64,000 nucleotides of DNA, taken from positions 7,005 to 71,004 of the forward strand of contig CALOBG010000065.1 of the NCBI GenBank assembly GCA_942490995.1, written 5' to 3'. The stretch comes from an uncultured Gammaproteobacteria bacterium (GTDB taxonomy: Bacteria; Pseudomonadota; Gammaproteobacteria; Ga0077536). Of the stretch, positions 1-64,000 are shown piece by piece. The position numbers and the translations under genes are program-made. The notes under the pieces were generated by a model. It was not told where the DNA came from. It did no database searches and worked only from the letters and a program-made list of their open reading frames with translations. Within the stretch, counting starts at the first letter, position 1. Every line of letters begins with the position of its first letter.

Positions 1-221
1 GAAATGCGCACCGAACCCTTGACCAGGCAGGTCGATAGACTGGTCCCGCCGACATTTTCCGCACGCGCGACAATTTCGACCGCGGGGTCGAGGTCATCGC
101 GACGAAAAACGATACCGGTATCGGGCGCTGCGGGGCGCAAGGTCAGAAAAACCTTACGACCGGAATGCAGACCGACGCCCGTCGCCCTAATGACGTTTTT
201 CAGGGTTCTTTGTTTGATCAT
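1..221 (-). CDS. lpxC: UDP-3-O-acyl-N-acetylglucosamine deacetylase, 5' part (runs off window start; absent from ORF track)
   Basis: Manual translation from ATG at 221 (RBS GAGGAG): [44 protein letters not shown], the typical LpxC N-terminus; canonical position downstream of ftsZ. Confidence 0.95.
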
Positions 222-332
222 CTCCTCGCTTCCCCCGAGCAAGGCTGGCTTGGCGCGGATAATATCACACGTTCCTATCGCATTGAAAACCCTGTTTTTC
301 TTGGCGATCCCACCGGTAGCTCCGCAGCCCTC

Positions 333-1478
333 CTAGTCGGCCTGTCGACGCAGGAAGGCCGGAATGTCGAGATAATCCGTATCGGTCGCGGCGCCGGCGT
401 CGGTGTGGCCACCGTCGTTGCGATTGCGGATCACCGTCGGCCGTTCGAAACGCTTGTAGTCGATGTCCTCCGGTTCCGGCGTCCGTGCGACCAGGGCGAC
501 GGGTTCCTCGCGCGGTCGTTCGCCGTTGCCGATGCCGGTCGCGACCACGGTGACGCGGATTTCGTCGTCCATGTTCTGGTCGATAACCGTGCCCACCACC
601 ACCGTCGCGTTGTCCGAGGCGAACTCCTTGACGGTATTGCCGACCTCCTCGAATTCTCCCATCGTAAGGTCGAGTCCGGAGGTGACGTTGACGAGGATGC
701 CGCGCGCGCCGGAAAGGTTGATGTCCTCCAGTAGCGGGCTGGAAATAGCGCCTTCGGCGGCCACCCGCGCGCGATCCTGACCGCGCGCCGAGCCGGAGCC
801 CATCATCGCCATGCCCATCTCCGACATCACCGTCCTGACGTCGGCGAAGTCGACGTTGATCAGGCCTGGGCAGGTGATCAGCTCGGCAATGCCCTGCACC
901 GCGCCAAGCAGGACGTCGTTGGCTGCTTTGAAGGCGTTCAACAGGCTGATATCACGGCCGAGCACGCTGAGCAGCTTTTCGTTCGGAATGGTGATCAGGG
1001 AGTCGACGTACTGAGCGAGTTCCTTCATCCCGTCGTTGGCGATATCAGATCGTTTGCGGCCCTCGAACGGAAACGGTCGAGTAACCACGGCCACCGTCAG
1101 AATGCCCATTTCCCTGGCGATCTGAGCAACTACCGGCGCCGCGCCGGTGCCGGTGCCACCGCCCATGCCGGCGGTAATGAAGATCATGTCCGCGCCTTCG
1201 AGCACGTCGCTGATGCGTTCGCGGTCGTCGAGCGCGGCCTGTCGGCCGATATCGGGGTTGGCGCCCGCGCCGAGACCCTTGGTAATGTCACTGCCGAGCT
1301 GCAGCGTCGTTTTTGCCGAGGAGTTTTTTAATACCTGCGCATCGGTGTTCGCGCAGATGAATTCAACCCCGTCGATGTTCGCGTCGAGCATGTGTTCGAC
1401 CGCGTTTCCACCGCCGCCGCCAACACCGATTACCTTGATGATGGCCTGCTGCGAGTACGAGTCCATTAATTCAAACAT
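333..1478 (-). CDS. ftsZ: Cell division GTPase FtsZ
   Basis: IKVIGVGGGGGNAV, tubulin signature GMGGGTGTG, C-terminal DYLDIPAFLRRQAD. Confidence 0.99.
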   Translation of the reverse strand: MFELMDSYSQQAIIKVIGVGGGGGNAVEHMLDANIDGVEFICANTDAQVLKNSSAKTTLQLGSDITKGLGAGANPDIGRQAALDDRERISDVLEGADMIFITAGMGGGTGTGAAPVVAQIAREMGILTVAVVTRPFPFEGRKRSDIANDGMKELAQYVDSLITIPNEKLLSVLGRDISLLNAFKAANDVLLGAVQGIAELITCPGLINVDFADVRTVMSEMGMAMMGSGSARGQDRARVAAEGAISSPLLEDINLSGARGILVNVTSGLDLTMGEFEEVGNTVKEFASDNATVVVGTVIDQNMDDEIRVTVVATGIGNGERPREEPVALVARTPEPEDIDYKRFERPTVIRNRNDGGHTDAGAATDTDYLDIPAFLRRQAD

Positions 1479-1588
1479 GACTATCCCTCCGTTTACGGCT
1501 GACCCTGCTATTCGGGGTGCCGATTATTTTGTTTAACCACATCCAGCGCGAAACGGCCGTAGCTGCGTAACGACGGCTGTTTCGATTC

Positions 1589-2821
1589 TTAAAAATTTCC
1601 ATGAAACCAGTTCTTCATGCGCTCCCACATCGACATGCTGTTGTCGAAGCGCCCGGGCTGGTTGAAACCGACCCCGGATTGATTACCGAACAGCAACAAG
1701 CCGACGCCGGTGGCGTAAATAGGGTTGCGTACCACGTCGACGAGGCCGGCGACGTACTGCGGAGAGCCAAGGCGCACAGGCATGTGAAACACCTCCTCGG
1801 CGAGGTCGATGACACCCTCCATCTTGGCGCCGCCGCCGGTCAGTACTACGCCGGCGGCAATCAGTTCCTCGAAGCCGCTGCGCTTGAGCTCGGTCGCGAC
1901 CAGCGAGAACAGCTCTTCGTAGCGCGGCTCGACCACTTCGGCGAGGGTCTGGCGAACCAGGCGCCGGGGTGGCCGATCACCAACGCTGGGGACCTCGATG
2001 GTTTCGTCAGGGTTAGCCAGCTGGGTAAGCGCGCAGGCGTACTTGATCTTGATGTCTTCGGCATGATGGGTCGGGGTGCGCAGCGCAACCGCGATGTCGT
2101 TCGTGACCTGGTCGCCGGCGATGGGTATGACCGCGGAGTGGTGGATAGCGCCGTGGACAAAAACCGCGATATCGGTGGTGCCGCCACCGATGTCGCACAG
2201 GCACACCCCGAGTTCCTTTTCGTCTTCGGTCAGCACCGAGTACGACGACGCCAGCTGCTGCAGGATGACGTCATCGACTTCAAGACCACAGCGGCGCACG
2301 CATTTGACGATGTTCTGCGCCGCCGACACCGCGCCGGTAACCATATGCACGCGCGCTTCCAGACGAACTCCGGACATCCCGATCGGTTCGCGGATGCCTT
2401 CCTGGCCGTCGATCACGAACTCCTGCGGCAGAATATGCAGAATCTTCTGATCGGCGGGTATCGCCACCGCGCGTGCGGCGTCGATCACGCGGTCAACGTC
2501 ATTGTGGGAGACCTCGCTGTCGCGGATCGCAACGATGCCGTGAGAGTTGAGGCTGCGAATGTGCCCGCCGGCTATGCCCGCGTAGACCGAATGGATCTCA
2601 CACCCGGCCATCAGCTCGGCCTCTTCGATAGCGCGCTGGATCGATTGCACGGTCGACTCGATATTCACCACCACGCCTTTCTTGAGGCCACGCGAAGGAT
2701 GTGAGCCGAGACCGACGACTTCCACTTCGTTATCGGGCGATATTTCGCCCACGATCGCGACTACCTTGGAGGTGCCGATATCGAGACCCACCAGCAGTTT
2801 CTTGTCCGGCTTCTTAACCAT
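1589..2821 (-). CDS. ftsA: Cell division protein FtsA
   Basis: VGLDIGTSKV, DIGGGTTD, C-terminal amphipathic MWERMKNWFHGNF; ATG at 2821. Confidence 0.98.
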   Translation of the reverse strand: MVKKPDKKLLVGLDIGTSKVVAIVGEISPDNEVEVVGLGSHPSRGLKKGVVVNIESTVQSIQRAIEEAELMAGCEIHSVYAGIAGGHIRSLNSHGIVAIRDSEVSHNDVDRVIDAARAVAIPADQKILHILPQEFVIDGQEGIREPIGMSGVRLEARVHMVTGAVSAAQNIVKCVRRCGLEVDDVILQQLASSYSVLTEDEKELGVCLCDIGGGTTDIAVFVHGAIHHSAVIPIAGDQVTNDIAVALRTPTHHAEDIKIKYACALTQLANPDETIEVPSVGDRPPRRLVRQTLAEVVEPRYEELFSLVATELKRSGFEELIAAGVVLTGGGAKMEGVIDLAEEVFHMPVRLGSPQYVAGLVDVVRNPIYATGVGLLLFGNQSGVGFNQPGRFDNSMSMWERMKNWFHGNF

Positions 2822-2874
2822 CAAAAAGTGTCCCCACGCCGTGCCAGGTCGATCACCATTGCCGTTCCGTCATG

Positions 2875-3624
2875 TCATCCGTTTCCCGTGTGTGTCGTCA
2901 GTTCGCCGACGGCGAAACCGTTTGTGTAGCGCAGATCGATGCGCCCAATCCGCGTCCACGCATCCTCGAGGCCGCGTTCGTAGGCGAACAGGAAGCGCTG
3001 CAGGCGACGACGATGGTCGCTGCGTCCGAGCACAATCTCCTTGCCGTCGCGGGTTGAAACCGTCCACGCGTAGCGCGCCGATACGTTGATCGCGGCGATG
3101 GCCAGGTTCGCGCGCCGCAGTTCCGCGGCGAGGTAGCGGTACTCGCGCAATACGTCGATTTCACTGCCCAGCGGGCCGTCCAGCCGGACCAGACCGGGCG
3201 GGATATCCTCGATCCGTGGCGCGAATATGTCGCCCTGTTCGTTCAACATCGCCTGCGCGCCCCAGCGCGCCTCAGGGGTCTGTTCGACGATCCGCACGTG
3301 CAGCGTGTCGGGCCATACCCGTCTGATCGTCGCTTCGCGGATCCAGGGTTCGTCGAGCAGGCGCTGGCGAATGTCTTCGACGTCGACGCCAAAAAAGCCG
3401 GCGTCGACCGCATCGACCACCGCCACCCGCAGGACCTTGGGATCGAGATGGCTGAACTCGCCTTCTACGGAAACTTTCGCGATCGGCAGCGCAGCCGGAT
3501 CGCTCAACGCCACCGCCGCCCAGCCGATGGCGCCAAGCGTGGCCGCCAGCATCAGGGCGAAGATCACCGCCATCGGTGACGGCAGCATGCGTTCGACCGG
3601 GGCGCGGCTGACAGCCTGGGTCAT
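2875..3624 (-). CDS. ftsQ: Cell division protein FtsQ
   Basis: One TM segment, then POTRA (LPIAKVSVEGEF...PWIREATIRRVWPDTLHV) and IDLRYTNGFAV; ATG at 3624 overlaps ddl stop. Confidence 0.93.
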   Translation of the reverse strand: MTQAVSRAPVERMLPSPMAVIFALMLAATLGAIGWAAVALSDPAALPIAKVSVEGEFSHLDPKVLRVAVVDAVDAGFFGVDVEDIRQRLLDEPWIREATIRRVWPDTLHVRIVEQTPEARWGAQAMLNEQGDIFAPRIEDIPPGLVRLDGPLGSEIDVLREYRYLAAELRRANLAIAAINVSARYAWTVSTRDGKEIVLGRSDHRRRLQRFLFAYERGLEDAWTRIGRIDLRYTNGFAVGELTTHTGNG

Positions 3625-4580
3625 GGCCTTACCCCCGCCGGTATGCTCGAAGCGAGAATGACCAGAGCGAGTTCTTCGAATGACATGCCGGCGTGCCGCG
3701 CCGCCATTGGCACCAGCGAATGGTCGGTCATGCCCGGCACGGTATTGAGCTCTATCAGCCACGGTAAACCGTCGCCATCGCACATGAAATCGATGCGTCC
3801 CCAGCCGCGACCGTCGAGGATTTCGAAGGCCTTGAGCGCCAGCTCCCCGGCAGCCTGTTCGGCCGCCGGCGATAACCCGCACGGACACAGGTAGCGGGTG
3901 TCGTCGGCAACATACTTGGCCTGGTAGTCGTAGAATTCCCGCGGTGTTTCCAGCTTGATGATCGGCAGCGCGGTACCGCCGACGATCGCAACGGTGTATT
4001 CGCTGCCGGCAATAAAACGTTCGGCGATGACAATGGGGTCAAACTCGAGCGCGGCGGCGATCGCGGCGCCGACGTCGTCAGCAAGCTCTACCTTGGCGAC
4101 GCCGAGACTGGAGCCTTCGCGCGCCGGCTTGATGATGAGTGGCAGTCCGATGCGAGTGACGAGCGCGTGGATGTCACTGTGCCGGTCAACGCGCTCGAAA
4201 GCAGGCGTCGGCAGACCCGCGCCGAGCCATGCCAGTTTGGCGCGTGACTTGTCCATCGCCAGCGCCGAACCGAGTACACCGGTACCGGTGTAGGCCGCGC
4301 CCATCAATTCCAGGGCTGCCTGGATCTGACCGTCTTCGCCGCCGCGTCCGTGCAGTGCGATGAAATAGCGATCAAAATCGTCGTGGTCCAGCAGCTTGGC
4401 GAGGGTACCGTCCCAGTCGACCGCCACGGCATCAACTTCGGCCGCCTGCAGCGCTTCGACCACCGCCATGCCGCTGCGCAGGGAAATTTCGCGTTCCGCC
4501 GAGGCGCCACCCATGAGTACCGCGACTTTACCGGCGCGCGCGGCGATCGTGCTCAGCATCGAGGATGTCGGCAGACTCAT
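3621..4580 (-). CDS. ddl: D-alanine--D-alanine ligase (DdlB type)
   Basis: VAVLMGGASAEREISL, LHGRGGEDG, EGSSLG, ELNTVPGMT. Confidence 0.97.
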   Translation of the reverse strand: MSLPTSSMLSTIAARAGKVAVLMGGASAEREISLRSGMAVVEALQAAEVDAVAVDWDGTLAKLLDHDDFDRYFIALHGRGGEDGQIQAALELMGAAYTGTGVLGSALAMDKSRAKLAWLGAGLPTPAFERVDRHSDIHALVTRIGLPLIIKPAREGSSLGVAKVELADDVGAAIAAALEFDPIVIAERFIAGSEYTVAIVGGTALPIIKLETPREFYDYQAKYVADDTRYLCPCGLSPAAEQAAGELALKAFEILDGRGWGRIDFMCDGDGLPWLIELNTVPGMTDHSLVPMAARHAGMSFEELALVILASSIPAGVRP

Positions 4581-5500
4581 GGCTGCTCCCCGCTGGCATC
4601 GGCGCTGGCGCGGCCGACGATCTGCACTTCGGTTTCGAGTGCCACCCCGAAGCGGCGTAACACCTGCGCGCGAAGGTGTTCGATGAGGGCCTCGATGTCA
4701 GCGGCGCTGGCGCCGCCATCGTTGACGATAAAATTGGCGTGCTGCGGCGATACCACCGCGCCGCCAATGCGGTAGCCTTTCAGTCCGCATTGCTCGATCA
4801 ACCGGCCGGCGTAGTCACCGGGCGGATTCACAAATACCGAACCACAGGAAGCCTTGCCGGTCGGCTGGGTGGCGCCGCGTTGCGCGAGCACCGCACGTAT
4901 ACGCTCGGCGCCACCGCCGCCGGCGCTGTCCGGCAGGCGCAGCCAGGCGCTGACGAAACCCTCGGCGGGACCGTCGACATGGCGATAGCCGGGACGATAC
5001 TCGGCGGCCTCGCGACGGCGTACGGTGCCTGCGGCATCGATGCTTTCGACCGCCACGACGTACGACCAGATCTCGCCGCCGAGCGCGCCGGCGTTCATGC
5101 GCAATGCGCCGCCCAGGGTGCCGGGGATGCCGGCCAGGAACTCCAGCCCGGCGCGGTCATGGTTCGCGGCCAGCCGCGCCAGGCGCGCGCAGGTCACACC
5201 GGCCTCGGCGTAAAGCAGGCCGTCCGGCGTCCACTCTGCGCGTGACAAACCGGACTGGGTGGCGATCAGGGCGCAATCGATCCCGCCGTCGCGCACCAGC
5301 AGATTGCTGCCCAGCCCCAGCCACATGACCTGGTCCTCGGCATGCAGGCGCAGGAAGGCGCCGAGGTCGTCACGATCGGCGGGTTCGAACAAGACTCGGG
5401 CCGGCCCGCCGCAGCGCCAGGTGGAATGGCGTGACATCGGTTCGTGGTGGCGCAGACGCCCACGCAGGCTGCCCTCGTCAATTCGTGGATTGGCGTTCAC
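4577..5500 (-). CDS. murB: UDP-N-acetylenolpyruvoylglucosamine reductase
   Basis: GLGSNLLVRDGG, GIPGTLGGALRMNAGA, SCGSVFVNP, HANFIVN. Confidence 0.96.
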   Translation of the reverse strand: MNANPRIDEGSLRGRLRHHEPMSRHSTWRCGGPARVLFEPADRDDLGAFLRLHAEDQVMWLGLGSNLLVRDGGIDCALIATQSGLSRAEWTPDGLLYAEAGVTCARLARLAANHDRAGLEFLAGIPGTLGGALRMNAGALGGEIWSYVVAVESIDAAGTVRRREAAEYRPGYRHVDGPAEGFVSAWLRLPDSAGGGGAERIRAVLAQRGATQPTGKASCGSVFVNPPGDYAGRLIEQCGLKGYRIGGAVVSPQHANFIVNDGGASAADIEALIEHLRAQVLRRFGVALETEVQIVGRASADASGEQP

Positions 5501-6897
5501 GAGACCAGCTCCTCGGCCAGCTGGCCGATGTTTCCCGCACCCAGCATGGCGACGATATCGTTGTCGTGGACGAGGTTCTTCAGCACCGCGGCGGTGTCCT
5601 GCGGTTGTTCGACGAAAATCGGCTCGACCTGGCCGCGCGTGCGGATCGCGCGCGCCAGTGAGCGCCCGTCAGCGCCGGCGATCGGTGCTTCACCGGCGGC
5701 GTAGACTTCGAGCAGGACCAGCACGTCGGCGCGCGACAGCACGCTCGCGAAATCGTCGAACAGATCGCGCGTACGGGTATAGCGATGCGGTTGGAAGACC
5801 ACCACCAGGCGCTGTTCCGGCCAGCGTCGGCGAATGGTTTTCAGCACTGCATCGAGTTCGCGCGGGTGGTGGCCATAGTCATCCAGCAGGGTCACGTTGC
5901 TGGCGCCGAGGTCGACCCTGGGATGGATCTGGCAGCGCCGCGCGATACCTTCGAAGCCGGCCAGCGCGCTGGCAATAGCGTTGCTTTCAATGCCAAGTTC
6001 GAGAGCCACCGCGATCGCACCCAGCGCGTTCTGAACGTTGTGCTCGCCGGGCAGATTGAGGATCAGTTCCTGGTCGTGCTCAAAGACACTGCTCGCGACA
6101 TGGAAATGTTCGCGCCCGTCAACATGGCGCAGATCGTAGCCGCGCACATCGGCGTCGGCATGCAGGCCGTAAGTCAACACGCGCGCGCGGATCTCCGGGA
6201 TCAGCGCGGCCGCATGTTCGTCGTCCAGGCATACGCAGGCCACGCCATAGAACGGCAGGCGACGAAAAAACTCGACGAACGCCGCGGTCAGCACCGAGAA
6301 ATCGCCATCGTAGGTCGCCATGTGATCGGCATCGACGTTGGTCAGCACCGCCATCAACGGCTGCAGGAGCAGAAACGAGGCGTCGCTTTCGTCGGCCTCC
6401 GCGACCAGGTATTTGCCGGTGCCGAGGCGCGCATGCGCGTTGATGCTCTTGACCAGGCCACCGACGACGAAAGTCGGATCGAGGCCGGCGGCGGCGAGTA
6501 TGCTCGCGATGAGACTGGTGGTGGTGGTTTTGCCGTGCGTCCCCGCCACCGCGATGCCGTGGTGAAAGCGCATCAGTTCGGCCAGCATTTCCGCCCGCGG
6601 CACGGTCGGGATGCGCTGTTCGCGCGCGGCGGCGAGTTCGACGTTATCGTCGCCGACCGCGCTCGAGTACACCACCACATCGGCGCCGGCCACATGGTCT
6701 GCGGCGTGATCGTGCATGACCTCGATACCGACCGTGGCAAGATGGCGGGTGACGCGCGAGCGGGCCTTGTCGGAACCGGACACGCGGTAGCCGAGATTGC
6801 ACAGTACTTCGGCGATGCCGCTCATTCCGGCGCCGCCCACGCCAATGAAATGGATGTGTTCGACGCGGTGCATCAGCTGTTCGTTGTGTTTAAGCAT
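5497..6897 (-). CDS. murC: UDP-N-acetylmuramate--L-alanine ligase
   Basis: IHFIGVGGAGMSG, GTHGKTTT, EADESD, DDYGHHP; start moved to ATG at 6897. Confidence 0.98.
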   Translation of the reverse strand: MLKHNEQLMHRVEHIHFIGVGGAGMSGIAEVLCNLGYRVSGSDKARSRVTRHLATVGIEVMHDHAADHVAGADVVVYSSAVGDDNVELAAAREQRIPTVPRAEMLAELMRFHHGIAVAGTHGKTTTTSLIASILAAAGLDPTFVVGGLVKSINAHARLGTGKYLVAEADESDASFLLLQPLMAVLTNVDADHMATYDGDFSVLTAAFVEFFRRLPFYGVACVCLDDEHAAALIPEIRARVLTYGLHADADVRGYDLRHVDGREHFHVASSVFEHDQELILNLPGEHNVQNALGAIAVALELGIESNAIASALAGFEGIARRCQIHPRVDLGASNVTLLDDYGHHPRELDAVLKTIRRRWPEQRLVVVFQPHRYTRTRDLFDDFASVLSRADVLVLLEVYAAGEAPIAGADGRSLARAIRTRGQVEPIFVEQPQDTAAVLKNLVHDNDIVAMLGAGNIGQLAEELVS

Positions 6898-7969
6898 CGA
6901 CCAGATCCAGACACTGTTGAGCGACGTTTGCCGTCGCTTCGGCCTGCGCCAGGGCGCGCGCGCGCCGGGCCATGTCCAGCAACCGTGGACGGTTACCAAG
7001 CAATTCGCCGATCCGTGCGGCAAGTGCGGCGCTGCTCATCTCGCGCTCTGCGATCACCAGCGCTGCCTGGTGACGCACCAGATACTCCGCATTGACTCGC
7101 TGGTGGTCGTCCACCGCATAGGGGTAGGGCACCAGAATCGAGGCGACCCCGGCCGCGGCGATCTCGGCGATAGTCAGCGCCCCGGCGCGGGCTATGACGA
7201 GATCGGCGTCGGCGTAGGCGGCGGCCATGTCCTCGATATACGGCGTAACTTCGACACCCGCATCGAGGCCCTGCGCCAGGTAGTTTGCCCGCGTCGCTTC
7301 GAGCTGGTCGGCGCCGCACTGGTGGCGAACACGCAGATCGCCAAGGCCGCAAGCCGCCAGCGCCGCCGGCACGGTTTCGTTCAGTGCGCGGGCGCCGCGA
7401 CTACCGCCAAAAACCAGTACCCGGGCGCCCTCGTGCACGGCCAGGCGGTCGCCCGGCGGCGCCAGTGCGGCGATATCGCTGCGTACCGGATTGCCGGTCG
7501 CGATCGCGCCGCGGGACGCCGGGAAGGTGCCGGGGAAAGCTTCGAGCACGCGACTGGCAATGCGACTCAACAGTCGATTGGTCAGGCCGGCGATCGCATT
7601 CTGCTCGTGGATCACGAGCGGCCGGCGACACAACACGGCGGCGAGTCCGCCCGGCCCGCTGACAAAGCCGCCCATGCCAAGGACAACCTGCGGGCGCAGG
7701 CGCATGATGGCCGCTACCGCGCAGCCCAGCGCCACGCTCAGCGTCAGCGGCGCAAGCAGCCAGCGCGCCACACCCGCGCGGCGTAACCCCGCTATCGGGA
7801 TCGTCTCGAAGACGTAACCCGCGGCCGGGACCACGCGCGCCTCCAGCCCGCGCCGGGTACCCAGCCAGCAGGTCTGCACGCCCGCGTCGCTGAGCGCGCC
7901 GGCAACTGCAAGGCCGGGATAGACATGCCCGCCGGTGCCGCCGGCGACGATGAGCACCGTCCTAGTCAT
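6890..7969 (-). CDS. murG: Undecaprenyl-PP-MurNAc-pentapeptide GlcNAc transferase
   Basis: AGGTGGHVYPG, HEQNAIAG, GNPVR, GGSRGA, DDHQRVNA; ATG at 7969. Confidence 0.98.
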   Translation of the reverse strand: MTRTVLIVAGGTGGHVYPGLAVAGALSDAGVQTCWLGTRRGLEARVVPAAGYVFETIPIAGLRRAGVARWLLAPLTLSVALGCAVAAIMRLRPQVVLGMGGFVSGPGGLAAVLCRRPLVIHEQNAIAGLTNRLLSRIASRVLEAFPGTFPASRGAIATGNPVRSDIAALAPPGDRLAVHEGARVLVFGGSRGARALNETVPAALAACGLGDLRVRHQCGADQLEATRANYLAQGLDAGVEVTPYIEDMAAAYADADLVIARAGALTIAEIAAAGVASILVPYPYAVDDHQRVNAEYLVRHQAALVIAEREMSSAALAARIGELLGNRPRLLDMARRARALAQAEATANVAQQCLDLVDA

Positions 7970-9155
7970 GGCTGCCACCGTGCAGTGCAACCGCGGCCGG
8001 CGGCTGATGCGCTTCAAATGCGGCGCGCAGGACCAGCGCCACCGCCGCGCACATGACCACCAGGTTATTGCTCGCATAACTCAGGAACGGCAACGGCAGT
8101 CCCTTGGTTGGCAGGATCCCCATGTTCACGCCGATATTGACGAAGGCCTGGATGCCGATCAGGAAGCCCACCCCGTAAGTGACATAAGCGGCGAACATGT
8201 GGTTACTGCGTTCCGCTACGCCGCCGAGATAGAAAATTCGCCAGACCAGAAAAACGAACAATCCGATCACGCCGGTGGTGCCGAGAACGCCGACTTCCTC
8301 GCCGATCACCGCGAATACGAAATCGGTGTGCACTTCCGGCAGATAGAACAGTTTCTGCACGCTGTTGCCAAGGCCAACCCCGAACCATTCGCCGCGACCG
8401 AAGGCGATCAGCGCCTGGGTGAGCTGGAAACCGCTGTTGTAGGGATCCGACCACGGATCCATGAACGTCATCAGACGCTGCAACCGATACGGCGCGAGCA
8501 TCGACAGGGTCGCCAGCGCGACCAGCGCCGCGACCCCCCAGAACAGGAACCTCAGGATCGGTACGCCGGCCAGGAACAACATGCCGAGACCGGTCGCGAA
8601 CAGCACTACCGCGGCGCCGAAATCCGGTTCGATCAGGAACAGGCCGGCGATCACCATCAGTACGCCGACAGGCTTTATGAAGCCAACGAAATCTGCGCGC
8701 ACCTGCTGGTTATGGCGGACCAGGTAGGCGGCCAGGTAAATAACCACGGCCAGCTTGGCCGGCTCCGAAGGCTGCAGCGACACCAGTCCGAGTCCGAGCC
8801 AGCGCATGCTGCCGTTGACCTCGTGGCCGAGCCCGGGGACCAGTACCGCAACCAGCAACGCGATCGCCGCGAACAGGAGCGTGGTACTCAGGCGCGCCAG
8901 CCGCGCGAGTGGGATAAACATGATCGTCGCGGCCACGCCCAGCCCGACGCCGGCGGCGATGAGCTGGCGCCAGAAGTAGTACAGCGCCGGCAGCTCGCGG
9001 CGTTCGGCGATCGAAACCGAGGTCGACACCGCCATGATCAGGCCGATACCGAGCAGCGTCAGGGCCGCACCAATCAGCCACAGATCGTAGGGCAGCGGCG
9101 CGCTCGCGCTGCGGTTACCCTGGGGCACGGCCTGGGCCGGTACGGCGCTATCCAT
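7962..9155 (-). CDS. ftsW: SEDS peptidoglycan polymerase FtsW
   Basis: Multi-TM; RWLGLG..LQPSEPAK, EPDFG, LPEVHTDFVF, PTKGLPLPFLSY; ATG at 9155. Confidence 0.97.
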   Translation of the reverse strand: MDSAVPAQAVPQGNRSASAPLPYDLWLIGAALTLLGIGLIMAVSTSVSIAERRELPALYYFWRQLIAAGVGLGVAATIMFIPLARLARLSTTLLFAAIALLVAVLVPGLGHEVNGSMRWLGLGLVSLQPSEPAKLAVVIYLAAYLVRHNQQVRADFVGFIKPVGVLMVIAGLFLIEPDFGAAVVLFATGLGMLFLAGVPILRFLFWGVAALVALATLSMLAPYRLQRLMTFMDPWSDPYNSGFQLTQALIAFGRGEWFGVGLGNSVQKLFYLPEVHTDFVFAVIGEEVGVLGTTGVIGLFVFLVWRIFYLGGVAERSNHMFAAYVTYGVGFLIGIQAFVNIGVNMGILPTKGLPLPFLSYASNNLVVMCAAVALVLRAAFEAHQPPAAVALHGGSHD

Positions 9156-10533
9156 TACGCCCCTCCAGCGCCATGACCGCATCGCGAAACGCTCGGCCGC
9201 GCGCTTCGTAGTTGGCGAACTGGTCGAAACTTGCGCAGGCCGGCGCCAACAGTACGCTTTCGCCGCGGCGGGCGGCGGCGAACGCCGCTTCGACCGCTGC
9301 CGGCATGCCGTCGGCGAACACACAGGGCCTGCGGCCATCGATCGTCGCGGCAATCGCGCCAGCCGCTTCACCGATCAGGACCAGGGTATGCGCGTGGCTC
9401 ACCGCGGCATCCGCAAACGCGTCGAACGCGGCGCCCTTGGGCTGGCCACCGGCTATCAAGACGCCACCGGTCGCGCCGAGTACGCCGGCGATACTCGCGC
9501 ATGCGGCGCCCGGATTGGTGGCCTTGGAGTCATCGATAAAATCGATGCCGTCGATGGTCGCAATGCGCTGCGCACGGTGTGGCAGACCGCGGAACGTCCT
9601 GAGCGTGGCGGCCACGGCGGCGGGTTCGATGCCGCAGGCTTCGGCGATGGCGATGGCGGCCAGGGCATTGGCCAGATTGTGTGCGCCGACCAGTCCCAAC
9701 TCGCCGTGCTCGATGACATCATGGTCGGCGCCCGCAAGCATGACGCGGTCGCCGTCGCGGCGCAGCCCGTAGCGCTGCGGCCCCGGCGCCTGCAGCGAAA
9801 AGTCAATCCGCGTCGCGGGCACCGCGAGTTCGCGCACGTGCACGTCATCGCCGTTGAGCACCGCCACCTCGGCGCGTTGCAACACCCGCGCCTTGGCCTG
9901 CGCGTAGCTTTCGAAGCTACCGTGACGATCCAGATGATCGGGTGCCAGGTTGAGGATACACGCCACCCGCGGCGCCAGGCTGGCGGTCAGTTCGAGCTGA
10001 AAACTCGACAGCTCGAGGACGTAAAAATCGGGTTGGTTCTGCGCCAGCAGGTCCAGCGCCGGGGTGCCGAGGTTGCCGCCGCGCTGCACGCGGGCGCCGC
10101 CAGCCTCGAGCATGTCGGCAACCAGTGTGGTTACCGTCGATTTACCATTGGTCCCGGTGATCGCCACGATCGGTGCGCGCGCCGCGCGGGCGAACAATTC
10201 GATATCGCCAATCAGCTCGCGACCGGCCGCGCGCAGAGCGACCAGAGCGGGTTCGGTGAGCGCCACGCCGGGACTCACGATGACCTGTCCGCAGGCGCCG
10301 AGCCGGCGCGGGTCGAGGGCGCCGGATACGTGCCTCAGAGCGGGGAATTCGCGCTCGAGCTCGGCCAGCGCCGGTGGTTCCGGGCGGGTATCGAAACCGA
10401 TACACGACGCGCCACTGCGCGCCGCGTAGCGCAGCACGGAACGGCCGGTTGCGCCAAGACCGACGACCGCAAAGTCGGCCTTCGGCTCGCTGCGCGCGCT
10501 GTCCATGGCGTCGTTGCTCATAACCGCACTCAT
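9148..10533 (-). CDS. murD: UDP-MurNAc-L-Ala--D-glutamate ligase
   Basis: VVGLGATG, ITGTNGKSTVT, ELSSFQL, DDSKATN, PACASFDQF; ATG at 10533 overlaps mraY stop. Confidence 0.97.
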   Translation of the reverse strand: MSAVMSNDAMDSARSEPKADFAVVGLGATGRSVLRYAARSGASCIGFDTRPEPPALAELEREFPALRHVSGALDPRRLGACGQVIVSPGVALTEPALVALRAAGRELIGDIELFARAARAPIVAITGTNGKSTVTTLVADMLEAGGARVQRGGNLGTPALDLLAQNQPDFYVLELSSFQLELTASLAPRVACILNLAPDHLDRHGSFESYAQAKARVLQRAEVAVLNGDDVHVRELAVPATRIDFSLQAPGPQRYGLRRDGDRVMLAGADHDVIEHGELGLVGAHNLANALAAIAIAEACGIEPAAVAATLRTFRGLPHRAQRIATIDGIDFIDDSKATNPGAACASIAGVLGATGGVLIAGGQPKGAAFDAFADAAVSHAHTLVLIGEAAGAIAATIDGRRPCVFADGMPAAVEAAFAAARRGESVLLAPACASFDQFANYEARGRAFRDAVMALEGRNG

Positions 10534-11615
10534 CACCGGATCTTCAGGGTCGCCAGCGCGGCCAGGACCAGGATCACGGTAATGATCCAGAAGCGCACGA
10601 TGACGCGGGGTTCCGGCCAGCCTTTGAGTTCGAAATGATGATGGATGGGCGCCATGCGGAAAATCCGCCGGCCGGTCAGCTTGAATGACACAACCTGCAG
10701 GATCACCGATACGGTTTCCATCACGAACACGCCGCCCATGATCAGCAGCACCAGCTCCTGGCGTACGACCACCGCGACCGTGCCGATCGCCGCGCCCAGC
10801 GCGAGCGCGCCGATATCGCCCATAAAAACCTGCGCCGGATAGGTGTTGAACCACAGGAAACCCAGCCCGGCACCGACGATCGCGCCACAAAACACGCACA
10901 CTTCACCGACGCCGTTGATATACGGAACGCCGAGGTAACCGGCGAAGTAGAAGTTACCGGCCACATAGGCGAACACGATCAGCGCGGCGGCGACCATCAC
11001 CGTCGGCAGCACGGCAAGTCCGTCGAGCCCATCGGTGAGATTGACGGCGTTGCTGGTGCCGACGATGACGAAATAGGTCAGCAGGATGTACAGCGGGCCG
11101 AGTTCGATGGCGATGCTTTTGACCAACGGCACGATAAGCTGTGTTTCCGCTACCGTTTCGGCGCTGAGGTAGAGCACGCCGGCGACCAGCAGCGCGGCCA
11201 GCGACTGCCACAGGATTTTGTACCGCGCGCGCAGACCGGTGGAATTTTTGCGCACCAGTTTCAGATAGTCGTCGTACCAGCCGATCGCACCGAACAGGCT
11301 GGTCGCCAGCAATACGATCCACACGAAACGATTACCAAGATCGCTCCACGCGACGGTGCTGACCACAATCGAAACCAGGATCAGCAAACCACCCATGGTC
11401 GGTGTGCCGGCCTTGGTCAGATGGGATTCGGGACCGTCGTTACGTACGCTCTGGCCGATCTGAAAACGCGCCAGGTAGCGGATCATGGTCGGCCCCACCA
11501 GCAAGGCGATGAACAGCGCGGTGAGAACGCCCAGGATCGTGCGCAGGGTCAGGTACTGGAACACGTTGAAGCCCGAATGGAACTGCGCCAGGTAATCTGC
11601 CAGTTGCATCAGCAT
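10533..11615 (-). CDS. mraY: Phospho-N-acetylmuramoyl-pentapeptide transferase
   Basis: [38 protein letters not shown]. Confidence 0.99.
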
Positions 11616-12961
11616 GGGCGTTCTACCAGTGCCGCGACAATGCGATCGAGGGCCATGAAACGTGAGCCTTTGAACAACACGGTCGGCGCCGGCCGCGCGT
11701 CGGCCAGCGCCGCGCCGAGCGCCTCGATCAAGGCCTGCGGGTCATCGAAATGCTGTGCCCCGGAACCAAAGCTGCGCTGCATCACGCGCGCCAGTTCACC
11801 GATGGCAAACACACGTTCGACCCCGGCGCGGCGCGCCGCGTCGGCGGCGTCGCGGTGGAGCGCCTCGGCCTGTTCGCCGAGTTCGCCCATGTCGCCGAAC
11901 ACCAGCCACCGCGGGTCGGCGGCGCTGGCCAGGACCTCGAGCGCGGCGGCCAGCGAAGCGGGATTGGCATTGTAGGTATCGTCGATAAAGGCCGCGTCAT
12001 ATGGCCCCGAGCGCGCCACCAGGCGTCCCGCTACCGCGGCCGTTTCGGCCAGGCCGGCGGCAATCTGCTCGAGCGCGATGCCCGCGGCCAGCGCGGCGGC
12101 GGCGGCGGCGAGTGCGTTGTTGACATTGTGGCGGCCGCGCGCCGGCAGTCTGACGCTGACCACGCCGGCCGGGCTGTGCAGGCGGAACCCCGTGCAGGCG
12201 CCGTCCGGCACGATGTCGCTGGCATGGACGTCACCATCGCGACCGAAGGTCATGATGCGGCGGTGCGCGGCGAGTTCGCGCCACAACGGCAGAAAGTCAT
12301 CCTCGTTGTTCAGTACCGCGGTGCCGTCCGCGGCCAGACCCGTCAGTAACTCGCCCTTGGTCCGAGCGACGGTTTCCAGGTCGCCGAAACCTTCGAGGTG
12401 AGACGGCGCGCACAGCGTGATGACGCCGACCCCGGGCTGCGCTATCGCGGCCAGGGTGGCGATGTCACCGGCGCGGCTGGCGCCCATTTCGATAACCGCC
12501 GCGCGGTGCTCGGCAGCGAGCTTGAACAGGGTCAGCGGCACGCCGATGTCGTTGTTCAGATTACCCGCCGTCACCAGGGCCGGTCCGTTCCTGCGTACGA
12601 TCGCGCCGAGCATTTCCTTGACGGTGGTTTTGCCGGCACTGCCGGTAACACCAAACAGCGGCAGCTTGAATCGCTGCCGCCAGCCGCGGGCGAGCAGACC
12701 GAGCGCGGCGCGCGTCTCGTCAACCACGATGCGGGCCAGGGGTGACGACACCGGACGCGCGACGACGGCGCCGGCGGCGCCGGCAGCAGCAGCTTCGGCA
12801 AGCTTTTCGTGAGCATCGAAATGCGGCCCGCTGAGGGCAAAAAACAATTCACCGGCGACCAGCGTGCGGGTATCGGTACTGACCCCGCGAAAATCGCGAT
12901 TGGCGCCGTCGAGCCGCGCTTCGAGCAATCCCGCGGCCTCGGCCAGCGACAGCGCGATCAC
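11609..12961 (-). CDS. murF: UDP-MurNAc-tripeptide--D-Ala-D-Ala ligase
   Basis: [35 protein letters not shown]. Confidence 0.97.
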
Positions 12962-14460
12962 GTCCTGAGCTCCGCCAGCAACTGACCGACCAGGGCGCGG
13001 TCACTGAAAGCGCGACGCTCGCCGCGGCGTTCCTGGGTAGTTTCGTGGCCCTTGCCCGCAACCAGCACGATATCGCCGTCCTGTGCCGAACCGATCGCAG
13101 TGCGGATGGCGGCCGCGCGGTCGAGGCAAACCTCGACACCGTCCCGAGCCGACATGCCGGCGAGGATATCGGTGGCGATCGCCTGTTCGTCTTCGTTGCG
13201 CGGGTTGTCCGAGGTCACGACCACGTGGTCGGCCAGGCGTGTGGCCACCGCGCCCATCAGCGGACGTTTGCTGGCGTCGCGATCGCCGCCGCACCCGAAC
13301 ACCACGCTCAGACGGCGCGGCGCGAGTTCGCGCAGCGTGCCGAGTACCGCGGCCAGGGCGTCCGGCGTATGCGCGTAGTCGACGATCACGCGCGCGCCTG
13401 ATGCCGACCGTCCACATAGCTCCATGCGCCCCGGCACCGCGCGCAGTTGACCGAGGGTCGCGGCTACGGCCTCGAAGTCGTAGCCGGCAGCGAGCAACGA
13501 GGCGGCGATAAGCAGCAGATTGTCGACATTGAAACGCCCGAGCAGCGCGCTGCTGACGGTGTGTGAACGCCGTTCCGCACGCAACTCGAAGCGCACGCCT
13601 TCAGCGTTGCAGCTGATCGTTTCGGCGCGTACCCGCGCCTGCCGTGCAGCGGTCCCCGACTGTGTCGAACACGTCCACACGTCCACGTCCGCAGCGAGTG
13701 AGGCGGCGATTTCCGAACCCAGGTCGTCATCGATATTGATCGCCGCCGCCTGCAGGGGGCGGTGCTCGAACAGGCGTCGCTTGCACGCCGCGTAAACACT
13801 GCGGGTACCGTGGTAATCAAGGTGATCGTGGCCGAGGTTGGTGAACGCCGCGACGCTCAGATGCAGCCCGGCGATGCGATCCTGTTCGAGCGCGTGCGAC
13901 GAAACTTCAAGCGCGGTCGCACGGATACCCTGGCGACGGAACTGCGCAAGATAACGGTTGGTGGTGATGACATCAGGGGTGGTATTGGCGGTCGCCACGA
14001 GCGCGTTCGGTACGCCGGCGCCAAGCGTGCCGATATAGCCGCAATCGCCGTCGAGCACGGCGACCGCCTGAGCAATGAGATGCGCGACCGTGGTTTTCCC
14101 GTTGGTGCCGGTAACGGCGAACACTCGCACATCGCCGGACGGCGTGGCGAAGAAGCGATTGGCGATTCGACCGAGTTCGGCGCGCAACGAGCGCACCTCG
14201 GCGAGCGGCACGGCGAGCGCCAGGTCGGCGCGGCGGCGTTCGCAGACCACGGCCGCGGCGCCGCGGCGGGCCGCATCCGCGGCGTAGTCCGCACCATCGT
14301 GCCGGGTCCCGGTCAGCGCAAAAAAGCAGGCGCCGGCTCTGACCTCACGACTGTCGAGGGTGATATCCGTGACCACGCAGTCGGCATCCGCCGCGACTTC
14401 GCTGATCCCGGCGAGCAGGGCCGACAAGGGCTGTGACAGCTCAGTCGCGAGCGCGGTCAT
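12958..14460 (-). CDS. murE: UDP-MurNAc-dipeptide--meso-DAP ligase
   Basis: VTGTNGKTT, EVSSHAL, DHLDYH, DYAHTPDA, DNPR (DAP-specific motif), AGKGHE. Confidence 0.98.
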   Translation of the reverse strand: MTALATELSQPLSALLAGISEVAADADCVVTDITLDSREVRAGACFFALTGTRHDGADYAADAARRGAAAVVCERRRADLALAVPLAEVRSLRAELGRIANRFFATPSGDVRVFAVTGTNGKTTVAHLIAQAVAVLDGDCGYIGTLGAGVPNALVATANTTPDVITTNRYLAQFRRQGIRATALEVSSHALEQDRIAGLHLSVAAFTNLGHDHLDYHGTRSVYAACKRRLFEHRPLQAAAINIDDDLGSEIAASLAADVDVWTCSTQSGTAARQARVRAETISCNAEGVRFELRAERRSHTVSSALLGRFNVDNLLLIAASLLAAGYDFEAVAATLGQLRAVPGRMELCGRSASGARVIVDYAHTPDALAAVLGTLRELAPRRLSVVFGCGGDRDASKRPLMGAVATRLADHVVVTSDNPRNEDEQAIATDILAGMSARDGVEVCLDRAAAIRTAIGSAQDGDIVLVAGKGHETTQERRGERRAFSDRALVGQLLAELRT

Positions 14461-16199
14461 GGTGGACTCACCGCATCAGCTTCGGGCTTGCGGTGTTCGG
14501 CAAACCACACGCCATCCGGTCGCGATGGCAGGAGCCGGTCGGGCGCCACGTTCAAAATGCGGGTCGCTTCGCGCATCACGGTGGCAAAGATCGGCGCCGC
14601 AACCCGGCCGCCGAAATGCTCACCGCTTTTGGGCTCGTCGACCACAACGACGGCGACCAGGCGCGGCCGGGAGGCCGGGATCATGCCAGCGAACAGCGAC
14701 AGATAACGATCTTCGGCATAGCCCGAGACGATCGACTTGTGCACCGTCCCGGTTTTTCCGGCCACGCTGTAGCCCTCCACCTGCGCCTGCCGGCCGGTGC
14801 CGCGGGTGACGACGATTTCGAGCATGTTACGCACCGCCTGCACGGTTTCCGGCCGCAGCGCGCGTTCCCGCGGCGGCGGTGCCTGCAGGCGTACGATACT
14901 CAACGGCTGCAGCCAGCCGTCGTTGGCGAGCACGGTGTAGGCGCGCGCGAGCTGCAGTGTCGTCACCGACAGTCCGTAACCGAACGCGAGGGTCGCGTGT
15001 TCGATTTCGCGCCAGTTCGAAAACGGATTCAGGCGGCCGTAGGCTTCGCCGGGCAGGGAAACCTCGGTGAGCGAACCGAGACCGACCGCGTTGAAAGTTT
15101 TCCACAACAGCTCGGGCTCCATCGACAGCGCGATCTTGCTGGCCCCGACATTGCTGGATTTTTCGATGACGCCGACGATATCGAGTTTGCCGTAGTTGTG
15201 CATGTCGCGCACCGTGTGGCGCCCGACCTTGAAATATCCCGGCGCCGTTTCGACGGTACTCTCACTGCGGTAGCTGCCTGATTCCAGGGCCGCGGCGATG
15301 GTGAACGGCTTGATGGTCGACCCGGGTTCGAAAAGATCCGTCACCGCACGGTTGCGATAATTTTCGCCTTTCAGATCGCTGCGATTATTCGGGTTGAACG
15401 AAGGTTGGTTGACGAGCGCGATGATCTCGCCGTTGTGCGCGTCGACGATGACCATCGAAGCGGCGCGCGCGCGTTGAGCGTGGACCGCGTTTTTGAGGGT
15501 CCGGTAAGCGACATACTGAACGCGCTCGTCGATGCTCAATCGAATATCAATGCCGGGCTTGATCGGCTGCAGGCGTTCGACATTTTCGACTACCCGACCG
15601 AGTCGATCTTTAATCACTCGGCGCAATCCGGGTGCGCCGCGCAGCGCGTCGTCGAACACCAGCTCGATGCCTTCCTGCCCACGGTCGTCAACGTTGGTGA
15701 AACCAAGCACGTGCGCGGTCAGTTCGGCGGCCGGGTAATAGCGTCGATATTCGCCCTGTAAACGCAGCCCGCGCAGGTTGAGCGCGCGGATCTGGGCGCC
15801 CTGGTCGGGGGTCAGGTGGCGCTTGAGGTAAACAAACTTGCGGTCGAGACGCGGCAGGACCAGGGTCTCGAGGTGATCGATCGTCATGCCCAGCGCCTCG
15901 GCGAGCTGCGGCCAGCGGGCGCGCTCTTCGATGAACTCGCGGGGCGCGATCCAGGCCGATGAGGTCGGCGTGCTGATCGCGAGCGGCTGGCCGTTGCGAT
16001 CGGTGATCATGCCGCGGTTGGCGTGGATCTCCTCGACCCGCAGGTGGCGCGCATCGCCATGGCTCTGCAGAAATTCGCCTTCGTTCAGCTGCAGATCGAC
16101 CGCGCGCCAGACCAGGGTACAGGCGGCGGCGAGAAACACCGCCATCACCAGGCGCCGGCGGAATTTGAGCTCGCGATTGACACGTCCGTAACTGCTCAT
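14457..16199 (-). CDS. ftsI: Penicillin-binding protein 3 (septal transpeptidase)
   Basis: RGMITDRNG, EPGSTIK (SxxK), SSN (SxN), KTGT; ATG at 16199. Confidence 0.97.
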   Translation of the reverse strand: MSSYGRVNRELKFRRRLVMAVFLAAACTLVWRAVDLQLNEGEFLQSHGDARHLRVEEIHANRGMITDRNGQPLAISTPTSSAWIAPREFIEERARWPQLAEALGMTIDHLETLVLPRLDRKFVYLKRHLTPDQGAQIRALNLRGLRLQGEYRRYYPAAELTAHVLGFTNVDDRGQEGIELVFDDALRGAPGLRRVIKDRLGRVVENVERLQPIKPGIDIRLSIDERVQYVAYRTLKNAVHAQRARAASMVIVDAHNGEIIALVNQPSFNPNNRSDLKGENYRNRAVTDLFEPGSTIKPFTIAAALESGSYRSESTVETAPGYFKVGRHTVRDMHNYGKLDIVGVIEKSSNVGASKIALSMEPELLWKTFNAVGLGSLTEVSLPGEAYGRLNPFSNWREIEHATLAFGYGLSVTTLQLARAYTVLANDGWLQPLSIVRLQAPPPRERALRPETVQAVRNMLEIVVTRGTGRQAQVEGYSVAGKTGTVHKSIVSGYAEDRYLSLFAGMIPASRPRLVAVVVVDEPKSGEHFGGRVAAPIFATVMREATRILNVAPDRLLPSRPDGVWFAEHRKPEADAVSPP

Positions 16200-16459
16200 C
16201 GCAGTTCCACCACGCGGTTCGATCCCGGCGGCACCATGCCCAGTTGGTCGCGTGCCATGTCCTCGATGCGCACGGGTGTCGCCCAGGTTGCCTGTTCGAG
16301 CAACAGTTGGCCCCATTCCTGGTTAAGTTGCTCTCGAGTGTCGCGCAGGGTCTGCAGTTCGACGAACAGCGTGCGACTGGCGTGCCGGCTGAGTACCAGT
16401 TCGATGGCCGAAGCGAAGGTGCAGGTACCGGCGAGTAGCGCGACGACAAGCAACTTCAT
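16196..16459 (-). CDS. ftsL: Cell division protein FtsL
   Basis: Short TM plus leucine-zipper ending EWGQLLLEQATW; located between rsmH and ftsI. Confidence 0.9.
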   Translation of the reverse strand: MKLLVVALLAGTCTFASAIELVLSRHASRTLFVELQTLRDTREQLNQEWGQLLLEQATWATPVRIEDMARDQLGMVPPGSNRVVELR

Positions 16460-17370
16460 GCCACCCGCTCCAGGCCGCGCAGGCGGGCGCTGCGCGCGCG
16501 CGGGTTGTGCCGGCGTTCCTCGTCACTCGCCATCAGTGGCTTGCGGGTAAGCAGACCGAATGCCGGCGACAACGCGCGCTTCTCGCGTCGGCTTTCGCGC
16601 GCCGCACGATCGAGATCGCGAAAGCTGCGTTTGACGATGCGGTCTTCGAGTGAATGAAAAGCGATCACCAGCAGGCGCCCGCCCTCGCCGAGCATGGCCA
16701 GCGCCACCTGCAGGGCGCGCTCGAGCTCACCGAGTTCGTCATTGATATGCAGCCGGATGGCCTGAAACGTTCGGGTTGCCGGATCAATGCGACTGCCGCG
16801 CGCGTACACGCATGTCCGCACCAGCGCGGCGAGTTCGAAGGTTGTGGTCAGCGGATTCGTTTTACGGGTATCGACGATGCGCCGGGCGATCTGCCGCGAG
16901 CGACGTTCTTCGCCGTAGCGCCACAGGACATCGCTGATCTCGGTTTCGCTGGCGGTGCTCAGCCATGCGGCCGCCGACATGCCCGAGTCCGGATCCATGC
17001 GCATGTCGAGCGGACCATCGTTGCGAAAACTGAATCCGCGCGCGGCCTCGTCGACCTGGGGTGATGAAATACCAAGGTCGAAAAGGATCCCGTCGACCTG
17101 CCCTTGCAATCCGGCGCAGACCTCGGCGAGGCGTGAAAACGTTGTCTGAACCACGCGCAGGCGTGGCTCATCGGCGGCCAGCTCGAGGCCGGCCGTAATC
17201 GCCTGTGGATCGCGATCGAGCGCGATGACGCGACCGGTCGGACCGAGCCTGTCGAGTATGGCGCGGGTGTGACCGCCGCGGCCGAACGTCGCGTCGATAT
17301 AGGTTCCGTCCGGTTTGACGTTCATCAACTCAATGACCTCGGCCAGGAAAACCGGAACGTGCTGTGACAT
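16456..17370 (-). CDS. rsmH: 16S rRNA m4C1402 methyltransferase
   Basis: HVPVFLAEV, DATFGRGGH, DLGISSPQ, FHSLEDR, NPRARSA; alternative GTG start at 17385. Confidence 0.98.
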   Translation of the reverse strand: MSQHVPVFLAEVIELMNVKPDGTYIDATFGRGGHTRAILDRLGPTGRVIALDRDPQAITAGLELAADEPRLRVVQTTFSRLAEVCAGLQGQVDGILFDLGISSPQVDEAARGFSFRNDGPLDMRMDPDSGMSAAAWLSTASETEISDVLWRYGEERRSRQIARRIVDTRKTNPLTTTFELAALVRTCVYARGSRIDPATRTFQAIRLHINDELGELERALQVALAMLGEGGRLLVIAFHSLEDRIVKRSFRDLDRAARESRREKRALSPAFGLLTRKPLMASDEERRHNPRARSARLRGLERVA

Positions 17371-17388
17371 GGGTAGCGGTCTCACCGC

Positions 17389-17847
17389 TCACAGCGACAA
17401 GGTGTCGAGCGTCGCCGAAGAACCGTCGGTTCGCTTGCCGACATCGTCCAGCCAGCCATCGCGTTCGTTGCGCCAGCTCGTCGCGTCCCACAATTCGAGC
17501 TTGTTACCCTGCCCGAGCAGCACGACCTGCTTGCTGAGCGCGGCGATATCACGCAATTCCTGCGGCAACAGGATGCGGCCCTGGCCATCACAGCTGCAGT
17601 CGCTGGCGTAGCCGCGCATGATTTGTTTGGTCCGCCGGGCGTGCTTGTCGACGTCGGACAGGGCCGCCAGTTTGACTTCGATCAGCTCCCACTCGGGCAG
17701 CGGATAGAGCCACAGACAGCGATCCCAGGGATTGAGGGTGAGGACGAGCTCAGTACACTCCAGCCGTGCGAGGTTATCGCGGAACCGCGCAGAAATGGCC
17801 ACACGCCCCTTGGCGTCGACGTTGACGGTATTGAGTCCGCGAAACAT
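17389..17847 (-). CDS. mraZ: Division/cell wall cluster transcriptional repressor MraZ
   Basis: MFRG..VDAKGR and second repeat DGQGRILLP; ATG at 17847. Confidence 0.97.
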   Translation of the reverse strand: MFRGLNTVNVDAKGRVAISARFRDNLARLECTELVLTLNPWDRCLWLYPLPEWELIEVKLAALSDVDKHARRTKQIMRGYASDCSCDGQGRILLPQELRDIAALSKQVVLLGQGNKLELWDATSWRNERDGWLDDVGKRTDGSSATLDTLSL

Positions 17848-17916
17848 CTGCGGTACCTGGGTCCGTGCCGGCGCGACGCTCACCGAACCGATTCGGAAGC
17901 TGCAAAATCAGCTGGA

Positions 17917-17941
17917 CCCACTTTTCCCCACTATTCACCAC
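17917..17941 (-). promoter_or_regulatory. MraZ operator: three GTGG(G/T) boxes at 10-bp period
   Basis: Minus strand GTGGT-gaata-GTGGG-gaaaa-GTGGG, just downstream of the dcw promoter; matches known MraZ direct repeats. Confidence 0.85.
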
Positions 17942-17949
17942 AAGGCGCA

Positions 17950-17979
17950 ACTATAAGGAGCGCGGCGGAAAACTGTCAA
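17950..17979 (-). promoter_or_regulatory. sigma70 promoter of the dcw operon
   Basis: TTGACA (17979-17974), 18-bp spacer, TATAGT (17955-17950). Confidence 0.75.
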
Positions 17980-18180
17980 GGAAAATGCCGTGATTTGTGA
18001 CCGAATTCTTTCTTATACAACAGTAACTTAGCTTGCCGAGGGGGATGTGCGGTCAGGCTCTGCTCTGATGCACCAGGCAAACATCATTCAAAATCATAAT
18101 TATATGAACTTAAGCTAATTTGAAGTATTAAGTTTGTACCGATCCGGCGTGCGCGTGCGGCCGCCCCGGCATGAAATTGG

Positions 18181-18566
18181 GCAAGTCGGCCTGTAAGCCG
18201 GGTTCTGTACTACTGCAATGCAGCATGGTGATCATTCATCTGCGACGCACGTCACCGCGCGCCTCAAGCGACCTACCCGGAAACTCGTGCGAACCGCACT
18301 TTCCCGCCGAGGCGGTACGTTTCCCTATTTGGTCTTGCTCCGGATGGGGTTTACCCTGCCACCGGCGTTGACCGGCGCGGTGCGCTCTTACCGCACCATT
18401 TCACCCTTACCCCGCGAGCGGGGCGGTATATTTTCTGTGGCACTTTCCGTAGGCTCGCGCCTCCCAGGCGTTACCTGGCATCCTGTCCTGTGGAGCCCGG
18501 ACTTTCCTCCACCGCGCCGTCGCGGCGAACCACGACCACACGACAGCGATCACCCGGCCGACTTGC
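18181..18566 (-). ncRNA. rnpB: RNase P RNA, type A
   Basis: Minus strand has GAGGAAAGTCCGGGCTCC, AGTGCCACAGAAA, GGTGAAATGGTGCGGTAAGAGCGCACC, GAGCAAGACCAAATA, ACAGAACCCGGCTTA; ends pair via GCAAGTCGGC/GCCGACTTGC. Confidence 0.97.
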
Positions 18567-18580
18567 TGCGCGGCAGTGTG

Positions 18581-19468
18581 TTAGTTTCGCCGGTCTTTTT
18601 CAACGACCGCGGAGCCCGTGCGCCGGGCCAGCACGCGGCGATACACGGCATTGCGCCCCATACCGCTCAGTTCGGCAACGATACGGACCGCGGTTTTTGC
18701 ATCGACCGCCGGCAGGATGACGTCAAGCATCTGTTCGACATCGCTCTGTTCCGGCGACATCGCGGCGCCGGCGACGACGATCACGAACTCGCCGCGGGTC
18801 GCATGCGCTTCGCTGTCGAGGCGCTCGAGCAAGCTGCCGAGCGGGCCGCGGTAGACGGTTTCGTGGCGTTTGGTCAGTTCACGCACCACCACGGCCTGGC
18901 GCTCGACGCCAAACACGGTCTGCATCAGTCCGAGGGTTCGCAGGATGCGGTGTGGCGCTTCGTAGTAGACCAGGGTCCTGCTCTCGCGCCGCACCGCCGC
19001 AAGCCGCGCTTCACAGGCGCCCGCCGCCGCGGGCAGAAAGCCCTCGAACACGAAACGATCACTGGGCAGCCCGGCGATACTCATCGCCGCGGTCACCGCT
19101 GCCGGTCCGGGTACGCTCAACACTGCAATGCCGGCCGCCGCTGCGCGCGTGACGAGGACGTATCCGGGATCCGAAATCAGCGGCGTGCCGGCGTCGCTGA
19201 TCAGCGCATAAGCGTGGTGCTCGCCCTGCATTCGCTTGACGATGTCGTCGGCGACCCGGTCCTCGTTATGTTCGTGACAGGCCCGCAGCGGGGTAGAAAT
19301 CGCGTAATGGTCCAGCAGCCGTCGACTGTGCCGTGTGTCTTCGCACAGGATCGTATCGACGCCGCTCAGCACGGCCACTGCACGCGCACTGAGATCGGCG
19401 AGATTGCCGATCGGGGTCGCCACCACGTACAGGGCCGGGCGCTCAATTGACAGTTCCGCATCCGCCAC
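18581..19468 (-). CDS. rsmI: 16S rRNA C1402 2'-O-methyltransferase
   Basis: LYVVATPIGNLAD, CEDTRH, ISDAGTPLISDPG, YEAPHR; start uncertain (GTG 19468 chosen, ATG 19543 would overlap lpoA). Confidence 0.95.
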   Translation of the reverse strand: MADAELSIERPALYVVATPIGNLADLSARAVAVLSGVDTILCEDTRHSRRLLDHYAISTPLRACHEHNEDRVADDIVKRMQGEHHAYALISDAGTPLISDPGYVLVTRAAAAGIAVLSVPGPAAVTAAMSIAGLPSDRFVFEGFLPAAAGACEARLAAVRRESRTLVYYEAPHRILRTLGLMQTVFGVERQAVVVRELTKRHETVYRGPLGSLLERLDSEAHATRGEFVIVVAGAAMSPEQSDVEQMLDVILPAVDAKTAVRIVAELSGMGRNAVYRRVLARRTGSAVVEKDRRN

Positions 19469-19511
19469 AGATACTGCCTGCGTGTCCGCTCCACGCGCTG
19501 TTGTCCCGCCG

Positions 19512-21356
19512 TTGTCCCTACGATTTTTCGCTGTCGGCGTCATTGCGCTTATTACATGCGCCTGCGCGCCGCAAGGCAATGTCCGCCCGCAGGTCGCCCC
19601 GCCCGATCCCCTGACCCTTGCCAACCGCCAGCTCAGCGCCGGTGATTACGCCGGTGCGGCACAGGCGTATAGCGCACTCGCCGCCGAACAGGAACCGCGC
19701 GAGGCGACACGTCTGCGCGCGCTCGCCGCGCTCGCTTATCAGGACGCCGGCGACCAGGCTTCGGCTGAGATCCTGCTCACCGCGCTCGAAACCGGCAGCG
19801 TCGGCGCCGATTCGCTTATCGCGACGGCCAAATCGTGCTCACTGCTGGCGAACGGTATGGCCGACCAGGCTTATGCGCTGGCCACCGCACTCGACACGGC
19901 TCCGCTGACCCCCTACCAGCGCGGCCACCACGCACGCTGCCTGGGTGCCGCGGCGCTGCAGACGGCGCACTACGAAACCGCGGCATCCGCTTATACCAGC
20001 GCCTATCGCTACCCGATGCCGGCCGGACAGGCGCCGGCGATTGCCGCCGCAACCTGGCAGGCGGTGTCGCGTCTGAGCGCGGCGCAGGCCGCCGCGCAGG
20101 CCGAATCCGGCGATGCTACAACCGCGGGCTGGTACGCCCTCTCCGTGGTAGCACAGCGCACGCTGTTCGATCCGCCGCAGCTCATCGAACAGACCGCTGC
20201 GTGGCAACAGCACTACCCGGGTCATCCGGCCACCAGCGTCATCGAAACACTCATCGAGCGCGCGGAGACGATCGCGGTGAGGCCACGCAAAATCGCCCTG
20301 GTGCTGCCTTTCGAGGACACCCTGGGGCCGGCCGCACGCGCGATCCGTGATGGTTTCATCGCTGCCTGGTACATGGACCCCGCGCCGCAGTCGCGCGCCG
20401 AACTCAGGATTTATTCCAGTGACGAAAATGACATCAGTGCCAGCGTCGGCGCGGCGCTCGCCGACGGTGCGGAGTTCATCGTCGGACCGCTACGCAAAAC
20501 CGAAGTCGAACAACTGCGCAACCAGACTGAACTCGGAGCCAACCTGCTCGCCCTTAATGTCAGCGATCAACCGCAGAGCGGCGCGCCAGCCGGCTTCTAC
20601 CAGTTCGGACTGACCCCCGAGGACGAAGCCGGGCAAATCGCCGGGCGCGCGTTCCGCAGTGGGCCGCGCGCCCTGGTGATGGCCCCGGACACGGCGTGGG
20701 GCAAGCGCCTGACCACGGCCTATAGCGGCAACTGGAACGCGCTCGGCGGTACCGTCGTCAGCGAGGTTTATTACCAGCAGGACGCGCAGGCCTATGCCAC
20801 CGCGGTTCGGCGCGCGCTCAACATCCATCTCAGCGAAGCGCGTTTCGCGGAGCTGCGTCGGACGCTGAATCTGCCGCTCCACTTCGAACCGCGCGGGCGC
20901 CAGGATGTCGACGTCATCCTGCTCGCCGCCTTTCCTGACAATGCTCGCCAGATCATGCCGCAGCTGCGCTACCACGGCGCCGCCGACATCCCGGTATTCA
21001 CCACCTCGCACGTCTATGCGGGCTCACCGCTGCCCCGCCGCGACAGCGATTTCGACGGCATCACCTTCGCCGATATGCCGTGGCTGTTTGGCGCCGCCGA
21101 CCGCGACCTGTTCGACCTCGTACAGCGTGCCTGGAGCGACGAGGCGCGCAGCTTTGCACGGCTTTACGGTTTCGGCATCGATGCCTATCGCGTACTGCCG
21201 TACCTGGCCAAGATGCGTTTCCAGCAGGGACTGCGCATTCCGGGCGTCACCGGCGAACTGTGGATGGATCAATTCGGGGTCGTACACCGCAACATGGTTT
21301 TTGTGCGCTTTGCCGACGGCCGGCCGAAGCTGTTGGACAGCGGGCAGGAGTACTGA
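19512..21356 (+). CDS. lpoA: Penicillin-binding protein activator LpoA (LppC family lipoprotein)
   Basis: Lipoprotein-type signal ending in Cys, TPR-like helices, KIALVLP, IVGPLRK, LALN, LYGFGIDAY, GVTGELW; start uncertain (TTG 19512). Confidence 0.85.
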   Translation: MSLRFFAVGVIALITCACAPQGNVRPQVAPPDPLTLANRQLSAGDYAGAAQAYSALAAEQEPREATRLRALAALAYQDAGDQASAEILLTALETGSVGADSLIATAKSCSLLANGMADQAYALATALDTAPLTPYQRGHHARCLGAAALQTAHYETAASAYTSAYRYPMPAGQAPAIAAATWQAVSRLSAAQAAAQAESGDATTAGWYALSVVAQRTLFDPPQLIEQTAAWQQHYPGHPATSVIETLIERAETIAVRPRKIALVLPFEDTLGPAARAIRDGFIAAWYMDPAPQSRAELRIYSSDENDISASVGAALADGAEFIVGPLRKTEVEQLRNQTELGANLLALNVSDQPQSGAPAGFYQFGLTPEDEAGQIAGRAFRSGPRALVMAPDTAWGKRLTTAYSGNWNALGGTVVSEVYYQQDAQAYATAVRRALNIHLSEARFAELRRTLNLPLHFEPRGRQDVDVILLAAFPDNARQIMPQLRYHGAADIPVFTTSHVYAGSPLPRRDSDFDGITFADMPWLFGAADRDLFDLVQRAWSDEARSFARLYGFGIDAYRVLPYLAKMRFQQGLRIPGVTGELWMDQFGVVHRNMVFVRFADGRPKLLDSGQEY

Positions 21357-21381
21357 TCCCGGCGCGGGATCGGCGGCGCCG

Positions 21382-21735
21382 ATGCGCACCCGCGGCGCGG
21401 CATACGAAGCACAGGCCGCAGCGTGGCTCGCGGCGCGCGGTCTGGAATTGCTGTCGAGCAACTATAGCTGCCGCGGTGGCGAAATTGACCTGGTAATGCG
21501 CGATGACCAGACCCTGGTTTTTGTCGAGGTGCGTTATCGGCGCGACGATCGGTATGGCGGAGCGGCGGCGAGCGTCGATGCACGCAAGCAGGCGCGCATT
21601 ATTCGCGCCGCGCGACATTTCCTCATGCGCCACAGTCGCTACGCCGATGCCGCCTGTCGCTTCGACGTGGTCGCCATGAGCGGCGACGCGCAAAGCCCTC
21701 GGGTCGACTGGATTGCAGGTGCGTTTTCTGCATAA
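21382..21735 (+). CDS. yraN: YraN (UPF0102) nuclease-fold protein
   Basis: GEIDLVM..LVFVEVRYR, RFDVV; follows lpoA as in the conserved cluster. Confidence 0.93.
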   Translation: MRTRGAAYEAQAAAWLAARGLELLSSNYSCRGGEIDLVMRDDQTLVFVEVRYRRDDRYGGAAASVDARKQARIIRAARHFLMRHSRYADAACRFDVVAMSGDAQSPRVDWIAGAFSA

Positions 21736-22377
<642 letters not shown>

Positions 22378-22378
22378 G

Positions 22379-22972
22379 TTGAGCACACCGAATCGACTAC
22401 TGCTGATCATCGCCTGCTGGATCGTCGCTGCCACGGGGCTGGTTTCGCTGGCCGGGTGCGCGGGTATTTTTCTTGGCGGAGCAGCAACCAGCGCCGCGGT
22501 CGTCAATGATCCACGCACCACCGGATCAGTAGTTGAGGATCAGTCGATCGAGGTCAAGGCGCTTGCGGTATTGCGCGATGACAAGGAAATCAAGGAGCAG
22601 ACCCACTACAGCGTCACCAGCTATAACCAGGTCGTGCTGCTCACCGGGCAGGCGCCGTCCGAAGCGCTGCGCAGACGTATCGCCGAGAAAGTCGCGACCG
22701 TCGAGAAGGTCCGGCACATCCACAATGAAATCACCCTGGCGGCGCCCAGTTCCATGATCGCCCGCACCAACGACACGGTACTCACGACCAAGGTTAAGAC
22801 CCGCCTGTTCGGTAACGACAAACTCGATGCAACGCGGATCAAGGTCGTCAGTGAAGACGGCACGGTTTTTCTGCTCGGCATCGTGAGTCAGGCCGACGGT
22901 GATCTGGCCGCGGATATCGCCAGTACTACCGGCGGCGTGCAAAAAGTCGTGAAGCTGTTCGAATACCGCTGA
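22379..22972 (+). CDS. dolP: Dual-BON-domain outer membrane lipoprotein (YraP/DolP-like)
   Basis: Lipobox LAGC, two BON repeats (VLLTGQAP, VFLLGIV); TTG at 22379 with AGGAG RBS. Confidence 0.85.
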   Translation: MSTPNRLLLIIACWIVAATGLVSLAGCAGIFLGGAATSAAVVNDPRTTGSVVEDQSIEVKALAVLRDDKEIKEQTHYSVTSYNQVVLLTGQAPSEALRRRIAEKVATVEKVRHIHNEITLAAPSSMIARTNDTVLTTKVKTRLFGNDKLDATRIKVVSEDGTVFLLGIVSQADGDLAADIASTTGGVQKVVKLFEYR

Positions 22973-22983
22973 GCGCGGCTGCC

Positions 22984-23400
22984 TTACTTGACGATAGTGA
23001 GATGCGGCGGGCGCTGGCCGCGTTCCTGGCCCGGCCCGGGCGCGTCACCGCGCGCTTCAGCACTGCCGTCGGCGTTCGGCTGCTTCGGCTCTTCGCCGTC
23101 CGCAAGGAAAATGCCCTGCCCGTTTTCGCGGGCGTAGATAGCCTGGACCGAACCGATCGGAACCACGATGTCGTGGGGGGTGCCTGAGAAACGCGCACTG
23201 AAGCTGACGAATTCGTTGCCCAGTTCCAGGTCGCGGACCGCACCGGGCGAGGTATTGAGCACAATCACGCCGTTCTCAACAAATTTCGCCGGCACCCGCA
23301 CCCGCTCATCGCTGACCTCCACAAGCAGATGTGGGGTCATATTGTTATCGACGATCCAGTCGTAGATCGCGCGCAGCAGATAGGGACGGGTTGAGGTCAT
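22984..23400 (-). CDS. sspB: ClpXP adaptor SspB
   Basis: MTSTRPYLLRAIYDWI, FSARFSG, YARENGQG, C-terminal XB motif PHLTIVK. Confidence 0.96.
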   Translation of the reverse strand: MTSTRPYLLRAIYDWIVDNNMTPHLLVEVSDERVRVPAKFVENGVIVLNTSPGAVRDLELGNEFVSFSARFSGTPHDIVVPIGSVQAIYARENGQGIFLADGEEPKQPNADGSAEARGDAPGPGQERGQRPPHLTIVK

Positions 23401-23434
23401 TTCGGCGCGCGGCACGACTATATCGGCAGTGCGC

Positions 23435-24058
23435 TCAGCGGATTTCCTGCTCGACCGGCGACAGGCTGTTCTGAAACGCGCGGCGGTCAAAAAGCTTGTC
23501 GCCGTATTTCAGCAGCGGTTTAGCCGGCCCACCAAGTTTCAGGCCGTACAGCGGCAGGCGCCACAACAACGGCGCCATGCACAGGTCGACCAGGGAAAAC
23601 TCTTCGGACATGAAGAACGGGAACTGACCGAACACCGGTGAAATCGCCAGCAGGTTGTCGCGCAGCGATTTTCTTGCGTTGGCCGCGGCTATTTCGTTGC
23701 TGCCGTCGATCTCCGCGGCGAGCGTATACAGGTCGCGCACGATGCGATAGCGGAACTGGCGATTGTTTGCCCGCGACACCGGATCGACCGGCATCAGTGG
23801 CGGATGGGGATACCGTTCGTCCAGATACTCCATCATGATCTGGGCATCGTAAAGCACCAGGTCGCGATCGATCAGCGTCAGCAGGTTGTCATAGGGATTC
23901 AGATCGTTGAGATCTTCGGGCTTGGTTTCTTCGTCGATAAAATTGATCTCGACGTTGATGTCCTTCTCCATCAGGACGAGCCGTACACTGTGCCCCAGCG
24001 GATCGGCTGCATCGGCGTATAAAGTCATAACCGAGCGCCGATTTGCTAGAGCTGTCAT
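23435..24058 (-). CDS. sspA: Stringent starvation protein A (GST fold)
   Basis: LNPY, YLDERYPHPPLMPVDPV, LAPLLWRLP-like; follows petC. Confidence 0.95.
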   Translation of the reverse strand: MTALANRRSVMTLYADAADPLGHSVRLVLMEKDINVEINFIDEETKPEDLNDLNPYDNLLTLIDRDLVLYDAQIMMEYLDERYPHPPLMPVDPVSRANNRQFRYRIVRDLYTLAAEIDGSNEIAAANARKSLRDNLLAISPVFGQFPFFMSEEFSLVDLCMAPLLWRLPLYGLKLGGPAKPLLKYGDKLFDRRAFQNSLSPVEQEIR

Positions 24059-24059
24059 A

Positions 24060-24800
24060 TCAATGAACATCCTTCCAGTATTCCCGTTTCATCAGGTAGG
24101 TAGCCACCAGCAGTACACTCAGAAACACGATGACCCAGAAACCGATCCGGTAGCGCACGAGTTTTGCCGGCTCGCCGACATAAACCAGGAACGCAACCAG
24201 GTCGCGGGTCGCCTGCTGGTACTCGCCAGCGCTCATGGTGCCGGCGGACACCGCTTTCAGGGTCGGGCCATGAGCGCCGTGCCCGTCGCCCTCTCCGGCT
24301 GTCGCAGGCTCGAGCTTCTGCGCCCCCTGCAGTTCCCACAGCACGTGCGGCATCGAGGTCGCCGGAAAATACAGGTTGTTGACCCCGGTCGGCCGTGTGT
24401 CGTCGAGATAAAACCCGTTTAGAAACGAAAACAGGTAGTCGGCGCCCTTGGCCCGCGCGATCACCGAGAGGTCCGGCGGCGGCGCGCCCAGCCACTTCGT
24501 CGCATCGTCGGCGCGCATGGCGACGGTCATGGTGTCGCCGATTTTGTCGGAGGCAAACATCATGTTTTCTTTGACCGCGGCTTCTTCCAGATCGAGGTCT
24601 TCGGCCATACGGTTGTAGCGCATGTATTGGGCCGAATGACAGCTCAGGCAGTAATTGACGAACAGGCGCGCGCCGCGCTGCATCGACACCTTGTTGCTGA
24701 GATTGACGTTGGCCTCCATTCGCGGCGGGCCCTCGCCACCGGCGGCGTATCCGCAGCTCGACGCTGCCCACATCACAATAATCGCCAGGATAGTTTTCAT
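24060..24800 (-). CDS. petC: Cytochrome c1
   Basis: Signal peptide, CLSCH heme motif, PPDLS, MPHVL, C-terminal TM and KREYWKDVH. Confidence 0.96.
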   Translation of the reverse strand: MKTILAIIVMWAASSCGYAAGGEGPPRMEANVNLSNKVSMQRGARLFVNYCLSCHSAQYMRYNRMAEDLDLEEAAVKENMMFASDKIGDTMTVAMRADDATKWLGAPPPDLSVIARAKGADYLFSFLNGFYLDDTRPTGVNNLYFPATSMPHVLWELQGAQKLEPATAGEGDGHGAHGPTLKAVSAGTMSAGEYQQATRDLVAFLVYVGEPAKLVRYRIGFWVIVFLSVLLVATYLMKREYWKDVH

Positions 24801-26053
24801 TAGCCGGTCACCCTGTCCGGGACGGGTTTGGTGGTGTCCCATTTCGTATAAAACGGCATCAGTATGAAGAACGCGAAGTAGATGACCGTACAAATCTGCG
24901 CGACCAGGGTACGCGCCGGGGTGGGCGGCAGAATGCCGAGGTAGCCCAGGATCAGGAAAGCGATCACGAACAGGGTCAGGGCGCCTTTATAGATTTTGCC
25001 CCGATAGCGGATCGATTTGACCGGGCTGCGGTCCAGCCACGGCAGGGCGAACAGGATCATGGTACCGAGGCCCATAAATATCACGCCCCAGAGTTTCGCC
25101 TCGATCCAGAAAAAATTGACCGTGTTCGCGCGCAGGATCGAATAGAACGGCGTGAAGTACCACACCGGCGCGATATGTTCCGGTGTGGCCAGCGGATCGG
25201 CCGGGATGAAGTTATTGTGCTCGAGGAAATAACCGCCGAATTCCGGCGCGAAGAAGACTACCGCCGAAAACAGGATCAGAAACACAACCACGCCGACCGA
25301 GTCCTTGACCGTGTAGTAAGGATGGAAAGGAATGCCGTCGAGCGGCTTGCCGTCGGGGCCTTTTTTGGCCTTGATTTCAACACCGTCGGGGTTGTTCGAG
25401 CCAACTTCATGCAGCGCGATGATGTGCAGGCCGACCAGCCCCGCGATTGCAAACGGCAGCGCGATAACGTGGAACGAAAAGAATCGGTTCAGGGTGATGT
25501 CCGACACCACGTAATCGCCGCGGATCCACAGCGACAGCGTCTCGCCGACAAACGGGATCGCGCCGAACAGTGAAATGATCACCTGCGCACCCCAGTACGA
25601 CATCTGTCCCCACGGCAGCAGGTAACCGAAAAACGCCTCGGCCATCAGCGACAGGTAGATGAACATGCCGAGGATCCAGATCAGTTCGCGCGGCTTCTTG
25701 TACGAGCCGTACAACATCGCGCGGAACATATGCAGGTAAACGACGATAAAAAAGAACGAGGCGCCGGTCGAATGCATGTACCGGATCAACCAGCCCCATT
25801 CGACATCGCGCATGATGTATTCGACCGAGCCGAAAGCGAATGCCGCATCGGGCTTGTAGCTCATTACCAGCCAGATGCCGGTCAGGATCTGGATCGCCAG
25901 TACCACCATCGACAGGACGCCGAAGTAGTACCAGAAATTAAAGTTCTTGGGCGCGTAGTACTGGCCCATGTGCTCGTTCCACATCTTCATCAGCGGGAAC
26001 CGATCATCGACCCAGTCGCGCAGCCCAACGAGTCCTTTGACTATCGTGTTCAT
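24800..26053 (-). CDS. petB: Cytochrome b of the bc1 complex
   Basis: GWLIRYMH, LPWGQMSYWGA, RFFSFH; PVWY at the PEWY (Qo) position. Confidence 0.98.
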   Translation of the reverse strand: MNTIVKGLVGLRDWVDDRFPLMKMWNEHMGQYYAPKNFNFWYYFGVLSMVVLAIQILTGIWLVMSYKPDAAFAFGSVEYIMRDVEWGWLIRYMHSTGASFFFIVVYLHMFRAMLYGSYKKPRELIWILGMFIYLSLMAEAFFGYLLPWGQMSYWGAQVIISLFGAIPFVGETLSLWIRGDYVVSDITLNRFFSFHVIALPFAIAGLVGLHIIALHEVGSNNPDGVEIKAKKGPDGKPLDGIPFHPYYTVKDSVGVVVFLILFSAVVFFAPEFGGYFLEHNNFIPADPLATPEHIAPVWYFTPFYSILRANTVNFFWIEAKLWGVIFMGLGTMILFALPWLDRSPVKSIRYRGKIYKGALTLFVIAFLILGYLGILPPTPARTLVAQICTVIYFAFFILMPFYTKWDTTKPVPDRVTG

Positions 26054-26646
26054 GCTGCGTCTCCGTCGGTCTCGCCGATCATGATGTGCTGATCATCGAT
26101 ATAGCGGTACGGTGGAACCTGCATATTCGTCGGCGCCGGAACGTTGGCGAAAACGCGCCCGGAGAGGTCAAACTTGGAGCCATGACAGGGACAATAAAAG
26201 CCGCCCTGCCAGTCGCTGCCAAGGTCTTCGGCACCCGGCACCGGCCGAAACGTCGGCGAACAACCGAGGTGGGTGCAGATACCGACCATGACCAGGTATT
26301 CCGGTTTCGACGAACGCCAGGCGTTCCTGGCGAATTCAGGCTGGTCGGACTTGTTGGATTCCGGATCGCTGAGCATGGCGATATCGGATTCGAGTACTTT
26401 GAGCTGTTCCGGGGTACGACGAACGATCCACACCGGCTTGCCGCGCCACTTGTAGGTGACCCGCTGCCCCGGTTCGAGTTGGCCGATATCGGCTTCAACC
26501 GGTGCGCCAAATGCTTTCGCGCGCGCACTGGGCTGGAATGTCGCTACAAAAGGAATCGACGCCAGACCGGCGCCGATGCCACCGATTACGGTCGCGGTTC
26601 CGGTGAGAAAGCGACGTCGATCCTGATCGACAGCAGACTCGCTCAT
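26050..26646 (-). CDS. petA: Rieske iron-sulfur protein
   Basis: Tat motif RRRFL, CTHLGC and CPCHGS boxes; ATG at 26646. Confidence 0.98.
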   Translation of the reverse strand: MSESAVDQDRRRFLTGTATVIGGIGAGLASIPFVATFQPSARAKAFGAPVEADIGQLEPGQRVTYKWRGKPVWIVRRTPEQLKVLESDIAMLSDPESNKSDQPEFARNAWRSSKPEYLVMVGICTHLGCSPTFRPVPGAEDLGSDWQGGFYCPCHGSKFDLSGRVFANVPAPTNMQVPPYRYIDDQHIMIGETDGDAA

Positions 26647-26924
26647 GCTCTCATTTCTCCCAAGCTTATGTTTCTTGCTTTCGCTACTTGTCGCGCGCAC
26701 GATAGTCACCGCACCACGGCGAACTGGTGCGGCATATCACCCGTGAGCGATACCACCCTCAAGACCTGCCCCGGTGCTCCCCAATGCAACGCGCCCGCTC
26801 GGCGGATTGCTCGTGGCAAGATGTCCAGTTATCAGGATGTTGCGCCGGATTATATCACCAAAAAGCGACTCGCTACGCTGGCCCTCGCGGCCTCGAGCGT
26901 GCAACCGACCCCGCTGCCGAGACC

Positions 26925-28025
26925 ATGAATACGACCTTTTTTATTCTGCGCTGGGCGTTCGCGGGCTTGCTTTGCGCGGCCCTGGTGCTGGCGCTGTGGG
27001 GGCGTTTTGCGGATACCGGTTCGGGCCTGCCATGGGGCGCGCTCGTGGTTGTGCCGCGGGCCGGCTATGCCGCTGCGGTCGAGCGTGCCGCGCCCGCGGT
27101 GGTCAGTATTCATGCCTCGACGCAACCGCAGGCGGCCGCCAACCCGCTTACCGATGACCCGCTGTTCCAGCACTTTTTCGGCACCGGCAGCGACGGCGAG
27201 GTGACTCGACAATCGGCCAGTCTTGGCAGCGGCGTGATCCTCGACGCCTCGGGCGTGGTGCTGACGAACTACCACGTCATCCGCGGCAGCGACGCGATCC
27301 GGGTTGCCCTTGCCGACGGGCGCACCGTCGCCGGGCAGATCGTCGGCACCGATCCCGACACCGATCTCGCGGTGCTTAAAATCGCGCTCGATCGACTGCC
27401 CAGCATCGCGCTCGGTGACTCGAATCGATTACGGGTAGGCGACGTGGTGCTGGCCATGGGCAACGCGCTCGGCATCGGCCAGACCGTGACCCAGGGCATT
27501 GTCAGCGCCACCGGTCGCAACCGGGTCGGCATCAATACCTTCGAAAATTTTATCCAGACCGATGCCGCGATCAATTTCGGCAACTCGGGCGGCGCGCTGG
27601 TCAATTCGCGCGGCGAACTGATCGGGATCAACTCGGCACGCCTCGAATCGGAGGGCATCGGCTTCGCGATCCCGACCAGCATCGCACTCAGGATCGCGCG
27701 CCAGATCCTCGACTCCGGGAGCGTCGAACGTGGCTGGCTCGGTATCGATGCGCGTGATCTGGACGACAACCTCAAACGCACGCTCGGTCTCGAGCGTGGC
27801 ATCGTCGTGCTCGGCATCCTCAATCACGGACCGGCCGCGCAGGCCGGCGTCCGACCCGGTGATGTGCTGACCGATATCGGCGGGCTGCCGATGTTCGACT
27901 CCCACTCCGCCATCGAACGCATCGCGGCTTACAAACCCGGCTCGCGCATCACCCTCGCCGGCATTCGCGACGGGGCGCCGTTTTCGACCATGGTCACGGT
28001 GTCGAGAAGGCCGCCGCGCGAATAA
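26925..28025 (+). CDS. degS: HtrA-family serine protease, DegS/AlgW type (single PDZ)
   Basis: N-terminal TM, TNYHV, DTDLAV, GNSGG triad, one PDZ (RGWLGI); ATG at 26925. Confidence 0.85.
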   Translation: MNTTFFILRWAFAGLLCAALVLALWGRFADTGSGLPWGALVVVPRAGYAAAVERAAPAVVSIHASTQPQAAANPLTDDPLFQHFFGTGSDGEVTRQSASLGSGVILDASGVVLTNYHVIRGSDAIRVALADGRTVAGQIVGTDPDTDLAVLKIALDRLPSIALGDSNRLRVGDVVLAMGNALGIGQTVTQGIVSATGRNRVGINTFENFIQTDAAINFGNSGGALVNSRGELIGINSARLESEGIGFAIPTSIALRIARQILDSGSVERGWLGIDARDLDDNLKRTLGLERGIVVLGILNHGPAAQAGVRPGDVLTDIGGLPMFDSHSAIERIAAYKPGSRITLAGIRDGAPFSTMVTVSRRPPRE

Positions 28026-28054
28026 AGGAACCTTCGAGCAAGTCGTCGCCGCGC

Positions 28055-29354
28055 TCAGTCGGCGATGCGGTAGGCCGCCGAGCGCGCGTGCGCGGACAGC
28101 CCCTCGCTTTCGGCCAGCAGCCGCGCAACGCGGCCCAGTGTGTCCGCGCCGGCGGCGGAACATTCGATAATCGAGGACCGTTTCTGAAAGTCGTAGACAC
28201 CGAGCGGACTCGAGAAGCGCGAGGTCCCCGCAGTCGGCAGCACGTGGTTGGGCCCGGCACAATAATCGCCGACCGCCTCGGCGGTATAGCGGCCGAGGAA
28301 TATAGCGCCGGCGTGGCGGATTTTTGCCAGCCAGCGGCGCGGCTCGGCAACCGATAATTCGAGATGTTCGGGCGCGATGCGGTTGGCCAGATCGATTGCT
28401 GCCGCCAGCGACTCGACCGCGATCAATGCGCCGCGCGCGGCCAGGGCCTGGCGAATGATGGTCGCCCGCGGCAGGTCCGGCAGCAGGCGTGCGATGCTGG
28501 CCTCGACCCGGTCGAGAAACGCCGCATCGGGACAGATCAGGATGGCCTGGGCCTGCTCGTCGTGCTCGGCCTGCGAAAACAGATCCATCGCGATCCAGTC
28601 GGGCTCGGTCTGGCCATCACAGATCACCAGGATCTCGGACGGTCCGGCGATCATGTCGATGCCAACCTTGCCGAACACCAGGGATTTTGCCGTCGCCACG
28701 TAGATATTGCCGGGGCCGACGATCTTGTCCACCGCGGGCACGGTCGCGGTGCCGTAAGCAAGCGCCGCCACGGCCTGCGCGCCGCCGATGGTGAACACGC
28801 GATCGACCCCGGCGATAGCGGCCGCGGCCAGCACCACGTCCTGTAATTCTCCGTCCGGCGCCGGCACCACCATGATCACTTCACCAACCCCGGCGACCTT
28901 GGCCGGAATGGCGTTCATCAATACCGACGAGGGATAAGCAGCCTTGCCGCCGGGCACGTAAATGCCTACGCGATCGAGGGGCGTGATGTGCTGTCCGAGC
29001 ACGGTGCCGTCGGCCTCGCGATAATCCCACGATTCGGCCTTCTGCTTTTCGTGATACGCGCGCACCCGCGCCGCGGCGCTTTGCAGCGCCTCGCGCAGCG
29101 CACCGTCGATGCGCTCGAGGGCCGCGGAGAAGTCAGCGTACTTCCAGGTCCGTCGCGCTGTCGAGCGCGCGACGGTCGAAGCGATTGGTCAATTCCAGCA
29201 GTGCCACATCGCCGTCCCGCCTGATCGCGGCGATGATGTCCTGCACCGTCGCCACGATCGCGGGCTGCTCGTCCTCGTCCCAGGCCAACAGGCGAGCCAG
29301 GGCCTGATCGAAATCTGCGGCGCCGGCGTCGAGACGTTTGATCAGCTCAGGCAT
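28055..29354 (-). pseudogene. hisD: Histidinol dehydrogenase, split by one frameshift near 29135 (true lesion or assembly error)
   Basis: N-terminal 73 aa ([10 protein letters not shown]...LEVR, TGA at 29133-29135); the rest continues in another frame ([10 protein letters not shown]...GIYVPGG, GPGN, AEHD, APEHLE, NHVLPT); span of 1300 nt is not divisible by 3. Confidence 0.9.
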
Positions 29355-30009
29355 TACTCTGCGCAACCGCTGCGCGGAGATTCGCGATGAGTTCGCTTAC
29401 CCGCGCGTGTTTGGTTTTCATCGCCGCCTTGTTCACGATCAGGCGTGAGGAGATCTCGCAGATGGTTTCAAGCGCGACCAGGCCATTGGCCTTGAGGGTA
29501 TTACCGGTATCGACCAGGTCGACGATGCGGTCCGCCAGCCCGACCAGCGGCGCGAGTTCCATCGAACCGTACAGCTTGATGACCTCGGCCTGGATGCCGA
29601 GCCCGGCAAAGTAGTCGCGCGCGGCGCGCGGATACTTGGTCGCGATGCGCGGGCGCTGGGTGGCGTGCTTCGCATTCGGCAGCCCCGCGACCATCAAACG
29701 GCAGCGCGCGATGCGCAGGTCGAGTGGTTCGTAGTAGTCGTGCCCTTCGTACTCCATCAGCACGTCCTTGCCGGCAATGCCGAGATCAGCGGCGCCGTAT
29801 TCGACGTAGGTGGGCACATCGGTGGCCCTGATGATCAGCAGGCTGACCCCTTCACGGCTGGTCCCGAGCACGAGTTTGCGCGACGTTTCGGGATCTTCGA
29901 GCGGCTCGATGCCGACCGCGGCGAGCAACGGTAACGCCTGCTTGAAAATCCTGCCTTTGGATACCGCGATAACGATATCGTCGGCGCGTTTATCGGCCTG
30001 TTTGTTCAT
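29347..30009 (-). CDS. hisG: ATP phosphoribosyltransferase, short form (needs HisZ)
   Basis: [44 protein letters not shown]; 220 aa without the C-terminal ACT domain. Confidence 0.97.
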
Positions 30010-30099
30010 GATGGTTCAGACACAGTCAGTTCGGATCGGCGAATCGCCGGCGGGCCGAAGCGTAACATGCGCCGTACGCCTTCCGCCTGCACGAGCTGG

Positions 30100-31625
<1,526 letters not shown>

Positions 31626-31730
31626 GATGGCGCCGGCCTGCGGATGGGTGGTGAAGTTGATCGGGTCTATGGTGACCGAACACGCGATGCAGCGGCGGCG
31701 CGTGTTCGGCGTGCGAGTACGGCGTCGCGG

Positions 31731-32339
31731 TCAGTTTCCGTACTGCTTGTTTTTGCTGTCCAGCGAAGCAATGAGTCCGGACAGCCCGCCGTCCCGGATC
31801 ATGGAGCCGAACGAGGCGCGGTAGGTTTTGACCAGGCTCACGCCGTCGACCGATACGTCGAAAACCTTCCAGTCGCTGGATTTGTTATGCAGACGGTAAA
31901 CGATCGGGATCGAGTCACTGCCGGGCTGCGAAATTTCCTGCTTGACCAGCGCGGTCTTGGAGCCCGGCTTCTGGTCGATCGGCGGATAGGTAATGCGCTG
32001 ATCGGAGAATTCGAGCAGGGCAGTCGCATAGGTCCTGACCAGCAGTTTGCGAAACTGATCGACGAACGCGCCGCGCGCCGCGTCATCGGCACTGCCCCAG
32101 TGCTCGCCCAGCACCCATTGCGACATGATGTCGAAATCGAAATGCGGGAAAATCAGTTCCGATACCAGGGTGTACATCTTGGCCGGGTCGGCCTGCAGAG
32201 CGGCCTTGTCGTTCTGCACACGCTCGAGGACTTTTTCGGTCGTGGTTTTCACGATCATCCCCGGCTCGTCCATCGCCGCTGCAGCACTGGTACTGCAGGC
32301 AAGCAAAACGGCCATCGAAACTGCAAGAAATCGGCTCAT
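31731..32339 (-). CDS. mlaC: Periplasmic phospholipid-binding protein MlaC/Ttg2D
   Basis: Signal peptide, LLVRTY, WKVFDVSVDGVSLVKTYRASF; ATG 32339 has GAGG RBS (alternative 32354). Confidence 0.9.
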   Translation of the reverse strand: MSRFLAVSMAVLLACSTSAAAAMDEPGMIVKTTTEKVLERVQNDKAALQADPAKMYTLVSELIFPHFDFDIMSQWVLGEHWGSADDAARGAFVDQFRKLLVRTYATALLEFSDQRITYPPIDQKPGSKTALVKQEISQPGSDSIPIVYRLHNKSSDWKVFDVSVDGVSLVKTYRASFGSMIRDGGLSGLIASLDSKNKQYGN

Positions 32340-32554
32340 TCTCGTGTTCCTCATACAACGGGTGCGGGCGGGCCGCGCCTGGACTTGTTAACCATTCGAG
32401 TCAGCGTCGGCGGCTATTCGATCGTACCCGACTCGGGCACGGGCGCGTTGCCTGGGCCCCGGTCGGGTCCCGCGCCGGCCGGCGTAATGTAGCACAACCG
32501 GCGTGCGATCTGCTGCGCTGCGGTACACATACGGGCAGCCGCGGCCGGCCCGCT

Positions 32555-32941
32555 TCAGGCGCGATCGGCGACCAGTTCGACCATGTAGCCATCGGGGTCC
32601 TTGACGAAAGCGATAACCGCCGTGCCGCCCTTCATCGGGCCGGCGTCGCGCACCACGTTACCGCCCCGCGCGCGGACTTCGTCGCAGGCCGCGTACACGT
32701 CATCGACCCCCAGCGCGATATGACCGTAGGCATTGCCGAGCTCATAGCTGTCGGTTTCCCAGTTATGGGTCAGCTCGAGGACCGTATGGTCGGCCTCCTC
32801 GCCATAGCCGACAAACGCGAGCGTGAATTTGCCTTCCGGAAAATCCTTACGGCGCAACAACTGCATACCCAGGACCTGGCAATAGAAATCGAGCGACGCA
32901 TCGAGGTCGGTCACGCGCAGCATGGTGTGCATCATTCTCAT
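32555..32941 (-). CDS. gloA: Lactoylglutathione lyase (glyoxalase I)
   Basis: [26 protein letters not shown]. Confidence 0.97.
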
Positions 32942-32989
32942 CGTGGAGTACTCCTGTGAGTGGTTCTGTATGGCCGTCGAGGGTGCGGG

Positions 32990-34195
32990 TCAGGCGATTT
33001 TCATGACCACCGCCGCGGCCACGTCGCGGGCCTTGTGGCGCGCCTGGTCGATGCTCGACGCCCGCGCCAGCGCGACCCCCAGGCGCCGTTTGCCGGCGAT
33101 CTGCGGCTTGCCGAACAAACGCACATCGAGCTGTTCACCGGAAATCGCCGCGGCCAGCCCGTGGTAGCTGATCTCGCGCCCCTCGCCGTGCCCGAGCATC
33201 GCGCAGCTCGCCGCCGGCCCGAGCTGTTCGACGGCGCCGAGGCGTACGCCCAGGATCGCGCGCACGTGCAGTGCAAACTCGGACAATGTCTGCGAGATCA
33301 GTGTCACCATGCCAGTGTCGTGAGGGCGCGGCGAAACTTCGCTGAACCACACGTCATCGCCCTTGACAAAAAACTCGACCCCGAACAACCCCCACCCACC
33401 GAGCGCCTCGGTCACGGCCGCGGCGATTTCGCGGGCACGTCGTTCGGCGCCGGCACTCATCGCCTGCGGTTGCCAGGATTCGCGGTAGTCGCCATCGATC
33501 TGGAGGTGGCCGATCGGCGCACAGAATGTCGTGCCGCCGGCGTGACGGACCGTGAGCAGGGTGATCTCGTAATCGAAATCGATCAGGCCTTCGACGATCA
33601 CCCGTTCGCGGCTCGCGCGACCGCCGCTGACCGCATAATCCCACGCCGCCGCCGCATCGCTCGCCGTGCGCACCGTGAGCTGGCCTTTACCGGACGAACT
33701 CATCACCGGCTTGACGATGCACGGCATACCGATCGCCTCGATTGCGGCCCGGCACTCGCTTTCACTGGCGGCAAATCGATAAGCCGAAGTCGGCAGCCCG
33801 AGCTGTTCGGCGGCCAGTCGCCGGATACCTTCGCGGTCCATGGTCAGGCGTGCGGCCTCGGCGGTCGGCACGACCTTGAAACCTTCGTTTTGCAGGTCAA
33901 CCAGCGTATCGGTTGCTATGGCTTCGACTTCGGGCACGATGAAGGCGGGTTTTTCCAGTTCGATAACAGCCCGCAGCCTGGCGCCATCGAGCATGTCGAT
34001 GACATGGGCGCGATGCGCGATCTGCATGGCCGGCGCGTCGGCATAGCGATCGACGGCGATCACCTCGAGCCCGAGGCGCATCGCCTCGAGCGCGACCTCA
34101 CGACCGAGTTCGCCGGCGCCGAGCAGCAGCAGGCGCGTGGCGTTGGAGGCCAGCGGCGTGCCGATCAAAACGGGTTCGGAGTCGGTGTCTGTCAT
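32990..34195 (-). CDS. purT: Formate-dependent phosphoribosylglycinamide formyltransferase
   Basis: [49 protein letters not shown]; ATG at 34195. Confidence 0.97.
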
Positions 34196-34275
34196 GTCGA
34201 TTCGTGGCGCGTAGAGCGGGAAAACGCGCGTGGTGTCAGGCGCGTGTCGGCGCAGGGCCTTGGCAACGGGCCGCT

Positions 34276-35397
34276 TCAATGGACATCGAAATCCATCGCG
34301 CTCAGTTGCTGCACAGTATCGTTGTCCAGCCCGGCACGCGCAACGCTGAATGCGGCGAACTGTCGGTGCAGGCCATCACGTCGCCGTTGCTCGTCGAAAC
34401 CCGGACCGCGCGCGGGCGGGGCCAGCCCGGCCAGCGTGCGCATCTGTTCGCTGCGCGTGGCCAGCGGATAAACGCTGGCGAGGACGGCGGCCACGCTGCG
34501 CCGATCGCCGGGCACACTGAGCCGCGTGATTTCGCCCTCATTCTCCGGCCAGCCTGCGGCAACGCCGCCATACGCCGACAGTGCTGTGTGCAACATCCTC
34601 GCCGCTGCGATGCGCGCTTCCAGGGTATGGCCGGCGATGTGGGTACTGGCGCGCCACGACCGCGCCAGCAACGCCGGCCAGATGTGCGGCTCGCCGCTCC
34701 AGCAGTCGAGCGCGGCGTACAGGGCTCGCGGCGCGATCAGGCGTGCGAGCAAGGCGCGTTCATCGATGATCCCGCCGCGCGCGGCGTTGATCAGCAAGGC
34801 ACCGGGACGCAAAGCGCCGAGTTCGGCCGCGCCCAGCAGACCGCGGGTCGGGTGCGGGCCGTCGGCAATCAGCGGAACGTGCAGGCTGACCACATCGCAG
34901 CCAAGCAGCGCCTCCAGACTGGTGCAGGTAACCCCGGCGATGCGTGGGCCGCGCGGCGGATCGTTGACCACGAAATCGATCGCCAGGCGCTGCAGCAGCG
35001 CGCCCAGCGCGCTGCCGACATGGCCGTACCCGACGATGCCGACCTTCAGCGCGCGGGGGTCGCCACCGCGTTCGGCGCTATAAGCGTACAGGCAGCAGAC
35101 GACATGTTCGGCGACCGCGCGCGCATTACAGCCGGGGGCGGCAGCGAAGGCGATATCGCGGGCCTTGAGGTAGTCGAGGTCGACGTGATCGGTACCCGCC
35201 GTCGCGGTGCCGACGAAGCGCACCGAACTGTCTGCGAGCAGCACGCGATCGACGCGCGTCACCGAGCGCACCAGCAGCACGTCGGCGTCCTTGATGTCGT
35301 CAGCGTTGAGCGCGCGACCGTCAAATGTGCGCACCGCACCGAGCGCGGCGAAGGCCGTCGTGGCGCCGTAAATCTCGCGGTCGACGAGCAGCTTCAT
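34276..35397 (-). CDS. pdxB: 4-phosphoerythronate dehydrogenase
   Basis: [48 protein letters not shown]. Confidence 0.93.
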
Positions 35398-35433
35398 GGC
35401 GCGCCCGGCGGTAAACTCATCGCGCGCAGCGCG

Positions 35434-36345
35434 TCACGGATGGTCTTCGGCGGTAGCGCCCTCTTTCTGCACCGGCATCAGGTCGACCTTGTTGACCCCG
35501 AGCGCAATCAACATCGCGCTGGCGACCCAGATCGAGGAATAGGTGCCGACCAGCACACCGACCATCAGGGCGGTGGCGAAACCGTGGATGAGCTCGCCGC
35601 CGAATGCAAACAGCGCCACAACAACGATCAAGGTGGTACCGGAAGTCATCAGGGTGCGCGAAAGGGTCTGATTCAGGGATTTGTTGATCACCGTGGTCGG
35701 GTCATCTTTACGGAAGCGACGGAAATTCTCGCGGATGCGGTCAAACACCACGATGGTGTCATTCAGCGAATAGCCGATCACCGCGAGGACCGCCGCCAGT
35801 ACGGTTAAATCGAATTCCATGCCGGTGACGGCGAAAAACCCGACCGTAATCATGACGTCGTGAATGGTCGCGACAATCGCGCCAAGCGAAAACTTGAGCG
35901 TGAACCGCACCATGACGTAGATCAGAATACCGCCGAGCGCATAAAGCAGTGCGAGGAGACCGTTTTCGGTCAGTTCTTCGCCGACCTGCGGGCCGACGAA
36001 TTCAATGCGCCGCATCTCCGCGTCCGGCAGCAGTGCCAGTATGCGCGCGCTCAAATCCGACGTACTCGCTTCGCCGGCTGGCGGCAAACGCACGAGGACG
36101 TCCTGGCGCGAACCGAAATACTGCACGCTCGCGCCACTGAATTCAGAGCCGCCCAGGGCGGCGCGGATGGCGCCGACATCGGCGGCCTCGCGATAGCCGA
36201 GTTCGACCAGCGTTCCGCCGGTGAAATCGATGCCGAGGTTGAGACCCTCGCGCGCCAGTTCGACGACCGCCGCCACCGTGAGAAGGGTCGTCAGGATCAC
36301 CGCGATGCGGGTCTTGCCCATAAAATCGAAATTGGGTGTTTTCAT
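35434..36345 (-). CDS. secF: Protein translocase subunit SecF
   Basis: GIDFTGGT, VGPQVG, GYSLNDTIVVFDRIREN. Confidence 0.98.
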   Translation of the reverse strand: MKTPNFDFMGKTRIAVILTTLLTVAAVVELAREGLNLGIDFTGGTLVELGYREAADVGAIRAALGGSEFSGASVQYFGSRQDVLVRLPPAGEASTSDLSARILALLPDAEMRRIEFVGPQVGEELTENGLLALLYALGGILIYVMVRFTLKFSLGAIVATIHDVMITVGFFAVTGMEFDLTVLAAVLAVIGYSLNDTIVVFDRIRENFRRFRKDDPTTVINKSLNQTLSRTLMTSGTTLIVVVALFAFGGELIHGFATALMVGVLVGTYSSIWVASAMLIALGVNKVDLMPVQKEGATAEDHP

Positions 36346-36376
36346 GATTGTTCTCTATTGAACCCGCGAAGCGCGC

Positions 36377-38194
36377 CTAAATATGCAACTTGCTGACCCG
36401 GCGGCCGCCGTAGATCAGGTTGATAATCGCGCGGGTACCGGCGATGGCGGTGAACATCGAAGTCACGATGCCAAGCGACAACGTGACGGCGAAGCCCTTG
36501 ACCGGACCGGTGCCGAAACTGAACAGCACCACCGCCGCGATCAGGGTCGTGATGTTGGCGTCGGCAATCGTCGAAAACGCCTTGTCGTAGCCCGAATTGA
36601 TACTCATCTGGGGCGAGTTGCCATTCGCGATTTCCTCACGGATACGCTGGAAAATCAGCACGTTCGCGTCGACCGCCATACCGATGGTAAGCACGATACC
36701 GGCGATACCCGGCAGGGTCAGGGTGGCCTGCAGCAGCGACAACAGGGCTACGATCAGGACCAGGTTGAGGAGCAAGGCGAGGTTCGCGACCAGGCCGAAA
36801 ACCTTGTAGTACAGGGCCATGAAAACCAGCACCCCGGCCATGCCGATGACGATCGACTTCAGGCCCTGGTCGATATTGTCCTGGCCGAGGCTCGGGCCGA
36901 CGGTGCGCTCCTCGATGATTTCGATCGGCGCGGCCAGCGCGCCGGCGCGCAGCAGCAAAGCGAGGGTGCGCGCCTCCTCGGTGCTGTCGAGGCCGGTGAT
37001 CTGGAAACGCTTGGACAACTCGTCGCGTATGGTGGCGACGTTGATCACTTCTTCTACCGGCCGGCCCTTGCGCTGCTCGATATAGACCACCGCCATCGGC
37101 TTGCCGATCTGCTCGCGGGTGGCGCGGCTGAATAGCCGCGCGCCCTTGCCGTCGAGGGTGATGAACACCGCCGGGCTGCCGGTCTGCTGCTCGATGCCGG
37201 ACGAGGCATCGATGATGTACTCGCCGGTCAGCATGATGCGCTTCTCGGTCAGTACCGGCGCGCCGTTACGCTCGTAGTAAAGCTTGGAGTTGACCGGTAC
37301 ACGGCCGTCGACCGCGGCCTGCACATCGCCTTCAAGGTCGACCATGCGAAATTCCAGGGTCGCCGTGGCGCCGAGAATTTTTTTCGCCTCGGCGGTGTCC
37401 TCGATGCCTGGTAGCTGCACCACGATGCGGCGGTCACCCTGCTGCTGGATGACCGGTTCGGCGACACCGAATTCGTTGACGCGGTTGCGCAGCGTGGTCA
37501 GGTTCTGTTTCAGCGCCGTGCGCCGCGTTTCCTCCATCAACGTTTCGCTGACGGTGAGGTGCAGATCGGCGCTGTCCTCGCCCTCGCTGACGGCGAGGTC
37601 GGCATAGTCCGCTTCGATCACGGTGAGGCCGCGGGCATGCATATCCTCGTTGAGAAAACTGACCTTGATGCCGCCTTCGGCGCCACGCGCGATCGAACGG
37701 TAGCGGATCTTGGCTTCGCGAAAAGCGGTGCGCAACTCGGACACGAAGCGCTCGTCGGTCTGAACCCGCACCGCGTCCATGTCGACTTCCATCAGAAAAT
37801 GCACGCCGCCGCGCAAGTCTAGCCCCATGTACATCTGTTTGCCGCCCAGATCGCGCAACCACCCAGGGGTCGCCGAGGCCAGGTTGAGGGCGACGATGTA
37901 GCGTTGTTCGCCTACCGCTTCGAGCACCACCGGGCGGGCGCGCTCACGGGTCGCGGTATCTTCGAAGCGGATCATCAAGCGCTTTTCTTCAAGCTTGACG
38001 CTGAGCGGCGCGATGTCGGCGTCCTCGAGCGCGCTGCGCACGTTTTCGAGCAGCGCCTGGTCGACCGGTTCGGCGCGCCGCGCCGAGACCTGCAGCGCCG
38101 GGTCGTCGCCATAGAGGTTGGGCAGCGCATAGAGCAGGCCTGCCCCGATCACGGCGATCAGCAGGAGATAGCGCCACAGCGGGTATCGATTCAT
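36377..38194 (-). CDS. secD: Protein translocase subunit SecD
   Basis: GLDLRGGVHF, GVAEPVIQ, GPSLG, GMAVDANV. Confidence 0.98.
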   Translation of the reverse strand: MNRYPLWRYLLLIAVIGAGLLYALPNLYGDDPALQVSARRAEPVDQALLENVRSALEDADIAPLSVKLEEKRLMIRFEDTATRERARPVVLEAVGEQRYIVALNLASATPGWLRDLGGKQMYMGLDLRGGVHFLMEVDMDAVRVQTDERFVSELRTAFREAKIRYRSIARGAEGGIKVSFLNEDMHARGLTVIEADYADLAVSEGEDSADLHLTVSETLMEETRRTALKQNLTTLRNRVNEFGVAEPVIQQQGDRRIVVQLPGIEDTAEAKKILGATATLEFRMVDLEGDVQAAVDGRVPVNSKLYYERNGAPVLTEKRIMLTGEYIIDASSGIEQQTGSPAVFITLDGKGARLFSRATREQIGKPMAVVYIEQRKGRPVEEVINVATIRDELSKRFQITGLDSTEEARTLALLLRAGALAAPIEIIEERTVGPSLGQDNIDQGLKSIVIGMAGVLVFMALYYKVFGLVANLALLLNLVLIVALLSLLQATLTLPGIAGIVLTIGMAVDANVLIFQRIREEIANGNSPQMSINSGYDKAFSTIADANITTLIAAVVLFSFGTGPVKGFAVTLSLGIVTSMFTAIAGTRAIINLIYGGRRVSKLHI

Positions 38195-38257
38195 GTGGAG
38201 GGATCCGGGTTACGGTCAGGGTTGTAAGTGGGGTGGTCCGCGACGTTGCGTGCGAGA

Positions 38258-38587
38258 CTACATTTCTTTCACGGTACCCTTGGGCATGATCTGGGCAATC
38301 GCGTGTTTCTGGATCTTGACCTCGGTGTCCTTGGCGACTTCGAGCTTGACGAAATTGTCGCCGACCTCGGTGACGCGCCCGAGCAGGCCGCCGCTGGTGA
38401 CCGCCTCGTCACCCTTGGCCAGATCCTGCACGAGCTTGGCATGCTCCTTCTGGCGCTTCATCTGCGGCCGGATCAGGAACAGGTAAAAAACCACGAACAG
38501 GATGACCAGCGGCAGAAAGCCGGCCAGCCCCGGGTCCTGGGCGCCGGCCGCGCTCTGGGCAAAGGCGTCTTGAATGAGATAGTCCAT
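38258..38587 (-). CDS. yajC: Preprotein translocase subunit YajC
   Basis: FYLFLIRPQMKRQKEH, GDEAVTSGG; ATG at 38587. Confidence 0.96.
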   Translation of the reverse strand: MDYLIQDAFAQSAAGAQDPGLAGFLPLVILFVVFYLFLIRPQMKRQKEHAKLVQDLAKGDEAVTSGGLLGRVTEVGDNFVKLEVAKDTEVKIQKHAIAQIMPKGTVKEM

Positions 38588-38639
38588 TGAATTCCCCAAA
38601 AAATGGCCGCGTATTATGCCATACCACCGCGGGCGATGG

Positions 38640-40807
<2,168 letters not shown>

Positions 40808-40852
40808 CGCGCAATGCTAAGTTGTCGGCAGGAATTAATCACGCAGCTCGCC

Positions 40853-40881
40853 TCGACCGGCAGGCAGGCATTCTCTATACT
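40853..40881 (+). promoter_or_regulatory. Putative sigma70 promoter of tRNA-Leu
   Basis: TCGACC, 17-bp spacer, TATACT, 18 nt upstream of the tRNA 5' end. Confidence 0.55.
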
Positions 40882-40899
40882 CCGGCCCCTTCGCATCCA

Positions 40900-40986
40900 G
40901 CCGGGATGGCGGAACTGGTAGACGCGCCAGACTCAAAATCTGGTATCCGTAAGGATGTGGGGGTTCGATTCCCCCTCCCGGTACCA
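40900..40986 (+). tRNA. tRNA-Leu (anticodon CAA)
   Basis: Acceptor GCCGGGA/TCCCGGT plus ACCA, anticodon arm CCAGA-CTCAAAA-TCTGG, long variable arm, T arm GGGGG-TTCGATT-CCCCC. Confidence 0.98.
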
Positions 40987-41098
40987 ACAGTTACATCGTC
41001 GCGACTGCTGACTACCAGTTGCCAGCGATCAGATAGCAATCACCGTGGTGACGAAACGGCCTTCCGTGCGCACGGCACTGACTGCCGTCGGCCGGCCG

Positions 41099-41839
41099 CT
41101 ACGGAGCGCCCTCTGCGGGAACTTCGACGTTCCGCGCTGGCTTTCCCAACAGTTCCAGCGTGCCGACGATATGCGATTCCATCGCAACGCGCGATACGTC
41201 GGCGTTGCCCAGACGAATGGCGCGCCGGATCCCGTCATGATCTACGTTGCGATCGTGAACCGAGTCGGCCAGGCAACTGCTCCCTCCGACCGTGGCAATG
41301 AGAAAGTCGGACATGTCCCACATCCGCTCACTTGCCTCGGCCATGATCCGGGAATCCGCCATCGCGTGGATCATGAGATGAAAACCGCGGTTAGACGTAC
41401 GGTAGGCTCGGGCGCGTTGTTCGCGATCGGAGAGCGCGGGTAACTTTTCGATCAAATCCCAGGCAGCATCGAGGTCGACCAGCTGGGTATCCGTCCGGCG
41501 TTTGGCCGCTACGGCCGCGATCTCGCCCTCGAAAGCGGCGAACATGCGGAAGAAATCCTGCGTTTCGCGCAACGAATAGGCTGCCACCCGGCATCCGCTT
41601 TGCGGCGCAACCTCCACCAGGCCAAGCGACTCAAGGCGGCGCATCGCGTCCATAACCGGCTGGCGGCTGACGTCAAAACTGGTACACAGGGAGTCAATTG
41701 AGAATCGTTCACCCGCAGCGTAGTGACCAGCAAACAATTGGTCGCGCAACTCGTCGTAGACGGTCCGACCAAGGTGCCGCCCGCGAGACGCTGTCTGCCT
41801 TGTGCGTGCGTCCTGTCGGGGTTTTTCTTGTGCGCTCAC
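41099..41839 (-). CDS. GntR-family regulator (FCD type), last gene of the aromatic operon
   Basis: wHTH VYDELRDQLFAG..FDVSRQPVMDAMRRLESLGLV, FCD motif NRGFHLMI; GTG start. Confidence 0.9.
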   Translation of the reverse strand: MSAQEKPRQDARTRQTASRGRHLGRTVYDELRDQLFAGHYAAGERFSIDSLCTSFDVSRQPVMDAMRRLESLGLVEVAPQSGCRVAAYSLRETQDFFRMFAAFEGEIAAVAAKRRTDTQLVDLDAAWDLIEKLPALSDREQRARAYRTSNRGFHLMIHAMADSRIMAEASERMWDMSDFLIATVGGSSCLADSVHDRNVDHDGIRRAIRLGNADVSRVAMESHIVGTLELLGKPARNVEVPAEGAP

Positions 41840-41854
41840 AACGCGATCAGTGTG

Positions 41855-42814
41855 TCATCCAGGGGTGACGCTGTCGATTGGCATTGCCACGGTGACGGCA
41901 AAACCTGCGATTAGTGCCTCGATCGGGCGGTAGTATCGGAATTCGACAGAATATCGACCGCTTTGGGCCAGCGCAGCGTAGGCCGCCAGCCACGTTCGTA
42001 CTTCGTGGGCGGAGTTCCCGGCCGCAGCCGCCATTGCCCCTGCCGTCCAGCTGTCCAGCTTCGTCAGTTCACCTGACGCCAGTATGTTCAGAAATGTCTC
42101 ATCCCATTCGGGAGCGAGCGCCCGAATGTCGGACCTGCCGTTGGCGAAATCTCCCGCCGCATCGATGACCCGCTTCTGGCGTGCTCGGCGCGCCTCGAGG
42201 GACAAGGGCTGCGTATGTCCCAGTAGCATGCGTCGCTGCTCGGCCGTTGCCGATGCGTAGCGTGGTACGGGCGGATCGTGTGACAGGCCACCCGAGGCGA
42301 CGATCAGCACGCGTCGGCGGAGTTGCTTCACGAACTTGCCTACAGCTTCACCGAGCAGACGCACCCGCGCCATGGGTGGAAACGGCGGTGCCACGCCATT
42401 TACGAAAATCGGGACGACCGGCCTCGCGCGAATGCTTCCGAACACGATTTGAAGAGGCTGGACGATACCGTGGTCGACCTGCATGTCCATCGAAACCGCC
42501 AGATCGATGCCGGCGTCGAGCACGGCTTCCGCCAACTCCATGGCAAGCGCCTCGGGAACGTCCAGTGCGCCCGCCTCTCCGCCGTAATCACCAATGCTCG
42601 TGGCGGCGCAACCGAGACAGAACGGCGGCATGACATTGTAGAAAAATCCATTGTAATGGTCGGGTCCGAACACGATGACCAACTCGGGAGCGAAGTCCTC
42701 AACGAACTGCCGCGCATGCTCAAAGGCAGTGTCGAGACCCCTTGCCGTCAATGGATCGAGATCGACGTTACCGATCAGCGGGCTGTGACTCATCGCCAGT
42801 AACGCAACGCTCAT
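41855..42814 (-). CDS. mhpB: Extradiol dioxygenase, class III, 2,3-dihydroxyphenylpropionate 1,2-dioxygenase-like (MhpB/HppB/OhpD)
   Basis: MSHSPL, PDHYNGFFY, VDHG, SGGLSHDPPVP, GNSAHEVRTW; ATG 42814 with AGGAG RBS. Confidence 0.85.
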   Translation of the reverse strand: MSVALLAMSHSPLIGNVDLDPLTARGLDTAFEHARQFVEDFAPELVIVFGPDHYNGFFYNVMPPFCLGCAATSIGDYGGEAGALDVPEALAMELAEAVLDAGIDLAVSMDMQVDHGIVQPLQIVFGSIRARPVVPIFVNGVAPPFPPMARVRLLGEAVGKFVKQLRRRVLIVASGGLSHDPPVPRYASATAEQRRMLLGHTQPLSLEARRARQKRVIDAAGDFANGRSDIRALAPEWDETFLNILASGELTKLDSWTAGAMAAAAGNSAHEVRTWLAAYAALAQSGRYSVEFRYYRPIEALIAGFAVTVAMPIDSVTPG

Positions 42815-42868
42815 TTGCGCGTTACTCCTGGATCCGCACAAGCTCCGCCCACGCGTCGTCGCGTGAAC

Positions 42869-43981
42869 TTAGTAGGTGACCACAACATTCGTGAAGCCGC
42901 CTTTCCGCTGTTCGGTCGCATCCAGTGCATCGTTGATGTCATCCAGCGCGTAACGTTCGTGCCTGAACACGGACAGGTCCAGAACGCCGGCGTCAGCCAT
43001 CGCCGCCATGTCCTCACCGTCCTTGCTCGTAAACCACAGGGAACCCACGTAAGACTTCTGCAGGCACATGATCTTGAAAGGATCCAGTCGGACGGCTTCT
43101 GCGACGCCGCCGATATTGATCACCGTTCCGCCTCTTCGCAGACCGTCAACGGCGTCCAAAACCGTCGCCGCAGGTGCATTAGGTCCGAGGCACGAGATGA
43201 CGGCATCAACCCCGAATCCATCTGTGACTTCCATGATGCGCTCTGCCGTCGATCCTTCTTCCAGCGCAAGCGGTACGACGCGGGTCTTGTCCAGGGCGTG
43301 CACTTCGTTCAGCAACTGCCTGTTCCGGCCTGTACCAAAAACCCGGGTCGCGCCCATCGCCAGGGCATTGAGAACCGCACACAACCCCAGCGTGCCGGTC
43401 GCGCCGTCAACCAGTACCGACTGGCCGGCTTCGAAGCGGGCTTTTCGCAACGCCGCATAGGCCGTTCCGAGGTAGCCGAAACGGGCTCCCTGCTCAAAAC
43501 TGATGCTCTGCGGTAACTTCACCAGGTTGTCTGCAGGCGCAGTCAGATACTCGCCGAACCCCCCGTAAGGGTAATCTTCAAACAGCTGCTGGGAGCCTGC
43601 GCCAAATCCGAAGTAACCCTGGAATGTATAGGCCGGGCAATTGATCTTGTCGCCGCTCCTGCAGGCCTTGCAACTACCACAGGAAAGACCGGGATTGACA
43701 TAGACCCGGTCACCGGGCGCTATGCCGCTGCGGATCCGGGCACCCACCGCCGCCACCACCCCCGCGGCATCGAGCCCGAAGATCGCGGGCAGTTTCGGCA
43801 GCGGCAGATAAGGGAACCACTTCGGGTAATTCGTGATGACGTTGCGAAGGTTGGGCACGACCCCTGCTGCTTTGACCTCAACAAGTACGTCGGTGTCGCG
43901 GATCTCCGGCACGGGTATGGTGTCGATCCGGAATTGCTCGCTGATGCCGTGCAGACGCGCGGCACGCATTGTGTCTGTCAT
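42869..43981 (-). CDS. Medium-chain dehydrogenase/reductase with structural-Zn lobe but no catalytic Zn ligands
   Basis: GroES-like start, CGSCKAC-x7-C lobe, GATGTLG Rossmann motif; AAGVVPN and GLDAAG replace the C-x-x-D and GHE motifs. Confidence 0.85.
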   Translation of the reverse strand: MTDTMRAARLHGISEQFRIDTIPVPEIRDTDVLVEVKAAGVVPNLRNVITNYPKWFPYLPLPKLPAIFGLDAAGVVAAVGARIRSGIAPGDRVYVNPGLSCGSCKACRSGDKINCPAYTFQGYFGFGAGSQQLFEDYPYGGFGEYLTAPADNLVKLPQSISFEQGARFGYLGTAYAALRKARFEAGQSVLVDGATGTLGLCAVLNALAMGATRVFGTGRNRQLLNEVHALDKTRVVPLALEEGSTAERIMEVTDGFGVDAVISCLGPNAPAATVLDAVDGLRRGGTVINIGGVAEAVRLDPFKIMCLQKSYVGSLWFTSKDGEDMAAMADAGVLDLSVFRHERYALDDINDALDATEQRKGGFTNVVVTY

Positions 43982-44156
43982 CAATGGTTCTCCTGTGTTT
44001 TTTCGTAGCTACGCTGCGCTGGGTGCCGTTTGGAGCCGAATCTCGGCGCGCTCACGGCGGAGACGAAGTGTCATCGATGTCCTGGCCTTCGCGCCTCACC
44101 TGGCAGCTACACTCCCGCTTATTTCGTAAAGCAGTTCGCGCTCGGTCGTGGCCGAC

Positions 44157-45041
44157 TCAACTAGCCGCGTCCCTTTCCCCGAGCAGGAACCCGAGGTGGA
44201 TTCGATTGAACGTCTCGGTGTCCTCGTACTGTGGCCAGTGGCCGCAATTCTCGATCACCGCGAGCTGGGCATTCGGAATGAGAGACGCGATGCGCCGGCC
44301 TTCGTCAACCGGGCCGGAGGGATCCTTTGTCGTCCAGATGACGAGCGCCTCGGCCGTGATTGCACGCAAATCATCGTCCGACAGCATGTTGCGCTTGCGG
44401 ATCTCGAGGTTCTGCAGGGCCATGTTCATTTCGCACGCCCGCAGCCATCCGGTCTGTTCAAAGATCGCCTGGCGTGTACGGATCAAGTCATCGGTCACCA
44501 TCGCCGGATCGGCCATCAGCCATTCGAGCCGCGCTTTGACGCGTTCCCAGGAAGGATCACGTGCGGCCTCCATCGACAAGCTCAGAAGGCGCTCCATCAC
44601 CGCCGGATTGGCCATGGTCCCGCCCATCGTGTTGAGCACGATCTTCTCGACGCGGTCGGCGTGGGTAGTCGCGTAGCGCGCAGTGACCCATCCGCCAAGG
44701 GACTCACCGCTGAAATAAGCCGTGTCCGCGCCAATGGCGTCCAGGACGTGTGACACATGATCGATGTAGTGCGGTATTTCAAGCGGGTGATCGGGCTTGG
44801 ACGAGTACCCGTGTCCGATGAAATCAATGGCCCAGACCGAAAAATGTTCGGCATGTGCAGCCAGATTCCGAACGTAAGCTTCGGCGTGACCGGTGATACC
44901 GTGCAGGAACAGCAGCACGGGTTTAGTCTCATCGCCGGCATGAAGATAGCGGGTGCGGTACGGCCCGGTGTCAAGAAAACCCTGGCAGAAGGACACCTCG
45001 CGAAGGTCATCCCAAACGCTACTGTATGCTTGGTTCATCAT
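44157..45041 (-). CDS. Meta-cleavage product C-C hydrolase (HppC/OhpC/MhpC-like alpha/beta hydrolase)
   Basis: LFLHGITGH, IDFIGHGYSSKP, nucleophile GESLGG, GHWPQYE. Confidence 0.88.
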   Translation of the reverse strand: MMNQAYSSVWDDLREVSFCQGFLDTGPYRTRYLHAGDETKPVLLFLHGITGHAEAYVRNLAAHAEHFSVWAIDFIGHGYSSKPDHPLEIPHYIDHVSHVLDAIGADTAYFSGESLGGWVTARYATTHADRVEKIVLNTMGGTMANPAVMERLLSLSMEAARDPSWERVKARLEWLMADPAMVTDDLIRTRQAIFEQTGWLRACEMNMALQNLEIRKRNMLSDDDLRAITAEALVIWTTKDPSGPVDEGRRIASLIPNAQLAVIENCGHWPQYEDTETFNRIHLGFLLGERDAAS

Positions 45042-45071
45042 TCCGAAATCTCTACGTATATCAAAATCGTT

Positions 45072-46829
45072 TCAGTCGGCACCGGTTCCGAGCACGGTTG
45101 CGAGAGCCTGTTGGATACTTTCGCGTGCCGCCGCGACTTCCCAGACGGGTTCGCTGTAACGCGACGCAACGTAGCCATCGGGGCGGATCAGCAAAGCGCC
45201 GGCCTCGTGAATTTCACGGATTGCATGCCAGTAGCCGTAAAGGTCCAGGGTCGGTACCTCGCCGACCACCACGACCCGGAGAAAGGGAAAGCCCAGCTCG
45301 GTGGCAGCATCTTTCCACGCCCGGCCCGCAATACCTGTAAGCAGCGTAAACAGCCCCTTCCCAACAACATCGAGCGTCGATACTCGCCGCTGCTCGGGGC
45401 CAACAAGCCAGGCATGCGGTAGCTTGGCGCCAGGTCGGGTCGTCGCGTTCAGGTACACCTGCGGGTCCCGCGGCCAACTCTCCGCACTCGCGTTCCGCTC
45501 AGGAATTACGGCCTGCGACGTGTAGCGTTGGTTCAGTTCAACCCCCTGGGCATTGAACTCCGTGTTCTTGTGCTCCAAGGCGGCATAGAGCCGTTCGCGC
45601 AGGCGCACGCCATCAGGGGTAGGCGCTTTGAGTTTAACCAGCCCGTCGCGCACCGGATCGTCGCTGTCCTTTTCATACCATTCCCGCAGCGGTGCATATT
45701 CCTTGCGCGACAGATTGGCCCGCTCGACGATTTGCTTTCCGACCGGAGCCCGCTCGTTCGAATACGATTCGAGCAACGATGGTCCGGCGTAACCCTTGAC
45801 GACATAAGCGAGTTTCCAGGCCAGATTGAAAGCGTCTTGCATGCAGGTGTTTGAACCGAGGCCACTGCTGGGCGGGTGGCGGTGAACGGCGTCGCCACCG
45901 CAGAACACTCTCCCGCGAGACCACTGCGTCGCATACTGCTGATTGACGTACCAACAGGTCTTAGTAAGGATCTCCGGATCAATATCCGGATCGCCAACCA
46001 GTGTTCGGATCTGGGCGGTCACCATCTCGTCGCTAAGGTCAGGTTCGCCGGCCGCGATGTCGAATCCCCACCCGGCGATCCATTGGTGCCACGGCTTGAT
46101 GGCTCGCAGCAGTCCCATACCGATCTCGCCAAAACCAGCATTGGAGTTCACTATCCAATTGAGAATGCTTGGTCGATGTTCGACGTATCGGCGCAGGTCC
46201 GCATTGAACAACACATAGGCGGTCCCGGCCCGTGCCAGTTCGCCCTCAAACGGGAGGTCAATCTGTTCGGCGATTTTTGACTTCGCGCCGTCCATGCCCA
46301 CGAGATACTGTACGCGTCGCTCGTAGGTCGTTTCGGTATTCCGGTCCAGCAGCGTCACGGTGACGCCGGACTCGTCCTCGACATGGGACACGTACTCGGT
46401 GTTGAAAGTCAGAACCGCGCCACGCTCCGCGGCGTTCTTTACGAGGATCGGCTCCATCAACGTCTGCGGCACGTCGAGCAGCGGGCACGGACTCCCCGTC
46501 AGATAGTCACTGCGCCGCGCGTCGCCTGTACCCCATGTCTGCAGGCGCAGGATCTCCTCGCCCGCGAGGCTCGTGGTGAAGAGCGTGTCGCCCATCTTTT
46601 CCCAGGGCGTAGCGTGTTTTCTGACCTCGGGTTCCAGACCCAGGTCACGCAATACTTCCATGGCTCGCTGATTCGTAATGTGAGCCCGGGGCGAGTTCGC
46701 AAGCCAGTTGAACATCGTCACGCCCTGCACGCTTACGCCATGGGTCGCGAGCGCAAGTGCGGTGGTGGCGCCGGCCGGACCCAACCCGACCACCAGTACG
46801 TCCGAATCGAATTCCCCCGCGTTGGACAT
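45072..46829 (-). CDS. FAD-dependent phenol ortho-monooxygenase (TfdB/OhpB-like)
   Basis: VVGLGPAG, RAHITNQRAME, DGAKS, GDAVHRHPPSSGLGSNTCMQDAFNL, C-terminal IRPDGYV thioredoxin-like domain. Confidence 0.9.
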   Translation of the reverse strand: MSNAGEFDSDVLVVGLGPAGATTALALATHGVSVQGVTMFNWLANSPRAHITNQRAMEVLRDLGLEPEVRKHATPWEKMGDTLFTTSLAGEEILRLQTWGTGDARRSDYLTGSPCPLLDVPQTLMEPILVKNAAERGAVLTFNTEYVSHVEDESGVTVTLLDRNTETTYERRVQYLVGMDGAKSKIAEQIDLPFEGELARAGTAYVLFNADLRRYVEHRPSILNWIVNSNAGFGEIGMGLLRAIKPWHQWIAGWGFDIAAGEPDLSDEMVTAQIRTLVGDPDIDPEILTKTCWYVNQQYATQWSRGRVFCGGDAVHRHPPSSGLGSNTCMQDAFNLAWKLAYVVKGYAGPSLLESYSNERAPVGKQIVERANLSRKEYAPLREWYEKDSDDPVRDGLVKLKAPTPDGVRLRERLYAALEHKNTEFNAQGVELNQRYTSQAVIPERNASAESWPRDPQVYLNATTRPGAKLPHAWLVGPEQRRVSTLDVVGKGLFTLLTGIAGRAWKDAATELGFPFLRVVVVGEVPTLDLYGYWHAIREIHEAGALLIRPDGYVASRYSEPVWEVAAARESIQQALATVLGTGAD

Positions 46830-46883
46830 TTTGACCCTCCCGGCTTGACTGCAGCCATTCCCGGCCGACGATTGACCGTAACT

Positions 46884-46909
46884 CGCAGAATTAAAATGTT
46901 AATTTTGCG
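46884..46909. promoter_or_regulatory. Palindromic operator candidate overlapping the -10 element
   Basis: CGCAGAATTAA-aatg-TTAATTTTGCG, 10 of 11 arm positions complementary. Confidence 0.55.
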
Positions 46910-46924
46910 CTGGACTGATGTCAA
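46896..46924 (-). promoter_or_regulatory. sigma70 promoter of the aromatic operon
   Basis: TTGACA (46924-46919), 17-bp spacer, TAACAT (46901-46896), in an AT-rich tract. Confidence 0.7.
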
Positions 46925-47001
46925 ATAATATTTAACTTTCTGTATTTTATAATTTATTTGGCTCTCATTATCAAAATACTCTTAATTTTGACATTCTACT
47001 T

Positions 47002-47223
47002 ATGGTAGTTGCCCATCGCAGACAGTGCGGCGAGACCCTCAAGGTTAAGTACTTCCGCGAAGTGATCTTGCAGGTAACCAACAAGCCCGCTGATGCGCCG
47101 CTCGTCGTGCGCCGTTACGCTGCGGCGGATCGCTTACTCGCCGGATATCTGGCCAACGACACTTTCGATAATTCCCGTCACGACTTCGTCGATCTCAGCC
47201 CGTTCCGGTCGGCTCGCGAGTGA
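47002..47223 (+). CDS. Short ORF divergent from the monooxygenase; possibly a gene remnant
   Basis: 73-aa ORF with no clear RBS and no recognised family. Confidence 0.25.
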   Translation: MVVAHRRQCGETLKVKYFREVILQVTNKPADAPLVVRRYAAADRLLAGYLANDTFDNSRHDFVDLSPFRSARE

Positions 47224-47280
47224 CGACGCACGGGCCAGAAATGACAATTCGCCGACCTTGGCTGGCAGGAACAGCGAAAC

Positions 47281-47482
47281 GAACCGAAGGAGAGCCTGGA
47301 TCGCCGGATGAAAGGGGAGCTGCTGACATCAAGGGATGTTCTATTTCGTTACCGCGCCGAATCTCCAGACCTCACCGGAGAAGTACGCATGGTTAAACAA
47401 CGTCCAGTCTGTGTAAGAAGCGATCGAGTCCAAGCTTGGCGAGAACTCCTTCGTCAAGTATGAGATCTTTGTAATGCGTTAA
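47281..47482 (+). pseudogene. DUF3237 (UPF0311) C-terminal relic
   Basis: EPKESLDRRMKGELLTSRD, frameshift near 47340, then YFVTAPNLQTSPEKYAWLNNVQSV*EAIESKLGENSFVKYEIFVMR* (internal TAA 47414-47416); the YFxTxP..T...KYAWLN pattern is typical of DUF3237. Confidence 0.6.
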
Positions 47483-47503
47483 GACCGAAAGCGGAGACAC
47501 GCC

Positions 47504-48067
47504 ATGGCCGAATACAAAACCAAAGCACTGGACGAGACCACCTGGAAAGACTTTGCCGGTCTGGTCAAAGCCAACAACGGTGTGTGGGGCGGCTGTTGGT
47601 GCATGTGGTATCACCGCAAGGACGCCGGCGAGTCGCCGGAGGCGAAACGCAAGGCCAAGCAGCGCCTCGTTAAGGAAGGTCGAGCGCATGCCGCACTTGT
47701 TTACGATGGCAAGGACTGCGTTGGCTGGTGTCAGTTCGGCTCACCGCAAGAGCTGCCGTGTATCCACAACGAGCGTGCCTACCTCGCGACTGATCCGAAG
47801 CTGCCGGACTGGCGGATCACCTGCTTTTTTTCTGGCAAAGGCTATCGCGGCAAGGGCGTTGCGTCCGCCGCGTTGCAGGGCGCCGTCGAGCAGATCAAAA
47901 AGCTCGGTGGCGGGCGCATCGAGGGCTATCCGGAAAACACCGAGGGTCGCAAGGCTTCGCCGGCGTTTCTGTTCAACGGCGCGCTGTCCACGTTCGAACG
48001 TCTTGGCTTCAAGCGCTCACGGCCGATCGGAAAACACAAGTGGGTGGTGACCCGAACCGTTCGCTGA
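47504..48067 (+). CDS. GNAT-family acetyltransferase
   Basis: GGCWCMW, VGWCQFG, ITCFF, acetyl-CoA motif YRGKGVA, FERLGF; RBS GGAG. Confidence 0.88.
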   Translation: MAEYKTKALDETTWKDFAGLVKANNGVWGGCWCMWYHRKDAGESPEAKRKAKQRLVKEGRAHAALVYDGKDCVGWCQFGSPQELPCIHNERAYLATDPKLPDWRITCFFSGKGYRGKGVASAALQGAVEQIKKLGGGRIEGYPENTEGRKASPAFLFNGALSTFERLGFKRSRPIGKHKWVVTRTVR

Positions 48068-48089
48068 GCGGGACACAACGATCGCTCAC

Positions 48090-49007
48090 ATGGGACTGCA
48101 TCACCACCATTCCGACCCGCACGGACAGCGCTTGTCGCTCGCTGTGTTCGTCAACATCGTGCTCACCGTCGTTCAGGTCATCGGTGGCATCATGGCCGGC
48201 AGCCTGGCGCTGATTGCTGACGCGCTGCACAACTTCAGCGACGCGTGTTCATTACTGCTGGCCCTGATCGCACGACGCATTGCGCGACGGCCGGCCGACG
48301 AAGTGATGACGTTCGGCTACGGGCGTGCGGAAATCATTGCCGCGTTGATCAACTTTACGACGCTAATCGTGATCGGTCTGTACCTGATCTACGAAGCGAT
48401 CGCGCGGGCCATCGATCCGCAGCCGATCGCGGGTTGGATCGTGGTCATCGTTGCGAGCGTCGCGCTCCTTGTTGACCTGATCACGGCCTGGCTGACTTAT
48501 TCGCTTTCCAGAGAAAGCATGAACGTGCGCGCCGCGTTCCTGCACAACGTGGCGGATGCCCTGGCCTCCGTTGGGGTGATTGTGGCCGGCACGCTCGTGA
48601 TCCTGTTCGACTGGCGCCTGGCGGATCCCATCGTCACGCTGTTCATCGCCGGCTACGTGCTCTATCACGGCATATCGGAAATCGGCAGCGCGATCCGCAT
48701 CCTGATGTCGGGCACCCCGGCGGGTTCCGATGTGGAGGAAACCGTCCGTTACGTTGAATCGGTGGATGGCGTGCTGTCCGTGCACCACGTCCATCTGTGG
48801 GCTATTGATGAACATCGCCATGCGCTCGAGGCGCACATCGTAACCGGCGAGCTCTCAGGGCGCTCGGCGGAGGCGCTGAAAGCCAGGATCAAGGATGTGC
48901 TGCGGCATCGATTTGCAATCGAGCACGCGACCCTGGAACTGGAGTACGTCGACCCAGCCGCCGCGGGCGGCTGCACTTACCCGGGCGACAGGACAATCGA
49001 CGCATGA
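48090..49007 (+). CDS. Cation diffusion facilitator transporter (CzcD/ZitB-like)
   Basis: His-rich N-terminus, ALIADALHNFSD, MTFGYGRAE, AFLHNVAD, HHVHLW. Confidence 0.93.
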   Translation: MGLHHHHSDPHGQRLSLAVFVNIVLTVVQVIGGIMAGSLALIADALHNFSDACSLLLALIARRIARRPADEVMTFGYGRAEIIAALINFTTLIVIGLYLIYEAIARAIDPQPIAGWIVVIVASVALLVDLITAWLTYSLSRESMNVRAAFLHNVADALASVGVIVAGTLVILFDWRLADPIVTLFIAGYVLYHGISEIGSAIRILMSGTPAGSDVEETVRYVESVDGVLSVHHVHLWAIDEHRHALEAHIVTGELSGRSAEALKARIKDVLRHRFAIEHATLELEYVDPAAAGGCTYPGDRTIDA

Positions 49008-49070
49008 GAGCCTCAGGTCCGAGGAAGTCCGGATAGGCATAAGCGAGCCTGCCCTCGAAACGCTCGCTAG

Positions 49071-50740
49071 CCCGCATTTCTCACCGCGTCGGCGATTAAC
49101 GCAGTCGTCTGGTAGCGATGGGGAAGCGAGCCGCGCATCGCTGGCGTGAACCCGGCAGATCACGCGGCTTGCCTATCTGCGGGCGAGCGAACCCACCCGA
49201 CGGTGTCGGTGGTGGGGTTCGATGGCGAAGGCAGCAGTCTGGTTCGTAGGGGGCGGCTTAACGCGCCGCGACGTCCAGGGCATGGCAGGCGGCGATGAAC
49301 TCCCGCTGATGCGGGCAGCCGCTACTCATCGCGAGCTTGACCCTGCGCACGCTGACCGTGACCACCGCGCCGATCTTCAACAGGCGCAGGCGGATGGTCG
49401 TCGCACAAGCACGCGCGAGCGTGGTGCCGGCCAGTCCGATGCGGCGCACGGCGTGCATCAGCACATAAGCCGCCGACGCCCACCACAGGCGCAGCTGGTT
49501 ACCGCGCAGGGTCTCGGTCGAGAGCCGGTCGGCGAACAGGTCGAGCTGGCATTCCTTGATGCGGTTCTCGGCCTCACCGCGCGCGCAATAGAAGTCCTCG
49601 TACAGCGCCCGTGCCGCCCAGCGTCGCTTCGACAACGAGGTCACGATGAAGCGCGGATTCGATTTGTCACCGGTATGCTCAGCCTTGGCCACCACACGGC
49701 GTGACCGGCTCCAGCTCTTGCGCGTCCGATACGCGAGCTCGCGGAAACAGCGCGCCGGGCTCTGCGTGGCTGCCGACGTCTCCGCCACCGTCTGCAGTTC
49801 ACTGCCTATCGCCCGTACCAGACGGGCGTTACGCGCCAGCCCGAACACGTATTCCACGCCATTTTCCTCGCACCAGCCCATCAACGCCTCGCGGCAGAAG
49901 CCCGAGTCCGCTCGCAGCACGATGCGCGTCTTCGGCCACCGCGCACGCACCTGGGCGACGATGCGTTCGACCTCCTCCACCGCCCCCGCCGCACCGTCGA
50001 TGTTCGCCTGTACCGCAGCTTCGCGGCCAACAGATGCTCGCCGCAGTAGATGTACAACGGCAGGTAGCAGTAGTGATCGTAATAGCCGTGAAAGAACCGT
50101 GCTTCCTGATGGCCGTGCAACGCCACGTCGGTCGCATCCAGATCCAGCACGATCTCCGCCGGCGGCTCGCGGTAAGCCTCCAGGAACAGCGCCACGAACA
50201 ACCGTTCGATCGCTGATTCGTCCGGGCGGATCTTGTGATAGCGATGCGCCCCGCTCGCCGGATAGCATTCCAGACGGCTCAGCGTGCTCTTGCCCGCCAG
50301 TGCTGCACAGTCCTCGCGTAACCGCGGCGACAGCTTGCCCAGCAGCGCACCCATCACCGGGTCATGGCGTAGCTCGTCGTGGTCGTTCAGGTCTTCGTAT
50401 CCCAGCGCCAGCGCGAACACCCGTTGACCGACCAGCGTGCGCAACGAGTGCTCGACCAAGTCAGCCTGCCGCTCGTCGATGAAGCAGCGCGACAGCCGGT
50501 CGATCAGACCGACCGCCGCGTCCGCCTTACCCAGCAGTAGCGCGCCGCCATCCGAGCTCACCGTTCCGCCATCGAACGCCGCCACCACGCGGCGGCGTCC
50601 AGCCCATGAAAACGTCAGTTGTTCAGCGGTACACTGTGTCGGCATCGGGAACCTCCTCTGAGGGGTCGTAACTCGTTCACGCAAAACAAGTTTGATCCTC
50701 TCGGAGGCCCGATGCACTAACTACGTGTGAGAAATCCGGG
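49071..50740 (-). mobile_element. IS1380-family insertion sequence, 1670 bp
   Basis: Terminal IRs CCCGCATTTCTCAC (49071-49084) and GTGAGAAATCCGGG (50727-50740), 13/14 match; 4-bp target duplication CTAG at 49067-49070 and 50741-50744. Confidence 0.93.
49258..50645 (-). pseudogene. IS1380 DDE transposase, frameshifted at 50011-50012
   Basis: FDGGTVSSDGG, LDLDATD, RADSGF, RGEAENRIKE; removing 2 nt (TA) restores AAKLRQANIDGAAG. Confidence 0.9.
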
Positions 50741-50774
50741 CTAGCAATGCCCGAAACAACTCGATTGTCAGCGC

Positions 50775-50803
50775 AAAAAAAAACCGCCGGAACGGCGGTT
50801 TTT
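50775..50803. terminator. Bidirectional intrinsic terminator
   Basis: A9-CCGCCG-gaa-CGGCGG-T5. Confidence 0.85.
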
Positions 50804-50866
50804 CTCGACTGCCCGGAGCCGGCTGGCGCCGGCCTCAGGTATCATTCAAATCACAACATCGAACGC

Positions 50867-51154
50867 TCAGGAAGTCTTGGGCTTGCCGATGACAATGTGT
50901 TTCGTACCTTTCATGCCGCGACGATTGTTCATTTCCTTGGCCAGCGATGAGGCATGGCTGTGCACGTGATCCTTGGTGCCGGCACGGAATCCGGTGATCG
51001 GCGCATAGCCACCTTCGATGACGTAGCGGTACCCACTCGGCCCGCCCTGCTCGAGCTTGCACTTTTCAAGCTTGGTGACGTGATAGATCGGTTTGTTGCC
51101 TTCGTTCAGATTTTCCGGGGTACTGGATTCTTTGGTCTTGGGTAGGGCACTCAT
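50867..51154 (-). CDS. Small basic hypothetical protein (95 aa)
   Basis: ATG 51154 with GGAG RBS; ends next to the terminator; YRYVIEG..ITGFRAG..MNNRRG. Confidence 0.7.
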   Translation of the reverse strand: MSALPKTKESSTPENLNEGNKPIYHVTKLEKCKLEQGGPSGYRYVIEGGYAPITGFRAGTKDHVHSHASSLAKEMNNRRGMKGTKHIVIGKPKTS

Positions 51155-51370
51155 GTTTTTCTCCAGGTTTCTGCACGTGATCTGGCCGATCACAAGCGCA
51201 GTCACCGCGCGCATGATTACCGAAAACGGGGCGCGATCATGCAAACGTGGGACGGGCGACTATGCGGCCGTTATATTTTTCAAGGGGACGACGAAATAGG
51301 CGTCTACGACGCGAGCTCAGTCAGGTGAGAATGGGCACTTGTTGTATTTCTATCTACACCCCTGTGAGCT

Positions 51371-51414
51371 GCACCCTAGCACGGAAGCCGACTTTCGACT
51401 AGCCGTCAGGGTGC
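51371..51414 (-). other. Multi-stem hairpin in a long intergenic region
   Basis: Minus strand GCACCCT-g-ACGG-ct-AGTCG-aaagt-CGGCT-t-CCGT-gct-AGGGTGC. Confidence 0.4.
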
Positions 51415-51549
51415 CGCCGGCGGCCGCGGCGGGTCGCCGGCCGGGGCGGCGCGGGGCCAGGCAGGCGGGTGATTTCCGCCGCCGATACAGGCAGTTCCGA
51501 GCCGGCCGGCGGGCGCTCGCGAAGCCGGTGCGGGAGGCTGTCGCTGCGC

Positions 51550-51981
51550 TCAGATACTCGGCAGCAAGGCCTCAAGTTTGCGGCTCGCGGCTTCACAGGC
51601 CGGCACCGCCTCGGGTAGCTGGAGTTTGTGAAAGAAGCCTATCTCGCGGCCTTCGATGCTGGCCGCCACCACGTCGTTCAATGGCTGGCAGGCGTGCGCC
51701 ATAGCTTCCTCCGCACGTACCAGCGGCGAGGCGGAATCAAGTTCCTCGGTGTCGAGCAGACTGGTCGCGAGGATCAAATCGTTGACGACGCGGTTGTGGT
51801 AACGGAACACCTGCTCGACGTAGGCCTTGAAATCGGCGCGGCTGCGGGTCTCGATCGAACCATCGGGATAGCGTACCTGCACCGAGCTGCAGCTCGTGGT
51901 CAGGGCCGCTGCCACGGCGAGGATCAATCCCGCAACGCCGGCGCGATGTCCGCCAGGCCGAGGCCAGGAGCTGCAATTCAT
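51550..51981 (-). CDS. Hypothetical lipoprotein
   Basis: Hydrophobic signal ending LTTSC, helical mature domain with two further Cys; ATG at 51981. Confidence 0.65.
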   Translation of the reverse strand: MNCSSWPRPGGHRAGVAGLILAVAAALTTSCSSVQVRYPDGSIETRSRADFKAYVEQVFRYHNRVVNDLILATSLLDTEELDSASPLVRAEEAMAHACQPLNDVVAASIEGREIGFFHKLQLPEAVPACEAASRKLEALLPSI

Positions 51982-52115
51982 CAGCGGAACGCGGCGTCGG
52001 CGGCAGGAGTTCTTGGCCGGCAATTGATGGCGATTGTCCTCACGCTGGTGCTTGCTGATCACTATAGGAGAGGACCGCGCTGGTGCCCAGCCGAAGCCGC
52101 TCACCGGCGCCGCCC

Positions 52116-53183
52116 TCAGGTGCCGCCACCGCTCATGGCGATCGCCTGCGCCGCCTCGAGTCGCGCCAGCAGGCTGCCGGCGACGGCCAACTGGCCACGT
52201 GCGCGCGCCAGGTTATGCGCACCGGCGCTGTCATAACGCTCGGCATTCCAGCCGAAGTAGCGTTCTTCAAGGGCGTCGGCCAGGAACCGCGCAGCCAGTT
52301 CGAGCTGGATACGCAGGGTTGCGGGAACCAGGCGCGCGCGTTCGCGCAGGTCAAACGCCGACCCGGCCGTGCTGGCGTAGCCGGCGACCGCGGCAGCAAA
52401 CAGGTCGAGATCGAACTGCGCGGTGGCCGCGTCCTCGCCCTCGGTGTTACACCACGAACGCATCGCATCGCCGAGTTCCAGGCACAGCGGCATGCGCGCG
52501 ATGGTGTCGAGATCGATCAGGCACAGGGCCGGCAGGCCGGGCGGCGCGAAAAGGATATTCGACACCTTCGGATCGCCGTGGACGAGAACGTCGGCGCCTG
52601 GCGTAAACGCCGGGAGCGCGGCTACGGCACTATTGAGTTCGGCGCCGAGTTTGCGCGCCGCCCCGCTCAGGCGATGCCCCGAGGCCTCGGCACAGGTGCG
52701 CTCGAGGTGCGCAAGGTGGCGGGGAAAGTCGTGCACCGGCCGCTGCACGCCGATCAGCGGCGCAGAGAAATCCCGCAGCGCGACATGAAATTGCGCAAGG
52801 GTCGCACCCGCGGCCCGCGCCTGTGCCTGCCCCTCGAGTGCGTCAACCGCGCGTCCATCGATGTAGGTCAACACCCGCCACAGGCGGCCGTCGACCGTGA
52901 CCGAACAAGCACCATCCCGTGTGTGCACCAGCCGCGGCGTCAGCAGTCCGTGCCGGGCGAGGTGGTCGGTAACGGCGGCCAGATTATGGTTGACCGCGTC
53001 GTCGAATACCGGGTGCAGGCGTTGCAGTATGTAGCGCTCACCGCCAGCGGTGGTGAGTCTGACGGTCAGGTTGATAAGGCCCTGGGGTATGTGCTCGAGA
53101 TTGTCGACATCGAGCGCGTAGCGGATCAACGCCTCGCGCGCCTGTGCGCGCCAGCGGTTATCGTCGTTCGGGGTCATGTTCAT
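52116..53183 (-). CDS. Aminoglycoside-phosphotransferase-fold kinase (NahK / N-acetylhexosamine 1-kinase-like)
   Basis: GLINLT, YILQRL, catalytic HGDPKVSNILF, IDLDT, LGDAMRSWCN. Confidence 0.8.
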   Translation of the reverse strand: MNMTPNDDNRWRAQAREALIRYALDVDNLEHIPQGLINLTVRLTTAGGERYILQRLHPVFDDAVNHNLAAVTDHLARHGLLTPRLVHTRDGACSVTVDGRLWRVLTYIDGRAVDALEGQAQARAAGATLAQFHVALRDFSAPLIGVQRPVHDFPRHLAHLERTCAEASGHRLSGAARKLGAELNSAVAALPAFTPGADVLVHGDPKVSNILFAPPGLPALCLIDLDTIARMPLCLELGDAMRSWCNTEGEDAATAQFDLDLFAAAVAGYASTAGSAFDLRERARLVPATLRIQLELAARFLADALEERYFGWNAERYDSAGAHNLARARGQLAVAGSLLARLEAAQAIAMSGGGT

Positions 53184-53339
53184 AGGCTTTTTCGCCGAGC
53201 GCCATTATACGCGGCGGCGGTTGCCGACGGCGCGGCTGCGTCGGGCACGCGCCAGCGCGCGCTCAGGCGATCCCGGCGTCGCCGCCCGGCGTGGTGATGT
53301 GGTCGAACAGGGCCGGCGAAAACGCCGCTCGTGGCGGCA

Positions 53340-56231
53340 TCATAAGCGCTCAACCTGCATGCCGGCTTCACGCATGGCCGCCGCACTTGCGGCCCCGCCG
53401 ATGACCGCGGCGCAGCCGCGGTCGGCAACGAGGAAACGCTGCCCGACGCGAACCAGGTCGGCATGGGTAACCGCCAGAGCGGCGTCGCGATATTTTTTGC
53501 GATAAGCGTCATCGCGCCCGCACAGGGCATTGATGAACGCGCGTTCGGCTTCTCCGGCCGGGGAGCGCGGCTGATCGAGGGCGCGGATCGTGCCCAGGAT
53601 CGATTCCTCGACGCGCTGCGGGTCATTGTGATCGGTATACCACGCCAGCGCGCGGTCGAAATCGTGCAGGGTTTCGCGCAGACGTGGATCGCGGTAGGAG
53701 TAAAACCTGAACGTGCCGCTGTCGGAATCGTAGCCCGCGCCAGAGCCGTAGGCGCCGCCCTGCTCGCGTATCTCGCGATGCAGAAAACCATCCTGGAGGT
53801 AACGCGCGAGTACCGACATCACCGGGGCATCGTTCGACGATGCTTCAGCGGCGCTATACGCCTTGGCGCAGAAATTGACCTGCGAGTTCGTGATCCAGGC
53901 GTTGGCGGTATCGTGCTCCTCAAGTGCCGCATCGAAAGCGCGGAAGGGCGAGCTGCCGTGTTCGACCGCGGCGCTGAGCTGCGCGTGGGCGCCGCGCAGA
54001 ACGTCGCCTTCTCCGATCATCGCGATCCGGCGCGGGGCCTCAGCAAGCTTGTCCCGGATCGAAGCGAACAACTCAAACAGGGCGTCGAGCGCGGCGATGT
54101 CCAGCTGAGCGCTGGCGGTTCTCTGCAGCAGCTTGACCGCGCTGGGACCATCCCAGACTTCGTCCAGCGCGGCGGTGCGGGAAAGTGGACGCGCGGCGGC
54201 GAGGATTGCCAGATGGTGGCCACGCTCGGTGATCGACTGCTCGGCCTCGGCGCGTGATTGGCGCAGCAGCTCGTGCAGTCGCGCATGTTCGTCAAAGCGC
54301 ACGCCGGAAACGATCTCTTCGCTCGTGCAAATAATATCGTTGCGCTTGCGCGCGAGGCCTTTGCCCGAAACGATCAGCCAGGCGTGCGACGCATTGGCGT
54401 CGCCCAGTACCGGGCGCGACAGCGGATACACCGAATAAGTCCCACTCAGGACACGCCGCGCCTGCACGGCAAGGTAGTCTTCGCTGCCACAGCCCAGTTC
54501 CGTCACGTATTCGCACCACAGCGGCAGCACGCCGATCTCGGCAGCACTCAGCAGGGGCAGGCGCAATGCCAGTTTGATGCGGAACACGCCGTTCGTGCCG
54601 CACTCGTACTCAGCGATCGGTGCGGCCGTTCCGTGCACCGCAACGGGTTGCTGCAGTGGCTGTGCCGGCGGTACATCAGCGAGCGTGACGCGCGGCAGGA
54701 CGCGGTCATCGTCGATCTGCGCCTGGCGCTGACGCAGGGCCAGGGCGCGCTCATGCAAGGCGGCCAGCGCACGCGTATCCATGCCCGCGCGCAAGGCCTC
54801 GAGGCGGGCCGCCTCGCAGGCCGCGTCACGCGCATGCTTTTCACTGTCGGGACGCATCACGACGCGTACTCGATGCGGGTTGTCGAGCAATACGCGCGCA
54901 ACCAGGGCGCGCAGGTAGCCGGCCTCACCGATCCGCTTGCGCAGACGCGCGATGGCCGGTCCCAGATCGAGCAGGTCCAGCGCCGCGCCACGGTACATCG
55001 CCGCCGGCATCATCCGTCCCATGAGCTGTAGTCCGAACGGATAGCTGCCGCCGCCGATGTCTCGCTGCGCGAGTTCGAGGCGGTCGACTACCGCGTCGAG
55101 CGCGTCGGCATCCATACCATCGTCAGCAAACCTGGCGATAACCGCGACGATATCCCGTTCCAGGGCCTCGGCGTGCGCGACCTCGCTGCCCTCGACCCCG
55201 CACAGAAACACCAGCTGGCGGGTCGAGTCGTCGAGTCCGCACAGTTCCGACGGCGCCGACGCCAGCGTCGTCGACTCCAGGTAGTGCCGCAACGGCGAGG
55301 CGCCATGTTCGAGCAGGATGGTCTCCAGCAGATGGCCCTCGATGAAAGCATCGGCGTCGGCACTCGTGCCGAACATCCAGCCCCAGACGATATGCGTTTG
55401 CGCCGCGCCGTCCTCGTCGACGGCATAGCTGAATTCGTGTTCGCGTGGCGCGATGAACGGCGATTGCAGCGGGCTTACCAGCTGCGAGCGGCGTTCGTCG
55501 AAATGGTCGAGTGCCAGCTCGGCGAAGCGGGCGTGCTGTTCGGCGACCGGGAAATTGCCGTAGGTCATCAGCACCGCGTTCGACGGGTGGTAGTGGCGGG
55601 CATGGAAAGCGCGCAGTTGTTCATGACTCAGGTCGGGAATGCGCAGCGGATCGCCGCCGCTGTTGTGGTGATACACCGCGTCCGGAAACAACACCGTATG
55701 CAGGTGTTGCCACAGTTGCGTCAGCGGTGAGCTCATGGCGCCCTTCATTTCGTTGTAGACCACGCCATGCAGTTCCAGCCTGCTATCCGCACCTTCGCCT
55801 CTGACCTCGACTCGCCAGCCTTCCTGGGCGAAATCGAGCGGATCCAGGCGCGGGAAAAACACCGCATCCAGGTACACGGCAAGCAGATTCTCATAGTCCT
55901 TGTGATTCTGGGTCGCGAACGGGTAGGCGGTGGCGTCGCCGCTGGTGAAGGCGTTCATATAGGTATTGAGCGAACGCCGCAGCATCATGAAAAACGGATC
56001 GCGCACGGGATAACGCCGCGAACCGCACAAGGTCGTGTGCTCGAGAATATGGGCTACCCCGGACGAGTCGTCAGGCAGGGTCGGGAACGCGATCATGAAT
56101 GCGTTGTGTGGATCCTCGCTGGCGAGGTGATAGTGCCGCGCGCCGGTCGGCTGATGTCGATATTGCGTATAGGTCACCCCCAGTGCCGCAACCGGAAAGG
56201 ACTCTACAACTTCGAACATTTGATTTGCCAT
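53340..56231 (-). CDS. M16C metallopeptidase (presequence protease/PreP-like insulinase)
   Basis: GVAHILEHTTLCGS (HxxEH), YPVRDPFF, MNAFT, GVVYNEMKG, REQGGAYG, SYRDP. Confidence 0.95.
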   Translation of the reverse strand: MANQMFEVVESFPVAALGVTYTQYRHQPTGARHYHLASEDPHNAFMIAFPTLPDDSSGVAHILEHTTLCGSRRYPVRDPFFMMLRRSLNTYMNAFTSGDATAYPFATQNHKDYENLLAVYLDAVFFPRLDPLDFAQEGWRVEVRGEGADSRLELHGVVYNEMKGAMSSPLTQLWQHLHTVLFPDAVYHHNSGGDPLRIPDLSHEQLRAFHARHYHPSNAVLMTYGNFPVAEQHARFAELALDHFDERRSQLVSPLQSPFIAPREHEFSYAVDEDGAAQTHIVWGWMFGTSADADAFIEGHLLETILLEHGASPLRHYLESTTLASAPSELCGLDDSTRQLVFLCGVEGSEVAHAEALERDIVAVIARFADDGMDADALDAVVDRLELAQRDIGGGSYPFGLQLMGRMMPAAMYRGAALDLLDLGPAIARLRKRIGEAGYLRALVARVLLDNPHRVRVVMRPDSEKHARDAACEAARLEALRAGMDTRALAALHERALALRQRQAQIDDDRVLPRVTLADVPPAQPLQQPVAVHGTAAPIAEYECGTNGVFRIKLALRLPLLSAAEIGVLPLWCEYVTELGCGSEDYLAVQARRVLSGTYSVYPLSRPVLGDANASHAWLIVSGKGLARKRNDIICTSEEIVSGVRFDEHARLHELLRQSRAEAEQSITERGHHLAILAAARPLSRTAALDEVWDGPSAVKLLQRTASAQLDIAALDALFELFASIRDKLAEAPRRIAMIGEGDVLRGAHAQLSAAVEHGSSPFRAFDAALEEHDTANAWITNSQVNFCAKAYSAAEASSNDAPVMSVLARYLQDGFLHREIREQGGAYGSGAGYDSDSGTFRFYSYRDPRLRETLHDFDRALAWYTDHNDPQRVEESILGTIRALDQPRSPAGEAERAFINALCGRDDAYRKKYRDAALAVTHADLVRVGQRFLVADRGCAAVIGGAASAAAMREAGMQVERL

Positions 56232-56381
56232 CGGGTGGGATCAGGCTCCGTTTGTGCAGTGGCGGCGCGCGCCGTTCGCGGTCCGCGTCTGATGCGCTGG
56301 CGCTTCGCGGCGCTATACTGCGTGATCGCTAAATGACGTTCCGCTGCCGCTCGCGCCGGACCGGACCCTGGAGAAACAGCC

Positions 56382-56864
56382 ATGCCTTCGTTCGATATCG
56401 TATCCGAGGTCGACCAGCACGAATTAACCAACGCCGTCGACCAGGCAACTCGTGAACTATCCACGCGTTTTGACTTCAAGGGCACGAATGCCCGCATTGA
56501 GCGCAATGATAATGTCATCACGCTCATTGCAGAAGCTGAATTTCAAACCCGGCAGATTCTCGAGATCCTGCAGAACAAGCTTGGCGGCCGGGGTATCGAC
56601 ATCGATTGCCTGGAACTCGGGACGGTATCGACGAATGTCGCCGAGGCGCGCCTGCCGATCACGGTGCGCGAAGGTGTAGACAAGGACCTGGCGCGCAAAA
56701 TGACCAAGCTGATCAAGGATTCGAAACTCAAGGTCCAGTCCCAGATCCAGCAGAACCAACTGCGGGTGACCGGCAAGAGCCGTAACGATCTGCAAAATGT
56801 GATCAGCATGCTCAAGGCGGCCAAGCTTGAATTTCCACTGCAGTTCAAGAATTTTCGCGATTGA
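56382..56864 (+). CDS. yajQ: YajQ-family nucleotide-binding protein
   Basis: MPSFDIVSEVD, RFDFKG, VQSQIQ..QLRVTGKSRNDLQ, QFKNFRD. Confidence 0.96.
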   Translation: MPSFDIVSEVDQHELTNAVDQATRELSTRFDFKGTNARIERNDNVITLIAEAEFQTRQILEILQNKLGGRGIDIDCLELGTVSTNVAEARLPITVREGVDKDLARKMTKLIKDSKLKVQSQIQQNQLRVTGKSRNDLQNVISMLKAAKLEFPLQFKNFRD

Positions 56865-56874
56865 GTGCTGGCCG

Positions 56875-57066
56875 GTGAGTTTCGATCAGAGCGAGGCCTT
56901 CTTTGACTGCCCGTATTGCGGCGAGCGCATCAGTATCCTGGTCGACCACAGCGTCGAATCGCAGGACTATATCGAAGACTGCGAAGTCTGCTGCCAACCA
57001 ATTTCACTGCGCCTTGAAATCGAGGCGGACCAGCTACGCGTGCGTGCCGCGCGCGACGACGGCTGA
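56875..57066 (+). CDS. CPXCG-motif cysteine-rich small protein
   Basis: CPYCGE...QDYIEDCEVCCQPI; GTG at 56875. Confidence 0.88.
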   Translation: MSFDQSEAFFDCPYCGERISILVDHSVESQDYIEDCEVCCQPISLRLEIEADQLRVRAARDDG

Positions 57067-57090
57067 ACGCCCGACTCCGGCAAAGCAGCA

Positions 57091-57408
57091 ATGGAACTGA
57101 GCGCGCTACTGCTGTGCGGCCTCACTTACGTGCTGTGGACATGGGTGATCCGAGGCCGCGAGATTGTCGATCGCGTGTCGAGCAGATTGTGTCGTGACCT
57201 GGATTTGCAGCGCCTCGACGGCTCCGTCGCACTCGCCGATCTCGGCCTCGAGCGCCGCCGACATAGCCTGTTGGTGCGACGGATTTACGCCTTCGAATAC
57301 TCGACAAGTGGCAGCGACCGCCGTTCGGGGCGGGTCTGCCTGTTGAACACCGTGCCGGTATGGGCGCGCCTGGAACATCCGCAAGGCCCGCTCCACATCG
57401 ACTTATAA
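57091..57408 (+). CDS. DUF3301-like membrane-anchored protein
   Basis: N-terminal TM, C...LQRLDGSV, RIYAFEYS..G..RRSG. Confidence 0.75.
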   Translation: MELSALLLCGLTYVLWTWVIRGREIVDRVSSRLCRDLDLQRLDGSVALADLGLERRRHSLLVRRIYAFEYSTSGSDRRSGRVCLLNTVPVWARLEHPQGPLHIDL

Positions 57409-57443
57409 GCGCCCGATCCGGTGAGCGTGGAACCGCCCGCGCC

Positions 57444-60431
57444 TCAGTCGGCGTCGCTGCCCTGCAGGTGTTCGGCAAGTTCGTCGATCAAGGATTGGTC
57501 GTGATCCTTGGCGGCTTTACGGGCGGCCTCCGCGCGTTGCTTGATGCGTTCGATATGGGCTTTCTGATTGGCCAGCACTTCGCGCTGCTCGGCGCTGTTT
57601 TCGAGATCGGACTGTTCCGAGATCCAGGCGTCGAGCTCGTGCTTCAGATCGGCCCGGGCCTGTTCGACATGGACCTGGTGCGCGGCGAGATTCCCCGCTG
57701 AAGCGACCGCCTGCGCCTGCACGTCGGCACGCGCCTTCTCGGTACGAGCGACCTCTTCCGCGGCTAGATTGGCCGCGGCCTCGAGCTTCTCGAGGTCTTC
57801 GCGCGTATCGGAGTCAAGCTGAGGCGTTTCGCGCCTGAGCGACTCGATCTCGGCTTCGATGCGCTCGCGCTTTTCCTGGGCGGCGTCTTTTTCGCGCTGC
57901 GCGAGCTCAAGGGCGAGACGCAGACGTTTCGATTCGAGTTCAAGGCGCTCGCGCTCGACGCGCATATCGGCCTCTTCCTGCATCCGCTTGCGTGCATGCG
58001 CGGCCTTGAACTCGGTGACTACCTTCTGCGCTTCGTCGGCTGCCGCGATGCGCGCGGCTTCGGCGGCGTCGCGCTCACGGCGCGCGCGCTGCAGTTCGAC
58101 CGCGTTGCGCGCCAGCTCCTGCTCCAGCGCGGCGCGTTCGGACTGGACCTTCTGGTTGAGTTCCTCGCGCAGGCGGCGCTTGAGCTCGATCTCCTGGCGT
58201 TCGCGCAGCGCCGCCTCGGCGGCACTGGCCTGCTCAACCTGCTCGAGTCGGTTCTGGTAGTCGCGGGCCTGCGCGAGCTGCGCGCGGGCCTGCGCGGACT
58301 GTTTCTCTACCCGTTCCTGCTCGTCGCGCAGACGCGCTTCGGCTTCCACCTTCTGCTGTTTGAGGCGTTGCAGTTCTTCGGCCTGCCAGGCATAGCTCTC
58401 ACGCAGTTTTGCTTCTTCGTCCTGCAGGCGCCGTTCCATCTCGGCTCGCACTTGCTCGACACGCAGTGCCTGCTCCTCGCGCTCGCGCTCGACCTGGCGC
58501 TCGGCTTCGGCCCGAGCCTGCTCGAGTTCTTCCTTCAGTCGTCGTGCTTCTGACAGTTCGCGCTGGGCCTGTTCCGCGGCCTGCTCGAGCTTGCCGCGTT
58601 CGGCCAGTTCGGCCTCGAGTTTCTGTTGCGCTTCGCGCGCTGCTTCTTCACGCGCGCGCTGAAGTTCGGCACTGGCTTTCTCGCGCTCGAGGGCAATCTG
58701 CTTTTCGGCTTCGCCCTGAGCGGCCTTGCGCGCGGCCTCGGTTTCGGCCCGGATCTCTTCCTCGCGGCGCTCGGCTTCGTGCCGTTCAGCCTGGTGACGT
58801 TGCTCAGCTTCCTGCTCGATCTGCTTGCGCGCGTCAAGCAACTCGGCATTGATTTTGGCCCGCTCGGCAGCGATCTGTTTTTCAGCTTCGTCCTGGGCTG
58901 CCTTGCGCGCCGCCTCGGCCGCGGCAAGCACGGCCTTTTCACGACGCTTGGATTCGAGTTTCTGCTCGGCCACCTGCTCGGCGAGCTTGCGCGCACGTGC
59001 GAGCTCGGCCTTGGCTTTCGCCTGCGCGGCCTTGATCTGTTTTTCGGCCTGCTCCTGCGCCGCCTTGCGGGCGGCAAGTGTGGCCGCCTGGATCGCACGC
59101 TCGCGGCTCAGGCGTTCCTCTTCGGCCCGTGCCGCGCTGGCCTGGGCTGCGCTGGCATGGGCCGCGCTATCGCTGGATTCGGCCAGCCGCAACTCGTTGA
59201 TCCCGAGTTTCACGCTCAGCGCGGCAGCTTCGGTAGCGGGGTCCTGCGGGCTCTCCTTGGCGCTTTTGTGCGAAGACGGCACCGGTGCGGGTGCCGGCGC
59301 GGGGCGATCGGCATCGGCGGTCGTGTCGTCTTCGCTGAGGCTGAGATCGACGTCACCATCGGAGGCCGGTACAGGGCTCGCTTCGCTATAGGCAACCAGG
59401 CCACCCTCAAGGAAATGCACGTCGAATCCACGTTCGGCGAGCAGAAACGCGGCCACGCAACTGAGTGAACCATCGTCGCAATAAACGAGGTAGGTTTTGC
59501 TCGAATCGAGCCGCCCGCTATGCATGCGCAGTGTATTTAGCGGATGGTTGATACTGTTTTTGAGTGCGTTGGCGGCGTGCTGCTCGGGAAAGCGAACATC
59601 AAGCCAGACCGCACCGCGCGTGGCTTCGATGTCACGCCCGGCGCTGAGGCTGACGGCGCTGAGCAGCGGTTTTTTGATCAGGTTGGAAAAATCTTCATTG
59701 CTCAGGCGGACAAGCTCACCGTCAGTGAGCATGGTTACGGTAGCGTTGCGCGGGCCACCGCCAACCAGCGCCTCTTCGCCGAAGGCATCGCCCGGACCAA
59801 TCAGGGCCAGGCGATAGCCGGACGCACTGGGACCGGAGGCGCGGGTGATCTCGGCGCGACCACGGACCACGACATAGTAGAAATCACCGTCGGCGTCCTG
59901 CTTCACGATGACGTCGCCCTGCGCCGCGGTGATGGTCTCCATACGGCTGAAAATACGGTGGATGTTCGACGCCGGCAGATTGGAAAACAGCTTCGACTGG
60001 AGCATGCGCGTCATCCAGTCGTCGTCTTCCTCGGAGTCAATTTCCGCAACCTGAAAGGCGCGCCGCTCCTGTTCAGCCTGGTCAGTGCGCATCTTGTCCA
60101 GTAAGGCGCGGTCGATACGCAATACGGACACAGCGCTTTCGGCGCGCGCCGACATCTTGCGTGGCTGGAGCTGGGCGAGCGCGTGCACGGCATCATCGCT
60201 GCCGCCGACCAGGCGCTGAATGGTCTGCCCGCCGCTGAGTAACTCGAGACGACCCTCGAGCAGATAAAAGGAGTACGGATCGGTGTCACCTTCGTTGAAC
60301 ACGAAAGCGCCACGTTCAAAATTCAGGACTTCGGACTGGTCCAGGATCTCGGCCTGGTTCTGCGGCGATAGCACGCCCAGCGGCACCAGGGTACTTACCA
60401 GCCCCTCAAAATTCGATTCCACTGCCGACAT
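57444..60431 (-). CDS. Giant cNMP-cNMP-rhodanese-coiled-coil protein, paralog A (995 aa)
   Basis: Start moved to ATG 60431 (MSAVESNF), which aligns with paralog B; degenerate CNB (LAQLQPRKMSA), canonical CNB (FGEEALVGGGPRNATV), rhodanese (WLDVR, YCDDGS, LEGG), long E/A/R/K/Q-rich helical region. Confidence 0.9.
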   Translation of the reverse strand: MSAVESNFEGLVSTLVPLGVLSPQNQAEILDQSEVLNFERGAFVFNEGDTDPYSFYLLEGRLELLSGGQTIQRLVGGSDDAVHALAQLQPRKMSARAESAVSVLRIDRALLDKMRTDQAEQERRAFQVAEIDSEEDDDWMTRMLQSKLFSNLPASNIHRIFSRMETITAAQGDVIVKQDADGDFYYVVVRGRAEITRASGPSASGYRLALIGPGDAFGEEALVGGGPRNATVTMLTDGELVRLSNEDFSNLIKKPLLSAVSLSAGRDIEATRGAVWLDVRFPEQHAANALKNSINHPLNTLRMHSGRLDSSKTYLVYCDDGSLSCVAAFLLAERGFDVHFLEGGLVAYSEASPVPASDGDVDLSLSEDDTTADADRPAPAPAPVPSSHKSAKESPQDPATEAAALSVKLGINELRLAESSDSAAHASAAQASAARAEEERLSRERAIQAATLAARKAAQEQAEKQIKAAQAKAKAELARARKLAEQVAEQKLESKRREKAVLAAAEAARKAAQDEAEKQIAAERAKINAELLDARKQIEQEAEQRHQAERHEAERREEEIRAETEAARKAAQGEAEKQIALEREKASAELQRAREEAAREAQQKLEAELAERGKLEQAAEQAQRELSEARRLKEELEQARAEAERQVEREREEQALRVEQVRAEMERRLQDEEAKLRESYAWQAEELQRLKQQKVEAEARLRDEQERVEKQSAQARAQLAQARDYQNRLEQVEQASAAEAALRERQEIELKRRLREELNQKVQSERAALEQELARNAVELQRARRERDAAEAARIAAADEAQKVVTEFKAAHARKRMQEEADMRVERERLELESKRLRLALELAQREKDAAQEKRERIEAEIESLRRETPQLDSDTREDLEKLEAAANLAAEEVARTEKARADVQAQAVASAGNLAAHQVHVEQARADLKHELDAWISEQSDLENSAEQREVLANQKAHIERIKQRAEAARKAAKDHDQSLIDELAEHLQGSDAD
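58590..59075 (-). repeat. Three in-frame tandem repeats AARKAAQxxAEKQI in paralog A
   Basis: Units start at 59075, 58913 and 58736 (periods of 54 and 59 codons). Confidence 0.85.
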
Positions 60432-60562
60432 TGATCTCACGCATGGGTTTCCGGTAGCCACATTTCTAACGCTGTGCTTACGCGACCGCGCCGCAGCAAC
60501 TGCTGAGCGGACTTCAAATATATGCACTCTTTGCAATTGACACATGGATGCCTTGCACTAAC

Positions 60563-60578
60563 TGTGAAGGGCATCACG
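60563..60578. promoter_or_regulatory. CRP/Vfr/Clp-type binding site in the divergent intergenic region
   Basis: TGTGA-AGGGCA-TCACG versus consensus TGTGA-N6-TCACA (9 of 10). Confidence 0.7.
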
Positions 60579-60804
60579 CTGAAATGTACCAAATCTGATG
60601 TAATTTTCGACGTGCCTCAGGCGTAACGGGCCTAAGCTGTCGAAACTTAAGCGATTTTTGGAAAAATACTCGAATCGCTCACAGTTTACCGAGCGCCGCC
60701 TCGCTGGCGGCGGGACAAGCGGCGGCGAAATCGCGCTGCGGCGTGTCAAGGGCGCGAATCAGCGTAGAATGTCGCTCGAATTCTAGCAGCGGAATCAGGC
60801 TACC

Positions 60805-61011
60805 GTGTCGAGCGAGGAAACCAAGTCAATTCAATACCATATCCTTGAATTGCAGACCGAGCACCGTGATCTCGATCAGATTGTGGCGACCCTGTCGGAC
60901 AACCCGGACGTTGACCAACTGCTGCTGCGACGCATGAAAAAACGCAAATTGTACCTAAAAGACGAGATCGCCCGACTCAAGAGCGAACTCATTCCCGATC
61001 TCGACGCATGA
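60805..61011 (+). CDS. DUF465/YdcH-family small helical protein
   Basis: LQTEHRDLD..DQLLLRRMKKRKLYLKDEI..LIPDLDA; GTG start; candidate -10 TAGAAT at 60765-60770. Confidence 0.92.
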   Translation: MSSEETKSIQYHILELQTEHRDLDQIVATLSDNPDVDQLLLRRMKKRKLYLKDEIARLKSELIPDLDA

Positions 61012-61051
61012 ACCGTCGCGCTGCGCCGCTTAACTCCGTGCACGCATTGCG

Positions 61052-63487
61052 ATGAGCGACGATCCCGGCACGCTGGAGGCCCGGGTCGGCTTTCTTGTCC
61101 CACTCAACAAGTTACCGCCGGAACGGCGGGCGCGCCTGCTGGAACAATCGCAGGTGATCACCCTGCGCAAGAAGCAGACCCTGTTCAAGCAAGGTGAACG
61201 AGACGATTTCACCTATTATCTGATCGACGGCGAAATCGAAATGTACGCCGACGACTCCCTGATCAAACGCGTTACGGGTGGCGACGGCGCTTCGTTTCAG
61301 CCGCTCGCGCAGTTGCAACCGCGACAGATGAGCGCCGTTGCCAAAAGCAAAGCGGAGATCCTGCAGGTCAAGCGCAGCCTCCTCGATCAGCTCCTGAGCA
61401 TGGACGAGGCCGCGCCGGAGCCCGACACCGGCATGGAAGTCGAGGAAATGGAGGCCGACCAGGGCGGCGACTGGCTGATGACCCTGCTGCAGTCGGAATT
61501 GTTTACCCGCATTCCGCCGTCCAATATTCAGGGTCTGCTCGACACCCTCGAAACAATTTCTCTGCAGGCCGGTGACGTCGTCATCAAGCAGGGTGAACCC
61601 GGAGATTTTTATTACGCCATCCAGAGCGGCGCCTGCGAAGTTGTGCGCAGCGGCGCGAACCAGCGCGAGATCAAGCTCGCCGAACTCGAGACCGGCGCAA
61701 CTTTTGGTGAGGAGGCGCTGATCTCCGGCGCCAAACGCAATGCCACGGTGCGGATGACGCGCGCCGGCGATCTCGCGCGGCTGACCAAGGAAGATTTTTC
61801 GCGCCTGATCAAGGCGCCTCTGCTGAATTCGATGACCCGTCAACAGGCCGAAACAAAAATTGCCGCCGGCGCCACCTGGCTCGACGTGCGGTTTGAGGAC
61901 GAGTTTGCCCATAACGGCATCGCCGGGGCCGTCAACATACCGCACGGCACGCTGCGTACGCGTATGGACGAACTCAATCCGGAGTCCGCCTACGTGGCCT
62001 ACTGCGATACCGGCGGACGCAGTTCGGCGGCCGCGTTTCTGCTTGCCGAGAAGGGCTTCGAGATTGGCTACGTCGAAGGCGGCGCGGTCACCGAGCCGAT
62101 ACCGGAAAAATCCGCGGCGCCTGCGCCGGCAAAGAAAGCCCGGTCAACGACCAGGAAATCAAGTACCAGCACGGCCGGTAAATCCAGCCCGGAGCAGGCG
62201 CAAGCTGCGTCGAGCGCGGCGCCGACCCGGGAACAGGACAGCCAGGCATTGCTGGAGGCGAGTGCGCTCGCGTCCAGCCTCAGCGCCGAAGCCGAAAAGG
62301 CTCAACTTACCATCGACAAGGCACGCGCAATGATGGCCGAAGCAGAGGCCATGAAGCGCGAGGCGGAACGAGTGGTCGCGGAGAAACTCGCGGCGGAACG
62401 TAATCGGATTGACAGCGAGGCGACCAGGCTTAAAGAGAAACTCGCCGAAGCGGAAGCCGTCAAACTCGAATCACAGCGCGCCGCACAAGCCAGGATCGAC
62501 GAAGAACAGCAGCGCATCAAAGCCGAAGCGAGCAAACTGGAACAACGCCTCGCCGAAGCCGAACGGCTGAAAGCGGCTCTCACCGAACAACACAAGGCGG
62601 CCGAAGCGGACGCCGCGCGGCGTCAGGAGGAAGTCGAGCAACGCGTGCGCGCACTCGAAGACCAGACCCGCGAGCGCCTGCAGACCGAGGAGCGGCGCCT
62701 CGAGGCGCTATACCAGGACCAGACCGCGCAGCTCGAATCTCTGCAGGCCGACCGCGAGGTCGAGCTGCGCGCCAGGCTCAGCGACGAACTGGCCACGGAA
62801 CGCAGAAAGTTCGAGCAGGAAGTGCTGCGCACGAACGAAGAACTCGAGCGCGCCCAGGAAGAACGCCGCCAGGCGATCGCGGCAAAGGAAGCGGCAGCGG
62901 AAGAAGCACGTTCCACGATCGCCGAATTCAAGGCCGAACAACAGGCTTTGCAGGTCGAGCAGCAGGCTGCGCTCGATCGCGAGCGCCAGCGCCTGCAGGC
63001 CGAAGCGAAGCGTATCGAACAGATCCGCGCCGAGGCGGGCAAGGCACGCGAGGCGGCCGAGGCCGCGCAACAGGCGGCGGAACTCGAACTGCAACAGGCG
63101 CGGGAGCGCGCCGCCGAGGCCGCTTCAATCGCCGACGAACGCGCTCTGGACGAAATTGAAAAACGCGCCTCGGCCGCGCAACGATCGTTGAATAAGGCGA
63201 TCCGGGCCGAAACCGTCGTGCAGACCGCGGCGCGAGAGAACGAAGACCAGCTCGAGCGCACTTACGACACGGCTACCGAGATCAATCTGTTGCTCGAGAA
63301 GGAATTGAAGGAATTTGTCGGCGACCAGGAAAAATTTCAGGAATCGACCCTGCAGCGTGAAGTGCTGTCACGCCAGAAGGAAATGGTCGAACGGATCAAG
63401 GCTCGCGCCGCACAGGTGCAACGCGAGCGCGAGACGCAGAACCTGAGCCTGCTCGACGAAATCGAACAGCAATTAAAAAAGAACTGA
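61052..63487 (+). CDS. Giant cNMP-cNMP-rhodanese-coiled-coil protein, paralog B (811 aa)
   Basis: Degenerate CNB (LAQLQPRQMSA), canonical CNB (FGEEALISGAKRNATV), rhodanese (WLDVR, YCDTGGRS, VEGG), P/S/A/K linker, long charged helical region. Confidence 0.92.
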   Translation: MSDDPGTLEARVGFLVPLNKLPPERRARLLEQSQVITLRKKQTLFKQGERDDFTYYLIDGEIEMYADDSLIKRVTGGDGASFQPLAQLQPRQMSAVAKSKAEILQVKRSLLDQLLSMDEAAPEPDTGMEVEEMEADQGGDWLMTLLQSELFTRIPPSNIQGLLDTLETISLQAGDVVIKQGEPGDFYYAIQSGACEVVRSGANQREIKLAELETGATFGEEALISGAKRNATVRMTRAGDLARLTKEDFSRLIKAPLLNSMTRQQAETKIAAGATWLDVRFEDEFAHNGIAGAVNIPHGTLRTRMDELNPESAYVAYCDTGGRSSAAAFLLAEKGFEIGYVEGGAVTEPIPEKSAAPAPAKKARSTTRKSSTSTAGKSSPEQAQAASSAAPTREQDSQALLEASALASSLSAEAEKAQLTIDKARAMMAEAEAMKREAERVVAEKLAAERNRIDSEATRLKEKLAEAEAVKLESQRAAQARIDEEQQRIKAEASKLEQRLAEAERLKAALTEQHKAAEADAARRQEEVEQRVRALEDQTRERLQTEERRLEALYQDQTAQLESLQADREVELRARLSDELATERRKFEQEVLRTNEELERAQEERRQAIAAKEAAAEEARSTIAEFKAEQQALQVEQQAALDRERQRLQAEAKRIEQIRAEAGKAREAAEAAQQAAELELQQARERAAEAASIADERALDEIEKRASAAQRSLNKAIRAETVVQTAARENEDQLERTYDTATEINLLLEKELKEFVGDQEKFQESTLQREVLSRQKEMVERIKARAAQVQRERETQNLSLLDEIEQQLKKN
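62333..62575 (+). repeat. 36-codon tandem repeats (M/L)AEAExxK in paralog B
   Basis: Units start at 62333, 62441 and 62549, exactly 108 nt apart. Confidence 0.8.
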
Positions 63488-63557
63488 ATAAGGGTTCGAA
63501 ATCGTGCGGCCGACAGTCGCTGGTGGCGTGCGGATCGCGCCAACTGCACGCACTTAT

Positions 63558-64000
63558 TCAGGCCGCGGTCGCGGCATCCATACCCATTTGATCGCAGAGA
63601 AATGCGGTCAGAAGACGTTCGGCGCGCTGGTTCAAGTCGACGAAACGCATCCCGATCACGCAGCGCGGTTCTGAATCCACCGTAGTCAGGTACAACAATC
63701 GGCAGTCGCATTCGAGGTGCGCCGCGCCCGCGGCCAGCGGTAAGGTGATGTCGGCCTTGAACAGCACGTCCGACATCGGATCAACCCTGCCGCCCGCGGG
63801 ATGAAGCTGGCGGGCGGCGGCGATATCGCAACGTAGCTGCAGTCCGTCGGGCGATACATTCAGGGCGAGCACGGGTACTTCTTCGCCGTCGGCGCTGAAA
63901 ATGCGCACCCCGCCATCGATCGGTATACGCGGATACTGGCGCTGTTCGTCAAGCTTTTCGACGAGCTGCCAGACCAGGCTGCCGCGCCTGGCTGGTGATT
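63558..64000 (-). CDS. PilZ-domain protein (5' end probably beyond the window)
   Basis: Frame is open to the window edge: ..LDEQRQYPRIPIDG (RxxxR) and ALNVSPDG ((D/N)xSxxG), C-terminal IGMRF; the ORF track started downstream of RxxxR. Confidence 0.88.
   Translation of the reverse strand, partial: SPARRGSLVWQLVEKLDEQRQYPRIPIDGGVRIFSADGEEVPVLALNVSPDGLQLRCDIAAARQLHPAGGRVDPMSDVLFKADITLPLAAGAAHLECDCRLLYLTTVDSEPRCVIGMRFVDLNQRAERLLTAFLCDQMGMDAATAA

Follow-up and report, generated by a model that had tools for sequence, protein, structure and literature searches.

The third gene of a five-gene ring-cleavage operon encodes an MDR protein that almost certainly belongs to the family of HcdE, the 7-hydroxycoumarin reductase of Pseudomonas mandelii 7HK4 (PMC7913881). 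Judging from this kinship and from the neighbouring genes, we consider the protein to be probably an NADPH-dependent, coumarin-type entry reductase for its operon. The operon lies in the window, by which we mean the whole 64,000-nucleotide stretch of DNA analysed, from an uncultured Gammaproteobacteria bacterium. All five genes are oriented on the minus strand, in the order hydroxylase, hydrolase, MDR, LigB-type dioxygenase and GntR/FCD regulator. The features of the region, in the direction of the operon, are as follows.

46896–46924, minus strand: sigma-70-like promoter, TTGACA-17-TAACAT, 5' of the hydroxylase gene (consensus scan, 10 of 12 matches)
45072–46829, minus strand: FAD hydroxylase, 585 aa, HbpA-like, proposed melilotate 3-hydroxylase (Pfam FAD_binding_3 and Rng_hyd_C)
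44157–45041, minus strand: alpha/beta meta-cleavage-product (MCP, C-C bond) hydrolase, 294 aa (PDB relatives)
43990–43994, minus strand: ribosome-binding site AGGAG, 8 nt 5' of the MDR ATG (read directly from the sequence)
42869–43981, minus strand: gene of the putative HcdE-family MDR reductase, 370 aa; catalytic zinc ligands absent, structural four-Cys lobe kept, NADPH-type motif
41855–42841, minus strand: MhpB-type (LigB fold) 2,3-dihydroxyphenylpropionate 1,2-dioxygenase, 328 aa (NCBIfam, PDB)
41099–41839, minus strand: GntR/FCD-family regulator, last gene of the operon (Pfam GntR and FCD; position kept in locus L018)
40900–40986, plus strand: tRNA-Leu(CAA), just beyond the regulator, bordering the operon (ARAGORN)

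Between the operon genes no obvious terminator was found, the terminator-like matches being at shuffled-sequence background. The MDR gene has an alternative start, a TTG at 43984, one codon 5' of the ATG at 43981, which gives 371 codons. We take the ATG as the start because the N-termini of the relatives all begin with M-x-x-x-M-R-A-A-R-L-H and the AGGAG element lies 8 nt upstream of it. The protein carries the ADH_N and ADH_zinc_N domains (Pfam). In NCBIfam it matches many MDR models, all below threshold, and no equivalog comes near its cut-off. Public databases name the relatives 'alcohol dehydrogenase catalytic domain-containing protein', and the cluster names of its ESM Atlas relatives are generic ADH only.

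Residue columns were assigned by phmmer alignments to 1e3j and 1h2b, and by MAFFT with the canonical MDR paralogs of the same genome, with agreeing results. The column of the catalytic Cys holds V42, with P43, N44 and L45 standing for H, S and D. The GHE motif has L70-D71 in place of His-Glu, and G169-Y170 occupies the Cys174/Glu155 position. The classical ADH ligand set, Cys/His/Cys(Glu), is thus replaced by V42, L70 and G169-Y170, and the claim of the sequence-only reading that all three catalytic zinc positions are substituted holds by alignment and family-wide (V42, L70, Y170). Meanwhile, C101, C104, C107 and C115 fall in the columns of the four structural-zinc Cys and are invariant in the family, so the structural lobe is intact, as had also been proposed.

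The nucleotide motif, G193-x-T-G196-T-L-G199, is followed by T217-G218-R219-N220. Position 218 is Asp in the canonical paralogs of the same genome and Gly in the MDR protein, which confirms the earlier observation of GATGTLG and then GTGRN with no acidic residue. This T-G/A-R-N motif is common to the MDR protein and the HcdE orthologs, and would be typical of NADPH users, a reading that agrees with the strict NADPH dependence of HcdE. Almost no variation occurs at V42, N44, L45, L70, D71, Y170, R219 and the four Cys across 119 relatives and six HcdE orthologs. The protein retains 89 of the 91 columns with at least 97% conservation, and we therefore regard it as an intact, constrained enzyme. 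By these residues, it is a member of the zinc-ADH-type branch in which the catalytic zinc is predicted to be lost and the structural zinc lobe to be retained. The QOR/zeta-crystallin type, with no zinc sites and a QOR-like fold, does not describe a protein that has the structural four-Cys lobe.

An AlphaFold2 model, built on a 13-sequence alignment, has a mean pLDDT of 83 and a pTM of 0.86, with low confidence at residues 63–68 and 115–133. The top Foldseek matches of this model are MDRs of the zinc-ADH, threonine dehydrogenase and polyol dehydrogenase types (19–27% identity), not quinone oxidoreductases. In a PDB sequence search, QOR entries come much further down the ranking and align with the Rossmann (cofactor-domain) half of the protein only. 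We found no solved structure for any member of the HcdE family.

HcdE uses only NADPH and reduces the C3=C4 bond of 7-hydroxycoumarin, acting as the entry-step enzyme of its pathway (PMC7913881). It is weaker on 6,7-dihydroxy-, 6-hydroxy- and 6-methylcoumarin, reduces coumarin 17-fold more slowly than 7-hydroxycoumarin, and is inactive on trans-cinnamic, o-, m- and p-coumaric, caffeic and 2,4-dihydroxycinnamic acids (PMC7913881). We located its orthologs via the published hcdE cloning primers (PMC7913881 supplement). Seven Pseudomonas genomes contain an exact copy of the gene-specific 21-mer from the reverse primer. In all seven, an MDR ending in NYVICP is followed by a cupin and then an FMN reductase, and in five a DUF1185/AA_synth gene lies upstream, completing the published hcdDEFG order. 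The forward primer matches exactly in no fetched locus; its best match, immediately 5' of the ATG, agrees in 15 of 16 bases, and therefore strain 7HK4 itself is absent among these genomes.

The HcdE reference used here is the ortholog of a related strain, Pseudomonas sp. GM41, rather than the 7HK4 protein itself; the MDR protein is 53% identical to it over 366 residues, that is, over the full length (E 5e-134). To the other MDRs of its own genome, the identity is 24–29%. A quick IQ-TREE maximum-likelihood search, in which the own-genome paralogs are the only outgroup, splits the family, including six HcdE orthologs, from four such paralogs by a branch of 0.77 (SH-aLRT 99). HcdE forms one of several basal lineages in the family tree. 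The MDR protein pairs with a metagenomic sequence 91% identical to it, and the sister group of this pair is a large clade with few named members, most of them Burkholderiales. The tree places the MDR protein outside the HcdE subclade.

The analogy to HcdE drawn in the sequence-only reading is strengthened by the 53% identity, the shared clade and the same zinc-less active-site residues. By sequence, the protein adds a member to a known but barely characterised family; to our knowledge, a single coumarin reductase of the MDR type has been characterised. The identity to the HcdE ortholog would nevertheless allow a different substrate. The preference of HcdE for 7-hydroxycoumarin and the missing hcdD, hcdF and hcdG partners speak against a coumarin reading: neither hcdD, nor hcdF (the cupin), nor hcdG is present in the window operon. 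The sole HcdF homolog of the genome (33–36% identity) is a cupin on contig C136. We considered it as an unlinked partner and rejected it, since its neighbours are a P450, a luciferase-like monooxygenase and a TetR regulator and leave such a link unsupported.

The flavin hydroxylase, the extradiol DHPP dioxygenase and the MCP hydrolase that define an mhp/ohp-type operon are all present in the window. The best PDB match of the hydroxylase, over its full length, is the 2-hydroxybiphenyl 3-monooxygenase HbpA (E 7e-147), followed by the 2,4-dichlorophenol 6-monooxygenase TfdB (E 2e-120), and MhpA models score far lower on it (NCBIfam). It is 65% identical to the hydroxylase of an MDR-bearing Comamonas cluster. 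HbpA hydroxylates 2-substituted phenols at C3, adjacent to the hydroxyl. Such regiochemistry would be the one needed to convert melilotate into 3-(2,3-dihydroxyphenyl)propionate (DHPP), although the natural substrate of HbpA is a different one.

The dioxygenase scores 468 bits against NCBIfam NF009910 (3-carboxyethylcatechol 2,3-dioxygenase equivalog; cut-off 291) and matches the MhpB structure 8k04 (E 2e-94). Nearly all PDB relatives of the hydrolase are MCP hydrolases (CumD, HsaD, BphD, CarC and MhpC), and the hydrolase fills the MhpC slot in three complete clusters (L052, L056 and L071). We also considered a primary role of the hydrolase as a dihydrocoumarin lactonase, and rejected it because its solved relatives are mostly C-C MCP hydrolases and because of the MhpC slot. 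Homologs of mhpD, mhpF and mhpE lie outside the operon, on contig C28 of the same genome.

On the basis of these assignments, we propose the following route. In a zinc-independent reaction, a hydride from NADPH would be transferred to C4 of the coumarin lactone. C3 would then be protonated in a pocket of aromatic and polar character, lined by the invariant residues N44, N47, D71, Y94, N96, Y170 and W316-F317, giving 3,4-dihydrocoumarin. The lactone would open, spontaneously or with the aid of an enzyme, into 3-(2-hydroxyphenyl)propionate (melilotate), which the HbpA-like hydroxylase would convert into DHPP. The MhpB-type dioxygenase is expected to cleave the ring of DHPP, and the MCP hydrolase to free succinate and 2-hydroxypentadienoate, which may pass to the MhpD/F/E homologs encoded elsewhere in the genome. 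This is the most likely course given the biochemistry of HcdE and that of other zinc-less MDR ene-reductases, from which we infer the residue roles and the order of steps.

The hydrolysis of dihydrocoumarin to melilotate is spontaneous, and therefore an HcdE-type reductase at this position would complete a route from coumarin through melilotate and DHPP to ring cleavage. The likely substrate is coumarin rather than the umbelliferone that HcdE reduces.

A pattern scan of JGI metagenomes returned at least 483 MDR relatives, of which 80 loci were fetched; gene contexts were counted by tblastn with reference proteins and chosen identity thresholds. Flanks of 6 kb or more are available for 42 of these metagenomic loci. 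In 19 of the 42, at least two mhp-like genes lie within 10 kb of the MDR gene, and their order follows at least four patterns. One locus, L018, has the exact gene order of the window, its five proteins being 66–83% identical. In Comamonas testosteroni, an MDR homolog (67% identical) ends its cluster before a cupin, in the order IclR / TctC-hydroxylase-LigB-mhpD-mhpF-mhpE-hydrolase-MDR-cupin. In another locus, L041, the hydroxylase, hydrolase and LigB genes are contiguous and the MDR gene lies 5 kb away, which is consistent with the MDR gene having been inserted later at the site that it occupies in the window and in L018, between the hydrolase and dioxygenase genes.

Other contexts differ in their lower genes. 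Three loci and Variovorax sp. YR216 share the order BKACE-HADH-hydratase-CoA ligase-acyl-CoA dehydrogenase-binding protein-MDR-cupin-ABC transporter. In L044, L046 and L048, an MDR-cupin pair lies beside LigB-hydrolase-mhpDFE, and no hydroxylase is seen in these clusters within the available flank. The latter clusters would suit 8-hydroxycoumarin, since its reduction and ring opening would yield DHPP directly. If the product of the MDR is a hydroxyphenylpropionate, both the beta-oxidation and the hydroxylase-less contexts make chemical sense. An HcdF-type cupin directly follows the MDR gene in half of the metagenomic loci with enough downstream sequence (30 of 60), but not in the window or L018.

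The HcdE family thus has hundreds of environmental members and is repeatedly linked to melilotate/DHPP ring-cleavage genes. A lack of co-occurrence with such operons elsewhere, which the sequence-only reading had named as a refutation, is contradicted by the 19 loci and Comamonas testosteroni. Family membership and this repeated linkage likewise favour the earlier proposal of an extra entry step in the ring-cleavage operon. In the literature searched, we did not find the gene arrangement of the window described.

The sequence-only reading had left three substrates side by side, a coumarin or cinnamate double bond or a quinone. The HcdE homology and the operon support the first of them. One alternative is that the MDR acts on free hydroxycinnamates (o- or m-coumarate, cinnamate) and, by reducing their side-chain C=C, supplies the hydroxylase with phenylpropionates. 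Zinc-less MDRs are commonly C=C reductases, and some family members adjoin the acid-uptake components TctC and Peripla_BP_6/ABC systems. The alternative is nonetheless weakened because HcdE is inactive on the cinnamic, coumaric, caffeic and 2,4-dihydroxycinnamic acids. Moreover, MhpA/MhpB-type enzymes of E. coli, by their names, take the cinnamate forms directly, which makes a reduction needless, and in the beta-oxidation clusters the reduction of a trans-cinnamate followed by re-oxidation by the acyl-CoA dehydrogenase would be futile. We consider this reading unlikely.

Another possibility is that the protein has no entry step to perform and acts as a protective quinone reductase, or reduces ring-fission or autoxidation products of the catechol and trihydroxy intermediates. 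Many zinc-less MDRs are quinone oxidoreductases, catecholic intermediates autoxidise, and HcdA alone gives a reddish product. This reading is quite improbable in view of the zinc-ADH-type fold and sequence neighbours, QOR matching in the Rossmann half only, and of HcdE, the closest characterised relative, being an entry-step enzyme. The occurrence of the MDR-cupin pair in CoA-ligase/beta-oxidation clusters without any ring-cleavage gene also weakens the case for a quinone by-product and makes a role on ring-fission products unlikely. A last reading, in which an ordinary dehydrogenase that uses zinc to act on alcohols or aldehydes has been misread here, could appeal to the generic ADH matches in Pfam and NCBIfam and to relatives named 'alcohol dehydrogenase', but is hardly credible with V, L and Y/G in the three catalytic ligand columns across the whole family and with every NCBIfam equivalog far from its cut-off.

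The operon itself looks like an acquired accessory operon, with a lower GC content, a tRNA at its border and no close homolog of its MDR gene found in relatives. The GC content is 0.58–0.61 in the 2-kb windows that cover the operon (42001–48000), about 0.64–0.65 in those just below it (38001–42000), and 0.58–0.68 over the whole window. A search of 40 related genomes, including one from the same genus and 23 from the same family, yielded no MDR homolog at E ≤ 1e-60, and the MDR gene therefore looks like an acquired accessory gene. A further search of 400 genomes sampled evenly across the class gave no MDR homolog at E ≤ 1e-70.

The coumarin-type reading carries a wider one, which we put forward tentatively and as somewhat doubtful: the HcdE-type reductase, usually with an HcdF-type cupin, might serve as an entry module for coumarin that is widespread, moves horizontally and feeds at least three lower routes. 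The first would combine an HbpA-like hydroxylase with MhpB and the MCP hydrolase and take coumarin through melilotate. The second, MhpB and the MCP hydrolase without a hydroxylase, would fit 8-hydroxycoumarin. The third would be the beta-oxidation set of CoA ligase, acyl-CoA dehydrogenase and hydratase, in which reduction and then re-oxidation would in effect exchange the locked cis double bond for that of a trans-enoyl-CoA. If such a module exists, the operon of the window would be a coumarin operon that is both compact and self-contained.

Plants exude coumarins abundantly from their roots and employ them in iron uptake and in defence; the breakdown of coumarins by bacteria affects root colonisation (PMC13181038). 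The published gene sets for coumarin have been described as scattered. In Pseudomonas sp. NyZ480, the classical route has been assigned to XenA reductases of the OYE type together with CouC and the mhp genes; growth on coumarin persists in xenA knock-outs, and non-OYE coumarin reductases have been inferred in this strain (PMC13181038). The window MDR, if our reading is true, would be a candidate for such enzymes. For annotation, the fixed zinc-less active site could serve as a mark of the HcdE family, and the compact operons are offered for testing. Members of the family may also be of use in biocatalysis as flavin-free ene-reductases.

Among solved structures, the best PDB sequence match to the MDR protein is 2EIH, an ADH-like protein of Thermus thermophilus from structural genomics. 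Like the MDR protein, 2EIH lacks the catalytic Cys/His ligands and keeps the four-Cys structural lobe. However, the two are just about 27–30% identical, and 2EIH is without the inserts of the MDR family (the W55-P62 loop and the Y123-G141 segment). For the N-terminal half, AibC of Myxococcus xanthus (5K1S) ranks second in the PDB, and it belongs to the zinc-ADH branch as well. AibC is an MDR enoyl-CoA reductase that performs C=C reduction. In contrast to the MDR protein, AibC keeps the Cys/His/Cys catalytic columns (ACGVCYHD, GHEAAG, CCTTGTA) and acts on a CoA thioester.

HcdE and the MDR protein share the catalytic-zinc replacements, the intact structural Cys lobe, the GT(G/A)RN motif and a C-terminal GGF-x-N motif. 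Their surroundings differ: the HcdE orthologs sit in an hcdDEFG cluster, whereas no DUF1185/AA_synth, cupin or FMN reductase gene adjoins the MDR gene, which lies between the hydrolase and dioxygenase of an mhp-like operon. The lower pathways are analogous rather than homologous. HcdA is an ipso-hydroxylase and HcdB a type I extradiol dioxygenase, whereas the window has an HbpA-like hydroxylase and an MhpB/LigB-type dioxygenase. We rejected an HcdA-like identity of the window hydroxylase, and with it homology to hcdABC, because its closest counterpart in Pseudomonas GM41 reaches just 29% identity. Thus the earlier description of the hydroxylase, dioxygenase and hydrolase as a set 'similar' to that of hcd does not stand in the sense of homology.

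The Rhodococcus ohp operon and the E. coli and Comamonas mhp operons, like that of the window, combine a hydroxylase, an extradiol dioxygenase and an MCP hydrolase for hydroxyphenylpropionates. We know of no reductase in them; compared with these operons, the MDR would add an upstream step. The reaction proposed for the MDR, coumarin to dihydrocoumarin, is also that of XenA of Pseudomonas sp. NyZ480 (PMC13181038) and NemA of E. coli (PMC13200227), and the downstream logic of melilotate, DHPP, MhpB and MhpC is shared. XenA and NemA, however, are FMN-dependent OYE enzymes, the MDR is flavin-free, and the folds are unrelated. The genes of NyZ480 lie scattered, with couC outside any cluster (PMC13181038), whereas here the reductase, hydroxylase, dioxygenase and hydrolase genes form one operon.

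In Pseudomonas, Comamonas and Variovorax, the gene for the zinc-less MDR is directly followed by one for a Cupin_2 protein of HcdF type (approximately 180 aa), and the same cupin lies immediately downstream of the MDR in 30 of 60 metagenomic loci that extend far enough downstream. The authors of HcdE proposed dihydrocoumarin hydrolase as a possible role of this protein (PMC7913881). Three examples are:

L002 (Comamonas testosteroni), 9131-9670, HcdF-type Cupin_2 protein
L001 (Variovorax sp. YR216), 9170-9736, HcdF-type Cupin_2 protein
L011 (a locus with an MDR homolog), 4993-5544, HcdF-type Cupin_2 protein

Neither the window operon nor L018, a metagenomic locus with the same gene order, contains an HcdF-type cupin gene. 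The window's own genome encodes a single HcdF-like cupin (33-36% identity), whose group is located at the end of another contig:

contig C136 (L098), 594-4340, HcdF-like cupin, cytochrome P450, luciferase-like monooxygenase, TetR regulator

Contig C68 of this genome (L099, 1-9000) carries one more LigB dioxygenase (44% identical) along with one more MCP hydrolase (54% identical). Their neighbours are a two-component hydroxylase of HpaB type, a luciferase-like monooxygenase and an amidohydrolase, and the group looks like a separate aromatic pathway.

The MDR-cupin pair occurs in further types of cluster. The gene order in L044, L046 and L048 is MDR, cupin, Phenol_MetA_deg channel, GntR (minus strand), LigB, MCP hydrolase, mhpD/F/E, MFS and OprD, and no hydroxylase gene was found within the available flanks. 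A substrate such as 8-hydroxycoumarin would fit this type, because reduction and ring opening yield DHPP directly. In L001, L021, L031, L032, L039 and L040, the pair sits among genes for BKACE, 3-hydroxyacyl-CoA dehydrogenase, enoyl-CoA hydratase, CoA ligase, acyl-CoA dehydrogenase and an ABC transporter, which suggests that the same MDR product is taken into a CoA-dependent side-chain shortening route.

L048, 2989-14004, hydroxylase-less MDR-cupin/LigB cluster
L001, 1285-13356, CoA-type cluster with MDR-cupin

At L029 (8549-11095), two MDR-family paralogs, which share 53% and 66% identity with the window MDR, stand in tandem before a cupin, with LigB and mhpD/F/E a few kb downstream.

The window operon region (40900-46994) borders tRNA-Leu(CAA), and its GC content in 2-kb windows is 0.58-0.61, versus 0.64-0.65 just below. 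The region behaves as an acquired island, since no counterpart of the operon was found in 40 related genomes. Defence-type genes lie just past two catabolic clusters:

L002, 14472-17110, SMODS, E2-CBASS and S_4TM
L001, 13666-17113, reverse transcriptase (RVT_1) and SIR2_2 protein

The Comamonas and Variovorax clusters are therefore both placed in variable regions.

Follow-up and report, generated by a model that had tools for sequence, protein, structure and literature searches.

We found a pair of oppositely oriented genes, here called A and B, whose products join two CNB domains to a rhodanese domain, a linker and a long helical tail. Our tentative interpretation, which we hold with rather less than even confidence, is that A and B are duplicated cytoplasmic cyclic-nucleotide receptors, namely rhodanese modules gated by cNMP and carried on helical tethers, A being the CRP-inducible copy and B the one coupled to DUF465. 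The pair lies in the window, which here means the whole 64-kb stretch of DNA that was analysed.

Gene A, 57444..60431, minus strand: 995 aa; degenerate CNB, canonical CNB, rhodanese, linker and helical tail (open reading frame; Pfam, 2 x PF00027 and PF00581)
Gene B, 61052..63487, plus strand: 811 aa; degenerate CNB, canonical CNB, rhodanese, linker and helical tail (open reading frame; Pfam)

The maximal open reading frame of A has 1033 aa and reaches 60545, and the choice of the 995-aa start (MSAVESNF) is supported by MSALESNF in the orthologs. In both proteins Pfam detected two cNMP_binding domains (E 6e-27 and 9e-31) and a Rhodanese domain (E 1.6e-9 and 6.5e-12). The order of degenerate CNB, canonical CNB, rhodanese, linker, charged helix and shared C-terminus, proposed earlier from the sequence-only reading, is borne out by Pfam, alignment, AF2 and composition. 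The same reading had aligned the two proteins end to end. This holds for the N-modules, which share 40% identity across aa 1-357 with 8 gap positions (BLASTP, E 1e-92), a similarity far beyond chance that identifies A and B as paralogs. The alignment of the helical regions, however, is weak (35% over 235 aa, E 3e-9), and A exceeds B by 184 aa, in part via three private ~55-aa repeats. As had been suggested, both proteins look cytoplasmic; a 19-mer Kyte-Doolittle scan found no TM segment in A (maximum 1.33) or B (0.75), compared with a maximum of 2.46 in a membrane-like relative.

The domains of the N-module are placed as follows.

A CNB-A, aa ~15-116, 60084..60389, minus strand: pseudo-PBC VHALAQLQPRKMSA, from an alignment
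A CNB-B, aa ~148-259, 59655..59990, minus strand: canonical PBC FGEEALVGGGPRNATV, best Pfam stretch 170-253
A rhodanese, aa ~262-350, 59382..59648, minus strand: Pfam 274-350, loop CDDGSLS (Arg lost)
A Cys318 codon, 59478-59480, minus strand
B CNB-A, aa ~15-116, 61094..61399, plus strand: pseudo-PBC FQPLAQLQPRQMSA
B CNB-B, aa ~149-259, 61496..61828, plus strand: PBC FGEEALISGAKRNATV
B rhodanese, aa ~262-345, 61835..62086, plus strand: loop CDTGGRS
B Cys318 codon, 62003-62005, plus strand

Conservation was counted in 98 N-modules, which include every architecture of the family. The PBC of CNB-B is canonical (FGEEAL...R-N-A) in 98/98 members, with FGE in 98/98 and the Arg in 98/98. The Asn that follows this Arg is unusual. 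CNB-A carries F-Q-P-L-A-Q-L-Q-P-R in place of a canonical PBC and lacks its Gly-Glu, while P90 (98/98) and R91 (97/98) of this pseudo-site are kept; alignment and counts thus agree with the earlier assignment of a degenerate first and a canonical second CNB. The rhodanese Cys is residue 318 in A and B alike, as noticed before, and is present in all 98 modules; the loop Arg is found in 93/98. Taken together, these counts indicate that the cNMP pocket and the Cys are under strong constraint. The A protein of the window (CDDGSL) has kept the Cys and lost the Arg, which 15 other A orthologs retain, so that at least in this copy normal sulfurtransferase function may be missing.

The rhodanese assignment rests on PF00581 in both proteins and on the six-residue CxxGxR loop, CDTGGR in B. 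This fold and loop Cys are shared with GlpE, PspE and the C-terminal domain of ThiI, although the NCBIfam matches to PspE, GlpE and ThiI_C were weak and all under their cut-offs. A and B differ from such single-domain rhodaneses in being fused behind two CNB domains and, for A of the window, in lacking the loop Arg.

The tandem CNB fold superposes on PKA RI-alpha, Bcy1 and PKG (Foldseek E ~1e-18, 255-290 columns; 1ne4, 3of1, 4z07) and has sequence similarity to PKA/PKG regulatory modules (E ~1e-17 to 1e-22), which upholds the proposed likeness to PKA regulatory subunits. Two consecutive CNB domains are common to PKA-R/PKG and A/B. However, both PBCs of PKA-R are canonical (FGE...R[AST]A), whereas in A/B only that of CNB-B is, and the rhodanese and long helical tail that follow the CNBs set A/B apart from PKA-R/PKG. 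PKA-R moreover has a docking/dimerisation domain and an inhibitor sequence, which A/B lack, as they lack a kinase partner; no kinase gene is found in the A/B neighbourhood. Since these are the closest tandem CNB folds, the N-module might act by PKA-R-like sequestration, holding a partner enzyme inactive until cNMP binds and using the rhodanese as a docking surface instead of a catalyst. The invariant pseudo-site of CNB-A could then serve as a protein-protein latch, and the loss of the loop Arg that A of the window tolerates would fit. We nevertheless regard this mode of action as unlikely: CNB-A begins at about residue 15, too near the N-terminus for a docking domain or inhibitor sequence to precede it, no candidate partner gene was found to be conserved across contexts, and the conservation of Cys318 and of the loop Arg points to chemistry at this site.

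With the CRP/FNR factors A and B share a CNB domain with a canonical PBC. CRP/FNR have a C-terminal HTH, whereas Pfam and NCBIfam scans found no HTH family in A/B, and the database label 'CRP-like cAMP-binding protein' given to the family is misleading. A further parallel, compared by description only, may be CbpA (PA4704), a non-transcriptional bacterial cAMP-binding protein. CbpA combines a degenerate with a functional CAP-like domain and is regulated by Vfr; upstream of A lies a conserved candidate operator of the CRP/Vfr type. P. aeruginosa CbpA is not known to carry a rhodanese or a helical tail. A role in defence was also considered and rejected, as the only PADLOC match, to a TIR effector model, scores 23 bits and covers its CNB part; for Pycsar/CBASS-type effectors we found neither a profile match beyond the CNB nor a defence island. 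A literature search for the combination of CNB and rhodanese returned nothing relevant (encapsulin papers name both domains, in different proteins), and database names are generic only. The CNB-CNB-rhodanese-tail architecture is thus in no characterised family, in line with the earlier view.

Behind the N-module the proteins continue as follows.

A low-complexity linker, aa 351-440, 59112..59381, minus strand: Ala/Ser/Pro/Asp-rich by composition
A charged helical tail, aa 441-995, 57447..59111, minus strand: 43% charged, 22% Ala; the last ~60 aa are the shared C-terminal motif
A three tandem ~55-aa protein repeats, aa 453-622, 58566..59075, minus strand: ARKAAQxEAEKQI at aa 454, 508 and 567
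B linker, aa 346-398, 62087..62245, plus strand: disordered, Ala/Ser/Thr/Pro by composition
B first long helix, aa 399-563, 62246..62740, plus strand: AF2 DSSP
B predicted antiparallel helical hairpin, aa 569-689 and 693-810, 62756..63481, plus strand: AF2 fragment, contains the conserved C-terminal motif

It had been proposed that these regions let A and B co-assemble into a heteromer that serves as a cNMP-gated scaffold, cytoskeletal or polar and possibly related to motility. Both proteins do have long helical regions, and the C-terminal motif is common to A and B and conserved by alignment across many relatives. The predicted structure of the tails nevertheless speaks against a filament-length rod. 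The helical regions (41-43% charged, 17-19% strong hydrophobics) showed no power peak at period 3.5 in a simple periodicity test, while coiled-coil cytoskeletal proteins have continuous heptads and a hydrophobic core. B is predicted by AF2 to be helical over aa 399-810, with breaks at 564-568 and 690-692 that give three helices, and in AlphaFold residues 354-411 have pLDDT < 50. The last 245 aa of B fold back as an antiparallel hairpin (H2-126 and H129-246; pLDDT 87.8, pTM 0.55) in an AF2 fragment prediction of the monomer, instead of forming a continuous rod. In Foldseek the best shape matches of this hairpin were antiparallel hairpins, none with significant homology, and the C-terminal 247 aa had no sequence relatives in the PDB. 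The repeats in the tail of A were recovered by direct alignment (pairwise score ~125 vs 49 +/- 6 for shuffled sequences) and are not present in A orthologs; self-BLASTP found no repeats in the rods, and at the DNA level these contain only trivial short tandem arrays.

FimV/HubP-type polar hubs resemble A/B in their long, charged, low-complexity cytoplasmic regions, and a sister sub-family of A/B is seemingly membrane-anchored, with an FGE-sulfatase past a TM-like segment. A/B differ in that Pfam detected no LysM, TPR or FimV C-terminal motif and in having no TM segment, and the anchored variants show a reversed topology. The apparent anchoring of the equivalent region in this sister sub-family would fit a scaffold or tether role.

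The distribution of the family also bears on the scaffold. The 350-aa N-module defines a large, gammaproteobacterial family with 1,267 50%-identity clusters at E<=1e-30 and occupies residues 1-350 in nearly all top matches. Among the loci we distinguished three architectures: a short form of 344-363 aa, a tailed form of ~700-1340 aa, and a form of 1354-1808 aa with tail, TM-like segment and FGE-sulfatase. Of the library representatives above 1100 aa, 25/31 finish with the FGE-sulfatase signature. The most populous branch carries the core module without any tail, and this tailless core occurs in many lineages. Carriers are widespread in environmental Gammaproteobacteria and include Woeseiaceae, Steroidobacteraceae, Thiohalomonadaceae and Ectothiorhodospiraceae; a non-MAG Povalibacter record has the short 350-aa form, too.

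The divergent A/B pair, by comparison, was found in 18/83 loci examined, all in one clade. Within it the adjacency of the two genes is preserved down to ~44% identity (17 distinct loci), which speaks for a joint scaffold. In most relatives, however, the locus contains only one copy, and the relative L013 has kept B and lost A. We found no evidence for a heteromer; the length of A does not track that of B (r = 0.03, n = 12) and exceeds it in every case, by 78-549 aa. Overall, we consider such a scaffold improbable. The pair is, judged from these sequences, a clade-restricted duplication and not a system of its own, as it had been taken to be. The sequence-only reading had named single homologs in random contexts as an outcome that would count against it: homologs do largely occur singly, but their contexts are conserved, not random.

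The region between the two genes contains three further elements.

Candidate CRP/Vfr-type operator TGTGAAGGGCATCACG, 60563..60578, no strand assigned: centre 139 nt upstream of the ATG of A
Conserved -10-like element GCGTAGAAT, 60762..60770, plus strand: ~35 nt upstream of DUF465, a near-invariant alignment block
DUF465 (YdcH-like) gene, 60805..61011, plus strand: 68 aa, GTG start, 40 nt upstream of B; PF04325 E 2.2e-14

The description of A and B as head to head therefore stands for their divergent orientation, but not in the simple sense, since the DUF465 gene, overlooked at the time, sits between them. In silico, the operator pattern TGTGA-N6-TCACG is conserved upstream of A in 17/17 distinct pair loci (18 rows, of which L002 duplicates L001), 116-146 nt from the A start. 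It is the sole match with <=1 mismatch in the 64 kb, against a background of 0.03 CRP-like sites per kb, and forms a conserved island within an alignment of 32% mean identity. Neither B nor 64/66 single-copy relatives showed such a site upstream; as just 2/66 of the latter have one, a family-wide feature was rejected. The CRP-family regulator reading this operator might not be cAMP-responsive and could answer to another signal. A promoter scan gave GTGTCA-16-TAGAAT at 60743-60770, and by its sequence the -10-like element is the probable promoter of a DUF465-B operon. DUF465 precedes B-type genes in 23/81 loci, including one otherwise unrelated context, with a conserved spacing of 40-55 nt; given this count, it was rejected as a universal partner. 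Mimicry of the C-terminal segment of A/B by DUF465 was rejected as well (hhalign probability 0.5%). The only PDB relative of its product is HP1242 (E 0.008), and no known RNA families were found around the pair.

The genes that flank the pair are listed below.

YajQ/DUF520 gene, 56382..56864, plus strand: syntenic neighbour, Pfam E 4e-60
DUF3301 gene, 57091..57408, plus strand: convergent with A, syntenic neighbour, Pfam E 1.1e-18
PilZ-domain gene, 63558..64000, minus strand: convergent with B, frame open to the window end

Synteny around A/B is conserved in the pair clade, and family loci lie in core-chromosome contexts (dcw cluster, secDF, tgt). No pilus, flagellar or chemotaxis genes occur nearby, which does not favour the polar or motility-related role suggested for the scaffold. 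The PilZ gene of the window has intact RxxxR (RQYPR) and NxSxxG (NVSPDG) motifs, and its L001 ortholog has 155 aa (PF07238 E 1.3e-8). A 118-aa PilZ protein, which presumably resembles PA2960, adjoins the short forms after holB-tmk-mltG-pabC-fabF. The window PilZ had no BLAST match at the short-form loci; the two neighbours thus differ, and a link to type IV pili was rejected. Genes for a cyclase, CRP or sulfur metabolism were found neither in the window nor within +/-10 kb of relatives with gene tables.

The signal might also flow in reverse, with the rhodanese Cys sensing sulfane sulfur or redox state and the CNBs binding a non-cNMP ligand or none, in a sensor unrelated to cAMP. Many of the lineages that carry the family oxidise sulfur (Thiohalomonadaceae, Thiogranum, Thiohalobacter, Sulfurifustaceae, Ectothiorhodospiraceae), and the PKA-R homologs 6hyi and 6flo in the PDB, described as cAMP-independent and nucleoside-binding, indicate that CNB folds can switch ligand. 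Nevertheless, the PBC of CNB-B is canonical in all 98 modules, the candidate operator at A would tie the locus to cNMP signalling, and the family is abundant in Steroidobacteraceae and Povalibacter as well, which are not known as typical sulfur oxidisers. Reversed flow therefore appears very unlikely to us.

In the cNMP-gated rhodanese interpretation that we tentatively prefer, the conserved unit would be the 350-aa N-module, which runs from a pseudo-CNB through a ligand-competent CNB to a rhodanese with a catalytic-type Cys. Binding of cAMP or another cNMP to the second CNB may move its C-terminal lid helix, which runs straight into the rhodanese and would act jointly with QLQPR, the invariant pseudo-site of the first CNB. 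This movement could alter the exposure or reactivity of Cys318 and so gate persulfide/sulfur transfer or thiol chemistry toward a partner. The variable C-terminal part, predicted to consist of a disordered linker and then long helices with a conserved antiparallel hairpin at their end, is most likely a tether or an oligomerisation/docking element; in the sister sub-family the equivalent region appears to run on to the TM-like segment and the FGE-sulfatase domain. In the pair clade the gene was duplicated, with B remaining coupled to DUF465 behind the conserved -10 element. A would have gained the CRP-type operator and is hence probably induced by the second messenger it senses, in a feed-forward arrangement.

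Besides CRP/Vfr, the bacterial cAMP effectors described so far are very few. A recent review has cAMP acting globally in most bacteria via CRP only and lists CbpA as the other P. aeruginosa effector (PMC11139211). The family described here is large (>1,200 50%-identity clusters) and strongly conserved, and it combines within one protein a cNMP pocket and a rhodanese Cys that are both intact. With one paralog behind a conserved CRP-type operator, it is a good candidate for a non-transcriptional cAMP effector. A bolder proposal, to which we give a low probability, is that it represents a new class of such effectors, a tethered cNMP-gated persulfide/sulfurtransferase relay connecting second messengers with sulfur trafficking or thiol redox, in which CRP-induced A would join constitutive, DUF465-coupled B via the shared hairpin base and change the stoichiometry or reach of the assembly as cAMP rises. 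The operator before one paralog offers a concrete, testable regulatory hook, and for biochemistry the short 350-aa form is a convenient target. Should ligand binding control the Cys, the family would provide a direct link of cyclic-nucleotide signalling to sulfur/redox chemistry.

Genes A and B are real open reading frames, and Pfam recognises in each of them two cNMP_binding stretches and a single Rhodanese domain. Their order of two cyclic-nucleotide-binding domains (CNB-A and CNB-B) followed by a rhodanese, together the N-module, had been described correctly in the sequence-only reading.

Features of the window discussed here
336-17883, minus strand: complete dcw cluster (mraZ, rsmH, ftsI, murE, murF ... 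murC, murB, ftsQ, ftsA, ftsZ)
40900-40986, plus strand: tRNA-Leu(caa)
49261-50268, minus strand: IS4-like DDE transposase ORF, matching profile positions 190-430 of 435 only
57444-60431, minus strand: gene A, 995 aa
58566-59075: three tandem protein repeats of about 55 aa in the tail of A (aa 453-622)
60762-60770: GCGTAGAAT block, about 35 nt upstream of DUF465, a conserved island in the intergenic alignment
60805-61011, plus strand: DUF465 gene, 68 aa
61052-63487, plus strand: gene B, 811 aa
63558-64000, minus strand: PilZ-domain gene, convergent with B and cut by the window end

The maximal ORF of A extends to 60545, and the start of the 995-aa form (MSAVESNF) agrees with the MSALESNF of its orthologs. 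As first noted, both proteins have the rhodanese Cys at residue 318 and neither contains a TM-like stretch. The description of A and B as head-to-head paralogs aligning end to end holds in part. Residues 1-357 share 40% identity with 8 gap positions (BLASTP, E 1e-92), whereas the helical parts align weakly (35% over 235 aa). Moreover, the DUF465 gene, which had been overlooked, lies between the two, so that A and B do not face each other directly; placed 40 nt upstream of B, it makes B the downstream member of a small operon.

The complete dcw cluster and the tRNA-Leu(caa) confirm that the window is core chromosome, which also carries LppC, cytochrome b, a DegP-like protease, hisD, murA, mlaC, secDF, tgt, queA, a CDF transporter, APH and PreP. 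The IS4-like transposase ORF, just upstream of the syntenic APH-PreP block, may be truncated, and a 503-aa ORF (32960-34468, plus strand) has high GC3 and no Pfam match. Genes for a cyclase, CRP, pili, flagella or sulfur oxidation are absent from the window; PADLOC gave just a weak CNB match for defence systems and Rfam no RNA families around the pair. Putative nucleotide or c-di-GMP binders lie on both sides of the pair: YajQ (56382-56864) and the PilZ protein, whose c-di-GMP motifs RxxxR (RQYPR) and NxSxxG (NVSPDG) are intact. Relatives lacking the tail (short forms) also lie tail to tail with a PilZ gene (L059:11192-11545 and 24 other loci), which is probably inherited synteny. Their PilZ neighbour, of 118 aa, is not the protein found next to B and closes the cluster fabG-acpP-fabF-pabC-mltG-tmk-holB-pilZ; PilZ adjacency is therefore not read as a pilus link.

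Searching with B yielded 573 proteins, each containing CNB and rhodanese domains. The best 120 of these span 466-1076 aa, are nearer B than A in all but one case and bear only the names 'cyclic nucleotide-binding domain-containing protein' and 'CRP-like cAMP-binding protein'. An exhaustive search of representatives gave 1,267 clusters at 50% identity (E<=1e-30), and the N-module occupies residues 1-350 in almost every one of the top 150. At least 560 matches were obtained among GTDB species representatives, and the hosts among the matches listed include Woeseiaceae, Steroidobacteraceae, Thiohalomonadaceae, Thiogranum, Thiohalobacter, Ectothiorhodospiraceae, Sulfurifustaceae and unnamed Gammaproteobacteria. 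Three architectures occur.

Architectures of the family
Short form, 344-363 aa: N-module without the tail
Tailed form, about 700-1340 aa: many with the C-terminal motif W..EQ...RIK.RA...SLLDEI
Third form, 1354-1808 aa: helical region, then TM-like segment, then FGE-sulfatase domain (PF03781, E 1.6e-63)

Short forms are extremely numerous and show good conservation, and a non-MAG Povalibacter record carries one. The FGE-sulfatase ending is found in 25 of 31 long representatives; at L045 (from 2758, 1452 aa), L056, L060 and L065 the N-module is followed by a helical region of about 750 aa, the TM-like segment, a Pro-rich spacer and the FGE-sulfatase domain.

AlphaFold2, run on B with 50 orthologs, gave a pLDDT above 90 for the N-module and predicted disorder at 122-137 and 354-411. 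Residues 1 to about 260-290 superpose on the tandem CNB-A/B module of PKA RI-alpha, Bcy1 and PKG (Foldseek, E ~1e-18), in agreement with a PDB sequence search. Among 98 N-modules from the 83 relatives' loci and the window, the cassette of CNB-B, FGEEAL...R-N-A, does not vary (FGE and Arg each 98/98), and CNB-A carries instead an invariant non-canonical LAQLQPR (Pro 98/98, Arg 97/98). The Cys of the rhodanese loop YCDxGxRS is present in 98/98, the Arg in 93/98. The window's A, with CDDGSLS (Arg to Leu; 59463-59480, aa 318-323), is the sole A ortholog without the loop Arg, while 15 others keep CxxGxRS. This loss may reflect sub-functionalisation, or decay of catalysis in that copy.

Of the 83 loci, 18 contain the divergent pair, and every one of these belongs to the clade nearest the window. 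Two of them (L001 and L002) are almost the same; distinct examples number 17, including the window. Its synteny is PreP, YajQ, (Zn-ribbon), DUF3301, A(-), DUF465(+), B(+), PilZ(-), then AAA and VWA genes. The remaining loci hold a single copy about equally distant from A and B, and in one relative (L013:2143-9258, PreP-YajQ-DUF3301-DUF465-B-PilZ) B persists in the absence of A. A and B form sister clades in a neighbour-joining tree, with DUF465-linked single genes (L083, L016-18) branching at the base of B. In 23 of 81 loci DUF465 lies upstream of a B-type gene, including cases in which all other neighbours differ (hemC-DUF465-gene-panC in L083). The lengths of A and B do not co-vary (r = 0.03, n = 12), A being longer in every case. 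Taken together, the single-copy loci, the locus without A, the tree and the uncorrelated lengths indicate that the pair is a lineage-specific duplication of a widespread gene and not a self-standing two-gene system, so that its proposal as a candidate new system was overstated. Nothing speaks for an obligate A/B heteromer, and the proposed heteromeric filament is weakened by the prevalence of single copies and the mismatched lengths.

The tail, too, makes such a filament less likely. It is 41-43% charged, with 19-22% Ala and 17-19% strong hydrophobics, and lacks the 3.5-residue periodicity of heptads. AlphaFold2 places three long helices in B (399-563, 569-689 and 693-810). Run separately, residues 565-811 gave two equal helices with a two-residue break (pLDDT 87.8, pTM 0.55), and the best shape matches were antiparallel hairpins (colicin E receptor-binding domain, Tsr cytoplasmic domain, Smc arm fragments, YscO, SipB), all with non-significant Foldseek E-values. 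The tail end is thus predicted to be a hairpin that folds back on itself and brings two conserved segments together at its base, rather than a single filament-length rod. Part of A's extra length is due to its repeats (ARKAAQxEAEKQI at aa 454, 508 and 567; 55-60% mutual identity), which are private to the window's A and absent from its orthologs; tail length evolves through local repeat expansion.

Allowing one mismatch, the sole match to TGTGA-N6-TCACA in the 64-kb window lies between A and DUF465 (60563-60578). TGTGA-N6-TCAC(G/C/T) is present in all 17 distinct pair loci, 116-146 nt upstream of the A start, despite intergenic lengths of 294 to 551 nt. Only 2 of 66 single-copy relatives have it within 450 nt upstream, and its background density is 0.03 per kb in 1.34 Mb of loci, a large share being the pair-locus sites themselves. 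In the intergenic alignment (32% mean identity), this site and the GCGTAGAAT block are the only islands of strong conservation. Four distinct pair loci (L001, L003, L004, L009; TGTGAAGCACTTCACC and similar) have a second CRP-like site 42 nt beyond the first, which the window lacks. If TATATT on A's strand (60522 to 60517) serves as the -10, the operator would lie near -60, a class I-like position. This placement and the conservation of the operator suggest that A is probably under a CRP/Vfr-family regulator, and DUF465-B probably has its own conserved promoter.

The best-supported reading is that A and B are cNMP receptors in which ligand binding would act allosterically on the rhodanese Cys, the presumed output through sulfur transfer, while the helical part would serve as a tether or for docking. 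What the data show is the architecture, the conservation of the motifs, the distribution, the history of duplication and the conserved operator; the ligand, the coupling, sulfur transfer and the tether role are proposals. A would be the CRP-inducible and B the DUF465-coupled paralog. The nearest functional analogue is CbpA of P. aeruginosa. We found no publication describing the combination of CNB and rhodanese domains, and no characterised protein that adds a tail to it, as the earlier reader had supposed. The architecture is an uncharacterised variant among bacterial CNB-domain effectors, and its significance lies in a large conserved family, the CNB-rhodanese fusion and a conserved CRP-type operator.

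Follow-up and report, generated by a model that had tools for sequence, protein, structure and literature searches.

The CRP-type box between two divergent genes for large cyclic-nucleotide-binding proteins, in the DNA of an uncultured gammaproteobacterium, probably acts as a class I-type activator site at which a CRP-subfamily factor (CRP, Vfr or Clp-like) serves the leftward 995-aa gene only. In the proposed mechanism, a dimeric CRP-subfamily factor would bind this box, box 1, about 60.5 bp upstream of a transcription start near 60510. The bound factor would recruit RNA polymerase to the leftward promoter (P_left), which appears to combine a good -10 element, TATATT, with a poor -35. A tandem site, box 2, placed at about -102.5, probably strengthens activation in many relatives and appears as a decayed remnant here. 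The right arm, comprising a DUF465 gene and the second paralog, would be transcribed from its own promoter with the -10 element TAGAAT, in no fixed geometry with the box. We infer which factor binds, that it activates and does not repress, where transcription starts and that cAMP is the signal. All coordinates refer to the window, that is, the whole stretch of 64,000 nucleotides that was analysed.

The genes flanking the divergent intergenic region (IGR) are the following.

57444-60431, minus strand: left gene, 995 aa, with two cNMP-binding domains and a rhodanese domain (Pfam), and a long coiled coil.
60805-61011, plus strand: DUF465 gene, 68 aa, GTG start (Pfam PF04325), the first gene of the right arm.
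61052-63487, plus strand: right paralog, 811 aa, with two cNMP-binding domains and a rhodanese domain (Pfam), and a coiled coil.

The right paralog has the same domain order as the left gene product and is 40% identical to it over the N-terminal 357 aa. Both flanking proteins had been taken for cyclic-nucleotide-binding paralogs in the preliminary description, and the Pfam matches and the level of identity bear this out. The picture of a simple divergent pair flanking the box needs one correction: the DUF465 gene, which always lies directly upstream of the right-type paralog, intervenes between the box and the right paralog. The phosphate-binding motif of domain 2, FGEEAL..PRNATV, is invariant between the paralogs, and the best PDB matches of this domain are the cyclic-nucleotide-binding domains of PKG and PKA. 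Domain 1 carries an atypical but conserved motif, LAQLQPRxMSA. The literature searched contained no relevant report of a protein with both cNMP-binding and rhodanese domains.

ATG 60431 is the most likely start of the left gene, since its orthologs align from residue 1 of the sequence MSAVESNF... that begins there. The upstream ATG at 60545, which opens the longest reading frame (1033 aa), was rejected as the start on the same alignment. This codon falls within the predicted -35 region, and the transcript would not include it; an automatic annotation based on the long reading frame would hide the promoter.

The window is part of a contig of about 100.6 kb. Its remaining sequence is an ordinary gammaproteobacterial chromosome, with the dcw cluster for cell division and the cell wall, cytochrome b (bc1-type), hisGD, secDF, tgt/queA, an M16 peptidase and yajQ. 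The gene order M16 peptidase, yajQ (DUF520), CPXCG zinc ribbon protein, DUF3301 protein and left gene (53340-57408 up to the left gene) is kept in most of the close relatives examined. On the other side, the ORF at 63558-63908, convergent with the right paralog, has no Pfam match; in a contig of a relative, the equivalent position is occupied by a gene for a 152-aa PilZ protein. A DDE transposase (DDE_Tnp_1_4, 49258-50268), apparently belonging to an IS element, is situated between a CDF-family cation-efflux gene and the M16 peptidase region. The loci designated L069 and L071 carry other genes at this stretch (APH family, small ORFs).

The box and the leftward promoter comprise the following elements.

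60563-60578, no strand assigned: box 1, CRP-type, TGTGA-AGGGCA-TCACG (TGTGAAGGGCATCACG), centred at 60570.5.
60517-60522, minus strand: putative -10 hexamer of P_left, TATATT, of which TAnnnT is conserved in fixed register with the box.
60540-60545, minus strand: putative weak -35 of P_left, ATGTGT, with 2/6 matches to TTGACA and a 17-nt spacer.
60509-60511 (about 60510), minus strand: leftward start as predicted from the conserved -10, which would leave a 5' UTR of about 79 nt.
60605-60621, no strand assigned: box 2, a decayed remnant, TTTCGACGTGCCTCAGG, compared with TGTGAAGTGCTTCACC in L069.

Box 1 matches the inverted repeat TGTGA-N6-TCACA at 9 of the 10 half-site positions and has its 6-bp spacer, which qualifies it as a CRP-type box; read toward the left gene, it is CGTGA-N6-TCACA. 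The exact pattern has an expectation of 0.14 per window and is present in 14 of 100 shuffles, and a match with at most one mismatch to the palindrome is found in 60 of 100 shuffles of the window. At up to two mismatches, the window contains 11 sites against 15.9 expected, so that no enrichment of CRP-like sites hinting at a regulon is seen within it. On window-only statistics, box 1 is near chance; its significance comes from relatives.

One genome per GTDB species was scanned for relatives, which yielded 57 loci, all of them from MAGs of uncultured Gammaproteobacteria with protein identities of 70% or less. The left gene is divergent from the DUF465 gene and the right paralog in 34 of the 57, and TGTGA-N6-TCAC[G/C] is present in every one of these orthologous divergent IGRs (34/34). 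The same gene arrangement was found in the other orientation at L025, L029 and L042, where the box is also present, as it is in five metagenome loci (L059-L063) and in the nearest relative, L069. Over about 45 orthologous loci of uncultured Gammaproteobacteria, the half-sites TGTGA and TCACG are essentially invariant. Conservation of the box across orthologous IGRs had been put forward in the preliminary description as a check, and the box is indeed conserved. The nearest relative (L069/L070) was reached through the M16 peptidase, which is 64% identical, with SecD 86% identical; L069 is too diverged for a neutral alignment and sufficient to show that the rightward -10 considered below is not kept. 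No relative closer than 65% amino acid identity was found in the metagenomes searched.

A box-anchored alignment of 39 sequences gave 1.5-2.4 bits for each of the half-site columns, with unalignable flanks and a 6-bp spacer that is essentially free, except for a weakly conserved first base. Invariant half-sites around a free spacer are the signature of a dimeric transcription-factor site. The invariant sequence, the free spacer and the lack of compensatory changes together argue for the site of a dimeric helix-turn-helix protein and against an RNA hairpin. The pattern TGTGA-N6-TCACN occurs 60 times in the 713 kb of the loci and the window, and about 50 of these matches fall inside this IGR. 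Matches to TGTGA-N6-TCAC outside the IGR with an identifiable context (L021, L053, L002) lie inside ORFs, and the remaining ones, when searched for regulon members in the loci, provided no regulon evidence.

To the left of the box, the sole conserved columns of the 39-locus alignment are A60517, T60521 and A60522; on the minus strand they spell TAnnnT, the positions that are invariant in a sigma-70 -10. Of the 39 loci, 35 retain T-12 and 33 retain T-7. The spacing to the box edge is always 40 nt, and no other offset shows an enrichment of TA...T. The hexamer itself varies in the same register across all clades: TATATT, TATAGT, TAAGCT and TAGTCT occur in one clade, and TGcTTTAAT and TGcTTAAAT in clade 2. 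The centre of the box would be at -60.5 (±1) relative to a predicted start 7 nt after the -10, or at -61.5 if the start is 8 nt after it. At class I promoters, sites are centred near -61.5, -71.5, -82.5 or -92.5, on the face of the DNA that RNA polymerase occupies. The left ATG follows the box at a narrow range of distances, mostly 126-150 nt; L050 and L051 have atypical box distances. In E. coli, the positions of CRP motifs peak at -41.5, -61.5 and -93.5 (PMC5957442). The elements named in the preliminary description (TGTGA-N6-TCACG centred at 60570.5, TATATT at 60522-60517 and TGaTGTAAT at 60596-60604) are all present in the window as described, and its leftward -10, with the box near -60.5, is supported by nearly all loci, where TAnnnT stays in register.

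The position corresponding to the -35 is occupied by ATGAAT or CTGCGC in relatives. P_left thus combines a recognisable -10 with a poor -35, as would be typical of an activator-dependent class I promoter. A scan of the IGR for sigma-70 promoters and terminators reported no complete leftward promoter, which is the result expected if the promoter depends on an activator.

An intact box 2, TGTGAA-N4-TTCAC[C/T], is found in 11 of the 39 loci, 41-43 bp beyond box 1 on the side away from the left gene. This corresponds to about -102.5 for P_left and to four helical turns from box 1. Several further loci keep a half-site at this position. Alignment with L069 and L001 shows that box 2 of the window differs by a G-to-T change, a 1-nt insertion and the replacement of TCAC with TCAG; the second site has apparently disappeared in the lineage of the window.

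The half-sites of the box agree with both the E. coli CRP and the Vfr consensus, the latter given as ANWWTGNGAWNY:AGWTCACAT, with TGNGA...TCACA as the core (PMC8787478). A Pfam survey revealed no crp, cya or cpdA within the 64-kb window. A tblastn search with E. coli CRP revealed no CRP-family gene in the window or in the ±6-kb flanks of the 57 loci, the sole matches being the cNMP-binding domains of the paralogs themselves; within this scope, the result counts against the model. A shorter homolog of 346 aa, with two cNMP-binding domains and a rhodanese domain and lacking the coiled coil, is encoded by Sulfuriflexus mobilis (AP018725.1; L058 7143-9926), where its gene adjoins, and is convergent with, a class I adenylate cyclase gene (cyaA). 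No CRP-type box was found upstream of this homolog, which shows that not every member of the wider family has the site. The cyclic-nucleotide-binding domains, together with the homolog next to an adenylate cyclase gene, suggest a link to cAMP.

The same promoter architecture might be served by a factor unresponsive to cAMP, such as a Clp-like protein sensing c-di-GMP or one with some other ligand, which would leave no cAMP feed-forward loop; we regard this as rather unlikely. Clp of Xanthomonas is a CRP-like protein whose ligand is c-di-GMP and not cAMP, and it recognises TGTGA-N6-TCACA, the same type of box as here and likewise in a gammaproteobacterium. YajQ and PilZ proteins belong to families linked to c-di-GMP, and yajQ and the PilZ-like ORF are situated in the conserved neighbourhood of the box. 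However, the cyclic-nucleotide-binding domains of the target carry a phosphate-binding motif of the PKA/PKG type, which points to cAMP or cGMP, and the short homolog beside cyaA points to cAMP or cGMP signalling in the module as well.

The elements considered for the right arm are the following.

60755-60770, plus strand: putative right-arm promoter element, cGAATCaGCG-TAGAAT, with the -10 TAGAAT at 60765-60770.
60743-60748, plus strand: right-arm -35 candidate, GTGTCA, with a 16-nt spacer; poorly conserved in relatives.
60596-60604, plus strand: rightward extended -10 candidate, TGaTGTAAT, found in the window only and with no evidence of function.

Of 35 IGRs, 31 contain the element cGAATCnGCG-TAGAAT, which in most cases precedes the DUF465 start by 25-47 nt; L069 has it too. 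The sequence GCGTAGAAT at 60762-60770 is part of this conserved element and has a single occurrence in the window. The start predicted from it is near 60777, with a 5' UTR of about 28 nt, and GTGTCA/TAGAAT is the only sigma-70-like promoter reported between 60300 and 61100. The distance between the box centre and the predicted right-arm start ranges from 127.5 to 416.5 bp among the loci (206.5 bp in the window), and the distance from the box to the DUF465 gene is similarly loose, 102-448 nt. At loci where the DUF465 gene and the right-type paralog occur without a divergent left-type gene, no CRP-like box lies within 600 nt in 7 of 8 cases. The absence of the box where the left gene is absent, together with the variable spacing to the right arm, indicates that the box travels with the left gene.

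The preliminary description had let one box drive both arms, as a class I site at -60.5 for the left gene and as a class II site at -40.5 for the right one, with cAMP-CRP co-inducing the two paralogs in a proposed feed-forward loop. A class II site, at -41.5, overlaps the -35 and calls for a working -10 about 21 bp beyond it. TGaTGTAAT at 60596-60604 does give -40.5 by arithmetic, and there is a precedent for such sharing in the malX-malI region of E. coli, where divergent promoters share a single CRP site, both at class II distance. The comparison of loci makes this arrangement improbable. The rightward TGaTGTAAT is not supported as a promoter element: it has no counterpart in any relative, L069 included, its place being taken by box 2 or its A-rich flank (the latter in the alignments with L069 and L001), and the class II position of the box for the right arm falls with it. 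Neither the 39 loci nor L069 show any conserved -10-like element on the right-hand side of box 1 or box 2. If rightward transcription began at about 60611, the 5' UTR would moreover extend over about 194 nt and include the conserved TAGAAT promoter. This right-arm promoter is conserved in its own right with no fixed spacing to the box, and the box is missing, in 7 of 8 cases, from loci that have the DUF465 gene and the paralog but no left gene. The region thus does not appear to be organised as a divergent pair sharing one activator site at a fixed distance from both promoters. It differs from malX-malI in that the right-arm promoter is 127-416 bp from the site, with no conserved rightward -10 beside the box. 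Control of both arms from a single site is not supported, and the box is assigned to the left gene only. Geometry derived from a single sequence can mislead: of the two-sided model, only the leftward half survived the comparison with relatives.

Position 16 of the box (60578) is a conserved G, with TCACG in 37 of the 39 loci. Read toward the left gene, the distal half-site is accordingly CGTGA and not TGTGA in the same proportion of loci (37/39), with a constant orientation relative to the left gene. This conserved distal CGTGA is not explained by CRP recognition rules. The position-16 G and the constant orientation suggest constraints beyond those on a symmetric CRP site, as might be the case if the box were a repressor operator or roadblock, or the site of an unrelated factor family sharing the palindrome. 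Little credence is given to such a role, however, as the box is located upstream of the conserved -10 and of the -35 region with no overlap, and a poor -35 combined with a frequent second site in helical phase is typical of activation. A chance palindrome or an RNA hairpin without any DNA-binding role is very improbable, for although the box is near the chance expectation inside the window and its half-sites could pair as a 5-bp stem, about 45 diverged loci share the same sequence around a loop that varies freely, compensatory changes are absent, both predicted starts lie downstream of the box, and a search of 60380-61060 against Rfam gave no match to a known RNA element in the IGR.

As a predicted class I-type activator site, box 1 of P_left most resembles the sites of E. 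coli promoters of the lac P1 type, with the activator at -61.5, the same 16-bp core of the TGTGA-N6-TCACA type, a weak -35 and a good -10. The centre of the box is about 60.5-61.5 bp upstream of the predicted start, and some relatives feature a second upstream site in phase, as tandem-site promoters do. In lac, the site centre is 49.5 from the -12 base; measured in this way, the spacing between the box and the -10 is 48.5, i.e., 1 bp shorter. The leftward promoter also differs from the lac type in its conserved distal half-site, CGTGA, and in its occurrence in uncultured Gammaproteobacteria.

Endoh and Engel are said to have reported in 2009 that Vfr regulates cbpA in Pseudomonas aeruginosa. 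In both that system and the present one, the gene preceded by a CRP-family box encodes a protein that binds cyclic nucleotides but is no transcription factor. The two differ in that the proteins described here are much larger, contain a rhodanese domain and a coiled coil in addition and are encoded by a divergent paralog pair with a DUF465 gene; moreover, the box belongs to one paralog only.

If the prediction holds, an uncultured gammaproteobacterial lineage controls a large cyclic-nucleotide-binding structural protein by a canonical CRP-type class I promoter. This would extend the idea derived from cbpA and Vfr, in which a second, non-transcriptional cAMP receptor is under the control of the first. 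It would also make available a well-delimited regulatory site, whose half-sites do not vary, whose distance to the -10 is fixed and which may be accompanied by a tandem site; E. coli reporters would allow its study with no need to grow the organism. Current knowledge of CRP-type regulation is unchanged by the finding, which is a modest surprise and well supported as a regulatory site.

On a more tentative level, the divergent pair of cNMP-binding, rhodanese and coiled-coil proteins and the DUF465 protein may possibly constitute an uncharacterised, non-transcriptional cyclic-nucleotide effector module of this uncultured gammaproteobacterial lineage. Only one of the paralogs would be wired to the CRP-type factor, and the ratio of the two receptors would then shift with the level of the second messenger. 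If true, this would be an asymmetric feed-forward design, unlike a site shared by both arms or the single cbpA of Pseudomonas.

In distant relatives (UBA4486-type MAGs), a perfect TGTGA-N6-TCACA is found upstream of a second paralog (L030 11347-11387, L036 11271-11286, L031 2845-2860). L030 contains two boxes 25 bp apart, and a -10-like hexamer is located at a nearly equal spacing to the box in L030 and L036.

Conservation of the right-arm promoter element reaches well upstream of the -10 (GCG, GAATC) but does not include the -35, a pattern that suggests either a promoter contact of an unusual kind or the site of another regulator. TAGAAT (60765-60770) and ATTCTA (60780-60785) form an inverted repeat across the predicted right-arm start. 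The same bases make up a contiguous palindrome, GTAGAATTCTAC, in L017, L018, L019, L033, L041 and L044, which is absent in L001 and L069. The inverted repeat could be an operator overlapping the -10.
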